In this document: positions 1 through 49,021 of the stretch, piece after piece
Layout of the letters: each line of letters opens with the position of its first letter
Numbering within the stretch: position 1 is the stretch's first letter
NCBI GenBank assembly: GCA_034004805.1
Contig: JAVEVZ010000001.1
Span: 1 to 49,021, forward strand
From: Spongiibacteraceae bacterium
GTDB taxonomy: Bacteria; Pseudomonadota; Gammaproteobacteria; Pseudomonadales; CAMLJR01
Length of the DNA: 49,021 bases
Reading direction: 5' to 3'
Notes under the pieces: generated by a model
Databases searched by the model: none
What the model was told of the DNA's origin: nothing
Seen by the model: only the letters and a program-made list of their open reading frames with translations
Made by a program: the position numbers and the translations under genes

Positions 1-163
1 CCTGCGCACGGGTTTGCTCTTGATGGTGATCTCGGGAAAGAACTTGACGATGAACTTCATCGGTAGTGTGCTGGTGCCTGCGGGAAAAGCCGTTATTATA
101 CCGGCATTCACAGTGCACCATGTCCGCGCGGCGGTCATTCGTGGTGTGCGCAAAGCAGGAAAA

Positions 164-180
164 AGCACCAAATTGATGCA
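164..180 (+). promoter_or_regulatory. candidate NtrC enhancer site 1 upstream of glnA
   Basis: AGCACCAAATTGATGCA matches the NtrC dyad TGCACCA-N3-TGGTGCA at most positions. It lies about 105-120 bp upstream of the sigma-54 element at 285-300. Confidence 0.55.
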
Positions 181-195
181 CGGCGCTTCCGTGGT

Positions 196-212
196 GGCTC
201 CATAATGGTGCA
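196..212 (+). promoter_or_regulatory. candidate NtrC enhancer site 2 upstream of glnA
   Basis: GGCTCCATAATGGTGCA has 2 mismatches to TGCACCA-N3-TGGTGCA. It is spaced about three helical turns from site 1, as in classical glnAp2 architecture. Confidence 0.55.
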
Positions 213-284
213 GTTCTCCAGGTATCTCGCCTGTCAGGCGACGCAAAGGCCTGTACAAGCAGTGTGCGGGCGTGGCGCGACACA

Positions 285-300
285 TGGCACAGGGTTTGCT
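285..300 (+). promoter_or_regulatory. sigma-54 (-24/-12) promoter of glnA
   Basis: TGGCACAGGGTTTGCT fits TGGCAC-N5-TTGCW exactly in spacing and in the GG/GC dinucleotides. It lies about 180 nt upstream of the glnA ATG. Confidence 0.7.
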
Positions 301-478
301 GATCCGCCGCTGATGGTTGATCGATGGTCTGTTGAGCATGCTGTGCTGCGAGCGCGAGGTGGCAGGAGCGCCGAGGCGGCAGGCAAAAGCACAGGCCATC
401 GCGACCCTGGACGGTCCCGCCCGGTGGCGAGCCCGCACGTAATTACCAACCCGTTCGACCCTTAAGGAGCCAGCACAC

Positions 479-1885
479 ATGTCAGAGAAAACTCTGAAGC
501 TCATCAAAGACAACGATGCCAAGTGGGTGGACATGCGTTTCACCGACACCAAGGGCAAGGAGCAGCACGTCACTATTCCCGCGTCCGATGTCGACGAGAG
601 CTTCTTCGAAGACGGCAAGATGTTCGATGGCTCCTCGATCGGTGGCTGGAAGGGGATCAATGAGTCCGACATGATCCTGATGCCCGACGACAGCGCATCG
701 GTGCTGGACCCCTTTTTCGACGATGTCACGGTGATCGTGCGCTGCAATATCGTCGAGCCCAACACCATGCAGGGCTACAACCGTGATCCGCGCTCCATCG
801 CCGCCCGCGCCGAGGAGTACATGCGCTCCACCGGGATTGCCGACTCAGCGCTGTTTGGCCCTGAGCCCGAGTTCTTTGTTTTCGACGATGTGAAGTGGGC
901 TGTCGATATCAGCGGCGCGTTCTACAAGATCATGTCCGACGAGGCGGCTTGGTCCTCCAGCGAACACTTCGACGAAGGCAATATCGGCCATCGCCCCGGC
1001 GTCAAGGGCGGCTATTTCCCGGTGCCGCCGGTGGACAGCCTGCACGATCTGCGCGCGGCCATGTGCGATGCGATGACGGCGATGGGGCTGGATATTGAGG
1101 TGCATCATCACGAAGTGGGCACCGCGGGCCAGTGCGAAATCGGCGTGGGCCCCAATTCCGCCGTGAAGAAGGCCGACGAAGTGCAGATACTGAAGTACTG
1201 TGTGCACAACGTGGCCCATGCCTACGGCAAGACCGCCACCTTTATGCCCAAGCCGCTGGTGGGTGACAACGGCTCCGGAATGCACGTGCACCAGTCGCTG
1301 AGCAAGGGCGGCAAGAACCTGTTCGCAGGCGACGCCTATGCCGGCCTGAGCGAAACCGCGCTGTACTATATCGGCGGGATTATCAAGCACGCGCGGGCCA
1401 TCAACGCGTTTACCAACCCCTCGACCAACTCCTACAAGCGCTTGGTGCCCGGCTTCGAAGCGCCGGTCATGCTGGCCTACTCGGCCCGCAACCGCTCGGC
1501 GTCGATCCGCATTCCCTACATCACCAACCCCAAGGCGCGGCGCGTGGAAATGCGGTTCCCCGACCCCAGCGCCAACCCCTATCTGTGCTTCGCGGCGCTG
1601 TTGATGGCGGGCCTGGACGGCATACAGAACAAGATCCACCCCGGCGATCCCGCGGACAAGGACCTGTACGATCTGCCCCCGGAAGAGGCGGCCGAGATCC
1701 CCACCGTGGCCTCCAGCCTGGAGATGGCGCTGGCTGCCCTGGACGCGGATCGCGGCTTCCTGACAGCGGGCGGTGTGTTCGACGACGACATGATCGACGC
1801 CTATATCGCCCTCAAGAAGCAGGATGTCGAGCGTCTGGCCATGACCACGCACCCCATCGAGTTCGCCATGTATTACAGCGTCTGA
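479..1885 (+). CDS. glnA: glutamine synthetase type I
   Basis: 468-aa ORF with GSI hallmarks: [35 protein letters not shown] and an adenylylation loop [14 protein letters not shown] sits 8 nt upstream of the ATG. Confidence 0.97.
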
Positions 1886-1907
1886 CGCGACGCCTTGCCT
1901 GATCAGG

Positions 1908-1937
1908 GCCCGCCGGCGACGGCGGGCTTTTTTTTTT
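1908..1937 (+). terminator. rho-independent terminator after glnA
   Basis: GCCCGCCG-GCGA-CGGCGGGC hairpin followed by a 10-nt T run. Confidence 0.85.
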
Positions 1938-1989
1938 GCGCGGCCGGTTTCTCGCGTCATACTGGGGGCATTCCACAGGAGGAAAGGCC

Positions 1990-2484
1990 ATGCGCGCACT
2001 GCTGGGTTTACTGGTTCTGCTGCTGGCGCTGCCGGTTGCGGCCGGCGAAGTCTACCGTCAGACCGATGAACACGGGCGGGTGATCTTTACCGACCAGCCT
2101 GCGCCACAGGCCGAGCTTGTGCCCCTGGACCCTGTCAATACCACGCCGGCGGTGACGCCTGTGCCGCGCGCGACGCCTGAGGCGGCGCGGGTCGAGTACC
2201 GGGTGCGCATCACCAGCCCCGAGGCCGATGCCATCATTCCCAACGGCCTGGTGGCGCAGACGGTGGTGGTGCAGGTCGAGCCCGCGCCCCGCACCAGCTT
2301 CCGGTTCCGGCTGCTGCTGGACGGCGAGGAGGTGGGCGTGCAGGCCGACGGCCGCTTCACGGTGCCGCAGCTGGCGCGCGGCAGTCACCAGTTCAGCGCG
2401 GAGTTGCTGGACGCCGACGGGCGGGTGCTCGCCCGCGCTGAGCCGGTGGATATCTTCGTCTACTGGCCCGGCGGCAACCGCTGA
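1990..2484 (+). CDS. DUF4124-like secreted protein
   Basis: Signal peptide MRALLGLLVLLLALPVAAG followed by EVYRQTDEHGRVIFTDQP, the typical DUF4124 N-terminus. The internal ATG at 1990 is preceded by AGGAGGAAAGG, so the track start at 1936 (TTG) is probably too far upstream. Confidence 0.7.
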   Translation: MRALLGLLVLLLALPVAAGEVYRQTDEHGRVIFTDQPAPQAELVPLDPVNTTPAVTPVPRATPEAARVEYRVRITSPEADAIIPNGLVAQTVVVQVEPAPRTSFRFRLLLDGEEVGVQADGRFTVPQLARGSHQFSAELLDADGRVLARAEPVDIFVYWPGGNR

Positions 2485-2519
2485 GCGGGCCGGCTTCACC
2501 CGCCAGTCCACTTCTGTTC

Positions 2520-2536
2520 TGCACCATTTTGGGGCA
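2520..2536 (+). promoter_or_regulatory. candidate NtrC site upstream of ntrBC
   Basis: TGCACCATTTTGGGGCA has one mismatch to TGCACCA-N3-TGGTGCA. It lies in the DUF4124-ntrB intergenic region. Confidence 0.55.
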
Positions 2537-2679
2537 TAGTTCGGGGCCTGACCTCTGGATCCCGGCCCCGACTGCGCCGCGCAGGCGCTGCAACGCTGCG
2601 GCAGACCGTCCGCCGGGCCTTGAACCGTCCGGCATACCCCGGGCCAATGGGCGGGGGCATACCCGCGGTCGCCTGCTGC

Positions 2680-2695
2680 TGGCTTGAAAATTGCT
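2680..2695 (+). promoter_or_regulatory. candidate sigma-54 promoter of ntrBC
   Basis: TGGCTTGAAAATTGCT has GG and GC with the correct -24/-12 spacing. It lies about 50 nt upstream of the ntrB ATG. Confidence 0.5.
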
Positions 2696-2747
2696 GGTTC
2701 AGGCGAAAGACCGGCCCTGACTCTGAACCGCGCTGATACCTGAAGCC

Positions 2748-3831
2748 ATGCCCGCAGAATCCCTGCACCACCGCATACTCGACAACCTCACTACCGCCAC
2801 CCTGCTGGTGGAAGCGGACCTCAGCGTGGCCTATCTGAACCCCGCCGCCGAAGCCCTGCTGGAAATCTCCGGCAGCCGGGTGCTGGGCGAGGCGGTGGGG
2901 CGCCTGTTTATCGACGATGGTGAGCTGCTGCCGGCGCTGCAGGACGCCAGTGAGCGGGCGGTGGCCTTCACCAGACGCGAAGTGCTGTTGACCCTGCCCA
3001 GCGGCCAGCAGGTGACCGTGGATTTCGCGGTGACGCCCATCAGCGAGAGCGATCACCACGTGGCCCTGGTCCTGGAGCTGCAGCCCATGGACCGCCTGCT
3101 GCGCATCAGCCGCGAGGAGGGCATCGTCTCCACCCAGCAGACCACCCGCGCGCTGGTGCGCAACCTGGCCCACGAAATCAAGAATCCGCTGGGCGGGCTG
3201 CGCGGCGCGGCGCAGCTGCTGGCCAGAGAGCTGACCCGCGTGCTGCCGGAGGCGCAGCTCACTGAATACACGGCCATCATCATTGAGGAGGCCGACCGCC
3301 TGCGCAATCTGGTGGACCGCATGTTGGGGCCGCACCAGACGCCGCGCCACGATGTGGTGAACCTGCACGAAGTGCTGGAGCGCATGCGTCAGCTGTTGCA
3401 GGCCGAGACCGGTGGGCGCATCGCCTTTCGGCGCGACTACGACCCCAGCATTCCCGACACCCTCGGCGACCGCGAACAGCTGATCCAGGCGCTGCTCAAT
3501 ATCGGCAGCAATGCCGTGCAGGCGCTCACCAGCGCGCAAACGCCCTCGCCGGAGATTCGCCTGCGCACCCGGGTGCTGCGCCAGTTCACCATTGGCACCC
3601 GCCGCCATCGGCTGGTGGTGCGCATGGATATCGAGGACAACGGGCCGGGGGTGCCTGCCGATATCGCCCGGACCCTGTTCTATCCCATGGTCAGCGGGCG
3701 CCCCGACGGCACCGGCCTGGGTCTGTCGATCTCCCAGTCCATCATCAATCGCCACGCGGGCCTGATCGAGTGCCACAGTCGGCCGGGGTGCACGGTGTTT
3801 TCCATCTATATCCCACTGGAGCCGCAGGCCC

Positions 3832-3848
<17 letters not shown>
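2748..3848 (+). CDS. ntrB: nitrogen regulation sensor histidine kinase NtrB
   Basis: PAS-like N-terminus, H-box HEIKNPLGGLRGAAQLL and an HATPase region (DNGPGVP, GTGLGLS). It overlaps the downstream ntrC by 17 nt. Confidence 0.93.
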
Positions 3849-5249
<1,401 letters not shown>

Positions 5250-5253
<4 letters not shown>

Positions 5254-5681
5254 CGCCTGAGGCCCCCCTGCTGTTCGAAACCCGCCTCACCACCCGCTGG
5301 GGTGAGCAGGATCTGTTCGCGCACATCAACAATGTGCATTACCTGCGCTATTTCGAAGAGGGCCGGGTCCGCTGGCTGGCGAGCCTGGGCCTGCCGATCA
5401 GCGGTCCCGGCGGCGGCAGCGGCCTCGGCGAAGGCCCTATCGTGGCCCGGGTCGCGGTGGATTACCTGATGCCGGTGCGCTACCCGGCAGAGCTGTTGCT
5501 GCGCCTGTACCTTGGGCGCATGGGCACCAGGAGCCTGACCCTGCTGCACACCCTGGCGCAGGTGGAAACGCCCGACCAGGTCTGCGCCCGGGGCGAAGTG
5601 GTCTTGGTGTGGTACGACCACGACCGCGGTGAAAGCCGGCCCTTGCCGGCGCAGCTCAGCGCCCTGGCGAGCAGGCGCTGA
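5250..5681 (+). CDS. hot-dog fold acyl-CoA thioesterase (4HBT/YbgC-like)
   Basis: 143 aa. TRWGEQDLFAHINNVHYLRYFEE is typical of the 4HBT family. The start overlaps the ntrC stop (ATGA). Confidence 0.75.
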
Positions 5682-5696
5682 GGCTGTACAAACGCG

Positions 5697-6140
5697 CTAT
5701 TCGACCTGGCCGATACTGAAGTTGTACAGACTGTAACCCTGTTTCTCCGCCAGCACGGTGCAGGTAATGGGCGCCGTGCCCGCCTCGAAGCGGGCGACGA
5801 TCTGGTAGCTCAGGCGCTGGCGGGCGCCACTCAGCAGGGCCATGGCGGTGGGCACCGCGGCGAGTTCGATGCGCTCTATCTGTTGCAGCGCGCCCAGCGA
5901 CCGGTAGCGCGCCAGCACCGTTTCGAGCTGCTGCGGATCCTCGAGGGTCATGCGCGCCGCGGGAGCGAGATGGCGCAGCAGAGCGTCGGGTTGCCAGTGG
6001 CTGATATCGGTGAGGGTGGTCCGCAGCCAGGGCTCGATGCTGTCCCGGTAGCGCTCTTCCTGGCGCTCGGTATACCACCACAGGCCGCCCACGGTCAGCA
6101 GCAGGGCCATGGCGACAACAATACTGGGAGGAAGACGCAT
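5697..6140 (-). CDS. hypothetical membrane-anchored protein
   Basis: 147 aa with an N-terminal TM helix (IVVAMALLLTVGGLWWY). It lies directly downstream of the SNF transporter on the same strand. No family recognised. Confidence 0.5.
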   Translation of the reverse strand: MRLPPSIVVAMALLLTVGGLWWYTERQEERYRDSIEPWLRTTLTDISHWQPDALLRHLAPAARMTLEDPQQLETVLARYRSLGALQQIERIELAAVPTAMALLSGARQRLSYQIVARFEAGTAPITCTVLAEKQGYSLYNFSIGQVE

Positions 6141-6172
6141 CAGGGTTCACCATGGGTCATTGTCAGGAGTCA

Positions 6173-7495
6173 TCAGAGTTCGCCGAAATACAGCAGGGCA
6201 ATAAAGATCAGCAGGATGCCGGCGGGAGAGACAAAGCGCAGGGTAACGCGCCAGATCCGGTACAGCGCCGGGCTTTTCATGGCCATCTCCTGCATGACCC
6301 GGCTGTCGGGCATGACCCAGCCCGCGAAGATGGCGATCAGCAGTCCGCCCAGCGGCAGCATATAGCGCGCCGTGATGGCGTCCAGCGCATCGAATACCAC
6401 GCCCCAGAAAATACAGGCCACACCCCCCAGCCAGGTAATGGTGGCCAGGCCGGCGGCGGCGTAGCCGCGCTTGATGCCGCGCCGCTCCAGCCAGGCAGCC
6501 CCGGGCTCGATCAGGGAAATCGACGAGCTCAGTGCAGCGATACTGACCAGCAGAAAGAACACCGCACCGAAGGCCAGGCCGCCGCTCATATTGGCGAAGG
6601 CGATGGGCAGGGAGATAAACAGCAGGCCGGGCCCCTTGCTGGGCGGCAGGCCGTTGGCGAACACTAGCGGGAATATCGCCATGCCCGCGATCAGGGCGAT
6701 CAGGGTGTCCAGCGCGGCGATGGTGAGCACGGTGCTGGCGATGGAGGCGCGGCCCGGCATATAGGCGCCGTAGGTCATGATCGCGCCCATGCCCAGGCTC
6801 AGGGTAAAGAACGCGTGGCCCAGGGCCACCAGCAGGGCCTTGCCGTTGAGCCTGCTGAAATCCATGTCGAACAGGAAATGCATGCCGGCGGCAAAGTCGC
6901 CCTGCGCCCAGCTGTAGCCCAGCACCACCAGCAGCAGGACGAACAACAGGGGCATCAAGGTTTCGACGGCCCGGCCTATACCCCGCGTCACGCCGCCGGC
7001 GACCACCGCGGCGGTCATGATCACAAACGCGCTGTGCCATACCAGCTGGGCCCCGCTGTTGGTGCGCAGGGCGGTGAAGTTGGCGTCGATGGTGGCGGCG
7101 TCGGCGCCGGCGTAACTGCCGCTGGCGCTGGTCAATACGTAACTCAGGGCCCAGCCGGCGACGACGCTGTAGAACATCATAATCAGCAGGCCGGTCAGCA
7201 CCCCCATCATGCCCAGCAGATGCCAGTGGCGGTGCGCGCCGATTGCGCCTGCGAGGCCGCCCATGGTGTGTACCGGATCGGCGCGGCCGGCGCGGCCCAG
7301 CATGACCTCGGCCATCATGACCGGGATGCCCACGGCGAGTATGCAGCCCAGGTAGACCAGCACAAAGGCGCCGCCGCCGTACTCGCCGGCGATATACGGA
7401 AACTTCCAGATATTGCCCAGGCCCACCGCGGATCCGGTGGCGGCCATGATGAAGGTCCAGCGGTGTTTCCAGCTGACGGTTTGGCGACGACTCAT
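6173..7495 (-). CDS. sodium-dependent transporter, SNF (neurotransmitter:sodium symporter) family
   Basis: 440 aa, polytopic. The N-terminal signature is WKHRWTFIMAATGSAVGLGNIWKFPYIAGEYGGGAFV. Confidence 0.9.
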   Translation of the reverse strand: MSRRQTVSWKHRWTFIMAATGSAVGLGNIWKFPYIAGEYGGGAFVLVYLGCILAVGIPVMMAEVMLGRAGRADPVHTMGGLAGAIGAHRHWHLLGMMGVLTGLLIMMFYSVVAGWALSYVLTSASGSYAGADAATIDANFTALRTNSGAQLVWHSAFVIMTAAVVAGGVTRGIGRAVETLMPLLFVLLLVVLGYSWAQGDFAAGMHFLFDMDFSRLNGKALLVALGHAFFTLSLGMGAIMTYGAYMPGRASIASTVLTIAALDTLIALIAGMAIFPLVFANGLPPSKGPGLLFISLPIAFANMSGGLAFGAVFFLLVSIAALSSSISLIEPGAAWLERRGIKRGYAAAGLATITWLGGVACIFWGVVFDALDAITARYMLPLGGLLIAIFAGWVMPDSRVMQEMAMKSPALYRIWRVTLRFVSPAGILLIFIALLYFGEL

Positions 7496-7635
7496 CCGCA
7501 GTGCTCTTGTCCGGCGCGATATTGTTATGGCCGGCCATTGTAATGAATTGACAAGATAGCGCGAGCAGGATGCGTGCCAGCCCGTATTGGGCGTATAATG
7601 CGTCCCCGTTTTACACCCTCCCCGAGGCTTTCCCC

Positions 7636-9441
<1,806 letters not shown>

Positions 9442-9623
9442 GCCGGGGGGCTGGACAAAACCGCCGGGCCGGGCTGCAAATACCCTGGTCGGGCGTGCCA
9501 ATTCGCCGGCAGGCGGCGTGGGGTGGGCGTTTTCAGCGGCGTGTTCCGCCATTGTCCCGGCGCATTCTCACGCAGTTATAGCCAGCCCACCCCGATGCGC
9601 GAATCCCTATGCAGATTTCATCT

Positions 9624-9643
9624 AATGTGACGTGGCTCACATT
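9624..9643. promoter_or_regulatory. CRP/Vfr-type binding site
   Basis: AATGTGA-CGTGGC-TCACATT is a perfect TGTGA-N6-TCACA dyad with flanking A/T symmetry. It is centred about 85 nt upstream of the diguanylate cyclase ATG at 9719. Confidence 0.65.
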
Positions 9644-9718
9644 CACTTTGATTCTGGCACACTGGGTTTTCGGTAGCCTCTCGCGCGGCAGATTCAAGGA
9701 TTCAGGATCGGGTGACCT

Positions 9719-10819
9719 ATGGATGTCAGTCATTGCAGTCGTTTGGAGCAGTCCCCTGGGTTGGCTCGGTCAGCCGGCCGCCCCGAAAACCCTCTGGAAT
9801 TCAGTGCCGCCCGCCGCGCACGACTGACGCTGTGGGCGCTGCTGATCAGCAGCCTCGGCTGCGGCCTGGGCGGCGCTCTGGTACTGAGCAACGGCGAGCC
9901 CGGTGACGCTCTGTTTCTGTGGTCGGTGGCGGCCGCCAACAGCGTCGCGCTGCTGATTTCCCGACGCGGCCACGACAGCCGCCGCGCGGCCCGCCTGGTG
10001 GCGTTCAGTGCGGCGGCGCTGTTTGTATACCTGGTCTTGTTGAGCGGCTCTGCTGGTCACGGCGGGCTGTGGGCACTGGTGCTGGTGCCCGGGCTGTTCT
10101 TCCTGCTGGGCCATCGACCGGGGCTGGCCGTATTTGGCGTGCTGATCGTCGCTGCCGGATGGCTGATGCTGCGCCACGGCCTGCCGGTGCCGCCCGCCAA
10201 CCCCGCCTACTACGCTGCCAACTGGCTGGGGGTGCTGTTTGTACTGGGCCTGTACTGCTGGCTGCTGGAACTGGACCGCGAGAGCGCCATCGCCCAGTTG
10301 CTGCGCTCCCGCCAGGACCTGCACCGGCTGGCCCACACCGACGAACTGACCGGGCTCGCGAACCGCCGCACCATGCGTCAGTGCCTTCACCAGCAGGACC
10401 GCCGCCGCAGCGAGGAGCAGGGCAGCTTCGGCCTGATCCTTGCGGATATTGATCACTTCAAGGCGGTCAATGACCAGCACGGCCATGACTGCGGCGATCA
10501 GGTGATTGCCGCGGTTGCCCGGGCGCTGACTTCCGCCCTGCGGGAGCATGACACGGTGGCGCGCTGGGGCGGCGAGGAATTCCTGGTGGTGCTGCCCGAC
10601 GCCAGCCTCGAGGGCGCCATGCAGGTGGCGATCAAACTGCGCGAAGCCATAGCGGACCTGTCGGTCAGTTATCAGGGGCACCGGCTGCAGCCGACCCTTA
10701 GCTATGGCGTTGCCAGCTCCCACCAGGGCGGCGATGCCGAATCCTGCCTGAAGCTCGCCGACCAGCGCCTGTACCGCGCCAAGACCAGTGGCCGCAACGC
10801 CATCATCGGCGAGGATTGA
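9719..10819 (+). CDS. membrane-bound diguanylate cyclase (GGDEF domain)
   Basis: N-terminal half has multiple TM helices. The C-terminal GGDEF domain has an intact GGEEF active site and an RxxD I-site (REHD) five residues upstream. Confidence 0.9.
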   Translation: MDVSHCSRLEQSPGLARSAGRPENPLEFSAARRARLTLWALLISSLGCGLGGALVLSNGEPGDALFLWSVAAANSVALLISRRGHDSRRAARLVAFSAAALFVYLVLLSGSAGHGGLWALVLVPGLFFLLGHRPGLAVFGVLIVAAGWLMLRHGLPVPPANPAYYAANWLGVLFVLGLYCWLLELDRESAIAQLLRSRQDLHRLAHTDELTGLANRRTMRQCLHQQDRRRSEEQGSFGLILADIDHFKAVNDQHGHDCGDQVIAAVARALTSALREHDTVARWGGEEFLVVLPDASLEGAMQVAIKLREAIADLSVSYQGHRLQPTLSYGVASSHQGGDAESCLKLADQRLYRAKTSGRNAIIGED

Positions 10820-10914
10820 TACCGCAGTCACCAGCCTGTGCTGTGAACTGGCGTATGCTGCGCCTTCGACGTCCGTGTCACAGAGAGTCCCGCGCGTGGA
10901 TACAGGTTGGCGCT

Positions 10915-12822
10915 ATGAATATCGATATCACCCTTATCTGGCTGGCAGCGCAGGCCTTTGTTATCGCACTGGTATTGTGTATCGCGCTGTTGGTGTTTTT
11001 GTACCGCAGCCGCGTTGAACTGCGCGAATACCGCAGGCAGATGCCGACGCTGCTGCAGGGCGTGCCGAATTACCTGCGCCGTGAAAGTCAGCGCAGCCGC
11101 GACCTGCTTCGCGAGCGCAGATCTACAATCGGCCGCCAGGACCCCGCCCAGCGCATGCTGGCCGGCATACGCTATCGCTGGCTGAGTGCTGAATATGACG
11201 CGTTGCGCGATGCCGGCAATGCGGCTGCTGACGACGCAATTCTCGCCGAGCGTCTGTTGCCGGTGTTGAAGGCCCTGCAAGTCCCGGCAAGTGCTGCGCA
11301 AAGCGGGCTGGCAAATGGGCGGGACGGCGCGCAACTGTCCCCCAGCGAGCCGCGGCACGACAATCACCCGTCAGAAACTCAGCAGACTGATAGCCAGCAG
11401 ATCATAGACGCGCTTGAAATCCGCCTGTCCGCAGCCAATCACCGCATCAGGATGCTGGAGCAGCAGATCGCACTGGACGACGCGCAGGAAGTGCAATTCT
11501 TTTATCGCGCGGCGGGCCAGCAGACGGAAAAGCTGCAGGAAGTCCTTGATGAGCATGTGCGCAGTATCGCCGCACTGGCGCCGGATACTGCGACCTACCC
11601 TCTGGCGGAGGGGGATAGGCGGGCGCTGGATGAGTCCATAGCCTCCGCGCAAGACAATGTCCGGGAGATGCGCAACAGGCTGCAGGGAATGGAGCTTGCA
11701 CTTGGCGGTGCCCGGGCGCATGAGAGCGCACCCGCAACGGGGCGGGCGGATGCGCCCAGACTCGCTTCCGATGTACTGCTGGTCAGGCGCGATGGGGACG
11801 CCGGCGCCACAGGGCCTGATCATCAACAGTACGACGACGGTGACCGCATTGCGCCGTACCATGCCGAGCTTCAGCGCCTGCAGGCGTCCAACGCGAAGCA
11901 GCGCCGCCTGATACTGCAGCTCGATGAGCAGTTGCATAGACTCAGCGCCAGCAACCCTGGATTTCCTGACACGATGAGCCTGATCAGCAGTTTAAAACTG
12001 CAGCTGCGCGATTCTGAAATCTGTTCGACCATTCTTGAAAACGAAGCGGCTGCGCTGCGGAACAAGTTGCGCGAAGCCACCGGGGCTCGAAAAAACAGGC
12101 TCAACGATGAACTGATGGCTGGCTCGGCTACGCTTTCGGAGAGCGCGTATCGAAAAACGCAAATCATACGCTTTCTACAGGAGCTGATCGCCGCGGGAGA
12201 TCTGGAAAGCGTTGCATTTGTTATCGCGCGCTTTGCGCAGGCGATGTCGCTGAACATCACCATATATATCCGCGGCGCAGTTGATCAGTACTGGCTGAAC
12301 CCGGAGCATGTCGTCGAGGAGCAGACGCGCAATCTGCTGAAGCGGGTTCAACAGTCCGGACAGGACCCCTGGTTGCGCGTCAAGGGCGGCACGGTGCTGA
12401 TACTGAGCCGAAGCCGCTATTTGTTCGCTGACTGGGACGGCGACGATACGCGCCTCAGCGCGGTGCTGGTTGCGCTGCTCTCAGTCGCGGATATGGTGGT
12501 TGCCAGGCTGGATGGCCAGAAGCAGAGCGTGCGGCACCGGCAGGCGGTGGAGAAGCGCGTCGCCGAGGCGCGGCGTATTGTGCAGGGCGTGGAGCTGCAC
12601 CAGCGGCATGTCAGCGAACAGGCGATCGCTGCACTCAACAGCTATCGCGATGAATTAAATGCGCTGCTTGACACCGCGTCCCTGACCGATGCCCGGCGCG
12701 TGGCGATGGAAAATATGACCCGGGAGTTCCAGGGGCGGCTTGAGCTGCTGTTCAACAACAGACTTTTCGCCAACCGTAGTTTCGCGCCTTTGATAAGCCT
12801 GCTCAGTGATATCGATGAGTAG
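10915..12822 (+). CDS. hypothetical membrane-anchored coiled-coil protein (635 aa)
   Basis: One N-terminal TM helix (ITLIWLAAQAFVIALVLCIALLVFLY), a long Q/R/L-rich predicted coiled coil and a globular C-terminal region of about 250 aa. No family recognised. The ATG at 10915 is preferred over the track start at 10816, which overlaps the upstream gene. Confidence 0.65.
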   Translation: MNIDITLIWLAAQAFVIALVLCIALLVFLYRSRVELREYRRQMPTLLQGVPNYLRRESQRSRDLLRERRSTIGRQDPAQRMLAGIRYRWLSAEYDALRDAGNAAADDAILAERLLPVLKALQVPASAAQSGLANGRDGAQLSPSEPRHDNHPSETQQTDSQQIIDALEIRLSAANHRIRMLEQQIALDDAQEVQFFYRAAGQQTEKLQEVLDEHVRSIAALAPDTATYPLAEGDRRALDESIASAQDNVREMRNRLQGMELALGGARAHESAPATGRADAPRLASDVLLVRRDGDAGATGPDHQQYDDGDRIAPYHAELQRLQASNAKQRRLILQLDEQLHRLSASNPGFPDTMSLISSLKLQLRDSEICSTILENEAAALRNKLREATGARKNRLNDELMAGSATLSESAYRKTQIIRFLQELIAAGDLESVAFVIARFAQAMSLNITIYIRGAVDQYWLNPEHVVEEQTRNLLKRVQQSGQDPWLRVKGGTVLILSRSRYLFADWDGDDTRLSAVLVALLSVADMVVARLDGQKQSVRHRQAVEKRVAEARRIVQGVELHQRHVSEQAIAALNSYRDELNALLDTASLTDARRVAMENMTREFQGRLELLFNNRLFANRSFAPLISLLSDIDE

Positions 12823-12864
12823 ATTGCTTCGCCGCGCGCAGCGAAAACCTGAGTGCAGGGAGTC

Positions 12865-13305
12865 ATGAAAGCACTGATACAGCGTGTAAATCATGCCAGC
12901 GTTGTGGTGGATGGCGAGCAGGTGGGCGCCATTGCCCGGGGTTTGCTGGTATTGCTCGGCGTTGAGCGCGACGACAGCGCGGAGCATGTTGCGCGCCTGG
13001 CGCAGCGCCTGCTGGACTACCGGGTGTTTGCCGACGACGCCGGGCGCATGAATCGCTGTCTGCGCGACACTGGCGGCGGCTTGCTGCTGGTGTCCCAGTT
13101 CACTCTGGCGGCGGATACCCGCAAGGGCCTGCGGCCCAGCTTTTCCAGCGCCGCAGAGCCTGCGCTGGCCCGCGAACTCTACGAGTTGATGCTGGCGACC
13201 CTGCGCGAGAGCCATGCCGGCCCGGTGGCGGCCGGTCGCTTTGGCGCCGACATGCAGGTGGCGCTGGTCAACGACGGCCCGGTCACGTTCTTGCTGACGG
13301 TTTAG
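12865..13305 (+). CDS. dtd: D-aminoacyl-tRNA deacylase
   Basis: MKALIQRV..., VSQFTLAADTRKGLRPSF, GRFGADMQVALVNDGPVTF are collinear with E. coli Dtd. Confidence 0.93.
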   Translation: MKALIQRVNHASVVVDGEQVGAIARGLLVLLGVERDDSAEHVARLAQRLLDYRVFADDAGRMNRCLRDTGGGLLLVSQFTLAADTRKGLRPSFSSAAEPALARELYELMLATLRESHAGPVAAGRFGADMQVALVNDGPVTFLLTV

Positions 13306-13338
13306 CGCACGGCCATCCGCGCTGCAATCACAGGGGCA

Positions 13339-14283
13339 TCAGGGCTCCAGCACCACCTTGATGGCGCCGCTGGCCCTGTTCCTGGCAATGGCAAAGGCCT
13401 CGGCGGCGGCGTCCAGCGGCAGGCGGTGCGTAATGATGGCGGCGGCCAGGCGCGGGTGCTGGGCCAGCAGCGCGGCGGCCCGGTCGATATCGCGCTGGTC
13501 CTTGTCGCGGCTGTACATGGCGGCGGGGATCAGCCGCAGCTCCTTCATGCAGATACCCTGGCCGTTGATCGCCAGCGGTTCCCAGTAGCTGCCCAGCATC
13601 AGTATCCGGCCGCCGGGTTTGCAGCGCTCCACCGCCTCGTCCAGGGCCGCCGTGGTACCCGCGGCGTCGATCACCAGTGCGTAGTCACCCCGCTGCTGTT
13701 CCTCCAGCCTGGCACCCAGCAGCTCGGCGGCGCGGCGCTGGTGATCGTGGCGCGCCTTGACCGTGACGCGGGCACCCAGGGCCACGGCGATGCCCGCCGC
13801 GCACAGACCAATGGCGCCAGCACCCACCACCAGCACTTGCTCACCGGCGCGCAGGTCCGCTAGGCGCAGGCCGTGATAGGCCACGGCGAGGGGTTCGATC
13901 AGGCAGGCATCGCCCACCGGAATACCGCTGGCCAGGGGCACGATGGCGCGCTCCGGCACGCGGATCTGTTCCGCCATGCCGCCTTCCATGCCGACGCCCA
14001 TCACCATGCCGGGGCCGCGCTTGCAGAGGTTGTAGGCGCCGTCATGGCAGAATTCGCAGTGGCCGCAGGGGGCGAGGGGTTCTATCGCCACGGGACGTCC
14101 GTCGGGCAGCCAGCCGGCCATTTCGTGGCCCAGGGTCACGCCCAGTTCATAGGGGCCGTCCACCAGGTGCAGGTCCGAGCCGCAGATGCCGGCACCCGCG
14201 ATCTTGATCAGCACGCCGTCACCGCTGGGGGGCGGGACATCGACGACGTGGACTTGCTTGTGCAGACAGCGGACAGCGCGCAT
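13339..14283 (-). CDS. zinc-dependent alcohol dehydrogenase family (MDR) oxidoreductase
   Basis: GICGSDLH, GHEMAG, a structural-zinc Cys cluster CGHCEFC and a Rossmann motif VVGAGAIG. Confidence 0.85.
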   Translation of the reverse strand: MRAVRCLHKQVHVVDVPPPSGDGVLIKIAGAGICGSDLHLVDGPYELGVTLGHEMAGWLPDGRPVAIEPLAPCGHCEFCHDGAYNLCKRGPGMVMGVGMEGGMAEQIRVPERAIVPLASGIPVGDACLIEPLAVAYHGLRLADLRAGEQVLVVGAGAIGLCAAGIAVALGARVTVKARHDHQRRAAELLGARLEEQQRGDYALVIDAAGTTAALDEAVERCKPGGRILMLGSYWEPLAINGQGICMKELRLIPAAMYSRDKDQRDIDRAAALLAQHPRLAAAIITHRLPLDAAAEAFAIARNRASGAIKVVLEP

Positions 14284-14418
14284 AAAGAATCCTCCGAATC
14301 AGGCGCCCATTAGAGCCAGTAAGCGGCGATGAGACCAGCCCCGCTGCGACGGTGGCCTGCGCTGGTCTGCACTTCTGGTCCACAATATGCGCCGGGCCCG
14401 CGACCGGCAGCGGGAAGA

Positions 14419-15135
14419 ATGTCGCGGGATAACGCGCAGCGAGGGGGCGGGGTGACGGAGATCTGTTTTGTACTGGTGGAGCCGGGAGTGCCCGAAAATG
14501 TCGGTGCCGCCGCCCGCGCCCTGCGCACCATGGGCTTTGACCGGCTGCGCATCGTCAACAGCCAGGCGCACACCGCCAAGCCCGCGCGGATTCTCGCCCA
14601 CGGTGCGGGCGACGTGCTCGACGCCGCGCAGCATTACCCCGGCCTGGCGCAGGCGCTGGCGGACGTGGATATCAGTATCGCCAGCTCCGCCAAAGCGCGC
14701 CTCGACAAGCGCTACGCCGTGCCCGCACGCGAGCTGGGCCCGTTGATTGCTGCCAAGGCCGGGCTGGTGACGCGCGTCGCCGTGGTGTTCGGCTGCGAGA
14801 GCAGCGGGCTCAGCAATGCCGATCTGGCGCGCTGTGACCTGCACACTTTTATCCCCCTGGCGCAGCCCTATCCGTCGCTGAACCTCGCCCAGGCGGTGAT
14901 GCTGTATGCCTGGGAGCTGAGCGGGCTGGCGGCTGCCCCGGCGCCGGAGCGCCCGCTGGCGGCGGGCGAATGGCAGCACTTCCAGCGCCGCGCACTGGCC
15001 CGGCTGAAAACCCTGGGCTTCAGCGCCGACAGCAAACTGGCGGGCTGGGCCGGCGAGCGCATGGCGATGCTGGGCGCCGACGACGTGCGGTTTCTGCAAT
15101 TGTTGCTGGGCGCGCTGGAGCAGGCCGACCGCTGA
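14419..15135 (+). CDS. SpoU/TrmH-family RNA 2'-O-methyltransferase (TrmJ/LasT-like)
   Basis: ICFVLVEPGVPENVGAAARALRTMGF, VVFGCESSGLS and SLNLAQAVMLYAWE are collinear with TrmJ. The start is uncertain (ATG 14419 or GTG 14452). The track start at 14329 is an Arg/Pro-rich extension. Confidence 0.8.
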   Translation: MSRDNAQRGGGVTEICFVLVEPGVPENVGAAARALRTMGFDRLRIVNSQAHTAKPARILAHGAGDVLDAAQHYPGLAQALADVDISIASSAKARLDKRYAVPARELGPLIAAKAGLVTRVAVVFGCESSGLSNADLARCDLHTFIPLAQPYPSLNLAQAVMLYAWELSGLAAAPAPERPLAAGEWQHFQRRALARLKTLGFSADSKLAGWAGERMAMLGADDVRFLQLLLGALEQADR

Positions 15136-15143
15136 GCACAGTG

Positions 15144-15629
15144 TCAGTGGTGGTGGCCGCCGGGGCCGTGGGCGTGGCCGTGGTCCAGCTCCTCCTGGGT
15201 GGCGGCGCGAACCTCGACGACCTCCACGTCGAACTGCACCTCCTGGCCCGCCAGCGGATGGTTGAGATCCAGGTCGACACTGAACTTGCCCACCTTGAGT
15301 ACCACCGCGGTGATGGGGCCGTCCTCGGTGTTGAGGCGCACCACCTTGCCCGGCGTCAGCTTGCCTTCGTGCTTGAGGTATTTGGCGCTGACGCGGCGGG
15401 TGACGTCGGCCTGGCGCTGACCAAAGGCCTGCTCGGGTGGCAGCGTAATACTGAAGCTGTCGCCGGCCTCGCGACCTTCGAGGGCCTGTTCCAGCCCGTC
15501 CAGCAGGCCGTTGGCACCGTGCAGGTAGGTGGTGGGCTCGCCGTCGTCGCGGGTTGACTCCACGCTCTCGCCACCCGGCTTGCGCAGGGTGTAATGAAAG
15601 CGAACCACGGCATTGGGGGCGATCTTCAC
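15144..15629 (-). CDS. slyD: FKBP-type peptidyl-prolyl isomerase, SlyD-like with His-rich tail
   Basis: VKIAPNAVVRFHYTLR...LHGANGLLDGLEQALEG...NHPLAGQEVQFDVEVVEVRAATQEEL, with tail HGHAHGPGGHHH. The GTG at 15629 is preceded by AGGAG. The rest of the 418-aa track ORF is a spurious upstream extension. Confidence 0.88.
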   Translation of the reverse strand: MKIAPNAVVRFHYTLRKPGGESVESTRDDGEPTTYLHGANGLLDGLEQALEGREAGDSFSITLPPEQAFGQRQADVTRRVSAKYLKHEGKLTPGKVVRLNTEDGPITAVVLKVGKFSVDLDLNHPLAGQEVQFDVEVVEVRAATQEELDHGHAHGPGGHHH

Positions 15630-15773
15630 GGTGTGGACTCCTGGGTAGACGGGTGCTGAAGGGGTAGTGAAAGGACAGTCGGGCAAGGGCGTGATATTAG
15701 CGGTTTTGCGCCCGCCACGCACTTGACCTGCACGCCGGGGGAAGGCTTGATAGCGCCTTAAGGGCTGATCGCA

Positions 15774-15983
15774 GTGAGTAAACCCATGGCTGACATACTG
15801 CCGTTTCGCCGGCCCGACAAACCCGACGCCACATCCAGGCCCGCCGGCGGCGACACACTGTGCCGCAACGGGCACCACCGCTGGCTGGTCTGCAAGAACA
15901 AGCAGTTTGACGTCAAGCGCGGCCGCCTGATTACGGTGTACCGCTGCCAGCGCTGCGGCAAGGAACGGGTGGAGGCTCATTGA
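15774..15983 (+). CDS. small zinc-ribbon-like protein
   Basis: 65-69 aa with CRNGHH...CQRCG spacing suggestive of a 4-ligand Zn ribbon. It lies immediately upstream of the DUF748 gene (10-nt gap). Start is either GTG 15774 or ATG 15786. Confidence 0.45.
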   Translation: MSKPMADILPFRRPDKPDATSRPAGGDTLCRNGHHRWLVCKNKQFDVKRGRLITVYRCQRCGKERVEAH

Positions 15984-15993
15984 TGGCAGGGCG

Positions 15994-18402
15994 ATGCGTA
16001 CTGACGTGACCAACACCAAACCCTCGCGCCCCTGGTGGCGCCGCCGCCGGTTGTGGTGGCCGCTGCTTGCGCTGCTGATCTTTTTTGCCGCACTGCCCGC
16101 GCTGATCCGTCTCGCACTGCCGCCCCTGGCCGAGCGCCAGGGTCTGGGCCAGTTGCAGGTGGCGAATATCGATCTCAACCTGTTCGCCGGTACCGCAGCG
16201 GTGGAGGGCCTGGTATTGCAGCGCGGCGGCCGCCAGGTGCTGGCCTTCGAGCGCATCGCGGTGGATATGGACTGGTGGGCCAGTTTGCGCCGTACGGGCT
16301 GGCAGGTCGGCCTGCTGAGCCTGCAGGGTGTTGAGCTGCCGGTGCGGGAGCGCGCCGACGGCGTCTGGGAAGCGGTGGTCGAGCTGTCGCCGGACAGCAC
16401 CGGTACCGGGTCCGATCAGCGGGAGTCAGCGGCGCCGTTGCAGTTTCTAGTGCGCCAGCTGGACCTGCGCGATATCGACATCGAGATAGCCTCCAGTGTG
16501 GTCAGCGGGCAGTTCCATATCGCCGACCTGAGCCTCCATGACCTGTCCAACTGGCAGCTGGACCCCGCGGCAATTCAATTGACGGGTTCCTGGCAGGGCG
16601 CCGAACTGACGCTGGACGGCCAGCTGATCCTGGCCGGTGAACAGCCCGACGCCGATCTGCAGCTGCGCCTGAACGCCGTGCCCCTGGCCTGGCTCAATCC
16701 CCTGCTGGCACCGCAGCACCTGACCCTGGCGGGTGCGCTGTCGTCGGACTTGCACCTGGTATGGAAGGACCAGCGCGCAACAGTCAGCGGCCGCGTGGAT
16801 CTGGCGGACCTGGCGGTGGATTACGGGAAGCTCGGCGGCACCCTGGCTCAGGGCGGCTGGAAAGGCGAGGTCGAACTCAGTCGCAGGGACGGGCAGTGGC
16901 GCCCTGCGTTGCGCGCCTCGATCGACCTGTCAGAACTGGCGCTCAGCAACGCGGGCGAACTGCGGCTGCTCAACCTGGCGAGCGCCAATCTGGCGGGCCT
17001 GAGCCTGAGCCAGGACGGCGTTATTGCGCTGACCCGGGCCGAGTTGCGCGGTATAGACGTTGTGGCGGGCGCGACCGCGGATGATCGCCTGATGACCGCC
17101 GCGTCGGATATTGCCGGCCTGCGCCTGGTGCCCGGCGAATCACTGAGCGTCGACAGCGCCTCCGTTGATGGCGCTGACTACCTGGTCATCCTGCAGCGCG
17201 ACGGCGAGCTGGCACTGCGCTCGGTGCTGACCGGCGTGCTGGCCAGCCTGCCCGCAGCGGAGGACAAGGGCGCATCGGGCGACAGTGGCGATGACAGCGA
17301 AACAGAAACAGCGGAAGCCAGCCAGCCGTCGGAGCCCTTCGCCATCCGCGTGGGGCAGTTGCGGATCGGCGACGACAGCCGCCTGCGCTGGCGCGATGAG
17401 AGCATCATCCCCGCCGTGCGCCTGACCCTGGGTATCGACAGTGCCAGCCTCGGCGAACTGGACAGCAGCAAACCCGCGCAGCTGTCACCGCTGACATTCA
17501 AGGGCAGCCTGGGGGCGTTTTCCAGCGTGGAGGTCAGCGGTGAGGTGGCGCCCTTTGCCGAGCCTTTCCAGCTCGCGCTGAAGGGCAGGCTGGAGGCGGT
17601 GGAGCTGCCCCAGTTGTCGCCTTATATGGAGCACCTGCTGGGCTACGACCTGGTGGCGGGCCAGTACGATCACCGTTTTACCCTCGACCTGAAAGGCGAT
17701 GCGCTGACCATGGATAACCGCCTGACGCTGCGCCAGCTGCAGGTGGCCCGGGCGGATATCGATCCTGCCGAGGTGAGCCAGACGCTGCCCATTCCGCTGG
17801 ATCTGGCGCTGGGCCTGCTGCGCGACCGCAAGGACAATATCAAACTGGAAGTGCCCATCAAGGGCGACCTGAGCAACCCCAGCGTGGGACTGGACGACAT
17901 CGTGGGCACCGCGCTGGTGGCGGCCCTGCGCACCGGTTCGGTCAGCTACCTGGCGCTGGTGCTGCAACCCTATGGCGCGGTCTATATGGCGGCGGACTAT
18001 CTCGGCGGCGAGATCGGCAAGCTGCGCCTGGAGCCTCTGACAATGGCGCCGGCGGCCGACAGCTTCAGCGGTGAAAACCTCGCCTATCTGGAAAAGATAC
18101 AGAAACTGCTGGCGGAGCGGGCAGGCCTGCAGCTCAAGCTGTGCGGCATTGCAGTGCCCGCCGACCTGCCGCCGCCGGAACAAGACACCGTTGCGGCTGA
18201 GGCCGGCGAGGTGCCCGCCAGTGCCGCCCCCGCGCCATTGTCCGCCGAGCAGAAAACCGCGTTGCGCGCCCTGGCCCAGGCCCGCAGTCGCGCCGCCAAA
18301 CAGTATCTGGCCGATGCCGGTGTGCCGGTCAACCGTCTGTTTGAATGCAAGCCGCGCCTGGATCAGGCGCGGGAAGCGGGGGGGATTGATCTGTTGCTGT
18401 AG
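15994..18402 (+). CDS. DUF748 / AsmA-like large envelope protein
   Basis: 802 aa with an N-terminal TM anchor (WWPLLALLIFFAALPALI), repetitive beta-rich segments and an OmpA-like C-terminal tail (AAKQYLADAGVPVNRL). The overall pattern fits DUF748-containing proteins. Confidence 0.7.
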   Translation: MRTDVTNTKPSRPWWRRRRLWWPLLALLIFFAALPALIRLALPPLAERQGLGQLQVANIDLNLFAGTAAVEGLVLQRGGRQVLAFERIAVDMDWWASLRRTGWQVGLLSLQGVELPVRERADGVWEAVVELSPDSTGTGSDQRESAAPLQFLVRQLDLRDIDIEIASSVVSGQFHIADLSLHDLSNWQLDPAAIQLTGSWQGAELTLDGQLILAGEQPDADLQLRLNAVPLAWLNPLLAPQHLTLAGALSSDLHLVWKDQRATVSGRVDLADLAVDYGKLGGTLAQGGWKGEVELSRRDGQWRPALRASIDLSELALSNAGELRLLNLASANLAGLSLSQDGVIALTRAELRGIDVVAGATADDRLMTAASDIAGLRLVPGESLSVDSASVDGADYLVILQRDGELALRSVLTGVLASLPAAEDKGASGDSGDDSETETAEASQPSEPFAIRVGQLRIGDDSRLRWRDESIIPAVRLTLGIDSASLGELDSSKPAQLSPLTFKGSLGAFSSVEVSGEVAPFAEPFQLALKGRLEAVELPQLSPYMEHLLGYDLVAGQYDHRFTLDLKGDALTMDNRLTLRQLQVARADIDPAEVSQTLPIPLDLALGLLRDRKDNIKLEVPIKGDLSNPSVGLDDIVGTALVAALRTGSVSYLALVLQPYGAVYMAADYLGGEIGKLRLEPLTMAPAADSFSGENLAYLEKIQKLLAERAGLQLKLCGIAVPADLPPPEQDTVAAEAGEVPASAAPAPLSAEQKTALRALAQARSRAAKQYLADAGVPVNRLFECKPRLDQAREAGGIDLLL

Positions 18403-18417
18403 GGCGCTGAGCTGCCG

Positions 18418-18663
18418 TCAGCCGCGCAGGCGCTGGATCACCTGGTTGAGCAGATCCCGCGAGGAGGCTGTGCCCTCCACCGCCTCCACCACCAGGGCCA
18501 GGCCCAGCATGTGCTCGGCGATCACGTCCTTGATGCGCACGCCGCAGGATTCGGCTTCATCGCGCAGGAACAGAAAGGTGCGGGCGCTGATATCGTCGAC
18601 GATTGCCTGCTGGCCGGCGTTGCGAAACTCGTCGATGCGAACCACGTTGTCGACCTGACTCAT
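18418..18663 (-). CDS. hypothetical small protein (81 aa)
   Basis: MSQVDNVVRIDEFRNAGQQAIVDD... has good coding appearance from the ATG at 18663. The upstream part of the 155-aa track ORF looks non-coding (Arg/Pro-rich). Confidence 0.45.
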   Translation of the reverse strand: MSQVDNVVRIDEFRNAGQQAIVDDISARTFLFLRDEAESCGVRIKDVIAEHMLGLALVVEAVEGTASSRDLLNQVIQRLRG

Positions 18664-18909
18664 GAAAACCTCGGCAGAATTGGGCAGCGCCCAGTCTACG
18701 TGTTGCGCGGTGGCGTGAAACTCCGAAGATACCCCTAGCGCTGTAGGTGGTTTCCGTAGCTGCGGTTGGCAAGGGTGGTGCCGCGCCGCCATAATGCGGC
18801 GCCTCGGGACGGCCCGCGCGCCACGCCCCGACGGCTCCAGCTGGCGCGGCCGCCATCGGCTCCAGTGCGTTACCAACAGGTTCAACCCGCTTCAGTCACA
18901 GGATCATTC

Positions 18910-21159
18910 ATGACCGAGACTCTCGGCAACGACGGTATCGAGCAGCTCCCCATCGGCCAGTTCAGCGAAAAGGCCTACCTCGATTACTCCATGTACGTCA
19001 TTCTCGACCGCGCCCTGCCGGCCCTGGCCGATGGCTTGAAGCCGGTGCAGCGGCGGATCGTCTACGCCATGAGCGAGTTGGGCCTCAAGGCCGGCGCCAA
19101 GTACAAGAAGTCGGCGCGCACCGTCGGCGACGTGATCGGCAAGTTCCACCCCCACGGCGACAGTGCTGCCTACGAGGCCATGGTGCTGATGGCCCAGTCC
19201 TTCAGCTACCGCTATCCGCTGGTGGACGGCCAGGGCAACTGGGGCTCGGCGGACGACCCCAAGTCCTTTGCCGCGATGCGCTATACCGAGTCCAAGCTCA
19301 CGCCCTATGCCGAGTTGCTGCTGTCGGAACTGGGCCAGGGCACGGTGGACTGGGCGCCCAATTTCGACGGCACGATGGACGAGCCGCTGCTGCTGCCGGC
19401 GCGGGTACCCAATGTGTTGCTGAACGGCACCACCGGCATCGCCGTGGGCATGGCCACCGATATTCCGCCGCACAATCTGCGCGAAGTGGTGAACGCCTGT
19501 ATCTACCTGCTGGATGATCCCTACGCCGGCACCCGCGCGCTCTGTGAACATATCCAGGGCCCGGACTTTCCCACCGACGCGGAGCTGATCACGCCCCGCG
19601 AAGATATTCTGGCGATGTACGAAACGGGCCGCGGCTCGCTGAAAATGCGCGCGGTATGGCATCTGGAAGACGGCGACATCGTGATCACCGCGCTGCCGCA
19701 CCAGGTGTCCGGCGCCAAACTTCTGGAGCAGATCGCGCAGCAGATGCAGGCCAAAAAGCTGCCCATGGTGGCCGACCTGCGCGATGAGTCGGATCACGAA
19801 AATCCCACCCGGCTGGTGATCATGCCGCGCTCCAGCCGGGTCGATGTCCAGCAGTTGATGAGCCATCTGTTCGCCACCACGGACCTGGAAAAGAGCTACC
19901 GGGTCAACCTGAACATGATCGGCACCAACGGCCGGCCACAGGTCAAATCCCTCAAGGAGATTCTCAGCGAATGGCTGGCGTTTCGCACCGAGACCACGCG
20001 CCGCCGCCTACAGTTTCGCCTCGACAAGGTGCTGGACCGCCTGCATATCCTCGACGGCCTGCTGATTGCGTTCCTCAATATCGACGAGGTGATTCATATC
20101 ATCCGCACCGAGGACAAGCCCAAGCCGGTGCTGATGGCGCGCTTTGCGCTCACCGACACCCAGGCCGAAGCGATCCTCGAACTGAAGTTGCGGCACCTGG
20201 CCAGACTCGAGGAGATGCGCATCCGCGGCGAGCAGGAAGAACTGCAGGCCGAGCGCGAACGCCTCGAAGCACTGCTGGGCTCCGCCGCCAAACTGAAAAA
20301 GCTGATCAAGCAGGAACTGCAGCAGGCCGCCGATGAATTCGGCGACGAGCGCCGTTCACCGCTGGTGGCCCGCGCCGAGGCCCGGGCGTTCAGTGAAGAA
20401 GAGCTGCTGACCACCGAGCCGGTGACCGTGGTGTTGTCGGAAAAGGGCTGGATACGCGGCGCCAAGGGCCACGATATCGACCCGACCTCGCTCAGCTACA
20501 AATCCGGCGACAGCTTTCAGTTCGCGGTGCGCGGCAAGAGCAATCAGCCGGTCATTGTGCTGGACAGCACCGGCCGCACCTATTCCGTGGCGGCACACAA
20601 CCTGCCCTCCGCGCGCGGCCAGGGCGAGCCCCTGACCGGGCGCATCAACCCGCCGTCGGGGGCGAGTTTCTGCGGCCTGTTGATGGGTGACGACGATCAG
20701 CGCTGCCTGCTGGCCTCGGATGCCGGTTATGGGTTTATCGCCAGGCTCGGCGACCTGCAGGCCAAGAACCGCGGCGGCAAGGCCGCGCTGACCCTGCCCG
20801 GCAATGCGCGGGTGTTGCCCCCCGCGCCCATTGCCGACGCCGATGCCACCCAGGTGGTGGCGATCACCAACGACGGCCGCATGCTGGTGTTCCCGCTGGA
20901 AGAATTGCCCGCACTGGCGCGCGGCAAGGGCAACAAGATCATCGGCATCAATACGGCCAAGGCCGCCAGCCGCGAAGAGTATATGGTGGGCGTCGCGGTC
21001 ATTGCCGAGCGCGACGTGTTGCGGGTACATGCCGGCAAGCGCTATCTCAACCTGAAGTTCGCCGAGCTCGAACACTATCGCGGCGAACGCGGCCGCCGCG
21101 GCCACAAGCTGCCGCGGGGTTTCCAGAGCGTGGACCGGCTGGAGATCGTTGCAGACTAG
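18910..21159 (+). CDS. parC: DNA topoisomerase IV subunit A
   Basis: [41 protein letters not shown] and catalytic-Tyr motif [10 protein letters not shown]. The 749 aa from the ATG at 18910 fit ParC length. Confidence 0.95.
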
Positions 21160-21201
21160 CGGCGCCGGCTTCCCGGGCGGCTTCAGGTGAACAGGGGCTG
21201 C

Positions 21202-22512
21202 TCAGCCGTCCAGCTGCTCGCGCAGGCTGGCGGCCTGTCGCCGCAGCACACCGGCGTAGGGCTCCTGCATATTGATCAGCTGCAACAGCGGGCCGGCCTG
21301 CTCCGTCTGCATGCGTGTTGCCGCCCAGCTGCAATCGGAGAAGCCTGCGTCGAGACACAGGACCTGCGCCGGTGCGAACTGGTCTGCCAGGGCTGTCAGG
21401 GCCTCGATGTCGCGCTGCAGATCGAGGCCGTCGTCATTTGTGGTCGCCGCCTGCGCGACGGTCGTGACTGCGATGCGCGGCTGTTCATCAGCGCACAGCT
21501 CTGCGAGCAGCACGGCGCAGCACAGGGCGCGAAACCCGGCGTCATCGCGGCCGCCGTGAAACAGGGCCGACAGGCCGTTGCTGCGGCCGATCACGGGCTG
21601 CGCGTCGTACAGTTGGCAAGCGGCCTGCAACCAGCGCAGGCACGATTCAGCCTGGGCGTCCCGGGCGAATTCCAGATGCAGCAGCACATCCGCGTCGCCG
21701 GGTGTCGCCGCGCTGTCGGTTGGCCGGGAAGCCCGCGGTTCCTCTGCTGTCGCCGCGTTCATCGTCGCCGCATTCATCGCCACCGGACTCAGGGCGTCCG
21801 CGACCGTCGCGACGGGTGGCGCCGGTCTATTGGTCGGGGGACTCGGGGCAGCGGGGCTCCCGGGCGCGTCCCGGAGTGTCTGGTCCGGCGGCGGTTCTGC
21901 GATGGCGTCGATCAGGTCCGCCAGTGAATCGCGTCCCGGGTAGCGCTGCGCGGGCCGGGGTCCGGCGTGGCGCAGCCGCAGGCGCAGCGAGATCAGCAGC
22001 TGGTCCAGATGGCGCCCCGGCACCACGGTGATGGCATAGGCGAGTGTGGTCAGCAGCAGGGCCAGCAGCAGCAGTTGCAGGCTGAGGTTGCGCATGGCGT
22101 CCAGCATCGGGGTCGGGTCGATGGCGATGACCACGCGCCCGCTGCTGCTGTCTTCCCAGGTGATTTCCGCGGCGTAATCCCACTGGTTTTTGGGGTCGAA
22201 GGGCTCGCCGGCGGCGGCGACGATGCGCTGGTCCAGGTCGTAGACAATGCCGCTGCTGATCAGCGGTTGCTGGGTCCAGCGCGCCAGCATGGCCTGCAGG
22301 CTCACCAGATCCTGCTGCAACAGCGGCACCGCCGCGTTGCGCGCCAGCTGTGCTGCCAGCACCTGCCCAAAGCTGTCGGCCTGGTCGTGGAGCAGTTCGC
22401 GGTAGGCGCGATGCCCCGCACTGATCAGCAGCAGCGAAGTCAGCAGGCAGATGGCGGCGGCAAAGCAGGCAGCCTTGACGGCCAGCGGCAGATTGAGCAG
22501 GCGTTGCAGCAT
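21202..22512 (-). CDS. AhpA/YtjB (Smp)-like membrane protein with long C-terminal extension
   Basis: The N-terminal 190 aa (TM, periplasmic segment, TM) resemble YtjB/Smp. The gene is divergent from serB, as smp-serB is in E. coli. The C-terminal 240 aa or so are an extra cytoplasmic region. Confidence 0.65.
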   Translation of the reverse strand: MLQRLLNLPLAVKAACFAAAICLLTSLLLISAGHRAYRELLHDQADSFGQVLAAQLARNAAVPLLQQDLVSLQAMLARWTQQPLISSGIVYDLDQRIVAAAGEPFDPKNQWDYAAEITWEDSSSGRVVIAIDPTPMLDAMRNLSLQLLLLALLLTTLAYAITVVPGRHLDQLLISLRLRLRHAGPRPAQRYPGRDSLADLIDAIAEPPPDQTLRDAPGSPAAPSPPTNRPAPPVATVADALSPVAMNAATMNAATAEEPRASRPTDSAATPGDADVLLHLEFARDAQAESCLRWLQAACQLYDAQPVIGRSNGLSALFHGGRDDAGFRALCCAVLLAELCADEQPRIAVTTVAQAATTNDDGLDLQRDIEALTALADQFAPAQVLCLDAGFSDCSWAATRMQTEQAGPLLQLINMQEPYAGVLRRQAASLREQLDG

Positions 22513-22658
22513 GGTTCCCCCGGGTGATGGCCCGGCGCGGCGGGCGGCGGCAGTATAGCAACGGGATTGTCATCTGCTGCAGTGCTGTTGCTGCAGACTG
22601 CTCTGGCACTTTTGCCGGGCTCCCCTAGAATAGTGCGCCTCAACGCTGGGAGTCGTCC

Positions 22659-23873
22659 GTGAAAGAAATTCTTTTGATCAATGTCTCCGGTCCGGACAAG
22701 CCCGGCCTGACCTCGTCGCTGACCTCGATGCTGGCCAGCCACAGCGTCAACGTACTGGATATCGGCCAGGCGGTCATACATGACACGCTGTCGCTGGGCC
22801 TGCTGGTCGAAGTGCCGGCAGCGGCGCAGAGCGCGATGATCCTCAAGGACATTCTCTACCGCACCCACGAGTTGGGCCTGCAGGTGCGCTTCCAGCCCAT
22901 CTCGGAGAGCAGCTACAGTCTTTGGGTGGCGGGACAGGGCAAGCCGCGCCATATCGTGACGCTGCTGGCGCGCAAGATCACCGCCGAGCATATCGCCCGG
23001 GTCACGGAGATCGTCTCGGGGCAGGGGCTTAATATCGACCGCATCGAACGCCTGTCGGGGCGCATTCCGCTGGACGACCGGGCGCAGCAGCTGACCAAGG
23101 CGTGCGTGGAACTGTCGATGCGTGGCTCGCTCAGCGATGCGCAGGCATTCCGGCGCCAGTTTCTCGAGGTGGCCAGTGACCTGGGCATCGATATCGCCTA
23201 CCAGGAAGACACCATGTTCCGCCGCAACCGGCGCCTGGTGTGCTTCGACATGGACTCGACCCTGATCGATGCGGAAGTGATCGACGAACTGGCCAAGGCT
23301 GCGGGCGTGGGCGAGCAGGTGGCGGCCATCACTGAGCGGGCTATGCGCGGCGAGCTGGATTTTACCGCGAGCTTCAAGGCGCGGGTGGCCCTGCTCAAGG
23401 GCTTGCCGGAAACCGTGCTGGCCGACATAGCCGAGGGGCTGGCCATCACCGAGGGCGCGGAAACCCTGATTCGCATGCTCAAGAAGCTGGGCTACAAGAC
23501 TGCCATTCTGTCCGGCGGTTTCCAGTACTTTGGCGAGCATGTGCAGCGCCGCCTGGGGATCGACTACGTGTACGCCAACAGCCTGGAAATCGTCGACGGC
23601 AAGGTTACCGGGGAAGTCCGCGACACCGTTATCGACGGTCAGCGCAAGGCGGCGCTGCTGCGGGAGCTGGCCGAGCGGGAGGGGATTTCCCTGGAGCAGG
23701 TTATCGCGGTGGGCGACGGCGCCAACGACCTGCCCATGCTCAGCATTGCGGGCCTGGGCGTGGCGTTTCGCGCCAAGCCCATCGTGCGCAATTCGGCACA
23801 GCACGCGATTAACAATGTGGGCCTGGACAGTATTCTCTATCTGCTGGGCATCGCCGACCGCCACAGCGAATAA
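22659..23873 (+). CDS. serB: phosphoserine phosphatase with N-terminal ACT-like domains
   Basis: HAD motifs FDMDSTLI (DxDxT), SGGF and GDGANDLPML. The N-terminal half has tandem ACT-like folds (LLINVSGPDKPGLTSSLTS), as in long SerB proteins. Confidence 0.93.
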   Translation: MKEILLINVSGPDKPGLTSSLTSMLASHSVNVLDIGQAVIHDTLSLGLLVEVPAAAQSAMILKDILYRTHELGLQVRFQPISESSYSLWVAGQGKPRHIVTLLARKITAEHIARVTEIVSGQGLNIDRIERLSGRIPLDDRAQQLTKACVELSMRGSLSDAQAFRRQFLEVASDLGIDIAYQEDTMFRRNRRLVCFDMDSTLIDAEVIDELAKAAGVGEQVAAITERAMRGELDFTASFKARVALLKGLPETVLADIAEGLAITEGAETLIRMLKKLGYKTAILSGGFQYFGEHVQRRLGIDYVYANSLEIVDGKVTGEVRDTVIDGQRKAALLRELAEREGISLEQVIAVGDGANDLPMLSIAGLGVAFRAKPIVRNSAQHAINNVGLDSILYLLGIADRHSE

Positions 23874-23905
23874 CGCCTGACCTGAGGCGCGGTACCGGTG
23901 CGGGC

Positions 23906-25951
23906 TCAGGCGATATCGGTGAACTCGTAGCTCATCTCGTGTACCGGCGCCTGCAGGTAGTTGCCCTGGATGTAGTCAACGCCGAACTGCCACAGGGTGG
24001 CCATTGCCGCTGCGTTCTCGACATGGGAAATAATGGCCTTGACGCTGTGCTCCGCAATGGCGGCCACCAGCGCTTTGAGTCGGGCGGCATCGCCGCCGGG
24101 CTGCAGGCACTCCGCGGTAAAGCTGCCGTCGATCTTTGCAAAGTCCACCGTGAGCTGCTTGAGCAGTTTGGCGGGGTCCTGGCCACGGCCGAAGCGGTTG
24201 ATCGCCAGGCGACAGCCGAGATCGCGCAGGCCCTTGCCGAACTGTCTCGCCGGCTTCAGGTAGCTGACCAGATCGTCCTCGGTGAACTGCAGGATCAACG
24301 CGTCGGCGGGCAGGCCGGCGGCCTTGAGAGCCACCGCGAGCCACGGCAGCAGGGTGTCGTCCTGCATGGCGTTGGGCGTCAGGTTGATAAACAGCCGGGT
24401 GTCGTTGTCTTTGGCCCGGTGCGCCGCCAGCAGCTTGGTGGCCTCCAGGATTACCCAGCGGTCCAGGCGGGTGTTGCCAGGGTCCCTGGCGAGTTCCTGC
24501 AGCAGCTGGGTGGGCACGCTCTCCTCGCCGTTTTCGTCGCGCATGCGCAGCCGCACCTCGTAGTGCTCGCCACTGGCGCCGCGCAGACTGATGATGGGTT
24601 GGAATACGAGGACAAAACGCTGGTCCTCCAGCGCGTCGTCGAGGGCCTTGTTGATATCGCCGCCCAGTGAGAGCGTGCGTTTTTCGCGGGCTGGCGTATA
24701 CAGTGCGGCACCGCTGGTGGCGTCCTCGCGGAGCTCTTCAGCGCAGGTATAGCCACAGTCCAGCAGCCTGTCCGGGTCATCGCCGGTCTGGGCGTCCAGC
24801 GGCACGACGCCAATGGCCACGGTGACCTGTATCGACTGTCCGTTCAGCTCGACGATATGCTCTTCGATTTTCTGCGCCAGCATCTCCGCGGTGGCCAGCG
24901 CCTGTTCAGGGCTTGCGTCGCGGAGCAGGGCGCCGATGGCGTCGTCGCCACAGGCCGCCGTGTGGTGGCCCTCGCCCAGTATGTCGGCACTGAAGGCGAC
25001 CAGGTCCGCCATCAGCGCGCGCCAGCCGCTCAAACCCAGCCGACGGCGTTGCGCGACAAAATCGTTAATCCCGATATACAGCAGCGCACTACCGGTGGCG
25101 CCGCTGCTGGCCTGGCGCGCGGCGCTGGTCAGTTGCTGCAGAAAGAAACTGCTGGTCTGGGCGTGGCTGTCATCGCCGCTGACGGGTGCGTTTACTGCGG
25201 CCTCGTCGCGCACCAGCAGCTGTACGCAGCTTTCGCCTTCATAGCTCGCGCTGCTCAATAGCATCATGGCCTGGAATTCCGCGGCCCCGCCTGCAAGGCC
25301 GGTGAAGTCCAGCTGATTTTCCTGGTCGCTGTCCTGTTGTGCTTTGAGCATGGCCTTGAGGCGGTCGTGATCGCGCTCGGCGATCAGGTCGACGATCGGC
25401 ATGCAGTCCAGGTCATCGCTATCGGCAAAGCCGAAGCGCTGGGCGAACAGGGTGTTGGCATTGATTACCATGCCGTCGGAAATATAGGCGATTGCATCGC
25501 TGGATTCGGACAGCAGCAGGGCGCTGCGCTGTTCCGCCTCCTCCAGCTGCCGGATGGTGGCGTCGAGGCGCCGCTGCAGCCGGCGTCCGGCAATTTCACG
25601 CAGGGCGGCATGGATCAGTCGCGGGTGGTCTTCACTGCCGATCACGTCGCGGGCACCGCCGGCAAACAGGGGCGCGGGATCGGCATCGCTGATGGCGATG
25701 ACCGGCAGTTCGGGGCAGCGCTCCTGCAGGGCCTTGAGGGTGGCCGGTGGCTGCAGTTCGGGATGGTGGTCGTTGACGATTACCAGATCCCACTCATGGG
25801 GCTTGGCCAGATGCCCGTCCAGCTCTTCAGCGCTGCCGACACGCTGCGCACGCGCCACATGGCCGGCGTTGCGAAACAGGCTGATCAGGGCTTCGGTTTC
25901 ATTGTCCGAGCCGTTGATGAGCAATAGTCTGGTTGTGCTGCGCTTGGCCAT
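23906..25951 (-). CDS. fimX: FimX-like REC-PAS-GGDEF(degenerate)-EAL(degenerate) c-di-GMP signalling protein
   Basis: 681 aa with a receiver-like N-terminus and a PAS region. GDDAI sits where GGDEF is expected and EVR where EAL is expected (YEVRLRM). The domain order, size and position next to serB match P. aeruginosa FimX as I recall it. Confidence 0.7.
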   Translation of the reverse strand: MAKRSTTRLLLINGSDNETEALISLFRNAGHVARAQRVGSAEELDGHLAKPHEWDLVIVNDHHPELQPPATLKALQERCPELPVIAISDADPAPLFAGGARDVIGSEDHPRLIHAALREIAGRRLQRRLDATIRQLEEAEQRSALLLSESSDAIAYISDGMVINANTLFAQRFGFADSDDLDCMPIVDLIAERDHDRLKAMLKAQQDSDQENQLDFTGLAGGAAEFQAMMLLSSASYEGESCVQLLVRDEAAVNAPVSGDDSHAQTSSFFLQQLTSAARQASSGATGSALLYIGINDFVAQRRRLGLSGWRALMADLVAFSADILGEGHHTAACGDDAIGALLRDASPEQALATAEMLAQKIEEHIVELNGQSIQVTVAIGVVPLDAQTGDDPDRLLDCGYTCAEELREDATSGAALYTPAREKRTLSLGGDINKALDDALEDQRFVLVFQPIISLRGASGEHYEVRLRMRDENGEESVPTQLLQELARDPGNTRLDRWVILEATKLLAAHRAKDNDTRLFINLTPNAMQDDTLLPWLAVALKAAGLPADALILQFTEDDLVSYLKPARQFGKGLRDLGCRLAINRFGRGQDPAKLLKQLTVDFAKIDGSFTAECLQPGGDAARLKALVAAIAEHSVKAIISHVENAAAMATLWQFGVDYIQGNYLQAPVHEMSYEFTDIA

Positions 25952-25977
25952 CTGCCGCGGGCTGTCTCGTGGTTGAA

Positions 25978-27720
25978 TTAAAGGATGTCCCAGATGGCGT
26001 CGAAATCATCGCCGTTGGACGGTTCGGATCGGGCGCTGGGAATGCTTGCGAGCCGGCGGAATTCAAACTGGCTGTAGCTGCCGGTGCCGGCGATTTTGCG
26101 CGTTAATTGTACACGCGTTTCCGATCCGCGCTGCACCAGGTCGATTTTCTGACCCTCCCGGAAGCCGACGTGCGGCGTGATCAGGGTGGTGGGCTTGCAC
26201 AGCAGTTTGACCTCGGGCAGCACCAGCACCCGATGCATCTCGCCGACCTCGCCACTGCGTTGCACCACCCGCGCGCCATACGGGACGGCGCTGGGGCTCA
26301 GCAGTTCCACGCCGATATCGACGCTCTCGCCATCCAGCCGGCGCACCCAGCGGATCACCGCGATGCACCAGGCGGTGTGGTGGGGCTCGCGCAGACCGAT
26401 GATCTCCCCGGTGCGCAGCGCGGCGGGTCGGCTGGGCGGCCAGCGCAGCCGGTAGCCGCCGGGGCTGGCATTGACCGAGGTGACCGGAAAGCGCACGAAC
26501 TTGGGTTTGTCTGCGTCGCTCCTGGCGGGCTCGTGGGTGCGCACATGGTAGTCGATGGATTCGATGGATACCCGGGCCAGGCCGTAGTTGGGCTGGTAGG
26601 GGCTGTCCCACACATCCTTCTTGAGGGTTTCCTGTACGGGCTTACTGCGCAGGAACGGGTTTTCTTTTTCGACGATAAAAGGGCTGTCGTGATCGTTGCC
26701 GGTGAGCTTGCCGAAATCGATTTCACCGCCGATGAAGTGGTGGGCAGTACTGAGGCCCAGCGCGAGGTCCAGCGCCTCCGTCGACTCCAGGCGCATGAAT
26801 ATGCGTTTGCTGACCTGGCTCCAGGCCAGCACCAGGTGCGCCCGCAGGTTTCCACTGACGCTGGGGTGCTGCTGCTGTTTGACGTAGTTGGCCAGGGTCC
26901 GGGTATCGAGGAAGCGCCAGCTGGCCCCTTGGGGCGCGGTCAGCAGCTGCTGATAACTGGGGGGACGATCGGCGTCGGCATCGAAGGCGAACAGCGCGCC
27001 GGGCGCCGGCGTCTCGCTGAGGACCGCCAGGCCGCTCCATTCCCCCAGCTCCTGGTAGACCGCACTCATATCCGACTGGCGCAACTGGTTGGTTTTGGCC
27101 GCACCCATCAACAGCAGGCGCAGATAGGCCGCGGTGGGACTGTCCGCGCGATCGAGCCTGTCTTCGACCCGCAGCTGCGCGATGCCGTGCTGGTTCGCCA
27201 GCTGATAGAGCTGATGGGCATCGCGCCAGAAGCCCGGCGGCGCGGGCTGGTAGAGCTGGCTGTAGCGCAGCAGGTTGACGCCATCCACGGACAGCGCCCG
27301 CTGCAGACAGGCGGCCAGCAGCGGCCCGCGGCGGTCATTGCCGCTGTCCAGCGCGGTGCCGGCCAGGGTGTAGCCCGCGGCGAGATTGTCGAGCAGAACG
27401 CCGCATAACCGCGCCGCGCGCCAGGATGGCTCCGGCAGGATAATCGGCTGGTTCAGGTAGTGGCGCTTGAGCTGTCCCGTTACGTCGAGTATTACCGGGC
27501 GCAGCAGTTCGAGCAGTGCGATCCGGGTTTCGGCGCCCAGCCGCACCCGGTTGAGCTCGCTCCCGGCCTGCAGCAGCGCCTTGGCGCACTGGCCCAGATT
27601 GGCGCGGGGCAGCTGGTCGAGCCAGTGCGCCAGAGCCGCGGGATCGGCGCGAAATGCGCTGGGCGCATCCAGATCCTGACTGGGGAGACGGATTTTCACG
27701 GACTCGCTAAGGCTCATCAA
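25978..27720 (-). CDS. conserved hypothetical protein with PilZ-like C-terminal region
   Basis: 580 aa, directly downstream of the fimX-like gene. The C-terminal 150 aa or so have a beta-rich PilZ-like pattern including NASPGG (N-x-S-x-x-G). No clean RxxxR motif was seen. Confidence 0.6.
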   Translation of the reverse strand: MMSLSESVKIRLPSQDLDAPSAFRADPAALAHWLDQLPRANLGQCAKALLQAGSELNRVRLGAETRIALLELLRPVILDVTGQLKRHYLNQPIILPEPSWRAARLCGVLLDNLAAGYTLAGTALDSGNDRRGPLLAACLQRALSVDGVNLLRYSQLYQPAPPGFWRDAHQLYQLANQHGIAQLRVEDRLDRADSPTAAYLRLLLMGAAKTNQLRQSDMSAVYQELGEWSGLAVLSETPAPGALFAFDADADRPPSYQQLLTAPQGASWRFLDTRTLANYVKQQQHPSVSGNLRAHLVLAWSQVSKRIFMRLESTEALDLALGLSTAHHFIGGEIDFGKLTGNDHDSPFIVEKENPFLRSKPVQETLKKDVWDSPYQPNYGLARVSIESIDYHVRTHEPARSDADKPKFVRFPVTSVNASPGGYRLRWPPSRPAALRTGEIIGLREPHHTAWCIAVIRWVRRLDGESVDIGVELLSPSAVPYGARVVQRSGEVGEMHRVLVLPEVKLLCKPTTLITPHVGFREGQKIDLVQRGSETRVQLTRKIAGTGSYSQFEFRRLASIPSARSEPSNGDDFDAIWDIL

Positions 27721-27817
27721 ATGCTCGTGACAGCTGCGTGGTGACTGTTGCCGGACAGTCCTGAGTGTAGCGCCAACTTACTGAATCCTATCCATATATA
27801 AAACCCGCCCATCAACT

Positions 27818-28828
27818 TTAGCCGGGTATCGGGGTCTTGGCCGGGGCCAGCGGCTCCTCGCGCACCAGGCGGGGCATCAGGTAGCCGGGCAGGCGTGCGC
27901 GAAGCTGTGCCATCAGCGCCACGGCGCGCTGTTCCGATACCTCGAAATGGGCCGCGCCACGCACGCGGTCGAGTAGATGAAGGTAGTAGGGAAGCACGCC
28001 GTGGGCAAACAGCGCCTCACTGAGCGTGATCAGGGTCTCGCTGTTGTCGTTGACCTCGGCCAGCAGCACCGCCTGGTTGAGCAGTGGCACGCCGGCATCC
28101 CGCAGCCGCCGGCAGGCCTCGCCGACCTGGGCGTCCAGTTCCCGGGGGTGGTTGATATGCAGCACCATGACCGGCTGCAGGCGGCTGCCGGTCAGCCAGG
28201 CCAGGCAGCTGTCGTCGATCCGGTCGGGGATGACAACCGGCAGCCGGGTGTGCACCCGCAGGCGCTGGACATGGGGGATGGCGGCCAGGGCCGTCACCAG
28301 CCACTCGAGCTGGCGGTCCGGGGCCGCGAGCGGATCGCCGCCGCTGAGTATCACCTCGCTGATACTCGCGTCCCCGGCGATGTACGCCAGCGCCCGCTGC
28401 CAGTCGCGCCGTCCGGGATTGTTGGCCTCGTAGGGAAAAGCGCGGCGAAAACAGTAGCGGCAGTTGATGGCGCAGGCGCCGCTGACAATCAGCAGCACCC
28501 GGCCGTGGTATTTGTGTATCAGTCCCGGCGCGGGGTTGGCGTCGGCTTCCGCCAGCGGGTCGTCGCTGTAGCCGTCCGGACTGGTCAGCTCCAGGCCCAG
28601 CGGGAGGACCTGGCGCAGCAGCGGGTCTGCCCAGTTGCCCGGCTCAATCCGCGACAGATAGGCCTCCGGCACCCGCAGCGCGAAGTCCCGGCTGGCGGCC
28701 AGGCTCGCGGGCAGTTCTGCCGGGTCCAGGCCCAGGCGCCGGAACAGCACGGCGGGCTCGGTAATGGCGTCGCGCAATTGCGCCTGCCAGGACTGCGCCT
28801 GCCCAAGCGGCAAACTAATCGGTATCAT
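27818..28828 (-). CDS. epmB: EF-P beta-lysylation protein EpmB (lysine 2,3-aminomutase-like radical SAM)
   Basis: CAINCRYCFRR radical-SAM cluster motif, SGGDPL. It is divergent from efp, as in E. coli. Confidence 0.92.
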   Translation of the reverse strand: MIPISLPLGQAQSWQAQLRDAITEPAVLFRRLGLDPAELPASLAASRDFALRVPEAYLSRIEPGNWADPLLRQVLPLGLELTSPDGYSDDPLAEADANPAPGLIHKYHGRVLLIVSGACAINCRYCFRRAFPYEANNPGRRDWQRALAYIAGDASISEVILSGGDPLAAPDRQLEWLVTALAAIPHVQRLRVHTRLPVVIPDRIDDSCLAWLTGSRLQPVMVLHINHPRELDAQVGEACRRLRDAGVPLLNQAVLLAEVNDNSETLITLSEALFAHGVLPYYLHLLDRVRGAAHFEVSEQRAVALMAQLRARLPGYLMPRLVREEPLAPAKTPIPG

Positions 28829-28863
28829 AGGCGGCTTTTCAGACCCCAGTCAGTGAGACAACC

Positions 28864-29433
28864 ATGGCGACGTATTCTACCAACGAATTCCGCTCCGGCC
28901 TGAAGGTGATGCTGGACGGCGATCCCTGCAACATCCTGGAGAACGAATTCGTCAAGCCCGGCAAGGGCCAGGCCTTCAACCGCGTGCGCCTGCGCAACCT
29001 CAAGACCGGCCGGGTGTGGGAGCGCACCTTCAAGTCGGGGGAGAGCCTGGAGGGCGCGGACGTCATGGACCGCGAAATGCAGTACCTGTACAACGACGGC
29101 GCCGACTTCCACTTTATGGAGCCGGAAAATTTCGAGCAGTACCAGGCCAGCGCGGAACTCGTCGGCGACGCGGCCAGCTGGCTGAAGGAGCAGGACAACT
29201 GCACCGTGACCCTCTACAACGGCGTGCCGCTGGCGGTGACCCCCGCCAACTTTGTGGAGCTGGAAATCGTTGAAACCGACCCCGGTATGCGCGGCGACAC
29301 CGCCCAGGGCGGCTCCAAGCCCGCCAAGCTGGTCACCGGCGCGGTGGTCAAGGTGCCGCTGTTTCTGTCGGAAGGCGAGGTGATCCGCGTCGATACCCGC
29401 ACCGGCGAATACGTCAGCCGCGCGCGGGACTGA
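28864..29433 (+). CDS. efp: elongation factor P
   Basis: [22 protein letters not shown] and the loop VKPGKGQAF carrying the modifiable Lys (Lys-type EF-P, consistent with EpmAB). Confidence 0.97.
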
Positions 29434-29435
29434 CC

Positions 29436-30386
29436 CTGGACTGGCGCCCCACTGCGGAGCTTGCGGTACTGCGCCGCCGCGCCGAGGCGCTGGCGGCAGT
29501 CCGCCGCTTCTTTGCCGAGCGCGATGTGCTCGAAGTCGAAACGCCCTGCCTGGCCGACTGCCCGGTCACCGACCCGAATATCGAGGCCTATGCCTGCGCG
29601 GACGGCTACCTGCAGACCTCCCCTGAATACGCCATGAAACGCCTGCTGGCCGCCGGCAGCGGGCCCATCTGGCAGCTCGCCCGGGTATTTCGCCAGGGCG
29701 AGCGCGGTGCGCGTCACAACCCCGAGTTCTCGCTGCTGGAGTGGTACCGGCCGGACTTTGCCTTGCAGCAGCTGATCGCCGAGGTCGCAGACCTGGTGCG
29801 CTATCTGCTGGGTTGCCTGCGCGGCGCGTCGCCGGCAGCGGCGCTGCCGTTGCAGGTGGTCAGCTACCGCGAGATTTTTGGCGACGCGCTGGGGCTTGAT
29901 CCGCATCGGGCCACGGCGGCCCGGCTCGAAGCCGTCGCGCGCAGTCATATCGACATCCAGATGCACAGCGACGACCCCGACGACTGGCGCGACCTGTTGA
30001 TGAGCCATGTGGTCGAGCCCGCGTTGCCCGTCGATGAACTGGTCGCCGTGTGCGACTACCCGGCCAGCCAGGCGGCGCTCGCGCAGGTGGTTCGGGACGC
30101 CACCGGGGCGGAGGTCGCGGCGCGCTTTGAGCTGTACTACCGGGGCATGGAGCTGGCCAATGGCTACCACGAGTGCCGCGATCCACAGGCCCTTCGGCGG
30201 CGTTTTGAGCGGGATCTCGGCAAGCGCGCGGCGCGCGGCCAGAGCCTGCCACCGATCGATGAACAACTGCTGGCCTCCACCCCGTTTATGCCCGACAGCT
30301 GCGGCGTGGCGCTGGGCTTCGACCGGCTGCTGATGCTGGTGCTGGACCTGCCTCGCATCGACGACGTGATTCCCTTTCCGCGCTGA
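29436..30386 (+). CDS. epmA: EF-P-lysine lysyltransferase EpmA (GenX/PoxA); start codon non-canonical or unresolved
   Basis: Class II aaRS-like core (LEVETP, LQTSPEYAMKRLLA, FRQGERGARHNPEFSLLEWY, GVALGFDRL). Conserved N-terminal residues WRPTAELAVLRRRAEALAAVRRFFAERD lie upstream of the first in-frame GTG (29526) and no ATG/GTG/TTG precedes them. The CTG at 29436 is my best guess for the start. Confidence 0.85.
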   Translation: MDWRPTAELAVLRRRAEALAAVRRFFAERDVLEVETPCLADCPVTDPNIEAYACADGYLQTSPEYAMKRLLAAGSGPIWQLARVFRQGERGARHNPEFSLLEWYRPDFALQQLIAEVADLVRYLLGCLRGASPAAALPLQVVSYREIFGDALGLDPHRATAARLEAVARSHIDIQMHSDDPDDWRDLLMSHVVEPALPVDELVAVCDYPASQAALAQVVRDATGAEVAARFELYYRGMELANGYHECRDPQALRRRFERDLGKRAARGQSLPPIDEQLLASTPFMPDSCGVALGFDRLLMLVLDLPRIDDVIPFPR

Positions 30387-30414
30387 TCCGCCGGCGCGAC
30401 TCCCTCCTGTCCGG

Positions 30415-30439
30415 GGAACCTTCCTCCACAGCCGCCGTA
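30415..30439 (+). promoter_or_regulatory. ECF-type promoter P1 (GGAAC-N16-CGTA)
   Basis: GGAAC CTTCCTCCACAGCCGC CGTA. The -10 element ends 52 nt before the ATG of the GSP26-like gene. Confidence 0.7.
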
Positions 30440-30491
30440 GGTCAAGCAGAGCCTTTATTGGCATGTATCACAAACGGTAGTGAGGTGAGTT

Positions 30492-30980
30492 ATGGCGCAC
30501 AAATCCGAAGACCAGGAAGTGTGGGACCTTATCAAGGACGCCCAGGTCGGGATGCTGATAACCCGCGACGGGCGCAGCCTGCGCGCGCGTCCCATGCAGC
30601 TGGTGCAGAAGAACTACGAGGGCAAGATCTGGTTTTTTACCCGGGTCGCCTCGGAAAAAGTGCTGGAGGCGCTGGGGGAAGACGTCGTGTGCCTGACTTT
30701 CTCTGAACCCAGGCACAATACCTATGTTTCCCTGTCCGGCGTTGCCCGCCTGTCCTATGACCGCAAACTGATGGACGGGCTGTGGAACTCCTTTACCAAT
30801 GCCTGGTTTCCCGAGGGAGTGGAGTCGCCCGATGTCGCCTTGCTGGAAATCGAGGTGTACCAGGGGGAGTACTGGAAACCGGACGAGAACAAAATTCTCC
30901 GCGCCTATGAGCTGGCCAAGGCCAACTACAGGCACCAGCTGCCCGACATAGGCAAGAATCAGAAATTCGATCGCCACTGA
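30492..30980 (+). CDS. pyridoxamine 5'-phosphate oxidase-fold general stress protein (GSP26-like)
   Basis: 162 aa. VWDLIKDAQVGMLITRDGRSLRARPM...GKIWFFT resembles the YdaG/GSP26 PNPOx-like family. Confidence 0.8.
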   Translation: MAHKSEDQEVWDLIKDAQVGMLITRDGRSLRARPMQLVQKNYEGKIWFFTRVASEKVLEALGEDVVCLTFSEPRHNTYVSLSGVARLSYDRKLMDGLWNSFTNAWFPEGVESPDVALLEIEVYQGEYWKPDENKILRAYELAKANYRHQLPDIGKNQKFDRH

Positions 30981-30986
30981 CCACCG

Positions 30987-31019
30987 CCGGCAGCGGCACG
31001 CACCGCTGCCGGTGCTTTT
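30987..31019 (+). terminator. rho-independent terminator
   Basis: CCGGCAGCGG-CACGCA-CCGCTGCCGG followed by TGCTTTT, 7 nt after the stop codon. Confidence 0.8.
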
Positions 31020-31130
31020 CTGCAACCTGTCAGTCCCACCGTTGCCGGTGCCGGTCGCCGGCCCGCGCCCGACTGTCGCGCCAATTGCTGCTAGACTTTC
31101 CGCCAGTTTATCGCGCACAGGCCGCTCACT

Positions 31131-31589
31131 ATGGACTGGTTGGACCAGCATATTCTGTATTGGCATTGGATCATTCTGGGTCTGGTGCTGTGCGCGGCCG
31201 AAATCTTCGTGCCGACATTTTTCATACTGTGGTTCGGCATCAGCGCGGTGGTGGTGGGACTGGTCACCTGGGCCGTGCCGCTGACCTTTACCTGGCAGCT
31301 GGCGGCCTGGATCAGCCTGACGATTGTTGATCTGTTGATCTGGCAGCGCTATGTCAGTCCGCGCATTCGCGACAAGACCCGCTCCGGCATGGCGCTGGAA
31401 GCCATGCTGGGCCAGGAGGCTACCGTGCTGGAGCACAGGCCTGAACAGCAGCGCGGCCGCCTGCGATTTGCGGCGCCTCTGCTGGGCAGCGACGAGTGGA
31501 CCTATATCTGCACCCAGGAAACCCGCGCCGGTGACCGGGTTCGCGTCACGGGTTTTTCCGGCAATACCCTGATTGTTGAAAAGCGCTGA
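31131..31589 (+). CDS. NfeD-family membrane protein
   Basis: 152 aa with 3 TM helices and a C-terminal OB-like soluble domain (GRLRFAAPLLGSDEWTYICTQETRAGDRVRVTGFSGNTLIV). It is paired with a downstream SPFH gene. Confidence 0.8.
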   Translation: MDWLDQHILYWHWIILGLVLCAAEIFVPTFFILWFGISAVVVGLVTWAVPLTFTWQLAAWISLTIVDLLIWQRYVSPRIRDKTRSGMALEAMLGQEATVLEHRPEQQRGRLRFAAPLLGSDEWTYICTQETRAGDRVRVTGFSGNTLIVEKR

Positions 31590-31622
31590 GTCACCGGGCG
31601 CACACACCGAGGAAGACTGTCA

Positions 31623-32468
31623 ATGGAAGGCCTGGCCATCGTCGCAACCTTCGCGGTACTGGTTGCCGTTACCATCGGGATGGGGGTAAGAATTGTTCCC
31701 CAGGGTTCAAAACATATTGTGCAGCGCCTGGGTAAATACCACGGAACGCTCAATCCCGGCCTCAATATCATCATTCCCTATGTCGACACGGTGCCCTACC
31801 AGGTCACCACCAAGGACATCGTGCTGGATATCCCCTCACAGGACGTGATTACCGAGGACAACGCGGTGATCATTGCCAACGCGGTGGCCTACATCAATAT
31901 TGTCTCGCCGGAAAAAGCCGTCTACGGCGTCGAGGACTACATCGTCGCAATCCGCAACCTGGTGCAGACCGCGCTGCGCTCCATCATCGGCGAGATGAGT
32001 CTCGACGCGGCCCTGTCCTCCCGCGATCAGATCAAGGCCAAGCTCAAGGCCGCGATCTCCGACGATATTTCCGACTGGGGCATTACCCTCAAGACCGTGG
32101 AAATTCAGGACATCAACCCGTCGCCCACCATGCAGCGCGCCATGGAAGAGCAGGCCGCCGCCGAGCGCTTGCGCCGGGCGGCCGTGACCAAGGCCGAGGG
32201 CGACAAGCAGGCCGCCATCCTAGAGGCCGAGGGCCGGCTCGAGGCATCAAAGCGGGATGCCCAGGCCCAGGTCGTGCTGGCGCGCGCCAGCCGCGAAGCG
32301 ATACAGCAGATATCCGAGGGCATCCGCGGCGAAGAACTGCCCGCGATGTTCCTGTTGGGCGAGCGCTATGTGGATGCCATGAAGGATGTGGCCCTGTCGG
32401 CCAACACCAAGACGCTGATATTCCCCGCCGACCTGCCCGAGGCGGTCAAGGGCATACTCAGCAAATAG
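31623..32468 (+). CDS. SPFH/band-7 (stomatin/QmcA-like) protein
   Basis: N-terminal TM helix, VPQGSKHIVQRLGKYHGTLNPGLNIIIPYVD, then an Ala/Glu-rich coiled coil. Confidence 0.9.
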   Translation: MEGLAIVATFAVLVAVTIGMGVRIVPQGSKHIVQRLGKYHGTLNPGLNIIIPYVDTVPYQVTTKDIVLDIPSQDVITEDNAVIIANAVAYINIVSPEKAVYGVEDYIVAIRNLVQTALRSIIGEMSLDAALSSRDQIKAKLKAAISDDISDWGITLKTVEIQDINPSPTMQRAMEEQAAAERLRRAAVTKAEGDKQAAILEAEGRLEASKRDAQAQVVLARASREAIQQISEGIRGEELPAMFLLGERYVDAMKDVALSANTKTLIFPADLPEAVKGILSK

Positions 32469-32534
32469 CCAATCGCGACGATAGGACGATAGACAGGAGC
32501 CGCCAGACAGTGCGGGAGAATGCAGGGGCAGCGC

Positions 32535-32903
32535 TCAGTATCGCCCGGCGCGCTTGCGGCCGGTCTGCGTGCTCCGGCGCGGCCCGAGTAACCGGGACCG
32601 GCTGGCCTTGTCGCTCCCCCTGCCGTTGTCGCAGCTTTTGCCATCGCAGCCCTCGACGGCGGCTGAAGTGTGTCCCGGCGCTGGCGCCGCGAAGGTTTTC
32701 CGCTTCCGGCCCCCGCCTTGCGGTTCTCCGCCCGGCGCGCCAAGTCGCGTCAATAATTCCCGCTCGCGATACAGTTGACGGTAGCGGCGCATGGCCGCCG
32801 GGTTGTGCGCCAGAAACAGCGCCACCCTCAGCCACTCGTCATCCGCAAGTTCGTCATCGACCAGTGCCTGTATTGCTAAATCGTCCACTTTGAGCGAACA
32901 CAT
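32535..32903 (-). CDS. possible small anti-sigma-factor-like protein
   Basis: From the ATG at 32903, MCSLKVDDLAIQALVDDELADDEWLRVALFLAHNPAAMRRYRQLYRERELL resembles the N-terminal sigma-binding helix pattern of anti-sigma factors (xxLxAYVDGELxxxE...P). The C-terminal half is basic, low-complexity and has no TM helix. Weak call. Confidence 0.35.
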   Translation of the reverse strand: MCSLKVDDLAIQALVDDELADDEWLRVALFLAHNPAAMRRYRQLYRERELLTRLGAPGGEPQGGGRKRKTFAAPAPGHTSAAVEGCDGKSCDNGRGSDKASRSRLLGPRRSTQTGRKRAGRY

Positions 32904-33044
32904 AGGCAGTTCCACAACCCGCGATTTATTACTGTCAGCTATCAGAATCTGTGACCGCGTGGTCAGTTCGGCGCTAACAAAGGCGTTGGTATAACAATGC
33001 AGCACGGTCGCGTTTTGTTCCCTGATTGCTGCCTTGCGGTAGCG

Positions 33045-33069
33045 GGAACCGCAACGCCGCCACTGCGTT
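33045..33069 (+). promoter_or_regulatory. ECF-type promoter P2 (GGAAC-N16-CGTT)
   Basis: GGAAC CGCAACGCCGCCACTG CGTT. The -10 element ends 36 nt before the DUF1328 ATG. Confidence 0.75.
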
Positions 33070-33105
33070 AGTTCAGCCGACACGGTAAATTAAAGGAGAA
33101 TCGCG

Positions 33106-33282
33106 ATGTTATATTGGGCGCTGGTCTTTCTGGTCGTGGCCTTGATTGCAGGGGTGCTGGGTTTCGGTGGCATAGCGGCGGCTTCCGCGGGCATAGCAAA
33201 GATACTGTTCTTTCTGTTCTTTGTTCTGTTTGTTATTGCCGCGATTATGCATGCACTGCGCGGTAAATCCCCTCCCATGTGA
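33106..33282 (+). CDS. DUF1328 (YtjA/UPF0391) small membrane protein; absent from the ORF track because under 60 aa
   Basis: [58 protein letters not shown] (58 aa) matches the DUF1328 signature. AAAGGAGA sits 7 nt upstream. Confidence 0.85.
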
Positions 33283-33458
33283 CCGCCGCCGGTTCGTGGT
33301 CGTCGGTCGCCGGCTGCCCTGGCGCTCGCTTTTGCAGGCGTCGGGGTATTACAGTTGCGCTGGTGACTGGATGTGTGACCAGGAAGGCATTCGCGGCCGA
33401 CGCGACCGACCCGGTCTGCCAGCCTGGCATGCCGCCAGTCTGGTCTTAAGGGATGACC

Positions 33459-35690
33459 ATGAACGGCGTATTTATCCGCAACTACGTATTCTTCGGCGTT
33501 ATGCTGCTGTGCTGTGTTGGCACGCTGGGCTATTTTCTGGTGTCCGGCAACAATGAACTGCAGCGCAACGCCGCGCTTGTAAACCGTACCCATGCAACGA
33601 TTGCCGAGGTCGAAAAGGTCGCGGGCCTGGTCGAAGGCATGGTGGCGGCGGAGCGCGGTTACATCATCTCCGCGCAGGAGAGTTCCCTCAAAGTCTATGA
33701 GGCCAAGAAGGCCAGCGTCTCCGAGAGCATCGCGGTGCTCAGCGAGCTGACCGCGGACAGTCAGGCGCAGCGCAGCCGACTGGACGAACTGAGAAATTAT
33801 TTCGTGCGCCTGAGCAGCGAGCTCGAAGCCCGCAGCGCCGCGGTGCAGCCCGGCCTTCCCTACCTGCCGCTGGACGGCGTGGAGACCATCAACGGTATCC
33901 GCGACAACATTACCCGCATCTCCGGCGCCATGCTGGGCGAAGCCCGTGAGTCACTGCGCACCCGCGCCGTGGCACTGGAATGGCAGCGGGCCCGCTACCT
34001 CGATGCGCTGCTGATCGGCATTATTGCAGGTACGGCGCTACTGCTGATCCTGAATGGCTTCCTGCTCAGAGCGCAGCAGAAGCGCAGCTCTGTCGAAGCC
34101 AGCCTGAAGGATGCCGAAACGCGGTTCGCGCTGGCGATTGAAGGCACTCAGGACGGCATCTTCGACTGGGATATCACTACCAACCAGGTGTTTTATTCGC
34201 GTCGTTTTTACCAGATGCTGGGGTATGAGAAGGACGCGTTTTACGGAACTATCAAGGACCTCACCGACGCGGTACACCCCGACGACGTAGAGCGGGTGTG
34301 GTCCACGATAGAGCGGTATCTGGAAGGGGAGACCGCTGAATACGCCCAGGATTTCCGCATGCGACACAGTTCGGGGCGCTGGGTGTGGGTGCAGTCGCGC
34401 GGCAAGGCGATTTTTGATCACAACGGCAGGCCTGTGCGCATGGTGGGCGCCCACAGCGACATCTCTGAAACGATCCGTACCCAGGAGCGCCTGCTGGGAG
34501 AGAAGCAGCGCGCCGAGGAGTACAGTCAGGCAAAAACCGAGTTCCTTGCGCACATGAGCCACGAAATACGTACCCCGTTGACGGCCATCAGCGGAATCGC
34601 CGAGATACTCAACAAAAAGATATCGGAGATTGACCCGCGCCATCATCGCCTGCTGTCCACTCTGCTGACCAGTTCCACGTCCCTTAAGGACCTGGTCAAC
34701 GATGTGCTGGACTTCTCCAAGATTGAAAGTGGTGATATCGAACTGAGTGAAGAGATGTTCCGGCTGGATATCATGCTGGAGGAAGTGGTCAGCATGATGG
34801 CGCTCAAGGCCAACGAGAAAGGGATTAATTTTCTCTGTGACTTCAAGGTCGCCGCAGGCAGGGAACTGCTGGGCGATCGAGGCCGTATCCGCCAGATCGT
34901 GGTCAATCTGATCGGCAACGCCATCAAGTTTACCGACAGCGGCGGCGTCTCGGTTCACGTCGATATTGAAGAGCGCGACCAGCAGACGTTTTTGCGCGCG
35001 GACGTAACAGACACCGGTATTGGAATTGCCGCTGAAGATTTCGATCTGGTTTTTGAGCGTTTCAAGCAGGCCGACTCATCCGTGTCGCGCCGCTATGGCG
35101 GCACAGGCCTGGGGTTGTCGATCTCACGCAACCTGGCGCGCATTATGGGCGGGGACATCTTCGTCAGCAGCACCCTGGGGGTCGGATCCACATTCTCGCT
35201 GGTGTTGCCCGCGCATCTCATGCCGGTCGAGGATGCGCGCGATACCTCTGATCAGGTGGTGGAAGCACTGAGTGGCCAGATCCGGCAGACCCTGTCCAGA
35301 TGGACCCCCGAGCGCGGCCGTATTCTGGTGGTGGATGATTATGAGGGCAATATTGTGGTGCTCGGCTGTCTGCTGGATGAGCTGGGGGCCGATTACGATG
35401 TTGCGCGCTCCGGCGTTGAAGCGCTGAAAAAATGGCAGGAGGCGCCATACCGCCTGATCCTGATGGATATCCAGATGCCCGAGATGGATGGCTACACCAC
35501 CGTGGCGGAGATCCGTCGCGAGGAGGCGATGAGCGGGCGTCCGCGTACGGCGATTGTAGGCATGACGGCCCATGCTCTGGCCGGTGACGGTGAGCGCTGT
35601 CTGGAGGTGGGCATGGATGACTACCTGCCGAAGCCATTGGTTGAGGCGGACTTTAAGCGGGTGCTGTTGCGGCTGCTGGTGGAAAATTAG
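33459..35690 (+). CDS. hybrid sensor histidine kinase (CHASE3-PAS-HisKA-HATPase-REC)
   Basis: TM helix plus a CHASE3-like periplasmic/coiled region, a PAS domain ([19 protein letters not shown]), H-box [11 protein letters not shown]-boxes ([15 protein letters not shown]) and a C-terminal receiver ([13 protein letters not shown]). The ATG at 33459 has better SD spacing than 33453. Confidence 0.9.
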
Positions 35691-35855
35691 GTCAGCTCTG
35701 GAGACCTGCTGCGCTGGATATCTGAGGCGTAGCGGTGCGCGGAATGTGCATTGATACCCTGATAAATCCCGCCTCCTGCGCGCCGCGTCGCCTGTCTTCC
35801 CCCGCTATTTTTTTCAGAGGTTCCCAGGGTCCTGAAAAGGCGGCTGGATATTTCT

Positions 35856-35880
35856 GGAACTGTTAGAGACCTGTTCCGTC
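35856..35880 (+). promoter_or_regulatory. ECF-type promoter P3 (GGAAC-N16-CGTC)
   Basis: GGAAC TGTTAGAGACCTGTTC CGTC. The -10 element ends 35 nt before the ATG at 35916. Confidence 0.65.
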
Positions 35881-35915
35881 AGTGGCATTGAAGCAGATGG
35901 GACTTGGAGTAGATC

Positions 35916-36107
35916 ATGAGCAATAGAGCACTGCTGACGATGCTCGCGATTCTTGTGGTAGGTACCCTGACAGTCATTGGCGTTCTGGTCCGCAGTGATC
36001 GGGCATGGGAGCTGGCCGATAGCGAGAGCCGGGAGGTGGCGGCAGAAGCGCTAACCACCGCGCAAGCGCCGCTTGCCGCGCCCGGCGAGTCTGCCGCCGG
36101 CCATTAA
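35916..36107 (+). CDS. small single-pass membrane protein (63 aa)
   Basis: N-terminal TM helix LLTMLAILVVGTLTVIGVLV, GGAG SD and an ECF-type promoter upstream. No family recognised. Confidence 0.5.
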   Translation: MSNRALLTMLAILVVGTLTVIGVLVRSDRAWELADSESREVAAEALTTAQAPLAAPGESAAGH

Positions 36108-36159
36108 GGCCGTGAAAAAAACCAGGCCGTGAAAAAAACCGAGCCGTGGAAAAACCACG
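36108..36159. repeat. three tandem 17-18 bp repeats (GCCGTGAAAAAAACC-type)
   Basis: GGCCGTGAAAAAAACCA / GGCCGTGAAAAAAACCGA / GCCGTGGAAAAACCACG, starting right after the stop codon of the small ORF, between convergent genes. The third unit can fold as CGTGG-AAAAA-CCACG. Confidence 0.8.
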
Positions 36160-36237
36160 CGGATGGCGCGACCACTTCAACCTCTCATTGCCTTCCGCAT
36201 TGCTGTGCGCTTCTCTGCGGCCCATGCTGTTGCAGCG

Positions 36238-36804
36238 CTATGCGCGGGCATTGGTCATGCCTGCCGCACTGCGATTGGCGGCCCGTTGATGCAGGCCGGC
36301 GAGCGTTGCCGTGGAGATCGATACCTGCGCTGTGTTCATGGCTGCATGCAGACTCTCCCTGGCTCTGGACAAACGCGAGCGCACCGTGCCGACAGGAATC
36401 GCCAGCAGCTCAGAGACCTCCGCGTAGCGCATGCCGTTGATGCCGATCAGAGTCAGGATTTCGCGGTGGTCGGCACTCAGTCTCTGCATGGCGGCCAGTG
36501 CGTTAGCCAGCTCCGCGCTGGGCTCTTGATCCGGTTCAGAGATCTCCCGCGCGATATACCAATCCGGGTCGTACTGGGTCTCATAGCGCGCCTTCTTGCG
36601 GTAGTTAGAGACGAACTGGTTGAACATGATCTTGGCCGTCCAGCTGAAGAGGCTGGAGTCCGCCTGGAACTGCTGGCGTTTCTCTATGGCCTTGAGCAGC
36701 GTGTTCTGCAGCAGGTCGTCAGCGTCACTGGCATTCCGCGTCAGCTTGTGCGCGAAGCGCTGCAGCTTCTTGCTTTCATCAATCAGATCGCTATCCGTAA
36801 ACAT
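36238..36804 (-). CDS. ECF (group 4 sigma-70) RNA polymerase sigma factor
   Basis: Region 2 (DADDLLQNTLLKAIEKRQQF, SLFSWTAKIMFNQFVSNYRK) and region 4 (LSADHREILTLIGINGMRYAEVSELLAIPVGTVRSRLSRARESL). The ATG at 36804 is preceded by GGAGAAG. The alternative upstream ATG at 36831 lacks an SD. Confidence 0.9.
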   Translation of the reverse strand: MFTDSDLIDESKKLQRFAHKLTRNASDADDLLQNTLLKAIEKRQQFQADSSLFSWTAKIMFNQFVSNYRKKARYETQYDPDWYIAREISEPDQEPSAELANALAAMQRLSADHREILTLIGINGMRYAEVSELLAIPVGTVRSRLSRARESLHAAMNTAQVSISTATLAGLHQRAANRSAAGMTNARA

Positions 36805-36872
36805 GGCGTCTTCTCCGTTGTCGTTTGGCATCAGACTACGGAGGAGCCGTAACAGGGGCTTGTCGCTACTGT

Positions 36873-36896
36873 AACGGTATTGAAAATCTTTGTTTC
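36873..36896 (-). promoter_or_regulatory. weak candidate autoregulatory ECF-type promoter of the sigma gene
   Basis: The minus strand reads GAAAC-N15-CGTT, with one -35 mismatch and a spacer one nt short relative to P1-P4. It lies about 70 nt upstream of the ATG at 36804. Confidence 0.3.
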
Positions 36897-36966
36897 AAAT
36901 TTGTAACAGCCGCTATATATTCTGTCCGCTCAAGGGGTGGGAATTGATCATCGTGGAGCGGGCACC

Positions 36967-37713
36967 GTGCCGAAAGGACTGATACTGAGCATCGAAGATG
37001 ACGAGGGGCTTCAAGTCGTTCTCCAGCACTCCCTGGAAGAAGAAGGGTACCGCGTGCTGTGCGCCGGTACCGTGGAGGCCGCCCTTGAAAACGTCAATCG
37101 CGCAAACCTCAGCGCCATACTTCTGGATCTGACGCTGCCCGACGGCGAGGGGTTGGACCTTATTCCGATGATCCGGGCCAGGACCAGGGCCGCGATTATT
37201 GTGGTGTCCGGCAAGGACAGCGCCACCGAGAAGGTGGTGTGTCTGGAAATGGGCGCGGACGACTATATGACCAAGCCGTTCGAGATGCGCGAACTGCTGG
37301 CGCGCATCAAGGCCGTTCTGCGGCGCGCGGGCCCGTCCGCGATGCCCGAAATGGACCCGGCCAACGATCTCAGATCCGCGGTGCGATTGGCCTTTGCCGG
37401 CGGCTGGAGCCTGGATCGGTCACAGTTCCAGTTGTTCGACCGGGACGGGCGCTCCGCTGGCCTGACTACCGGGGAGTTTCGGCTGCTCGATTCGCTGGTG
37501 ACCGCACCCAATCGCGCCTTGAGTCGCGAGTACCTTCACGAGGTCACCCGCGACGGCCAGTACGATATTTACGACCGCGCCATCGATATTCAAATTGCCC
37601 GATTGCGCCGCAAACTGGGCGATGACACCAAAACTCCCAGCCTGATCAAAACTGTAAGAGGCGTTGGCTACATGTTCTGCGCCGAAGTCAGTATTGTCGA
37701 CACTGTCGAATAA
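36967..37713 (+). CDS. OmpR/PhoB-family response regulator
   Basis: REC domain (ILSIEDDEGLQ, ILLDLTLPDGEG, KPFEMRELLARIKAVLRR) plus a winged-helix domain (LTTGEFRLLDSLV, IDIQIARLRRKL, IKTVRGVGYMF). The GTG at 36967 has GGAG 8 nt upstream. The track start is at 36937. Confidence 0.9.
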   Translation: MPKGLILSIEDDEGLQVVLQHSLEEEGYRVLCAGTVEAALENVNRANLSAILLDLTLPDGEGLDLIPMIRARTRAAIIVVSGKDSATEKVVCLEMGADDYMTKPFEMRELLARIKAVLRRAGPSAMPEMDPANDLRSAVRLAFAGGWSLDRSQFQLFDRDGRSAGLTTGEFRLLDSLVTAPNRALSREYLHEVTRDGQYDIYDRAIDIQIARLRRKLGDDTKTPSLIKTVRGVGYMFCAEVSIVDTVE

Positions 37714-38002
37714 GCGCACCTGCTTGAGCGCCCGGCACCTGCGACGCGCTCGGATCACGCAGGGAGCGCGAAGCCTGCAGGTTCCCACATCGTATGTCGG
37801 GCTCGCGGCGCGGGTTCAATGCGCCCTGCGCGCAGCCACTCCGATCGACCGTTTGAAGCAGGCCGCGCCCGGTCCGGGCGAGGCTTAGCGTTCCTCTCAA
37901 GCAGCACTTCGGCTGCAGTTTTTCTATTGCGGGATCCGCTTTGTAATCGTTGATTTCATCTTCTTATCACGGTGTCGGACAGGCGCTGAACGGTGCGCGG
38001 CT

Positions 38003-38027
38003 GGAACTGATTCACAGCCATTGCGTA
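38003..38027 (+). promoter_or_regulatory. ECF-type promoter P4 (GGAAC-N16-CGTA)
   Basis: GGAAC TGATTCACAGCCATTG CGTA. The -10 element ends 42 nt before the ATG of the BON-domain gene. Confidence 0.7.
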
Positions 38028-38069
38028 GGTGGATCGTCTTGAGTTGATAAGCCAAATGAGGAACCATCC

Positions 38070-38669
38070 ATGAACACCATCAAGCGTTCATTCAGTCATA
38101 TTGCTATTGCCATTGCGGCCACGGGTGCTTTGGCGCTGCCCGCTGTGGTCACCTACGCGGATTCCAACGCAAGTGATTCCACCAGCATGGAGCAAAGCGT
38201 CAAGCAGGGCTGGAAGGAAGGTGTGATCGAAGGCGCGTTTCTGTTCAACACCAATCTCAACCCGCTGGATATCGACGTCGAAGTAAAAGGCTCCACCGCA
38301 ATTCTGACCGGCTATGTCGACACCGATGCGGCGAAGGCGCTGGCGGCGGAAGTGGCTCTCAGTGTCGATGGCATCACTGAGGTCGACAATCAGATCAAGG
38401 TCGACAAGGCGAAATCTGCCAGGGATGACGACGGCATGGATGATCTGAAATCCGATATTTCCGACGCTGCCATTACCACCAAGGTGAAATCCAAGCTGCT
38501 GGCCAACACACAGGTATCCGGGCTGTCAGTCAATGTCGAAACCAAGGATCGCGTGGTAACCCTTAAGGGCGAGGTCGATACCGATACCGAGCGAGATCTG
38601 GTGTATTACATCACGCGCAACACCGATGGCGTGCGTGGCATCAACAACGAGCTTTCAGTCAAGAAGTAA
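38070..38669 (+). CDS. periplasmic BON-domain protein (OsmY-like)
   Basis: Signal peptide, then two BON repeats (IDVEVKGSTAILTGYVDTDAAKALAAEVALSVDGITEVDNQIKV and VNVETKDRVVTLKGEVDTDTERDLVYYITRNTDGVRGINNELSV). Confidence 0.88.
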   Translation: MNTIKRSFSHIAIAIAATGALALPAVVTYADSNASDSTSMEQSVKQGWKEGVIEGAFLFNTNLNPLDIDVEVKGSTAILTGYVDTDAAKALAAEVALSVDGITEVDNQIKVDKAKSARDDDGMDDLKSDISDAAITTKVKSKLLANTQVSGLSVNVETKDRVVTLKGEVDTDTERDLVYYITRNTDGVRGINNELSVKK

Positions 38670-38765
38670 ATGACTGGCGGGTCGGTGCAGGCGGGGCGGG
38701 CGCTTCTGGCTTGCCTGATAAACGTCGCGGTATCCGGCCCGGAAAAGATCGTCAGGAGCAACGTT

Positions 38766-39347
38766 ATGTTTAACAAATACTCTATTTTTGCTGCCGCCAT
38801 CTGCGGTTTCAGCGCGCTGAGCATAACTCCTGCGCAAGCGGATTCCGAGCCGCGCGATGGTTATCGCAGCGGTTTTTACATAGGCGCCAACTACGGCGGA
38901 TTCAAATCACGTGGCGACGAGTTCGATGACGACAATGATTACTACGAAGCGGTGGTCGGTGGAAATATCTCGCCGTACTTTGCCATCGAAGGCAGTTATA
39001 CCGACTTTGGCGACTTTGGCGGCAAACTCGCCTCGGCCGACCTGGACGGCTATGGCATAGCTGTTATTGGCCGTTTGCCGATCACGGATGTGTTTTCGGT
39101 GTATGCAAAAGCCGGCCAGTTCTTCTGGGAGTCCGACGTGGATGTCCTGGGTGCTCGCACTGACGTGGAGGGCGACGAGCCGTTCTTTGCAGCAGGTCTG
39201 GATTTTCTGCTGACTGACCATTTCAGCGTGGCGCTGGAGTACAGTCGGTATAAGTTTGATCTCAGTGATTCCAGCCTGCCAGACGCGCTGGATGACTACG
39301 AGACCGACATCGACACCGTCAAGCTTGGCGCCAAACTGTTGTTTTGA
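38766..39347 (+). CDS. outer-membrane beta-barrel protein (OmpA-N/OmpW-like porin family)
   Basis: Signal peptide MFNKYSIFAAAICGFSALSITPAQA, alternating aromatic/Gly beta-strand pattern and a terminal ...VKLGAKLLF. The ATG at 38766 is preferred over the track start at 38670. Confidence 0.8.
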   Translation: MFNKYSIFAAAICGFSALSITPAQADSEPRDGYRSGFYIGANYGGFKSRGDEFDDDNDYYEAVVGGNISPYFAIEGSYTDFGDFGGKLASADLDGYGIAVIGRLPITDVFSVYAKAGQFFWESDVDVLGARTDVEGDEPFFAAGLDFLLTDHFSVALEYSRYKFDLSDSSLPDALDDYETDIDTVKLGAKLLF

Positions 39348-39410
39348 GCGTCATCCATTGCTTGGTACACGTGACACAGCAACCGATGCAGGCAACACGA
39401 GGATACGATC

Positions 39411-39614
39411 ATGAATAAACACGAATTCAAAGGTAACTGGCAACAGCTCAAGGGCAAAGTCCAGGAGCAGTGGGGCAAACTGACCGGTGATGACCTCACG
39501 CGCATAGATGGTCAGTACGAGCAGCTGGTCGGGATGCTTCAGGAGCGCTATGGCAAGAGCAAGGAAGCGGCGGAAAAAGAGGTCAATCAATACCTGAACC
39601 AGACCCGCCACTGA
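39411..39614 (+). CDS. CsbD-family stress protein
   Basis: MNKHEFKGNWQQLKGKVQEQWGKLTGDDLTRIDGQYEQLVGMLQERYGKSKEAAEKEV is a canonical CsbD/YjbJ signature. Confidence 0.93.
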   Translation: MNKHEFKGNWQQLKGKVQEQWGKLTGDDLTRIDGQYEQLVGMLQERYGKSKEAAEKEVNQYLNQTRH

Positions 39615-39648
39615 TCAGTGGCGGGTCCGCCAACCTCGAGCAACCGGG

Positions 39649-39678
39649 GCCTGCGGCGCGAGCCGCCGCGGGCTTTTT
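39649..39678 (+). terminator. rho-independent terminator after csbD
   Basis: GCCTGCGGCG-CGAG-CCGCCGCGGGC stem (one G-U pair) followed by TTTTT. Confidence 0.75.
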
Positions 39679-40152
39679 ATCCGTTCCGAGCGGGTACTGA
39701 TCCGCACTGATTCACGCCGCTCATCGAGCCATGTCCCTGCAGCGGCTCAACCCTCTGCAGCGGCCCATTCTCCTCAGCAACCCTTTACAGCAGAGCGGCG
39801 CGCGATGCGTATCCGGGCCAGCAGGCGCTTCAGCAGCGTCGGGCCACCGGCTGGTGATGGGCTGCCGAGATTTCCGCGGCCGGCGTATACACAGACATCG
39901 CGAGCGATGCTGGCCAGTTGGTCCACACTGAGCCTGGAGGGTGACTGCTGCATATCAAAGACCCCTGCTTCTGGTTATCGGTATCGTGGATCCGCTCGAC
40001 CGCATAAGGCTGAACGAGCGCCCTGACCGGCAACTCAGCAATTGGCATTCCAGCTGTGCATAAAGTGTTTGGAATCATGGATCTATACAAAAGCATTGGC
40101 CCGCTTCCTGCCTTCCCTGTAAATTGCACCGACAGCATCTAAGGAGCCTGTC

Positions 40153-40470
40153 GTGGTTGAGTTGGCTGATCTTGCGGCGCTGCTGCTGATGGTGGCCGGG
40201 ATTCTGTATTGGTGGCGCGCCCAGGGTGTGCGCGAGCTGGCGGTGAATGCCGTGCGCGCCTATTGCCGGGCGGGGGAGGTCCAGTGGCTGGACGAGACCG
40301 TGGCGCTGCGCGGCTTCTGGTTGAAGCGCGATCCCCGGGGTCGCTTCTGTATCTGGCGGTCCTACAACTTCGAATTTACCGACACCGGGGAACAGCGCCA
40401 CCAGGGGCGAATCATTCTGCTGGGCCGTCAGGTCGAAGCGATACAACTGCGGCCCGATTGGCTGCATTGA
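40153..40470 (+). CDS. DUF3301-like small membrane protein
   Basis: N-terminal TM helix then WWRAQGVRELAVNAVRAYCRAGEVQWLDETVAL...WRSYNFEFTDTGEQRHQGRIILLG, matching my recollection of DUF3301. Confidence 0.65.
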   Translation: MVELADLAALLLMVAGILYWWRAQGVRELAVNAVRAYCRAGEVQWLDETVALRGFWLKRDPRGRFCIWRSYNFEFTDTGEQRHQGRIILLGRQVEAIQLRPDWLH

Positions 40471-40524
40471 TAACCGCTGTGCCGAGAGTGAGCGCACGGG
40501 CAAACACGGAACAGCGGGGAGTAG

Positions 40525-42849
40525 ATGATGCGAGGCTTGATCTGGGCACTGCTGGTGACGGTGCTGGTAGGTTGTGCGGCAATCGCGGGACGCCAGCTGG
40601 ATGCGCAGTTTGGCGCCGAAGACGTCCGGCTGCGCGCCACCAGCGCTGACTATCGCACGCATATCGCGCCCATCCTCGAGAGCCGTTGTGTCGTGTGCCA
40701 TGGCTGCTATGACGCGCCCTGCCAGCTCAAGCTGAGCAGCTTCGAAGGGCTGGAGCGGGGCGGACACAAGACCAAGGTCTACGATGGCACCCGCTTGCTG
40801 ACCGCCTCGCTGACCCGGCTGTACGTCGATGAGACCCGGGTTGAAGGCTGGCGTCAGCGGGGCTTCTTTCCGGTGTTGAACGAGCGCAGCGCAGCGGCCG
40901 ATCTGCATGGCAGTGTGCTGGCGCGCATGCTTGCGCTCAAACAGGCGCACCCGCTGCCCGACCAGGCGGTGTTGCCCGACAGCTTCGACTTTTCTCTGGA
41001 TCGCAACCAGCAATGCCCGCGCGTCGAAGAGTTCGACAGCTACGCCCGCGACTACCCCCTGTGGGGTATGCCCTACGGTCTGCCGGCGCTGAGCGATGCG
41101 GAGCACCGCCAGCTGGTGGACTGGTTGGCGAAAGGCGCGCCAGGGCCCAGGCCACTGGCGCTGTCGCCGGCAGAGCGCGCGGAACTGGCGCGCTGGGAGG
41201 AGTTCCTCAACCAGCCAGACAACAAGGCTCGGCTGATGAGCCGCTATATCTACGAACACCTGTTTCTGGGCGCCCTGTATTTCGCCAATCAGCGGGACGG
41301 CCGCTTTTATGAACTGGTGCGCTCGCGCACGCCGCCCGGTGAACCCATAGACCTGATTGCGAGCCGGCGTCCCTATGACGACCCCGGTGTCGAGGCGTTC
41401 TACTACCGCTTGCGGCCACGGCTCGAGAGCGTACTGGTCAAAACCCATATGCCCTATCTGCTGGATGACGCCCGCATGGCGCGCTGGCGGGAGTGGTTTC
41501 TGGAGGCGGATTACCAGATCACTGCACTGCCGGGTTATACGCCCCAGCTCGCCGCCAATCCCTTTGCGACCTTTGCGGAGCTGCCGGTGCGCAGTCGCTA
41601 CCGGTATATGCTCGACGAAGCGCAGTACACCATCATGGGGTTTATCAAGGGGCCCGTGTGTCGCGGCCAGGTTGCGCTCAATGTCATCAACGACCATTTC
41701 TGGGTCGTGTTCGTCGATCCCGACCGAGTGGATCAGGAGTATGACAAGGCCTTTCTGGCAGAGGCCAGCAAAGACCTGGGCCTGCCCGTGACGCGCCAGA
41801 GCAACGTCATGGCGCTGGCCGACTGGTTGGCCTACTCGCGGGAGGAAAAGGCCTGGCAAATGCGCAAGGGAGAGCATTTGCGGCAGCGCTTCGCCGATTC
41901 CCGCGGGCCTGCGCTCGATATCGTCTGGAGCGGCGATGGCGTGAACACCAATGCAGCGCTGACAGTGTTCCGCCACTTTGACAGTGCTACGGTGGTCAGG
42001 GGCCTGGTGGGAGACACGCCACAGACGACCTGGCTGGTGAGTTACTCCCTGCTGGAACGCATCCATTACCTGCTGGTGGCCGGGTTTGATGTCTACGGCA
42101 ATGTCGGGCATCAGCTGGTAACGAGACTCTATATGGACTTCCTGCGCATGGAGGGCGAACAGAATTTTCTGGCGCTGCTGCCGGATAGCGCCCGCGAAGA
42201 GGCGCTCGCGCACTGGTATCGGGAGGCGCCTGAGGAAGCGCAGCAGTTTGTCGGTGGAAAATGGTTTGGCGAGTTGATGCCGTCGCAGGTCGTCTACCAC
42301 AGTGAACAACCGCTGCCCGAGCTTCGTGGCCTGCTTAAACAGCGCCTGGACGGCGTGTTGGACAGGCGCCATAGCCTGCGTGCCAACCTCGCACCGGCTG
42401 CGGTGAGTGCCGCTCTGCGGGAACTGGAGTTGCTGCCCTGGCAGGCTGTTGCGTTGCTGCCACAGACCAGTGTGCTGCTGGTCGATGAGGGTTCCCGGCG
42501 CCATGTGTACACACTGGTGCACAACAATGCACACCTGAATGTCTCGTCGCTGTTCGACGAAAGCAAGCGACGGGTGCCGAAGGAAGATACCGTCACCGTG
42601 GTCAGTGGCGTGCTGGGCGCCTACCCCAACCAGTTGCTGAGAGTTAACGCCGGGCAGATGCAGGCGTTTTCGCAGACGGTGGCGGCGATGACCACAGAGG
42701 CTGACTACGCGGCGATGCTGAGCCGTTACGGTGTGCGGCGCAGTGATCCCGACTTCTGGGCGCACAGCGATGAACTGCACCGGCTGTACCGCGCACAAGG
42801 CGGCGTGGAGGCCGGCTGGTTGGATTTCAATCGCCTGGACAACCGCTGA
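40525..42849 (+). CDS. cti: fatty acid cis/trans isomerase (periplasmic c-type haem protein)
   Basis: 774 aa with a lipoprotein-like signal (LLVTVLVGCAA) and a CVVCH haem-binding motif within ILESRCVVCHGCYDAPCQLKLSSFEGLERG, as in Pseudomonas/Vibrio Cti. Length matches. Confidence 0.88.
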   Translation: MMRGLIWALLVTVLVGCAAIAGRQLDAQFGAEDVRLRATSADYRTHIAPILESRCVVCHGCYDAPCQLKLSSFEGLERGGHKTKVYDGTRLLTASLTRLYVDETRVEGWRQRGFFPVLNERSAAADLHGSVLARMLALKQAHPLPDQAVLPDSFDFSLDRNQQCPRVEEFDSYARDYPLWGMPYGLPALSDAEHRQLVDWLAKGAPGPRPLALSPAERAELARWEEFLNQPDNKARLMSRYIYEHLFLGALYFANQRDGRFYELVRSRTPPGEPIDLIASRRPYDDPGVEAFYYRLRPRLESVLVKTHMPYLLDDARMARWREWFLEADYQITALPGYTPQLAANPFATFAELPVRSRYRYMLDEAQYTIMGFIKGPVCRGQVALNVINDHFWVVFVDPDRVDQEYDKAFLAEASKDLGLPVTRQSNVMALADWLAYSREEKAWQMRKGEHLRQRFADSRGPALDIVWSGDGVNTNAALTVFRHFDSATVVRGLVGDTPQTTWLVSYSLLERIHYLLVAGFDVYGNVGHQLVTRLYMDFLRMEGEQNFLALLPDSAREEALAHWYREAPEEAQQFVGGKWFGELMPSQVVYHSEQPLPELRGLLKQRLDGVLDRRHSLRANLAPAAVSAALRELELLPWQAVALLPQTSVLLVDEGSRRHVYTLVHNNAHLNVSSLFDESKRRVPKEDTVTVVSGVLGAYPNQLLRVNAGQMQAFSQTVAAMTTEADYAAMLSRYGVRRSDPDFWAHSDELHRLYRAQGGVEAGWLDFNRLDNR

Positions 42850-43145
42850 GGCGCTGGTTAGCTGGCTTCAGCTGTGGTAGAACGTGACGCTTGATCAGAT
42901 ACTGCGCTGCATGAAAATCGCAGGCGAAGTCGGTCGTGTGTCGTTGCTGGCAGTGTGTCACCGGGTGCGCCAGCTGCCCTGTTGCAGGCCCTGTCTGCTG
43001 CAATTGTTGATGGAAGCGCGCTGTCTATCGGGCGGTGCGCACCGCACCTGCGAGCCCCGCAGTGGGAGCCCAACAACGTAGGCAGTGCCGATCACAGGAC
43101 CACAGACAGTCCTACCTGCAATGCAAATCAAAAGGAGAACGGTGA

Positions 43146-43613
43146 ATGAAAATTGATATCGGTATTTCGGAACAGGACCGCTCGGCGATCGCTGATGGGA
43201 TGGGGCGTCTGCTCGCGGACAGCTATACGCTTTATCTCAAAACGCATAATTTTCATTGGAATGTCACGGGTCCGATGTTTCAAACCCTGCACCTGATGTT
43301 TGAGACCCAGTACACCGAGCTGGCCCAGGCCGTGGATGAGATCGCCGAGCGCATACGCGCACTGGGCTTTCCGGCGCCAGGTACCTACAGCGATTATGCG
43401 AAGCTGACGTCGATCAAGGAAACTGCGGGGGTTCCCGAAGCGAAGGAAATGATCAGGCTACTGGTCGAAGGACATGAAGCGGTAGTAAGAACCGCGCGCT
43501 CGCTTTACCCGGCACTGGAAAAGGCCAGTGATGAGGCAACCAGCGATCTGGTCACCCAGCGCATCCAGTTGCACGAAAAGACGGCGTGGATGCTGCGCAG
43601 CCTGCTGGCCTGA
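43146..43613 (+). CDS. dps: Dps DNA-protection/ferritin-like protein
   Basis: [37 protein letters not shown] and [13 protein letters not shown] are Dps ferroxidase-site motifs. AAGGAGAA SD. Confidence 0.95.
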
Positions 43614-43620
43614 AAAAAAA

Positions 43621-43650
43621 GCCCGCCGCCGTGTTTATGCGGCGGCGGGC
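43621..43650. terminator. strong hairpin terminator; the U-tract is on the minus-strand side
   Basis: 11-bp stem GCCCGCCGCCG / CGGCGGCGGGC, preceded on the plus strand by A9, which is T9 following the hairpin on the minus strand. It is therefore a canonical terminator for the minus-strand hsaA transcript and only a U-less hairpin for dps. Confidence 0.75.
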
Positions 43651-43811
43651 TGACTGCCCTGGAAGTCAGTCCAACCTACTCCCTCGAGTACTAACCCAAT
43701 CGCTTACCTATTCACACACCTAATCACTAGCCAAGGCATTGAGCCGATACTGACCATGGGTCCGATCGTTCCCAACATCGCCCGTTCCCGGGCGATGTTG
43801 CCCGCTGTCGC

Positions 43812-45029
43812 TTACAGGAAGTAATCCTGATTCTCAAAACCGAACTCTGCAGCGCCCAGGTTGCGGCCTAACTTGAAGGCGTTGTTAGCGACATGGGTGC
43901 GGCCCACATTCATATCCAGCCAGTAGCGGTTGATGGGGTGTTCGCGGAACGTGCCCTGTGCACCGCAGCTCAGAAACAGCTCGTTCATGGCATCGGTACA
44001 TTTCTTTGAAACCAGCGACGCATCGAAACGCATTTTGATGCGCTCGTTGATGGTCAATGGCTCGCCGCCGTTAACCGCCTCCATCATGCGGTCCATATTG
44101 CGGAACAGAATCGTGCGCGACTCGTCGATAGCGCTCTCCGCCAGCGCTACGGCATAGGTGGCCTGGGGATCCTGGGCTACGCGTGCACCGTCGTTGAGGC
44201 CGGTGCGGTTGCGGTTGACCACGATAAACGCATCCAGTGCGCCGCGCAGTGCGCCGATCGCCGAGGTCGAAACCGCGCGCGGGAATATCTGTCCGAAAGG
44301 CAGGCGGAAGATCGGGTTGGTGTTGACCGCGTTGCCGGGGTTGTCGCAATGAAAGCCGTCAAGCGAACGGTGCAGCCGATATGCGGGCACGAACGCATCG
44401 TCCACCACGATATCGTTGGAACCGGTACCTTCAAGGCCCGATACATTCCAGTTGTCGACCACGCGGTAGTCACTGCGGGGCACCAGGAAGGTGCAGTAGT
44501 CTGGCGCATCGCCGTCTTTCTCGGGCGGCACCATGGCGCCCAGGAAGGCCCACTGGCAGTGCTTGGAGCCGGAGGAAAAGCCCCACTTGCCCGACAGCCG
44601 GTAGCCGCCCTCGACGCGCTTTACCTTGCCCACGGGCATATAGGAGGACGAGATCAGCGTGCTGTCGTCGTCGCCCCATACGTCCTGTTGTGCGCGGTCG
44701 TCGAACAGACCCAGCTGCCAGTTGTGTATGGCGACCACCCCCAGCACCCAGGCGGTGGACATGCAGCCTTCGGCCAGGATCATCTGCACTTCGAAAAATA
44801 CCGAAGGTGGCATCTCCAGGCCGCCGTAGCGCGCCGGTTGCATGATCTTGAAAAATTTGGCCTGTTGCATCTCTGCGATGGTTGCCGCGGGCAGTTGGCC
44901 TAGTTTTGCAGTTTCCTTGGCGCGCTCACGCAGTGCGGGCACCATCGCCCGAGCCTGCTGATACAGTTGTTGTTCACTCGTCATGTCGTCGCTGAACTGG
45001 AGCTTGCGGAGTTGTTGTTGCGCATTCAT
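43812..45029 (-). CDS. hsaA: flavin-dependent monooxygenase, oxygenase subunit (HsaA/TesA2-like, acyl-CoA dehydrogenase fold)
   Basis: 405 aa from the ATG at 45029 (SD GAGAGGA). LPAATIAEMQQAKFFKIMQPARYGG, GCMSTAWVLGVVAIHNW and GKWGFSSGSKHCQW resemble HsaA. It is clustered with hsaC and kshA. Confidence 0.75.
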   Translation of the reverse strand: MNAQQQLRKLQFSDDMTSEQQLYQQARAMVPALRERAKETAKLGQLPAATIAEMQQAKFFKIMQPARYGGLEMPPSVFFEVQMILAEGCMSTAWVLGVVAIHNWQLGLFDDRAQQDVWGDDDSTLISSSYMPVGKVKRVEGGYRLSGKWGFSSGSKHCQWAFLGAMVPPEKDGDAPDYCTFLVPRSDYRVVDNWNVSGLEGTGSNDIVVDDAFVPAYRLHRSLDGFHCDNPGNAVNTNPIFRLPFGQIFPRAVSTSAIGALRGALDAFIVVNRNRTGLNDGARVAQDPQATYAVALAESAIDESRTILFRNMDRMMEAVNGGEPLTINERIKMRFDASLVSKKCTDAMNELFLSCGAQGTFREHPINRYWLDMNVGRTHVANNAFKLGRNLGAAEFGFENQDYFL

Positions 45030-45153
45030 CGTGTAGTCCTCTCGATGCAGACACTGCGCCGCAGTGCGTGAGAAAATCTTGGCGTATCGGGGCGCGGCTG
45101 CCATCACTTGAATAGGGTAAGCGTTGGTCAAACCGCGCGATATTTGATCTGGA

Positions 45154-46062
45154 TCATCCCTGGTTCCAGCGGTGACCCCATACCGACGGCACGGCGCTCT
45201 CGGTGGGGGTGTACTCGCTCCAGTCCAGTTGTACGCCGCCAAACCCGTATTCCAGCGCAAAGCCCGCGGGACTTTCCACGTAGATCGACACCATGCGGTC
45301 GTTGGTGTGACGGCCGAAGTCGGTAATGATCCGGACGTCGTGTTTGCGCACGCGATCCATCATAAAACCCAGCGTGTCCAGGTCTTCGACCTCAACCATC
45401 AGGTGCACCAGGTTGCCGGGGTGCGGGTTGTGATCCTGGAACAGTGCCAAAGAGTGGTGACGCGGATTGTTGCAATGCAGGAAGTGCAGACCCTGGCCGG
45501 GATCGTCCGGGTCCGGGCTGAACTGAAAGTGCATATAATCCACGGGACCAAAGCCCATGACGCCGGTAAAGAATGCGTAGCTGGCGGCCAGGTCCGGAGT
45601 TGCCACGGCGATATGGCCCAGGCCCATATTGCCGTGATAGCCGGTGACAAACCGCTTTACACCAGCCGGAGATACCAGCGGCGAATAATCCAGCTGCATG
45701 CCGTAATAGAGTTCGCACAGCAAACCGCCGGGCGCCGTGAATGCCACGAACTCGCGGACCCGACGCTGCGTGGCAGCTTCGGTATTGCCGCGCTCAAACG
45801 GAATGCCCGCCACGTCCAGTTCGGTCAGTGCCTGTTGAAACGCGTCGCGGCCGGGCAGTTCCCAGCCGGCCGTGACGAAGCGATCCTGCGCGCCGGGGAC
45901 AATCCGAAACCGGTACGGATACTCGTCCATTTTCAGATAGAGGTTGCCGTCCTCCGGCATCCCCGGCGCCCGCATCAGACCCAGCACCTGGCAGGCGAAG
46001 TGCTCCCAGCGCGCCAGGTCCGTGGATTCGATAGTGACATAGCCCAGCGCGCGTATATCCAT
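45154..46062 (-). CDS. hsaC: type I extradiol dioxygenase (HsaC/TesB-like, VOC superfamily)
   Basis: MDIRALGYVTIESTDLARWEHF, GLGHIAV, HFLHCNNPRHHSLAL and HTNDRMVSIYVESPAGFALEYG are typical of BphC/HsaC-type meta-cleavage enzymes. Confidence 0.8.
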   Translation of the reverse strand: MDIRALGYVTIESTDLARWEHFACQVLGLMRAPGMPEDGNLYLKMDEYPYRFRIVPGAQDRFVTAGWELPGRDAFQQALTELDVAGIPFERGNTEAATQRRVREFVAFTAPGGLLCELYYGMQLDYSPLVSPAGVKRFVTGYHGNMGLGHIAVATPDLAASYAFFTGVMGFGPVDYMHFQFSPDPDDPGQGLHFLHCNNPRHHSLALFQDHNPHPGNLVHLMVEVEDLDTLGFMMDRVRKHDVRIITDFGRHTNDRMVSIYVESPAGFALEYGFGGVQLDWSEYTPTESAVPSVWGHRWNQG

Positions 46063-46087
46063 GCTTGTGCTCCTCGCCGGTCCGGTG

Positions 46088-47197
46088 TCAGGCCGCGCTG
46101 ATGGAGCGCATGCGGTTCAGAGTTTCCTCCACCGTGGGGCCGTCCATCGCCACGTGTTCCTTGTGCATGGTCGAGCTCGGGTTCACCTCGGCCTTGTCGA
46201 CATAGAACTGGGCGTACCACTTGCGCACCATGTTGATGGGGCCGTCGCCGTCGCACAGGATCGGGTTGTCGATCAGCACCTTGTTGTCCCAGATTTCCAC
46301 GTCCTGCTGGAACGACTCGATGGTGAGCCTGGTGTAGGTCTCGACCATGGCCCGATTCTGCTCTTCGTTCAGGCTCGGGTTCTTGCGCATCATCACACCC
46401 AGGTTGATATGGAACTCGCCGGTGTTGACGGGCACGTGACTGACCAGCAGGTGGGTGGTCATGGGATGGCCGTCCATCATGCCGGTCATGGTGGTGGTCA
46501 TATACGCCGGACCTTCGTAGTGCGCCACGCTGGTCATGGGGCAGTCGCCCTCGGTGAGGATTTCATGCCCGCCCACCATGTACTGGGTAAAGGTGTGGCC
46601 GTCCTGCACGTTGCGGAACGAGCGCACGGTCGAGTAGTGCACCGGGCCGAAGTGCGCCATGTCCGACATATTGTCTACCAGCTCGCGGCAGTGGCTCTTG
46701 ATGGGCACCTGGGTCATCACCCAGTCGGTCCACTCGCCGGAGTAGTAGTCGTCCATGATCTTGGGCGCGACGCTCATATCGCCCTCGCTGCCTTCGGGGT
46801 CGTTCCACACCAGCAGCAGACCGTTGCGCTCAAGGGTCGGCCAGGACTTGATCACGGCGCGATCGGGGATGCGCTTGGCGTAAGGGATATGGTCGCAGGC
46901 GCCATCCTTGCCCCAGCTCCAGCCGTGGAACGGGCACACCAGGGAGTCGCCGTTGACATGGCCCTTGGAAAGGTCAGCGCCCATATGCGGGCAGTAGGCA
47001 TCCAGCACATGGATTTTGCCGTCGTCTTCGCCGCGGTAGACCGCGAGCCGCTTGCCGAAGTAGTTCATGGTCTGCGGCTTGCTGGTGAAGGTGTCGGCCT
47101 TGCCCAGGACATGCCAGCCGCGCGCATAGCGCTCGGGCCATACCTTCTGCTGGATGACATAGGGTTCGCGTTTGGCTGTGGCTGTGGCTGTGCTCAT
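46088..47197 (-). CDS. kshA: 3-ketosteroid 9-alpha-hydroxylase oxygenase subunit (Rieske)
   Basis: Rieske motif CPHMGADLSKGHVNGDSLVCPFHGW, the non-haem iron motif DNMSDMAHFGPVH and an N-terminus WPERYARGWHVLG like KshA. The ATG at 47197 is preceded by AGGAG. Confidence 0.82.
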   Translation of the reverse strand: MSTATATAKREPYVIQQKVWPERYARGWHVLGKADTFTSKPQTMNYFGKRLAVYRGEDDGKIHVLDAYCPHMGADLSKGHVNGDSLVCPFHGWSWGKDGACDHIPYAKRIPDRAVIKSWPTLERNGLLLVWNDPEGSEGDMSVAPKIMDDYYSGEWTDWVMTQVPIKSHCRELVDNMSDMAHFGPVHYSTVRSFRNVQDGHTFTQYMVGGHEILTEGDCPMTSVAHYEGPAYMTTTMTGMMDGHPMTTHLLVSHVPVNTGEFHINLGVMMRKNPSLNEEQNRAMVETYTRLTIESFQQDVEIWDNKVLIDNPILCDGDGPINMVRKWYAQFYVDKAEVNPSSTMHKEHVAMDGPTVEETLNRMRSISAA

Positions 47198-47506
47198 TGT
47201 CGATCTCCTGCGCGGTGTACCGCTGGCGGTTAACGTGGGTCCAGTATCGGAGCACGAACCCTGGTTGGTTATCGTCTGAACAGATGAGGTGGCGCGGTAT
47301 CGGGACGGAACTTGATACAGGTCAAACAATGGGCGCGGAAACCGTCTCAGCCAAGGTAATGGAGCGAGTCTGAGGGCGGGTGCGCCCGCTGGCAGGACGA
47401 CATGCCCTGCCGGCCGGCTCGGTGATCTCAGTCAGGGGGCAACAATACGCCGAGCCGGACACGGCGGTCTTGCGTCAAGCCGGCTTTGCGGTATGGACTG
47501 CAGGCC

Positions 47507-48970
47507 TCAGGGTCGCAGCCGCGCCTGTTTTGCAGCCTGCATGCCCGCTTGGCGACCGAAGAAGGTGACGTCGGCCACCGACATGCCACTGGCATAGCCG
47601 GCGGAGGTGCGGGGGATGCCTGCCACCGTGCGGCCGGCGGCGTACAGACCGGGCACGATGGTGCCGTCGGGGGTCAAGACTTCGCCGGTGGGCAGGGTTT
47701 CCAGGCCGCCCAGGGTGAACACCGGCGGGTGGATTTCGCTGAGTCTGTAGCTGATCAGTGCAAACGGGGCCTGTTCGAAGGGCTCCAGCCACTCCGGGCT
47801 CTTGTGGAACAGCGGGTCTTCGCCCCGTGCGGCGTGTTCGTTGTAGTAGGCCACCGTGTGAGTGAGGGAGCCCTCGGGGAGTCCGGCGTCGGCCTCGACT
47901 TCCGCCACGGTTTCGCCGACGGCGACGATCTCGGTTTGCAGGTAGGCGGGGCGTTCGAAGTGCCTGTTGTCGATAAACATATAGATCGCGCCGTCTTCCT
48001 GCTGAGTGGCGAAGTGGCCCAGTCGCCCCAGATAGATATCCTCGTTGATAAAGCGCTGCCCCTGTTTGTTGACGAAAATGCCATAGGTCAGCTGGGGCGG
48101 CGGGTAGTGGGCGACGCCGACAAAGGCCTGTTCCATGTTGAGGACATTGCCGCCGGCCGCCATGCCCATCAGGATGCCGTCGCCCTGGTCGCCGGGATTG
48201 CCGTGGCGGGTACAGATGGCGTCGAGATGCGGCAGGTATTTACGGGTCATGGTCTCGTTCATCACGAAGCCGCCGGCGGTGAGTATTACGCCCTGGCGCG
48301 CCAGCAGCGTTTGCATGCGCCCATCCCGTTTCGCGACGACGCCGCGGATACGGCCCTGGGCGTCCTGGATCAGCTGCAGGGCCCGGGTGTCGGCCAGAAT
48401 GGTGGCGCCCGCTTCCTCCACCCGCTGGAGCAGCGTGCCCATGAAGACCTGGCCGCCGTTGTGGTCGGCGTCTGCGGGCAGGTGCCCGCGCGGGATCGGT
48501 GTGGAGGCCTGGTTGAAGGGCCAGGCCCGCTCATTGCCGGTGTACTGCAGTGAGTCGCCGGTCATGGCAACCACATCCCGGCCGGCGAAGTACGCGCGCT
48601 TGTAGCGCACGCCGAGGGATTCGGCCCAGTCGAAATGTTCGGCGGCGCCGTGCACAAACATTTCCACCCGCGCCGGGTCGCTGTAGTCGCCGAAGCTGGC
48701 AAGCAGGTAGTTGCGGAAGTTGTCAGTGGAGTCTTCAAAGCCCAGGTCCCGTTGCAGGGCGGTGCCGCCGCTGCCGCCCAGGTACATCTCACAGGCCGAC
48801 ATCATGGTGGAGCCGCCGCCACCGCTGGCGCGCTCCAGCACGGTGACCGCCGAGCCGGCGCGCCGCGCCTCCAGTGCCGCGCTGGCACCGGCACCACCGA
48901 AGCCGACTACCAGTACATCGGTGGTGTGATCAACGCTGGCAATGGATTCGAACTGTACGAGACGCTGCAT
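47507..48970 (-). CDS. FAD-dependent 3-ketosteroid dehydrogenase family protein (KstD/TesI-like)
   Basis: FAD dinucleotide fold VLVVGFGGAGASAALEA, GGGSTMMS, C-terminal GLYAAGR. Its size (487 aa) and context next to kshA/hsaC/hsaA suggest a steroid ring-A dehydrogenase. I cannot separate delta-1 from delta-4(5alpha) specificity. Confidence 0.65.
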   Translation of the reverse strand: MQRLVQFESIASVDHTTDVLVVGFGGAGASAALEARRAGSAVTVLERASGGGGSTMMSACEMYLGGSGGTALQRDLGFEDSTDNFRNYLLASFGDYSDPARVEMFVHGAAEHFDWAESLGVRYKRAYFAGRDVVAMTGDSLQYTGNERAWPFNQASTPIPRGHLPADADHNGGQVFMGTLLQRVEEAGATILADTRALQLIQDAQGRIRGVVAKRDGRMQTLLARQGVILTAGGFVMNETMTRKYLPHLDAICTRHGNPGDQGDGILMGMAAGGNVLNMEQAFVGVAHYPPPQLTYGIFVNKQGQRFINEDIYLGRLGHFATQQEDGAIYMFIDNRHFERPAYLQTEIVAVGETVAEVEADAGLPEGSLTHTVAYYNEHAARGEDPLFHKSPEWLEPFEQAPFALISYRLSEIHPPVFTLGGLETLPTGEVLTPDGTIVPGLYAAGRTVAGIPRTSAGYASGMSVADVTFFGRQAGMQAAKQARLRP

Positions 48971-48986
48971 GGGAGATCTTCCGATT

Positions 48987-49010
48987 AAAACATTCCGAAT
49001 GTAATGTTTT
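48987..49010. promoter_or_regulatory. AT-rich palindromic operator candidate upstream of the KstD/TesI-like gene
   Basis: AAAACATT-CCGAATGT-AATGTTTT contains the nested dyad ACATTC-C-GAATGT (48990-49002). It starts 17 nt upstream of the start codon at 48970 and is strikingly AT-rich in a GC-rich genome. Confidence 0.4.
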
Positions 49011-49021
49011 TGCCCGTTGTT

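Follow-up and report, generated by a model that had tools for sequence, protein, structure and literature searches.

The 49,021-nt stretch of DNA analysed here (the window) probably contains a horizontally acquired stress cassette, centred on an ECF sigma factor, a sister of EcfG, whose gene would be switched on by a neighbouring two-component system. Four look-alike promoters of the form GGAAC-N16-CGT, all on the plus strand, precede small stress-type genes around the sigma gene; by their motif and placement, these promoters appear to be real, and their reader is most likely the adjacent ECF sigma factor.

Host backbone, island and sigma factor

Judged by its conserved genes, the host backbone is gammaproteobacterial (Cellvibrionales), in agreement with the first-pass annotation: EF-P is 83–87% identical to the proteins of Spongiibacteraceae, Litorivivens and Haliea, an EpmA/EpmB cluster lies in the window, and the upstream synteny is common to relatives. 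This synteny ends exactly after epmA, and the island is absent at this locus in both Cellvibrionales relatives checked. The region is a low-GC accessory island whose nearest homologues are alphaproteobacterial, and the earlier idea that the general stress response is unusually wired here goes too far.

The sigma gene (36238..36804, minus strand) encodes 188 aa and matches Pfam Sigma70_r2 (E 4e-10), Sigma70_r4_2 (E 2e-14) and PhyR_sigma2, as well as TIGR02937 above cut-off; only regions 2 and 4 are present, within about 160–200 aa, as is characteristic of ECF (group 4) factors, and the start codon is set by an M1-F2 pair that is invariant across homologues. Its closest relatives are alphaproteobacterial. 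In a neighbour-joining tree without bootstrap support, the protein falls in a cassette-linked clade, sister to the alphaproteobacterial EcfG-like clade; membership in the EcfG (ECF15) clade itself is not supported by this separate placement. Identity is 36–39% to the sigma factors of loci L027, L029 and L030, which are EcfGs with a NepR neighbour, and to 5uxx_A. The latter, a Bartonella quintana sigma factor from an entry that we take to be an EcfG–NepR complex, is also the best match among solved structures, followed by M. tuberculosis SigH. No NepR motif or homologue was found in the cassette or window by a test whose equivalent was positive in L027, L029 and L030, and a tblastn search with a bona fide PhyR (from L030) found none in the window. 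The ECF Hub group ECF246, which combines an anti-sigma factor with a two-component system, has Leptospira members and a link to antibiotic resistance (PMC12655853), so that, by description, identity with the window sigma factor is unlikely. In 16 of 27 loci, the proteins of this sigma clade have a variable tail with -AA as its last two residues; the window protein ends in -ARA.

The genes for an anti-sigma-like protein, a DUF1328 protein, a CHASE3-PAS hybrid kinase, the ECF sigma factor and an OmpR-type regulator form a cassette whose order and orientation are kept in about 18 loci, mainly of Micavibrio, Sneathiella and other Alphaproteobacteria, with the kinase gene convergent and the regulator gene divergent with respect to the sigma gene. 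This five-gene stress-control cassette is apparently undescribed. The GGAAC core motif occurs 69 times around the sigma clade versus 16.7 expected, and the extended form GGAAC-N16-NGTTGG 33 times versus 0.9 expected, whereas no excess is seen around unrelated ECFs (core, 15 versus 18 expected; extended, 0 versus 1.1). The relatives' sites, GGAAC-N16/17-(C/T)GTTGG, are strongly enriched upstream of small stress genes, at 55–75 nt from CsbD-operon, DUF883, entericidin, PRC, DUF2383, OmpA and DUF1328 genes, and the motif co-occurs with the cassette across genomes of 37 to 64% GC.

Candidate promoters and their transcription units

An exact search agrees with the first-pass annotation in placing the plus-strand copies of GGAAC-N16-CGT at 30415, 33045, 35856 and 38003, all four in intergenic DNA. 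The distances from the CGT end to the ATG codons at 30492, 33106, 35916 and 38070 are 53, 37, 36 and 43 nt, respectively, so that the previously given range of 35–52 nt was off by one and becomes 36–53 nt. In the whole 49-kb window, the exact pattern occurs seven times versus 1.24 expected, a count reached by none of 100 shuffles; the remaining three copies (20870, minus; 26285, minus; 44102, plus) lie within coding DNA. With an expectation of about 0.11 copies in the right orientation for the roughly 5.5 kb of intergenic DNA, the Poisson probability of four or more is about 5e-6, and the earlier judgement that a chance origin is very unlikely is upheld. The motif was chosen post hoc from the sequence, yet it equals the published EcfG-type consensus.

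A promoter matrix trained on the relatives only, with the window left out, was used to scan the 49 kb on both strands, and it ranked P4 first, P1 second, P2 third and P3 sixth in the whole window; the scores of P3 and P5 (4.8 for the latter, described below) are weak. The -10 elements in the window (CGTAGG, CGTTAG and CGTCAG) depart from the family consensus (C/T)GTTGG, and a perfect family-consensus site was found at 20893 on the minus strand, antisense within a housekeeping gene. The recovery of the sites by the relatives' matrix, together with the company that the motif keeps with the sigma clade in distant genomes, favours their original reading as ECF-type promoters.

The analysis bore out the gene identities proposed from the letters alone, namely PNPOx-like, DUF1328, hybrid kinase, ECF sigma, BON, OMP, CsbD, Dps and Cti; the proposed regulon, in turn, required some revision. 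Candidate promoter P1 (GGAAC-N16-CGTAGG; 30415..30441, plus; exact match) precedes a monocistronic gene for a PNPOx-like, general stress protein 26-like protein (30492..30980, plus; Pyrid_ox_like, E 1e-39), which is directly followed by a strong terminator with a 12-bp stem at 30985–31014; this terminator leaves NfeD/SPFH outside the unit. Similarly, Dps and Cti, which had been counted near the cargo, have no ECF-type site upstream in the matrix scan of the window; a place in the regulon is not supported for Dps, Cti or NfeD/SPFH.

Candidate promoter P2 (GGAAC-N16-CGTTAG; 33045..33071, plus; exact match) lies upstream of the gene for a small, YtjA-like DUF1328 membrane protein (33106..33282, plus; E 8e-15), whose copies in the relatives' cassettes are 62–71% identical and carry a promoter at the position equal to P2. 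The next gene (33453..35690, plus) encodes the hybrid sensor kinase with Pfam domains CHASE3-PAS-HisKA-HATPase-REC, and its orthologues at the equivalent cassette position are 43–53% identical; the receiver domain is present, an Hpt domain is absent, and the cassette has no Hpt gene. A weak terminator (33308–33324) separates the two genes, and of the two targets formerly assigned to P2, DUF1328 stands by its conserved position, whereas the kinase is probably a read-through target at most.

P3 (GGAAC-N16-CGTCAG; 35856..35882, plus; exact match) is the candidate promoter of a 63-aa ORF (35916..36107, plus) whose translation indicates a membrane-anchored protein with an N-terminal hydrophobic segment. 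The ORF is called as a gene in every same-species contig and is restricted to this species, with no Pfam match and no homologue among the relatives' loci. Downstream of the regulator gene's terminator (37901–37916) lies P4 (GGAAC-N16-CGTAGG; 38003..38029, plus; exact match), the candidate promoter of the genes for a BON/OsmY-like protein (38070–38669; Pfam BON), an OMP beta-barrel (38670–39347; OMP_b-brl) and CsbD (39411–39614; CsbD), all on the plus strand; these genes abut with no terminator predicted between them, and 38070..39614 is a probable operon.

A fifth candidate promoter, P5 (GGAAC-N17-CATTGT; 32994..33021, minus), had been overlooked in the inventory of four plus-strand sites; it stands back to back with P2 and faces the anti-sigma-like gene (32535..32903, minus). 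The divergent GTTCC..GGAAC pair between DUF1328 and this gene is kept in eight relatives and in the window, with spacings of 16–17 nt (N17 in most) and -10 elements CATTGG, CGTTAG or AGTTGG. The encoded protein, the conserved fifth member of the cassette, is zf-HC2/ASD-like without Cys and comprises 122 aa. Local phmmer/hmmsearch runs found homologues of about 60 aa adjoining DUF1328 in loci L001, 3, 6, 7, 8, 11, 14, 16 and 83; in L081, an OmpA gene separates the homologue from DUF1328. Pfam zf-HC2 is matched by 5 of 11 family members (best E 6e-6) and RseA_N weakly by one; the window protein alone has no Pfam match, and a profile search of solved structures gave nothing significant. The H-x3-C-x2-C zinc motif is absent, with no conserved Cys or His in the family alignment, and the window copy is missing the WW motif conserved in the family and has a long low-complexity tail. 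Class I anti-sigma factors (ASD/zf-HC2) are encoded together with their sigma factor and usually share its transcript; the gene here, wherever it is found, is in or beside the cassette, but it forms a separate unit with an ECF-type promoter of its own, about 3–4 kb away from the sigma gene.

Proposed circuit and its alternatives

The first-pass annotation located the sigma gene at the core of the cluster and overlooked the regulator, the repeat array, the anti-sigma-like gene and the missing autoregulation. Divergent from the sigma gene is the gene for a 248-aa OmpR-family response regulator (36967..37713, plus; Pfam Response_reg and Trans_reg_C), which reaches 177 bits against NCBIfam OmpR, below cut-off; its orthologues are 52–60% identical and always divergent. 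Between the two genes, six direct repeats with 10–11 bp spacing (36848..36908, minus; TGTTACA, TGAAACA, TTTTCA, GTTACA, GACAAG and TGTTAC) form an array whose two-repeat core has no second occurrence anywhere in the window. A block of some 75 bp, alignable without gaps and with invariant repeat positions, is kept across 19 loci of 37 to 64% GC, and the array is a likely binding site of the OmpR-type regulator. About 9 nt past the last repeat lies a candidate sigma-70-type -10 box of the sigma gene, TAGTCT (36833..36838, minus), in which TAnnnT is kept; in the 19-locus alignment, the T is at least 90% conserved and the A and the final T are invariant. On the regulator side, a candidate -10 box, TATATT (36916..36921, plus; scan match TTCAAA-16-TATATT), has a counterpart in most sequences of the 19-locus alignment, where a TATATA box occupies the equivalent place. 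A GGAAC-type promoter is absent upstream of the sigma gene, which we infer not to be autoregulated.

In the circuit proposed for this cassette, the membrane-bound CHASE3-PAS hybrid kinase would sense an envelope or osmotic-type signal and control the OmpR-family regulator, the phosphorylated form of which would bind the array between the divergent genes; as the array is pho-box-like in layout and ends about 9 nt upstream of the TAnnnT box, such binding would turn sigma transcription on. The sigma factor, having no promoter of its own type, would then steer RNA polymerase to GGAAC-N16/17-(C/T)GT-type promoters and drive five units, that is, the PNPOx/GSP26-like gene (P1), DUF1328 (P2, possibly with read-through into the kinase gene), the 63-aa protein (P3), BON-OMP-CsbD (P4) and the anti-sigma-like gene (P5). 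Binding of the small cytoplasmic anti-sigma-like protein to the sigma factor would complete a negative feedback loop. Points that weigh against this circuit are the departures of the window's -10 elements from the family consensus, the weak scores of P3 and P5, the missing Hpt domain and Hpt gene between kinase and regulator, and the atypical sequence of the window's anti-sigma-like protein.

That the four matches are chance or functionless leftovers is hardly credible: three more exact matches do lie inside coding DNA, a perfect consensus site is antisense in a housekeeping gene and the motif was selected after inspection, but the excess over expectation, the correct orientation of all four intergenic copies, their independent recovery by the relatives' matrix and the conserved position of the DUF1328 site speak for function. 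If the sites are functional ECF promoters, they might still be read by a sigma factor encoded elsewhere (canonical EcfG-like, SigH/SigE-like or other), the local one having other targets. GGAAC with a CGT/GTT -10 element is common to several ECF groups, and since AAC/CGT-type promoters are common to many, the window sites might be recognised by another ECF factor of the same organism; moreover, SigH is the second-best structural match of the local sigma factor, and the other alphaproteobacterial ECF loci examined, including canonical EcfG loci, carry the core motif too. A foreign reader is nevertheless quite improbable, as the motif and its clade-specific GTTGG extension accompany the cassette over the full GC range, the motif positions inside the cassette are fixed (the divergent DUF1328/anti-sigma-like pair), and two Cellvibrionales relatives have no island at this locus.

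Granted that the local sigma factor reads the promoters, its control could be mainly post-translational, through the anti-sigma-like protein and possibly proteolysis of the tail, with the two-component system as a co-regulated neighbour or target. The conserved anti-sigma-like gene, the -AA tails of most loci, which are like the sigma-AntA ClpXP degron (PMC8999054), and the possible read-through from P2 into the kinase gene are compatible with such control. We regard it as unlikely, given that the conserved array and invariant -10 box sit exactly at the sigma promoter, that the regulator is always divergent, that no release mechanism is apparent for a soluble 60-aa anti-sigma factor and that the window tail is -ARA rather than -AA.

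Beyond the transcriptional circuit preferred here, a broader interpretation is offered tentatively: the sigma factor may stand for a hitherto undescribed sister group of EcfG among the ECF factors, with a portable general-stress-like regulon under three layers of control. The layers in question would be the kinase and OmpR-type regulator acting on sigma transcription via the pho-box-like array, a 60-aa zinc-free mini anti-sigma factor with a sigma-dependent divergent promoter, and an -AA degron at the sigma C-terminus. In Micavibrionales, Sneathiellales and related groups, the whole would fill the role of PhyR-NepR-EcfG; it would be mobile between classes and, here, would have moved into a Cellvibrionales gammaproteobacterium.

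Comparison with known systems

Genes of the RpoS regulon of E. coli include osmY, yjbJ/csbD-like, ytjA/DUF1328 and dps. The cargo families of the window equal those of RpoS-dependent genes of Gammaproteobacteria, whereas its promoters are of ECF type rather than sigma-70/sigma-S, and its Dps gene lacks an ECF-type site. In the SigE-CseBC system, a two-component system controls ECF transcription (PMC8999054). The cassette resembles SigE-CseABC of Streptomyces coelicolor (ECF39) and other transcriptionally controlled ECFs (HrpL/ECF32, ECF234) in its logic: a two-component system with an OmpR-family regulator, encoded beside the sigma gene, is the putative driver of sigma transcription, and that gene is not preceded by a promoter of the kind its product would read; the sigma lineage, taxa and regulon differ, however, and the cassette sensor is a CHASE3-PAS hybrid. 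ECF39 subgroups 1–3 are without an anti-sigma factor (PMC7826278), in contrast to the cassette with its conserved anti-sigma-like gene. Sigma-AntA of Streptomyces albus bears a C-terminal Ala-Ala ClpXP degron (PMC8999054), and most of the cassette sigma clade ends likewise in -AA, although the group is unrelated and the window protein ends differently.

The general stress response under EcfG is viewed as an innovation of Alphaproteobacteria and as coupled to the partner switch formed by PhyR and NepR. If true, the proposed circuit would provide an example of a stress regulon retained while its control was re-wired, a compact, self-contained set of sigma factor, anti-sigma factor and five natural promoters of graded strength, and a testable way into the functions of DUF1328, CsbD and BON proteins and the signals of CHASE3 kinases. 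The EcfG motif is GGAAC-N17-20-GTT, with GSP26, PRC-barrel and OMP genes among the targets in Sphingomonas melonis (PMC6599016). The likeness to EcfG/NepR/PhyR (ECF15) lies in the promoter, GGAAC-N16/17-(C)GTT, which the window sigma factor would recognise, and in the type of cargo (CsbD, DUF1328, GSP26/PNPOx-like, PRC-barrel, OMPs and BON). The differences are that the cassette has an OmpR-type DNA-binding regulator, with no NepR/PhyR in cassette or window, a CHASE3 HisKA hybrid kinase instead of HWE/HisKA_2, and a candidate mini anti-sigma factor that is zf-HC2-like; EcfG, moreover, is regarded as restricted to Alphaproteobacteria, whereas the window comes from a gammaproteobacterium, and the entire unit seems to have passed from one bacterial class to another. 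The cassette keeps the EcfG promoter grammar and small-stress-protein cargo, while a conventional two-component system and a mini anti-sigma factor would serve as the switch.

Predicted promoter sites and the units behind them

Across the 49,021 bp of the window, seven exact copies of GGAAC-N16-CGT are present where 1.24 are expected, and none of 100 shuffles contained that many. Three of the copies lie within coding DNA, and the other four are the plus-strand intergenic sites that the first-pass annotation had proposed as ECF-type promoters: P1 at 30415, with its CGT ending 53 nt before the ATG (30492) of a PNPOx/GSP26-like gene; P2 at 33045, 37 nt before the ATG (33106) of DUF1328; P3 at 35856, 36 nt before the ATG (35916) of a 63-aa ORF; and P4 at 38003, 43 nt before the ATG (38070) of a BON/OsmY-like gene. 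Given some 5.5 kb of intergenic DNA, chance would place approximately 0.11 copies there in the correct orientation, and the probability of at least four is about 5e-6; the motif observation stands at all four positions. When one mismatch is allowed, the enrichment vanishes (46 observed, 39 expected); therefore, the exact GGAAC/CGT core matters. Spacings of N15, N17, and N18 add matches in coding regions of the window only. A further site, P5 (GGAAC-N17-CATTGT, 33021-32994, minus strand), was overlooked in the first reading because CGT is absent from its -10 element; it lies on the side of an anti-sigma-like gene and is paired back-to-back with the DUF1328 promoter. Separately, a perfect copy of the family consensus found in related loci, GGAAC-N16-CGTTGGTG, is located in antisense (20866-20893, minus strand) inside a ParC-like gene (18766-21159), where it could be either chance or an antisense promoter.

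The transcription units can be delimited by a terminator scan. A strong terminator with a 12-bp stem directly 3' of the PNPOx gene (30985-31014) renders the P1 unit monocistronic and leaves the NfeD-SPFH (Band 7) pair (31131-32468), which is situated between this unit and the anti-sigma-like gene, outside the coverage of P1; no ECF-type site was found for the pair except a weak intragenic match at 30784. P2 had been assigned to DUF1328 and probably to the hybrid kinase: the DUF1328 site is retained, but transcription from P2 could reach the kinase only by read-through, since a weak terminator (33308-33324) follows DUF1328 and clear terminators occupy the equivalent place in relatives, i.e., loci of other genomes with the same sigma clade. 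The ORF behind P3 is an orphan whose N-terminal end contains a hydrophobic segment. A transcript from P3 would continue in antisense into the sigma gene if it did not terminate in the region 36107-36154. This region, between the convergent 63-aa ORF and sigma gene, holds 2.8 tandem copies of the 17-bp repeat AGGCCGTGAAAAAAACC, with a terminator-like minus-strand hairpin (36159-36145) nearby. The regulator gene has its own terminator (37901-37916) immediately upstream of P4, behind which the abutting genes for BON, an OMP beta-barrel, and CsbD probably form one operon. The window does contain Dps (43146-43613) and Cti (40525-42849), previously listed as nearby cargo, but no site was found upstream of either gene. 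An Rfam search of the window returned no RNA family.

A conserved cassette with a proposed regulatory circuit

A typical ECF sigma factor is encoded on the minus strand at 36238-36804, with its start set by a Met-Phe that is invariant among homologues. The sigma gene is convergent with a hybrid kinase gene (33453-35690, plus strand; CHASE3, PAS_3, HisKA, HATPase, and REC domains), for which the cassette provides no Hpt partner, and divergent from an OmpR-family response regulator gene (36967-37713, plus strand; receiver and winged-helix). A sigma protein 100% identical to that of the window is encoded by 18 contigs from several metagenomes, GCA_035514755.1 (labelled Spongiibacteraceae) among them. 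With 99.94-99.98% identity to the window, these same-species contigs are uninformative on site conservation. Among the matches listed, the next-best homologues are 50-69% identical, and those named belong to Micavibrio, Sneathiella, unclassified Alphaproteobacteria, and a few Pseudobdellovibrionaceae. Gene order and orientation around the sigma gene are the same in about 18 relative loci, with a divergent regulator (52-60% identical to the window copy), a convergent CHASE3 kinase (43-53%), and DUF1328 upstream of the kinase (62-71%). A literature search found no description of this cassette; together with its regulatory architecture, it is apparently undescribed and more interesting than the original finding.

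The motif travels with the sigma clade. In relatives, copies of GGAAC-N16/17-(C/T)GTTGG(T) precede small stress genes by 55-75 nt (CsbD operons, DUF883, entericidin, PRC-barrel, DUF2383, OmpA-like, and DUF1328), and the -10 elements of the window sites differ from this family consensus. Across 27 loci of the clade (299 kb), GGAAC-N16-YGT is observed 69 times against 16.7 expected and GGAAC-N16-NGTTGG 33 times against 0.9; the corresponding values are 64/15.6 and 4/0.5 for 25 other alphaproteobacterial ECF loci, canonical EcfG included (280 kb), and 15/18.1 and 0/1.1 for 31 unrelated-ECF loci (330 kb). A position weight matrix trained on relatives alone, and scored at all window positions on both strands, ranks P4 first, P1 second, P2 third, and P3 sixth. 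This comparative evidence bears out the core of the earlier proposal and supports, at the level of sequence, an ECF regulon clustered around its own sigma gene.

A fifth cassette member, a protein of about 60 aa, was revealed by a local profile search of the relatives' loci. Its gene adjoins DUF1328 divergently, except in one locus (L081) with an OmpA gene in between, and the family consensus reads ..DxDIQALVDnELd.eE...V...I..NP.A..RY..L..Qk.LL..WW, without any conserved Cys or His. Of 11 family members, 5 match Pfam zf-HC2 (best E 6e-6), which represents the N-terminal domain in anti-sigma factors. The window copy (32535-32903, minus strand) is a 122-aa ORF with a low-complexity tail that gave no Pfam match alone and is clearly homologous to family members (E 2e-7 to 5e-6); a profile search of solved structures with the family yielded noise only. 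Back-to-back -35 elements, GTTCC..GGAAC, are common to the window and eight relatives in the interval between DUF1328 and the anti-sigma-like gene, where the anti-sigma-side promoters are spaced by 16-17 nt, most often N17, with weaker -10 elements (CATTGG, CGTTAG, AGTTGG, and similar). Two other anti-sigma candidates were rejected: a minus-strand 83-aa ORF (35974-36225), whose translation is arginine-rich nonsense, and the 63-aa ORF, which has neither a cytoplasmic domain nor homologues.

Upstream of the sigma gene there is no promoter of its own GGAAC/CGT type. GAAAC-N15-CGTT (36896-36874) was considered as an autoregulatory promoter and discarded, as relatives show repeat units there (GATAC, TATTAC) in place of -35/-10 boxes. 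What lies between the sigma and regulator genes is a block of roughly 75 bp that aligns without gaps across 19 loci of 37 to 64% GC. Its consensus is TTGTTACAAAAATGATACAAACTTTTTCAAAACTGTTACAnnnCnGACAAACnnnnGTTACA, and about 9 nt beyond it stands TAnnnT (T at least 90%, A and final T invariant). The block comprises six units spaced 10-11 bp apart (window 36908-36848), the same layout as OmpR/PhoB-family sites; as in pho boxes, the last unit replaces the -35 element. Its two-repeat core, GTTACA-N5-GWWACA, occurs nowhere else in the window on either strand. On the regulator side, TATATT (36916-36921, plus strand) is a candidate -10 box that fits a sigma-70-type promoter and recurs as TATATA in most of the 19 loci. 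The regulator is inferred to switch on the sigma gene via this array and probably its own gene as well. Sequence and comparison establish five sites, a five-gene cassette, the repeat array, and co-inheritance of motif and sigma. In the proposed circuit, the kinase would act on the regulator, the regulator on sigma transcription, and sigma on the five promoters, while the small protein, as a putative anti-sigma factor, would close a negative feedback loop.

Host background and probable origin of the island

The host is a gammaproteobacterium. Upstream of P1 lies the EpmB/EF-P/EpmA cluster (27818-30386), with an EF-P 83-87% identical to proteins of Spongiibacteraceae, Litorivivens, Aurantivibrio, Haliea, and Cellvibrionaceae. 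The order ParC, a 400-aa protein, SerB-like, GGDEF/EAL, FimW, EpmB, EF-P, and EpmA is common to the window, one Spongiibacteraceae MAG, and Litorivivens lipolytica. Within it, a PAS-GGDEF-EAL protein (23906-25951) adjoins a 580-aa protein (25978-27720) without a Pfam match, at the position annotated FimW in relatives. Both comparison genomes continue from epmA to psd, a rhodanese gene, and rsgA, all three missing from the window; therefore, synteny breaks at the epmA stop codon, exactly where P1 begins. The longest same-species contig crosses this junction, which is confirmed in independent assemblies, and the window assembly is therefore sound. Over 33-40 kb, GC content is down to 0.56-0.60 from 0.65-0.68. 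HsaA-like and HsaC-like steroid-ring degradation genes and a Rieske-type oxygenase occupy 43812-47329, right of the island.

The cassette is a lineage-specific island of alphaproteobacterial type, probably acquired horizontally, although other gammaproteobacterial copies may exist beyond the matches listed. The earlier reading of a re-wired general stress response in a gammaproteobacterium is only partly right: the host class is correct, but replacement of RpoS is nowhere indicated.

Relation to EcfG and other ECF groups

The best solved-structure match of the sigma factor is a Bartonella quintana sigma (entry 5uxx; E 7e-22, about 35% identity), followed by M. tuberculosis SigH (2e-20). A neighbour-joining tree of 84 sigmas, built without bootstrap, places the cassette-linked sigmas in a separate clade, sister to a large alphaproteobacterial clade that holds EcfGs with NepR neighbours (L027, L029, and L030; 36-39% identity) and also sigmas with zf-HC2-type partners. 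Within the cassette clade (L001-L028, L081, L083), the C-terminal tail of about 25 aa is variable (36238-36330 in the window) and has -AA as its last two residues in 16 of 27 loci, compared with 2/23 and 0/12 in the other ECF groups examined; the window tail ends in -NARA, not -AA. The -AA endings resemble a ClpXP-type degron and suggest turnover by ClpXP, with a parallel in sigma-AntA (PMC8999054).

Two-component-linked ECF groups comprise ECF15, 32, 39, 234, and 246 (PMC7826278), none of which is described with the architecture of the cassette. One of them, ECF246, couples an anti-sigma factor to a two-component system; it includes Leptospira members (PMC12655853) and, compared by description, is probably a different group.

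PhyR was excluded as the identity of the divergent neighbour (248 aa at 36967-37713; 258 aa as first considered), an OmpR-type regulator by its domains. Neither a NepR motif nor a PhyR homologue was detected in the window by tests that find both in the Sneathiellaceae genome L030, where a canonical phyR-ecfG-nepR locus is located at 4955-6719. Three Sneathiella loci (L008, L013, and L016) carry the cassette, so both systems exist in the same family, possibly in one genome. For EcfG, the motif in the literature is GGAAC-N17-20-GTT, and its targets in Sphingomonas melonis include GSP26, PRC-barrel, and OMP genes (PMC6599016). By these comparisons, the window system falls outside the EcfG-NepR-PhyR system, yet it is like EcfG in promoter and cargo.

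What the first reader, a model, noticed from the sequence alone, without database searches (positions are those of the whole stretch)
36238..37713. ECF sigma lacks an adjacent anti-sigma gene and is divergently paired with an OmpR-type regulator; GTAAC(A/G)G boxes lie in the shared AT-rich intergenic region
ECF sigma genes are usually co-transcribed with their anti-sigma factor. Here the DNA downstream of the sigma gene holds only a tandem repeat and a convergent small ORF.

The gene is instead divergent from an OmpR/PhoB-family response regulator. The shared intergenic region of about 160 bp is conspicuously AT-rich. It carries three direct copies of GTAAC(A/G)G at 36849, 36871 and 36903. Their spacings of 22 and 32 bp are roughly 2 and 3 helical turns, the arrangement expected for OmpR-family binding.

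This suggests transcriptional control of the sigma factor by a two-component system. The established precedent is Streptomyces sigE controlled by CseBC. It does not look like anti-sigma sequestration.

The only candidate self-promoter (GAAAC-N15-CGTT at 36873-36896) is imperfect, which fits dependence on an activator.
Basis: partly seen in the sequence, partly recalled or inferred. Interest (0 to 1): 0.6.

Follow-up and report, generated by a model that had tools for sequence, protein, structure and literature searches.

The report
Two-component-driven ECF sigma with mini anti-sigma
The boxes are part of a conserved array of likely OmpR-type regulator sites in front of a stress sigma factor gene, so control by a kinase and regulator is well supported, but the sigma is not free of an anti-sigma: a roughly 55-residue anti-sigma gene sits 3.3 kb away in the same conserved, horizontally acquired gene module.

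Summary
The ECF sigma gene (36238-36804, minus) is divergent from an OmpR-family regulator gene (36967-37713).

The boxes are three of six 11-bp-phased G(A/T)(A/T)ACA half-sites. The array ends 10 bp upstream of a TAnnnT -10 element. Its order and spacing recur in about 20 orthologous loci from Micavibrio- and Sneathiella-type Alphaproteobacteria. The regulator's recognition helix is nearly that of E. coli OmpR. None of 25 such regions carries the sigma's own target motif (GGAAC-N16/17-CGTT). This supports activation of the sigma gene by the regulator.

The inference that there is no anti-sigma sequestration is not supported. The conserved module is mini-ASD<|>DUF1328-hybrid kinase> <sigma|regulator>. 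The small gene (32538-32903, minus) models confidently as three helices, and 19 of its top 20 PDB fold matches are ECF anti-sigma domains. It has its own GGAAC promoter, and in one locus it lies directly downstream of the sigma gene.

The sigma belongs to a sister clade of EcfG. PhyR and NepR are absent. The host is a Cellvibrionales-like gammaproteobacterium, and none of about 440 sampled relatives carries the module, so it was acquired horizontally.

I found no published description. I rate it a new variant of a known kind.

The parts
36238..36804 (-). ECF sigma factor gene (188 aa, EcfG-like sister clade); alternative upstream ATG at 36831 is unlikely to be used
   Evidence: Pfam Sigma70_r2, Sigma70_r4_2 and a weak PhyR_sigma2 hit. 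Best NCBIfam matches are PRK12511/12546/12547, all below cut-off. The MF N-terminus is invariant in 33 homologues. It sits in a 100/100-supported clade of 30 sequences.
36967..37713 (+). OmpR/PhoB-family response regulator gene (alternative GTG start at 36937)
   Evidence: Response_reg and Trans_reg_C; best NCBIfam match is OmpR at 176 bits, below cut-off. Read from the sequence: acidic pocket EDDE, phospho-acceptor in LLDLTLPD, and KPF. Recognition helix DRAIDIQIARLRRKL against OmpR ERSIDVQISRLRRMV. Orthologues of 49-61% identity are divergent from the sigma gene in about 20 loci.
36848..36908 (-). Array of six 11-bp-phased half-sites G(A/T)(A/T)ACA read on the sigma-sense strand: h1 36907-36902 GTTACA, h2 36896-36891 GAAACA, h3 36886-36881 TTTTCA, h4 36875-36870 GTTACA, h5 36864-36859 GACAAG, h6 36853-36848 GTTACG.
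   Evidence: Anchored alignment of 20 orthologous intergenic regions gives the consensus TGTTACAAAAATGAaACAAAcTTTTTCAaaActGaTACAtt.C.GACAAA.....GTTAC with high per-column information. A shortened version (h1, h2, h5, h6) is seen in the Stellaceae clade. GWWACA-N5-GWWACA occurs twice in the whole genome.
36833..36838 (-). Predicted -10 element (TAGTCT) of the sigma gene promoter, 10 bp downstream of h6, with no -35 consensus
   Evidence: TA..cT is conserved at fixed register (columns 70-75) in 20 loci. -TTAC-N10-TAGnnT is also seen in the Stellaceae loci. Calling it a promoter element is inference.
36894..36921 (+). Sigma-70-like promoter of the regulator gene (TTCAAA-16-TATATT); its -35 overlaps h2 and its spacer overlaps h1
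   Evidence: This is the only sigma-70-type match in 35650-38100. A TATA(T/A)A element recurs 7-11 bp beyond h1 in the orthologous loci.
33453..35690 (+). Hybrid sensor histidine kinase (two TM segments, CHASE3, PAS, HisKA, HATPase, REC; no HPt), convergent with the sigma gene
   Evidence: Pfam. Orthologues of 39-55% identity lie convergent downstream of the sigma gene in 17 loci and in L084.
33106..33282 (+). DUF1328 small membrane protein gene, first gene of the probable DUF1328-kinase operon
   Evidence: Pfam DUF1328; conserved upstream of the kinase gene in the orthologous loci.
33045..33068 (+). ECF-type promoter GGAAC-N16-CGT(T) for DUF1328-kinase
   Evidence: GGAAC-N16/17-(C/T)GTTGG is present at the same place upstream of DUF1328 in 11 of the 13 orthologous loci examined.
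32538..32903 (-). Mini anti-sigma-domain gene (122 aa here: conserved residues about 8-55, then a Gly/Arg-rich tail unique to this copy)
   Evidence: A family of about 60-aa proteins found in 15 module loci. zf-HC2 hits in 8 of 15 members, best E 1e-3. AlphaFold2 gives three helices with pLDDT 95-97 for residues 10-50. 19 of the 20 best PDB fold matches are ECF anti-sigma domains: ChrR, RslA, MucA, RskA, RsiW, DdvA. 678 representative clusters; the 150 best listed are almost all 57-104 aa. Directly downstream of the sigma gene in L025.
32996..33021 (-). ECF-type promoter GGAAC-N17-CATT for the mini anti-sigma gene, back to back with the DUF1328 promoter
   Evidence: 12 of 15 family members have GGAAC-N15-18-N(G/A)TT within 200 nt upstream.
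35856..36107 (+). ECF-type promoter (35856-35879) and a 63-aa single-pass membrane protein ORF (35916-36107), convergent with the sigma gene
   Evidence: No Pfam or NCBIfam match. Not conserved at this position in the other loci.
36107..36159 (.). 17-bp tandem repeat (2.8 copies) containing a terminator-like hairpin plus T-run for the sigma strand
38003..39614 (+). ECF-type promoter (38003-38026) followed by BON/OsmY-like (38070-38669), OmpA-like beta-barrel (38670-39347) and CsbD (39411-39614) genes: predicted regulon members
30415..32468 (+). ECF-type promoter (30415-30438) followed by genes for a pyridoxamine-oxidase-like stress protein, NfeD and SPFH/Band 7: predicted regulon members

Best explanation
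This is a three-tier stress switch carried on a horizontally acquired gene island.

Tier 1. A membrane CHASE3-PAS hybrid histidine kinase (33453-35690) phosphorylates the OmpR-family regulator (36967-37713). The transfer may be direct or go through an unlinked HPt protein.

Tier 2. The phosphorylated regulator binds head-to-tail to three adjacent dimer sites, which are six G(A/T)(A/T)ACA half-sites at an 11-bp period (36908-36848). The last half-site ends 10 bp upstream of a -10 element (TAGTCT, 36838-36833), and there is no -35. This is the geometry of PhoB/OmpR-type activation of a sigma-70 promoter. The regulator therefore switches on transcription of the ECF sigma gene, which has no promoter of its own type. 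The distal pair of sites overlaps the regulator gene's own sigma-70 promoter, so the regulator probably also autoregulates.

Tier 3. The sigma directs GGAAC-N16/17-CGT(T) promoters. These drive the surrounding stress genes (Pyrid_ox_like-NfeD-SPFH; a 63-aa membrane protein; BON-OMP-CsbD). They also drive the DUF1328-kinase operon, which gives positive feedback. Finally they drive a small soluble anti-sigma (32903-32538; conserved anti-sigma domain of about 55 residues) made of anti-sigma-domain helices 1-3. This protein binds the sigma and sets a threshold with negative feedback.

Shown here: gene content, conservation of the module and of the site array, the fold and family of the small protein, the distribution of promoter motifs, phylogeny and horizontal origin.

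Inferred: binding of the regulator to the array and the sign of its effect, kinase-regulator pairing, the sigma-anti-sigma interaction, and how the anti-sigma is overcome. The likely routes for the last are titration by newly made sigma or proteolysis.
For: Module conservation:
- The regulator orthologue is divergent and the kinase orthologue convergent in 17-20 loci, plus the closest metagenomic relative L084.

Site array:
- The consensus has high information at six phased positions and a fixed TA...T located 10 bp after the last site.
- The core (GACAnn-N5-GnTTAC-N10-TAGnnT) is also kept in the distant Stellaceae clade.
- The cluster is not expected by chance: 0 of 300 shuffles reached it.
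- The pattern is near-unique in the genome.

Regulator:
- The recognition helix is near-identical to OmpR, whose DNA-binding domain is the best-characterised close match in the PDB (E 3e-16).

Promoter hierarchy:
- None of 25 sigma-regulator intergenic regions has GGAAC-N15-18-NRTT in either orientation.
- 12 of 15 mini-ASD genes have it, and 11 of the 13 DUF1328 upstream regions examined carry GGAAC at the same place.
- In the window, GGAAC-N15-17-CGT gives 10 matches against 3.6 expected, and four of them lie in intergenic DNA ahead of stress genes.

Mini anti-sigma:
- zf-HC2 hits in 8 of 15 members.
- Confident three-helix model.
- 19 of the top 20 PDB fold hits are ECF anti-sigma domains, with Foldseek probability up to 0.96.
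- It sits in an operon position after the sigma gene in L025.
- It is present in 10 of 14 genomes that hold a close-clade sigma.
- In four control genomes with strong PhyR_sigma2 hits (canonical PhyR-NepR-EcfG confirmed in one) the profile gives nothing or only weak hits. Most of those weak hits are the N-termini of ORFs lying next to EcfG-like sigma genes.
Against: - The start site, regulator binding and the sign of regulation are inferred.
- Sites that reach -17 could also mean repression.
- The individual Foldseek E-values are at least 1 because the domain is short, and the PDB sequence-profile search found nothing relevant.
- The mini-ASD lacks helix 4 of a class I anti-sigma domain.
- It is missing from 4 of 14 genomes with the sigma, including one assembled as a chromosome.
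- The kinase is a hybrid with no HPt domain, and no HPt gene is in the module. A stand-alone HPt exists elsewhere, on contig C88.
- Nine of the 30 close-clade sigmas are not next to this regulator.
Confidence: 0.55

Rival explanations
1. The sigma is controlled only at the level of transcription by the two-component system, as for Streptomyces sigE/CseBC. The small three-helix protein is not its anti-sigma: it targets another sigma or has another role.
For: The sigma gene has no adjacent anti-sigma and no autoregulatory promoter. The mini-ASD is absent from 4 of 14 genomes that hold the sigma. It has only three of the four helices of a class I anti-sigma domain. Sequence-level evidence for anti-sigma identity is weak.
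Against: The mini-ASD gene is kept in the same module in 15 loci and lies in an operon position after the sigma gene in L025. It carries the sigma's own promoter type. Its fold matches are almost only ECF anti-sigma domains. The host genome has only one other ECF sigma, and that one is distant.
Confidence: 0.15
2. The array is a regulator operator, but it acts negatively on the sigma promoter. Alternatively it serves mainly to autoregulate the divergent regulator gene. In that case the sigma gene would be induced by release of the regulator.
For: Half-sites h5 and h6 cover about -38 to -17 relative to the predicted -10. Sites h1 and h2 overlap the -35 region and spacer of the regulator gene's sigma-70-like promoter. 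Regulators of the OmpR family can repress from such positions; this rests on general knowledge.
Against: The sigma promoter has no -35-like hexamer at 16-18 bp from the -10 in any locus, which is typical of activator-dependent promoters. The last direct repeat ending 10 bp from the -10 matches the pho-box arrangement used for activation; this comes from my memory of the PhoB literature and was not tested here.
Confidence: 0.12
3. The boxes are elements of an ECF-type autoregulatory promoter. Either h4 is the -35 and h6 the -10 (GWWAC-N16-NGTTAC), or the reader's GAAAC-N15-CGTT is the promoter. On this view they are not regulator binding sites.
For: The spacing of h4 and h6 mimics GGAAC-N16-CGTT, and several loci read GAAAC-N16-CGTTAC (L004, L009, L019). 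Most ECF sigmas autoregulate; this is general knowledge, also stated in PMC7826278.
Against: True target promoters in the same loci keep an invariant GGAAC and (C/T)GTTGG. By contrast h4 varies (GATAC, ATTAC, GTTAC, AATAC) and so does h6 (TGATAC, GCTTAC, GGACAC). No region passes even a relaxed motif. This reading explains neither h1-h3, nor the 11-bp phase, nor the conserved TA...T that follows.
Confidence: 0.07

Closest known systems
Streptomyces coelicolor sigE controlled by CseB/CseC (ECF39)
   Same: An OmpR-family response regulator directly drives transcription of an ECF sigma gene that is not autoregulated. The link is cited in PMC7826278.
   Different: It is a different ECF group: SigE-fam_strep scores 88.9 bits against a cut-off of 141.55. 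The gene order differs, divergent here against one sigE-cseABC operon there. The kinase here is a CHASE3 hybrid. Most important, a conserved anti-sigma-domain gene belongs to this module, whereas ECF39 subgroups 1-3 have none.
EcfG-NepR-PhyR general stress response of Alphaproteobacteria (ECF15)
   Same: The sigma is the nearest relative outside its own clade: 32% identity to Martelella EcfG and a PhyR_sigma2 hit. It uses the same promoter type, GGAAC-N16/17-CGTT. The regulon flavour is the same (CsbD, DUF1328, BON, entericidin). A response regulator gene is divergent from the sigma gene.
   Different: The regulator has a DNA-binding output instead of a sigma mimic. No PhyR or NepR was found in the host genome or in 8 genomes of the close clade. 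The anti-sigma candidate matches class I anti-sigma domains in fold and has no NepR motif. The sigma forms a separate clade with 100/100 support. The host is a gammaproteobacterium.
PhoB pho boxes and the OmpR F1-F3/C1-C3 sites of E. coli
   Same: Tandem direct-repeat half-sites at a period of 10-11 bp replace the -35. The half-sites GTTACA and GAAACA resemble OmpR half-sites, and the recognition helix is almost identical to OmpR. The site sequences and the 10-bp distance to the -10 are recalled from the literature.
   Different: The target is a sigma factor gene, and the period is 11 bp. The regulator is not an OmpR orthologue (176 bits against a cut-off of 331).
Class I anti-sigma domains (ChrR, RslA, RsiW, MucA, RskA)
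   Same: The fold matches helices 1-3. The N-terminal motif D(I/L)QALVDxEL resembles the LxAYxDGEL helix. There are weak zf-HC2 hits.
   Different: It is only about 55 conserved residues long, soluble, with no zinc ligands, no fourth helix and no transmembrane or sensor part. It is not encoded next to the sigma gene.
ECF246 and ECF234 of the ECF classification 2.0 (Casas-Pastor et al. 2021, PMC7826278)
   Same: ECF246 is described as having both a putative anti-sigma and a two-component system whose regulator carries a DNA-binding output. ECF234 is described as having such a system without an anti-sigma.
   Different: ECF246 includes a Leptospira member and is linked to antibiotic resistance (PMC12655853). 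ECF234 is linked to an ABC transporter. The group descriptions are in supplements that are not held, so membership could not be tested.
Sigma AntA of Streptomyces albus (ECF282)
   Same: It is an ECF sigma with a C-terminal Ala-Ala proposed as a ClpXP tag (PMC7826278). Here 17 of 30 close-clade sigmas end in AA.
   Different: The window's copy ends in ARA. Nothing was tested.

Membership tests
ECF (group IV) sigma-70 factors | Sigma-2 and sigma-4 domains only, about 180-200 aa | tested here: met
   Sigma70_r2 at residues 21-82 and Sigma70_r4_2 at 111-161; TIGR02937 scores 76.7 bits against a cut-off of 42.9.
EcfG (ECF15) | NepR anti-sigma encoded with the sigma | tested here: not met
   PF18557 gives no hit in the host genome at E up to 0.1 and none in 8 close-clade genomes. 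Caveat: the model also missed NepR in 2 of the 4 control genomes with strong PhyR_sigma2 hits.
EcfG (ECF15) | PhyR anti-anti-sigma (sigma-like domain fused to a receiver) in the genome | tested here: not met
   PF22029 hits only the sigma itself in the host genome. In 7 of the 8 close-clade genomes it gives only weak hits (most at the sigma gene itself) and in one none. The control genomes give hits at E 1e-19 to 1e-26. The host genome is 87% complete.
EcfG (ECF15) | Target promoter GGAAC-N16/17-CGTT upstream of general stress genes | tested here: met
EcfG (ECF15) | Phylogenetic placement with characterised EcfG | tested here: not met
   A separate 30-member clade with 100/100 support on a long stem. 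Martelella EcfG, taken from a canonical phyR-nepR-ecfG locus, falls in the other branch. Formal ECF Hub classification is not available here.
ECF39 (SigE/CseABC type) | Membership of the SigE family and absence of an anti-sigma | tested here: not met
   TIGR02983 scores 88.9 bits against a cut-off of 141.55. An anti-sigma-domain gene is conserved in the module.
OmpR/PhoB response regulators | Receiver domain with phospho-acceptor Asp plus a winged-helix Trans_reg_C output | tested here: met
   One search gives the domains. The acidic pocket, Asp, Ser and Lys-Pro motifs were read from the sequence.
OmpR/PhoB response regulators | Binding to tandem direct repeats at the regulated promoter | not testable with these tools
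   A conserved phased direct-repeat array is present. Binding needs EMSA or footprinting.
Class I anti-sigma domain proteins | Helical anti-sigma-domain fold | tested here: met
   Three helices with pLDDT 95-97. 19 of the top 20 PDB fold hits are anti-sigma domains, with TM-score on the target up to 0.70. Helix 4 is absent.
Class I anti-sigma domain proteins | Binds and inhibits its cognate ECF sigma | not testable with these tools
   Only context evidence is available: conserved linkage, an operon position in L025, and a sigma-type promoter.
ECF246 (two-component system plus anti-sigma context) | Assignment by the ECF Hub group models | not testable with these tools
   The group models and Supplementary Text S2 are not held. 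No spirochaete sequence is among the 80 best related loci.

The most novel reading that the evidence does not exclude
The module would be a self-contained, mobile alternative to the PhyR-NepR-EcfG partner switch. In Micavibrio- and Sneathiella-type Alphaproteobacteria that lack PhyR, the general stress response would be run by a CHASE3 hybrid kinase, an OmpR-type regulator, an EcfG-like sigma made on demand, and a three-helix minimal anti-sigma that sets the threshold. A C-terminal Ala-Ala degron on the sigma may add a further layer. The whole switch, together with its regulon island, has moved into a gammaproteobacterium. That gives an RpoS-type organism a second general stress sigma of alphaproteobacterial type.
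Probability: 0.35. Interest if true: 0.75.

Novelty: new variant of a known kind. Interest (0 to 1): 0.6.

Why it matters
ECF sigma factors are usually described as controlled either by an anti-sigma or, rarely, by a two-component system acting on transcription. This module appears to combine both in a fixed, widespread architecture. The anti-sigma family has 678 representative clusters, and the sigma clade occurs in many uncultured Alphaproteobacteria.

It offers three things:
- A very small natural anti-sigma domain, about 55 residues.
- A possible explanation of how lineages without PhyR and NepR run an EcfG-type stress regulon.
- A case of an EcfG-like system outside the Alphaproteobacteria, arriving by transfer of a complete regulator-plus-regulon island.

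The site array and promoters are defined well enough for direct tests in a laboratory host.

Tried and rejected
1. A NepR or PhyR partner switch. Searches of the host genome and of 8 related genomes were negative.
2. The convergent 63-aa ORF (35916-36107) as the anti-sigma. Its cytoplasmic N-terminus is only about 5 residues, it has no family match, and it is not conserved at that position. It is more likely a regulon member, since it has its own GGAAC promoter.
3. The boxes as an ECF autoregulatory promoter. Rejected on conservation grounds.
4. GACAAA (h5) as a -35 for the TAnnnT element. The spacer would be 20-22 bp, which is too long.
5. A sequence-profile search of the mini-ASD against the PDB gave only chance hits such as FieF. 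The fold search was informative instead.
6. The idea that the host lost rpoS and replaced it with this module. rpoS is not found in the host genome, while all 16 relatives have it. However, contig C17 ends 86 bp after nlpD, exactly where rpoS should follow. This is an assembly gap, not evidence of loss.
7. Membership of ECF246 or ECF234. The supplements are not held.
Full report
**What is at the site.** The minus-strand ORF 36238-36831 is an ECF sigma factor (Sigma70_r2, Sigma70_r4_2 and a weak PhyR_sigma2 hit). Its best NCBIfam matches are all below cut-off. An alignment of 33 homologues shows an invariant N-terminal Met-Phe. The start is therefore the ATG at 36804, which has GGAGA 7 nt upstream, and the protein is 188 aa. 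The divergent plus-strand gene (36967-37713) is a canonical OmpR/PhoB-family response regulator with an intact phospho-acceptor pocket. The 162-bp spacer has 50% GC against 63.7% for the window. The three GTAAC(A/G)G boxes are at the stated coordinates. The window-wide count is unremarkable (7 against 4.9 expected). Three same-strand copies within 61 bp never arose in 300 shuffles that preserve local composition. Downstream of the sigma stop lie a 17-bp tandem repeat that contains a terminator-like hairpin for the sigma strand and a convergent 63-aa membrane-protein ORF.

**The pairing is conserved and includes a kinase.** A scan of one genome per prokaryote species with a sigma profile gave 80 loci. 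In about 20 of them the orthologue of this regulator (49-61% identity) is divergent from the sigma gene. Most of these come from uncultured Micavibrio-like, Sneathiella and other alphaproteobacterial MAGs, with sigma identity of 40-57%. In 17 loci the orthologue of the upstream gene 33453-35690 lies convergent just after the sigma gene, preceded by a DUF1328 gene. That gene encodes a CHASE3-PAS-HisKA-HATPase-REC hybrid kinase (39-55% identity). The closest metagenomic relative, L084 from a TARA ocean sample (60% identity), has the same order and sits among CsbD, entericidin and related small stress genes.

**The boxes are part of a conserved, phased array.** The 20 intergenic regions align without gaps when read in the sigma-sense direction. 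The consensus is TGTTACAAAAATGAaACAAAcTTTTTCAaaActGaTACAtt.C.GACAAA.....GTTACaa...c..c.TA..cT.
- There are six half-sites of the form G(A/T)(A/T)ACA at a period of about 11 bp. Four are strong (h1, h2, h4, h6) and two are weaker (h3, h5).
- A 10-bp gap follows, then a conserved TAnnnT.
- No hexamer resembling a -35 lies 16-18 bp upstream of that element.
- In the window the half-sites are h1 36907-36902, h2 36896-36891, h3 36886-36881, h4 36875-36870, h5 36864-36859 and h6 36853-36848. The -10 is TAGTCT at 36838-36833.
- A more distant clade (Stellaceae; sigma 35-39% and regulator 40-42% identical) keeps a shorter version, h1-h2 plus GACAnn-N5-GnTTAC-N10-TAGnnT.
- The pattern GWWACA-N5-GWWACA occurs only twice in the 2.96-Mb host genome, and the three-site pattern occurs once.
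- The regulator's DNA-binding domain matches E. coli OmpR among the best PDB chains (E 3e-16). Its recognition helix reads DRAIDIQIARLRRKL against OmpR's ERSIDVQISRLRRMV.

From my knowledge of the literature, OmpR half-sites are of the GTTACA/GAAACA type, and pho boxes end 10 bp from the -10. I did not test either point here. The only sigma-70-type promoter match in the region (TTCAAA-16-TATATT, 36894-36921, plus strand) serves the regulator gene and overlaps h1 and h2.

**The sigma gene is not autoregulated, and its regulon is local.** GGAAC-N15-17-CGT is over-represented in the window (10 against 3.6 expected). Four matches lie in intergenic DNA ahead of stress-type genes:
- 30415, ahead of the Pyrid_ox_like-NfeD-SPFH genes;
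- 33045, ahead of DUF1328 and the kinase;
- 35856, ahead of the 63-aa ORF;
- 38003, ahead of BON-OMP-CsbD.

GGAAC-N16/17-(C/T)GTTGG is present at the same place upstream of DUF1328 in 11 of the 13 orthologous loci examined. In contrast, none of the 25 sigma-regulator intergenic regions contains even a relaxed version of this motif in either orientation. The array positions that mimic it (h4 and h6) vary in exactly the bases that are invariant in true targets. The hierarchy is therefore regulator, then sigma, then regulon. The kinase gene lies inside the regulon, which gives positive feedback.

**A hidden anti-sigma.** An earlier first-stage note on the same genome pointed to an anti-sigma-like ORF at 32535-32903, so I tested it.
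- The N-terminal 55 residues (…DDLAIQALVDDEL…RRYRQLYRERELL) belong to a family of proteins of about 60 aa. The family is found in 15 of the module loci, almost always divergent from DUF1328.
- In L025 the gene lies immediately downstream of the sigma gene on the same strand.
- The family is real and consistently short. It has 678 representative clusters in a library of 1.8 billion proteins, 322 of them at E of 1e-10 or better. Nearly all of the 150 best listed are 57-104 aa.
- Eight of 15 members give weak zf-HC2 (anti-sigma) hits.
- AlphaFold2 gives a three-helix unit with pLDDT 95-97 for residues 10-50. The Gly/Arg-rich tail, which only the window's copy has, is disordered.
- In a Foldseek search of the PDB, 19 of the 20 best matches are anti-sigma domains solved with their ECF sigmas: ChrR, RslA, MucA, RskA, RsiW and DdvA. 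Each E-value is weak because the domain is short, but the enrichment is striking.
- Twelve of 15 family genes have a GGAAC-N15-18-NRTT motif within 200 nt upstream. The exceptions include L025, where the gene can be co-transcribed with the sigma gene. In the window the motif is at 33021-32996, back to back with the DUF1328 promoter.
- The profile finds the gene in 10 of 14 genomes that carry a close-clade sigma.
- In four control genomes with strong PhyR_sigma2 hits (canonical PhyR-NepR-EcfG confirmed in one) it gives nothing or only weak hits. Most of those weak hits are the N-termini of ORFs lying next to EcfG-like sigma genes.

Taken together, this is most likely the cognate anti-sigma, reduced to helices 1-3 of a class I anti-sigma domain. 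Binding itself was not tested.

**What kind of sigma, and where from.**
- The sigma lies in a 30-member clade with 100/100 support on a long stem. This clade is sister to a branch that contains EcfG from a canonical phyR-nepR-ecfG locus in Martelella. Identity to that EcfG is 32%.
- PhyR and NepR are not detectable in the host genome or in 8 genomes of the clade. Control genomes give PhyR-type hits at E 1e-19 to 1e-26. The NepR model is insensitive, and the host genome is 87% complete.
- The host is a Cellvibrionales-like gammaproteobacterium. Its EF-P is 83-86% identical to those of Spongiibacteraceae, Litorivivens, Aurantivibrio and Halieaceae, and it has an epmB-efp-epmA cluster and a multi-HPt ChpA-like gene.
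- None of 40 relatives from its family and order carries the sigma. None of 400 genomes sampled across its class carries anything closer than 41% identity.
- The island from about 30 to 44 kb has 56-63% GC, against 64-68% for the rest of the contig.
- The module was therefore acquired horizontally from an alphaproteobacterial source, complete with its regulon.

**Mechanism.** The best-supported reading has three tiers: the kinase phosphorylates the regulator, the regulator switches on the sigma gene, and the sigma drives the local stress regulon.
- The CHASE3 kinase senses an extracytoplasmic cue and phosphorylates the regulator. The transfer may be direct or go through an HPt; a 123-aa open frame with an HPt domain (probably a stand-alone HPt protein) exists on contig C88.
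- The phosphorylated regulator occupies the three dimer sites and recruits the sigma-70 holoenzyme to a promoter that lacks a -35. This makes the sigma.
- The sigma transcribes the stress genes, more kinase, and its own inhibitor.
- How the mini anti-sigma is overcome is unknown. Titration by newly made sigma is the simplest idea.
- A further possible layer is proteolysis. Seventeen of 30 clade members, and 16 of 54 in the sister branch, end in Ala-Ala, the feature proposed as a ClpXP tag in sigma AntA (PMC7826278). The window's copy ends in ARA.

**Comparison and novelty.** The transcriptional half works like sigE/CseBC of Streptomyces (ECF39). The regulon and promoter type are those of EcfG (ECF15). 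The anti-sigma matches class I anti-sigma domains in fold. The module fails defining tests for both ECF15 and ECF39 (see the membership table). The ECF re-classification lists only ECF15, ECF246, ECF32, ECF234 and ECF39 as having two-component systems in context. ECF246, which combines an anti-sigma with a DNA-binding regulator, is the nearest description. However, it has a Leptospira member and is linked to antibiotic resistance, and I could not test membership. Full-text searches found no description of this module. I rate it a new variant of a known kind.

Noticed in passing
window 36238-36330 (sigma C-terminus); alignment A1; loci L004-L084: The sigma family has a 25-35-residue tail after region 4. 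The tail ends in Ala-Ala in 17 of 30 close-clade members and in 16 of 54 sister-branch members. The window's copy ends in ARA. This resembles the C-terminal AA proposed as a ClpXP tag in sigma AntA.
   Followed up: partly
L058:1827-2159, L080:6500-6850, L068:5053-5310, L031:6610-6933: Short proteins of 75-87 aa lie next to EcfG-like sigma genes of the sister branch. They combine an N-terminal helix of anti-sigma-domain type (weak zf-HC2 hits in three of the four) with a C-terminal NepR-like motif (…EPVPxxLLxLL; weak PF18557 hits, E 3e-5 to 1e-2). This hints that NepR and class I anti-sigma domains are related.
   Followed up: partly
genome contig C17:1-900 (not in the window): rpoS is not found in this genome, while all 16 sampled relatives have it. 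However, contig C17 ends 86 bp after the nlpD homologue, exactly where rpoS should follow. The absence is an assembly gap, not evidence of loss.
   Followed up: yes
window 30000-44000: The stress island has 56-63% GC, against 64-68% for the rest of the contig. It holds Pyrid_ox_like, NfeD, SPFH, DUF1328, BON, OmpA-like barrel, CsbD, DUF3301 and fatty-acid cis/trans isomerase genes. This fits acquisition as one block.
   Followed up: partly
window 32538-32740: The window's mini anti-sigma carries a Gly/Arg-rich C-terminal tail of about 65 residues. The tail is predicted disordered and is absent from all 14 other family members aligned, which end about 8 residues after a conserved LLxxWW. It may be a read-through or a frame artefact in GC-rich DNA.
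   Followed up: no
window 36107-36159: The 17-bp tandem repeat (AGGCCGTGAAAAAAACC, 2.8 copies) lies between the convergent 63-aa ORF and the sigma gene. It contains a hairpin plus T-run on the minus strand and probably serves as the sigma gene terminator.
   Followed up: partly
L017, L020, L034 (and L011, L022, L024, L026-L028): Nine members of the sigma clade are not next to the OmpR-type regulator. One sub-clade (L017, L020, L034) instead has DUF1328 directly upstream and a different regulator of 27-30% identity nearby. L034's genome still has the mini anti-sigma 3.3 kb from the sigma gene. These may be paralogues with different wiring.
   Followed up: no
window 27818-30386: An epmB-efp-epmA cluster is present (EF-P lysine beta-lysylation system). 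EF-P carries the KPGKG loop. I used EF-P only to place the host among Cellvibrionales-like Gammaproteobacteria.
   Followed up: partly
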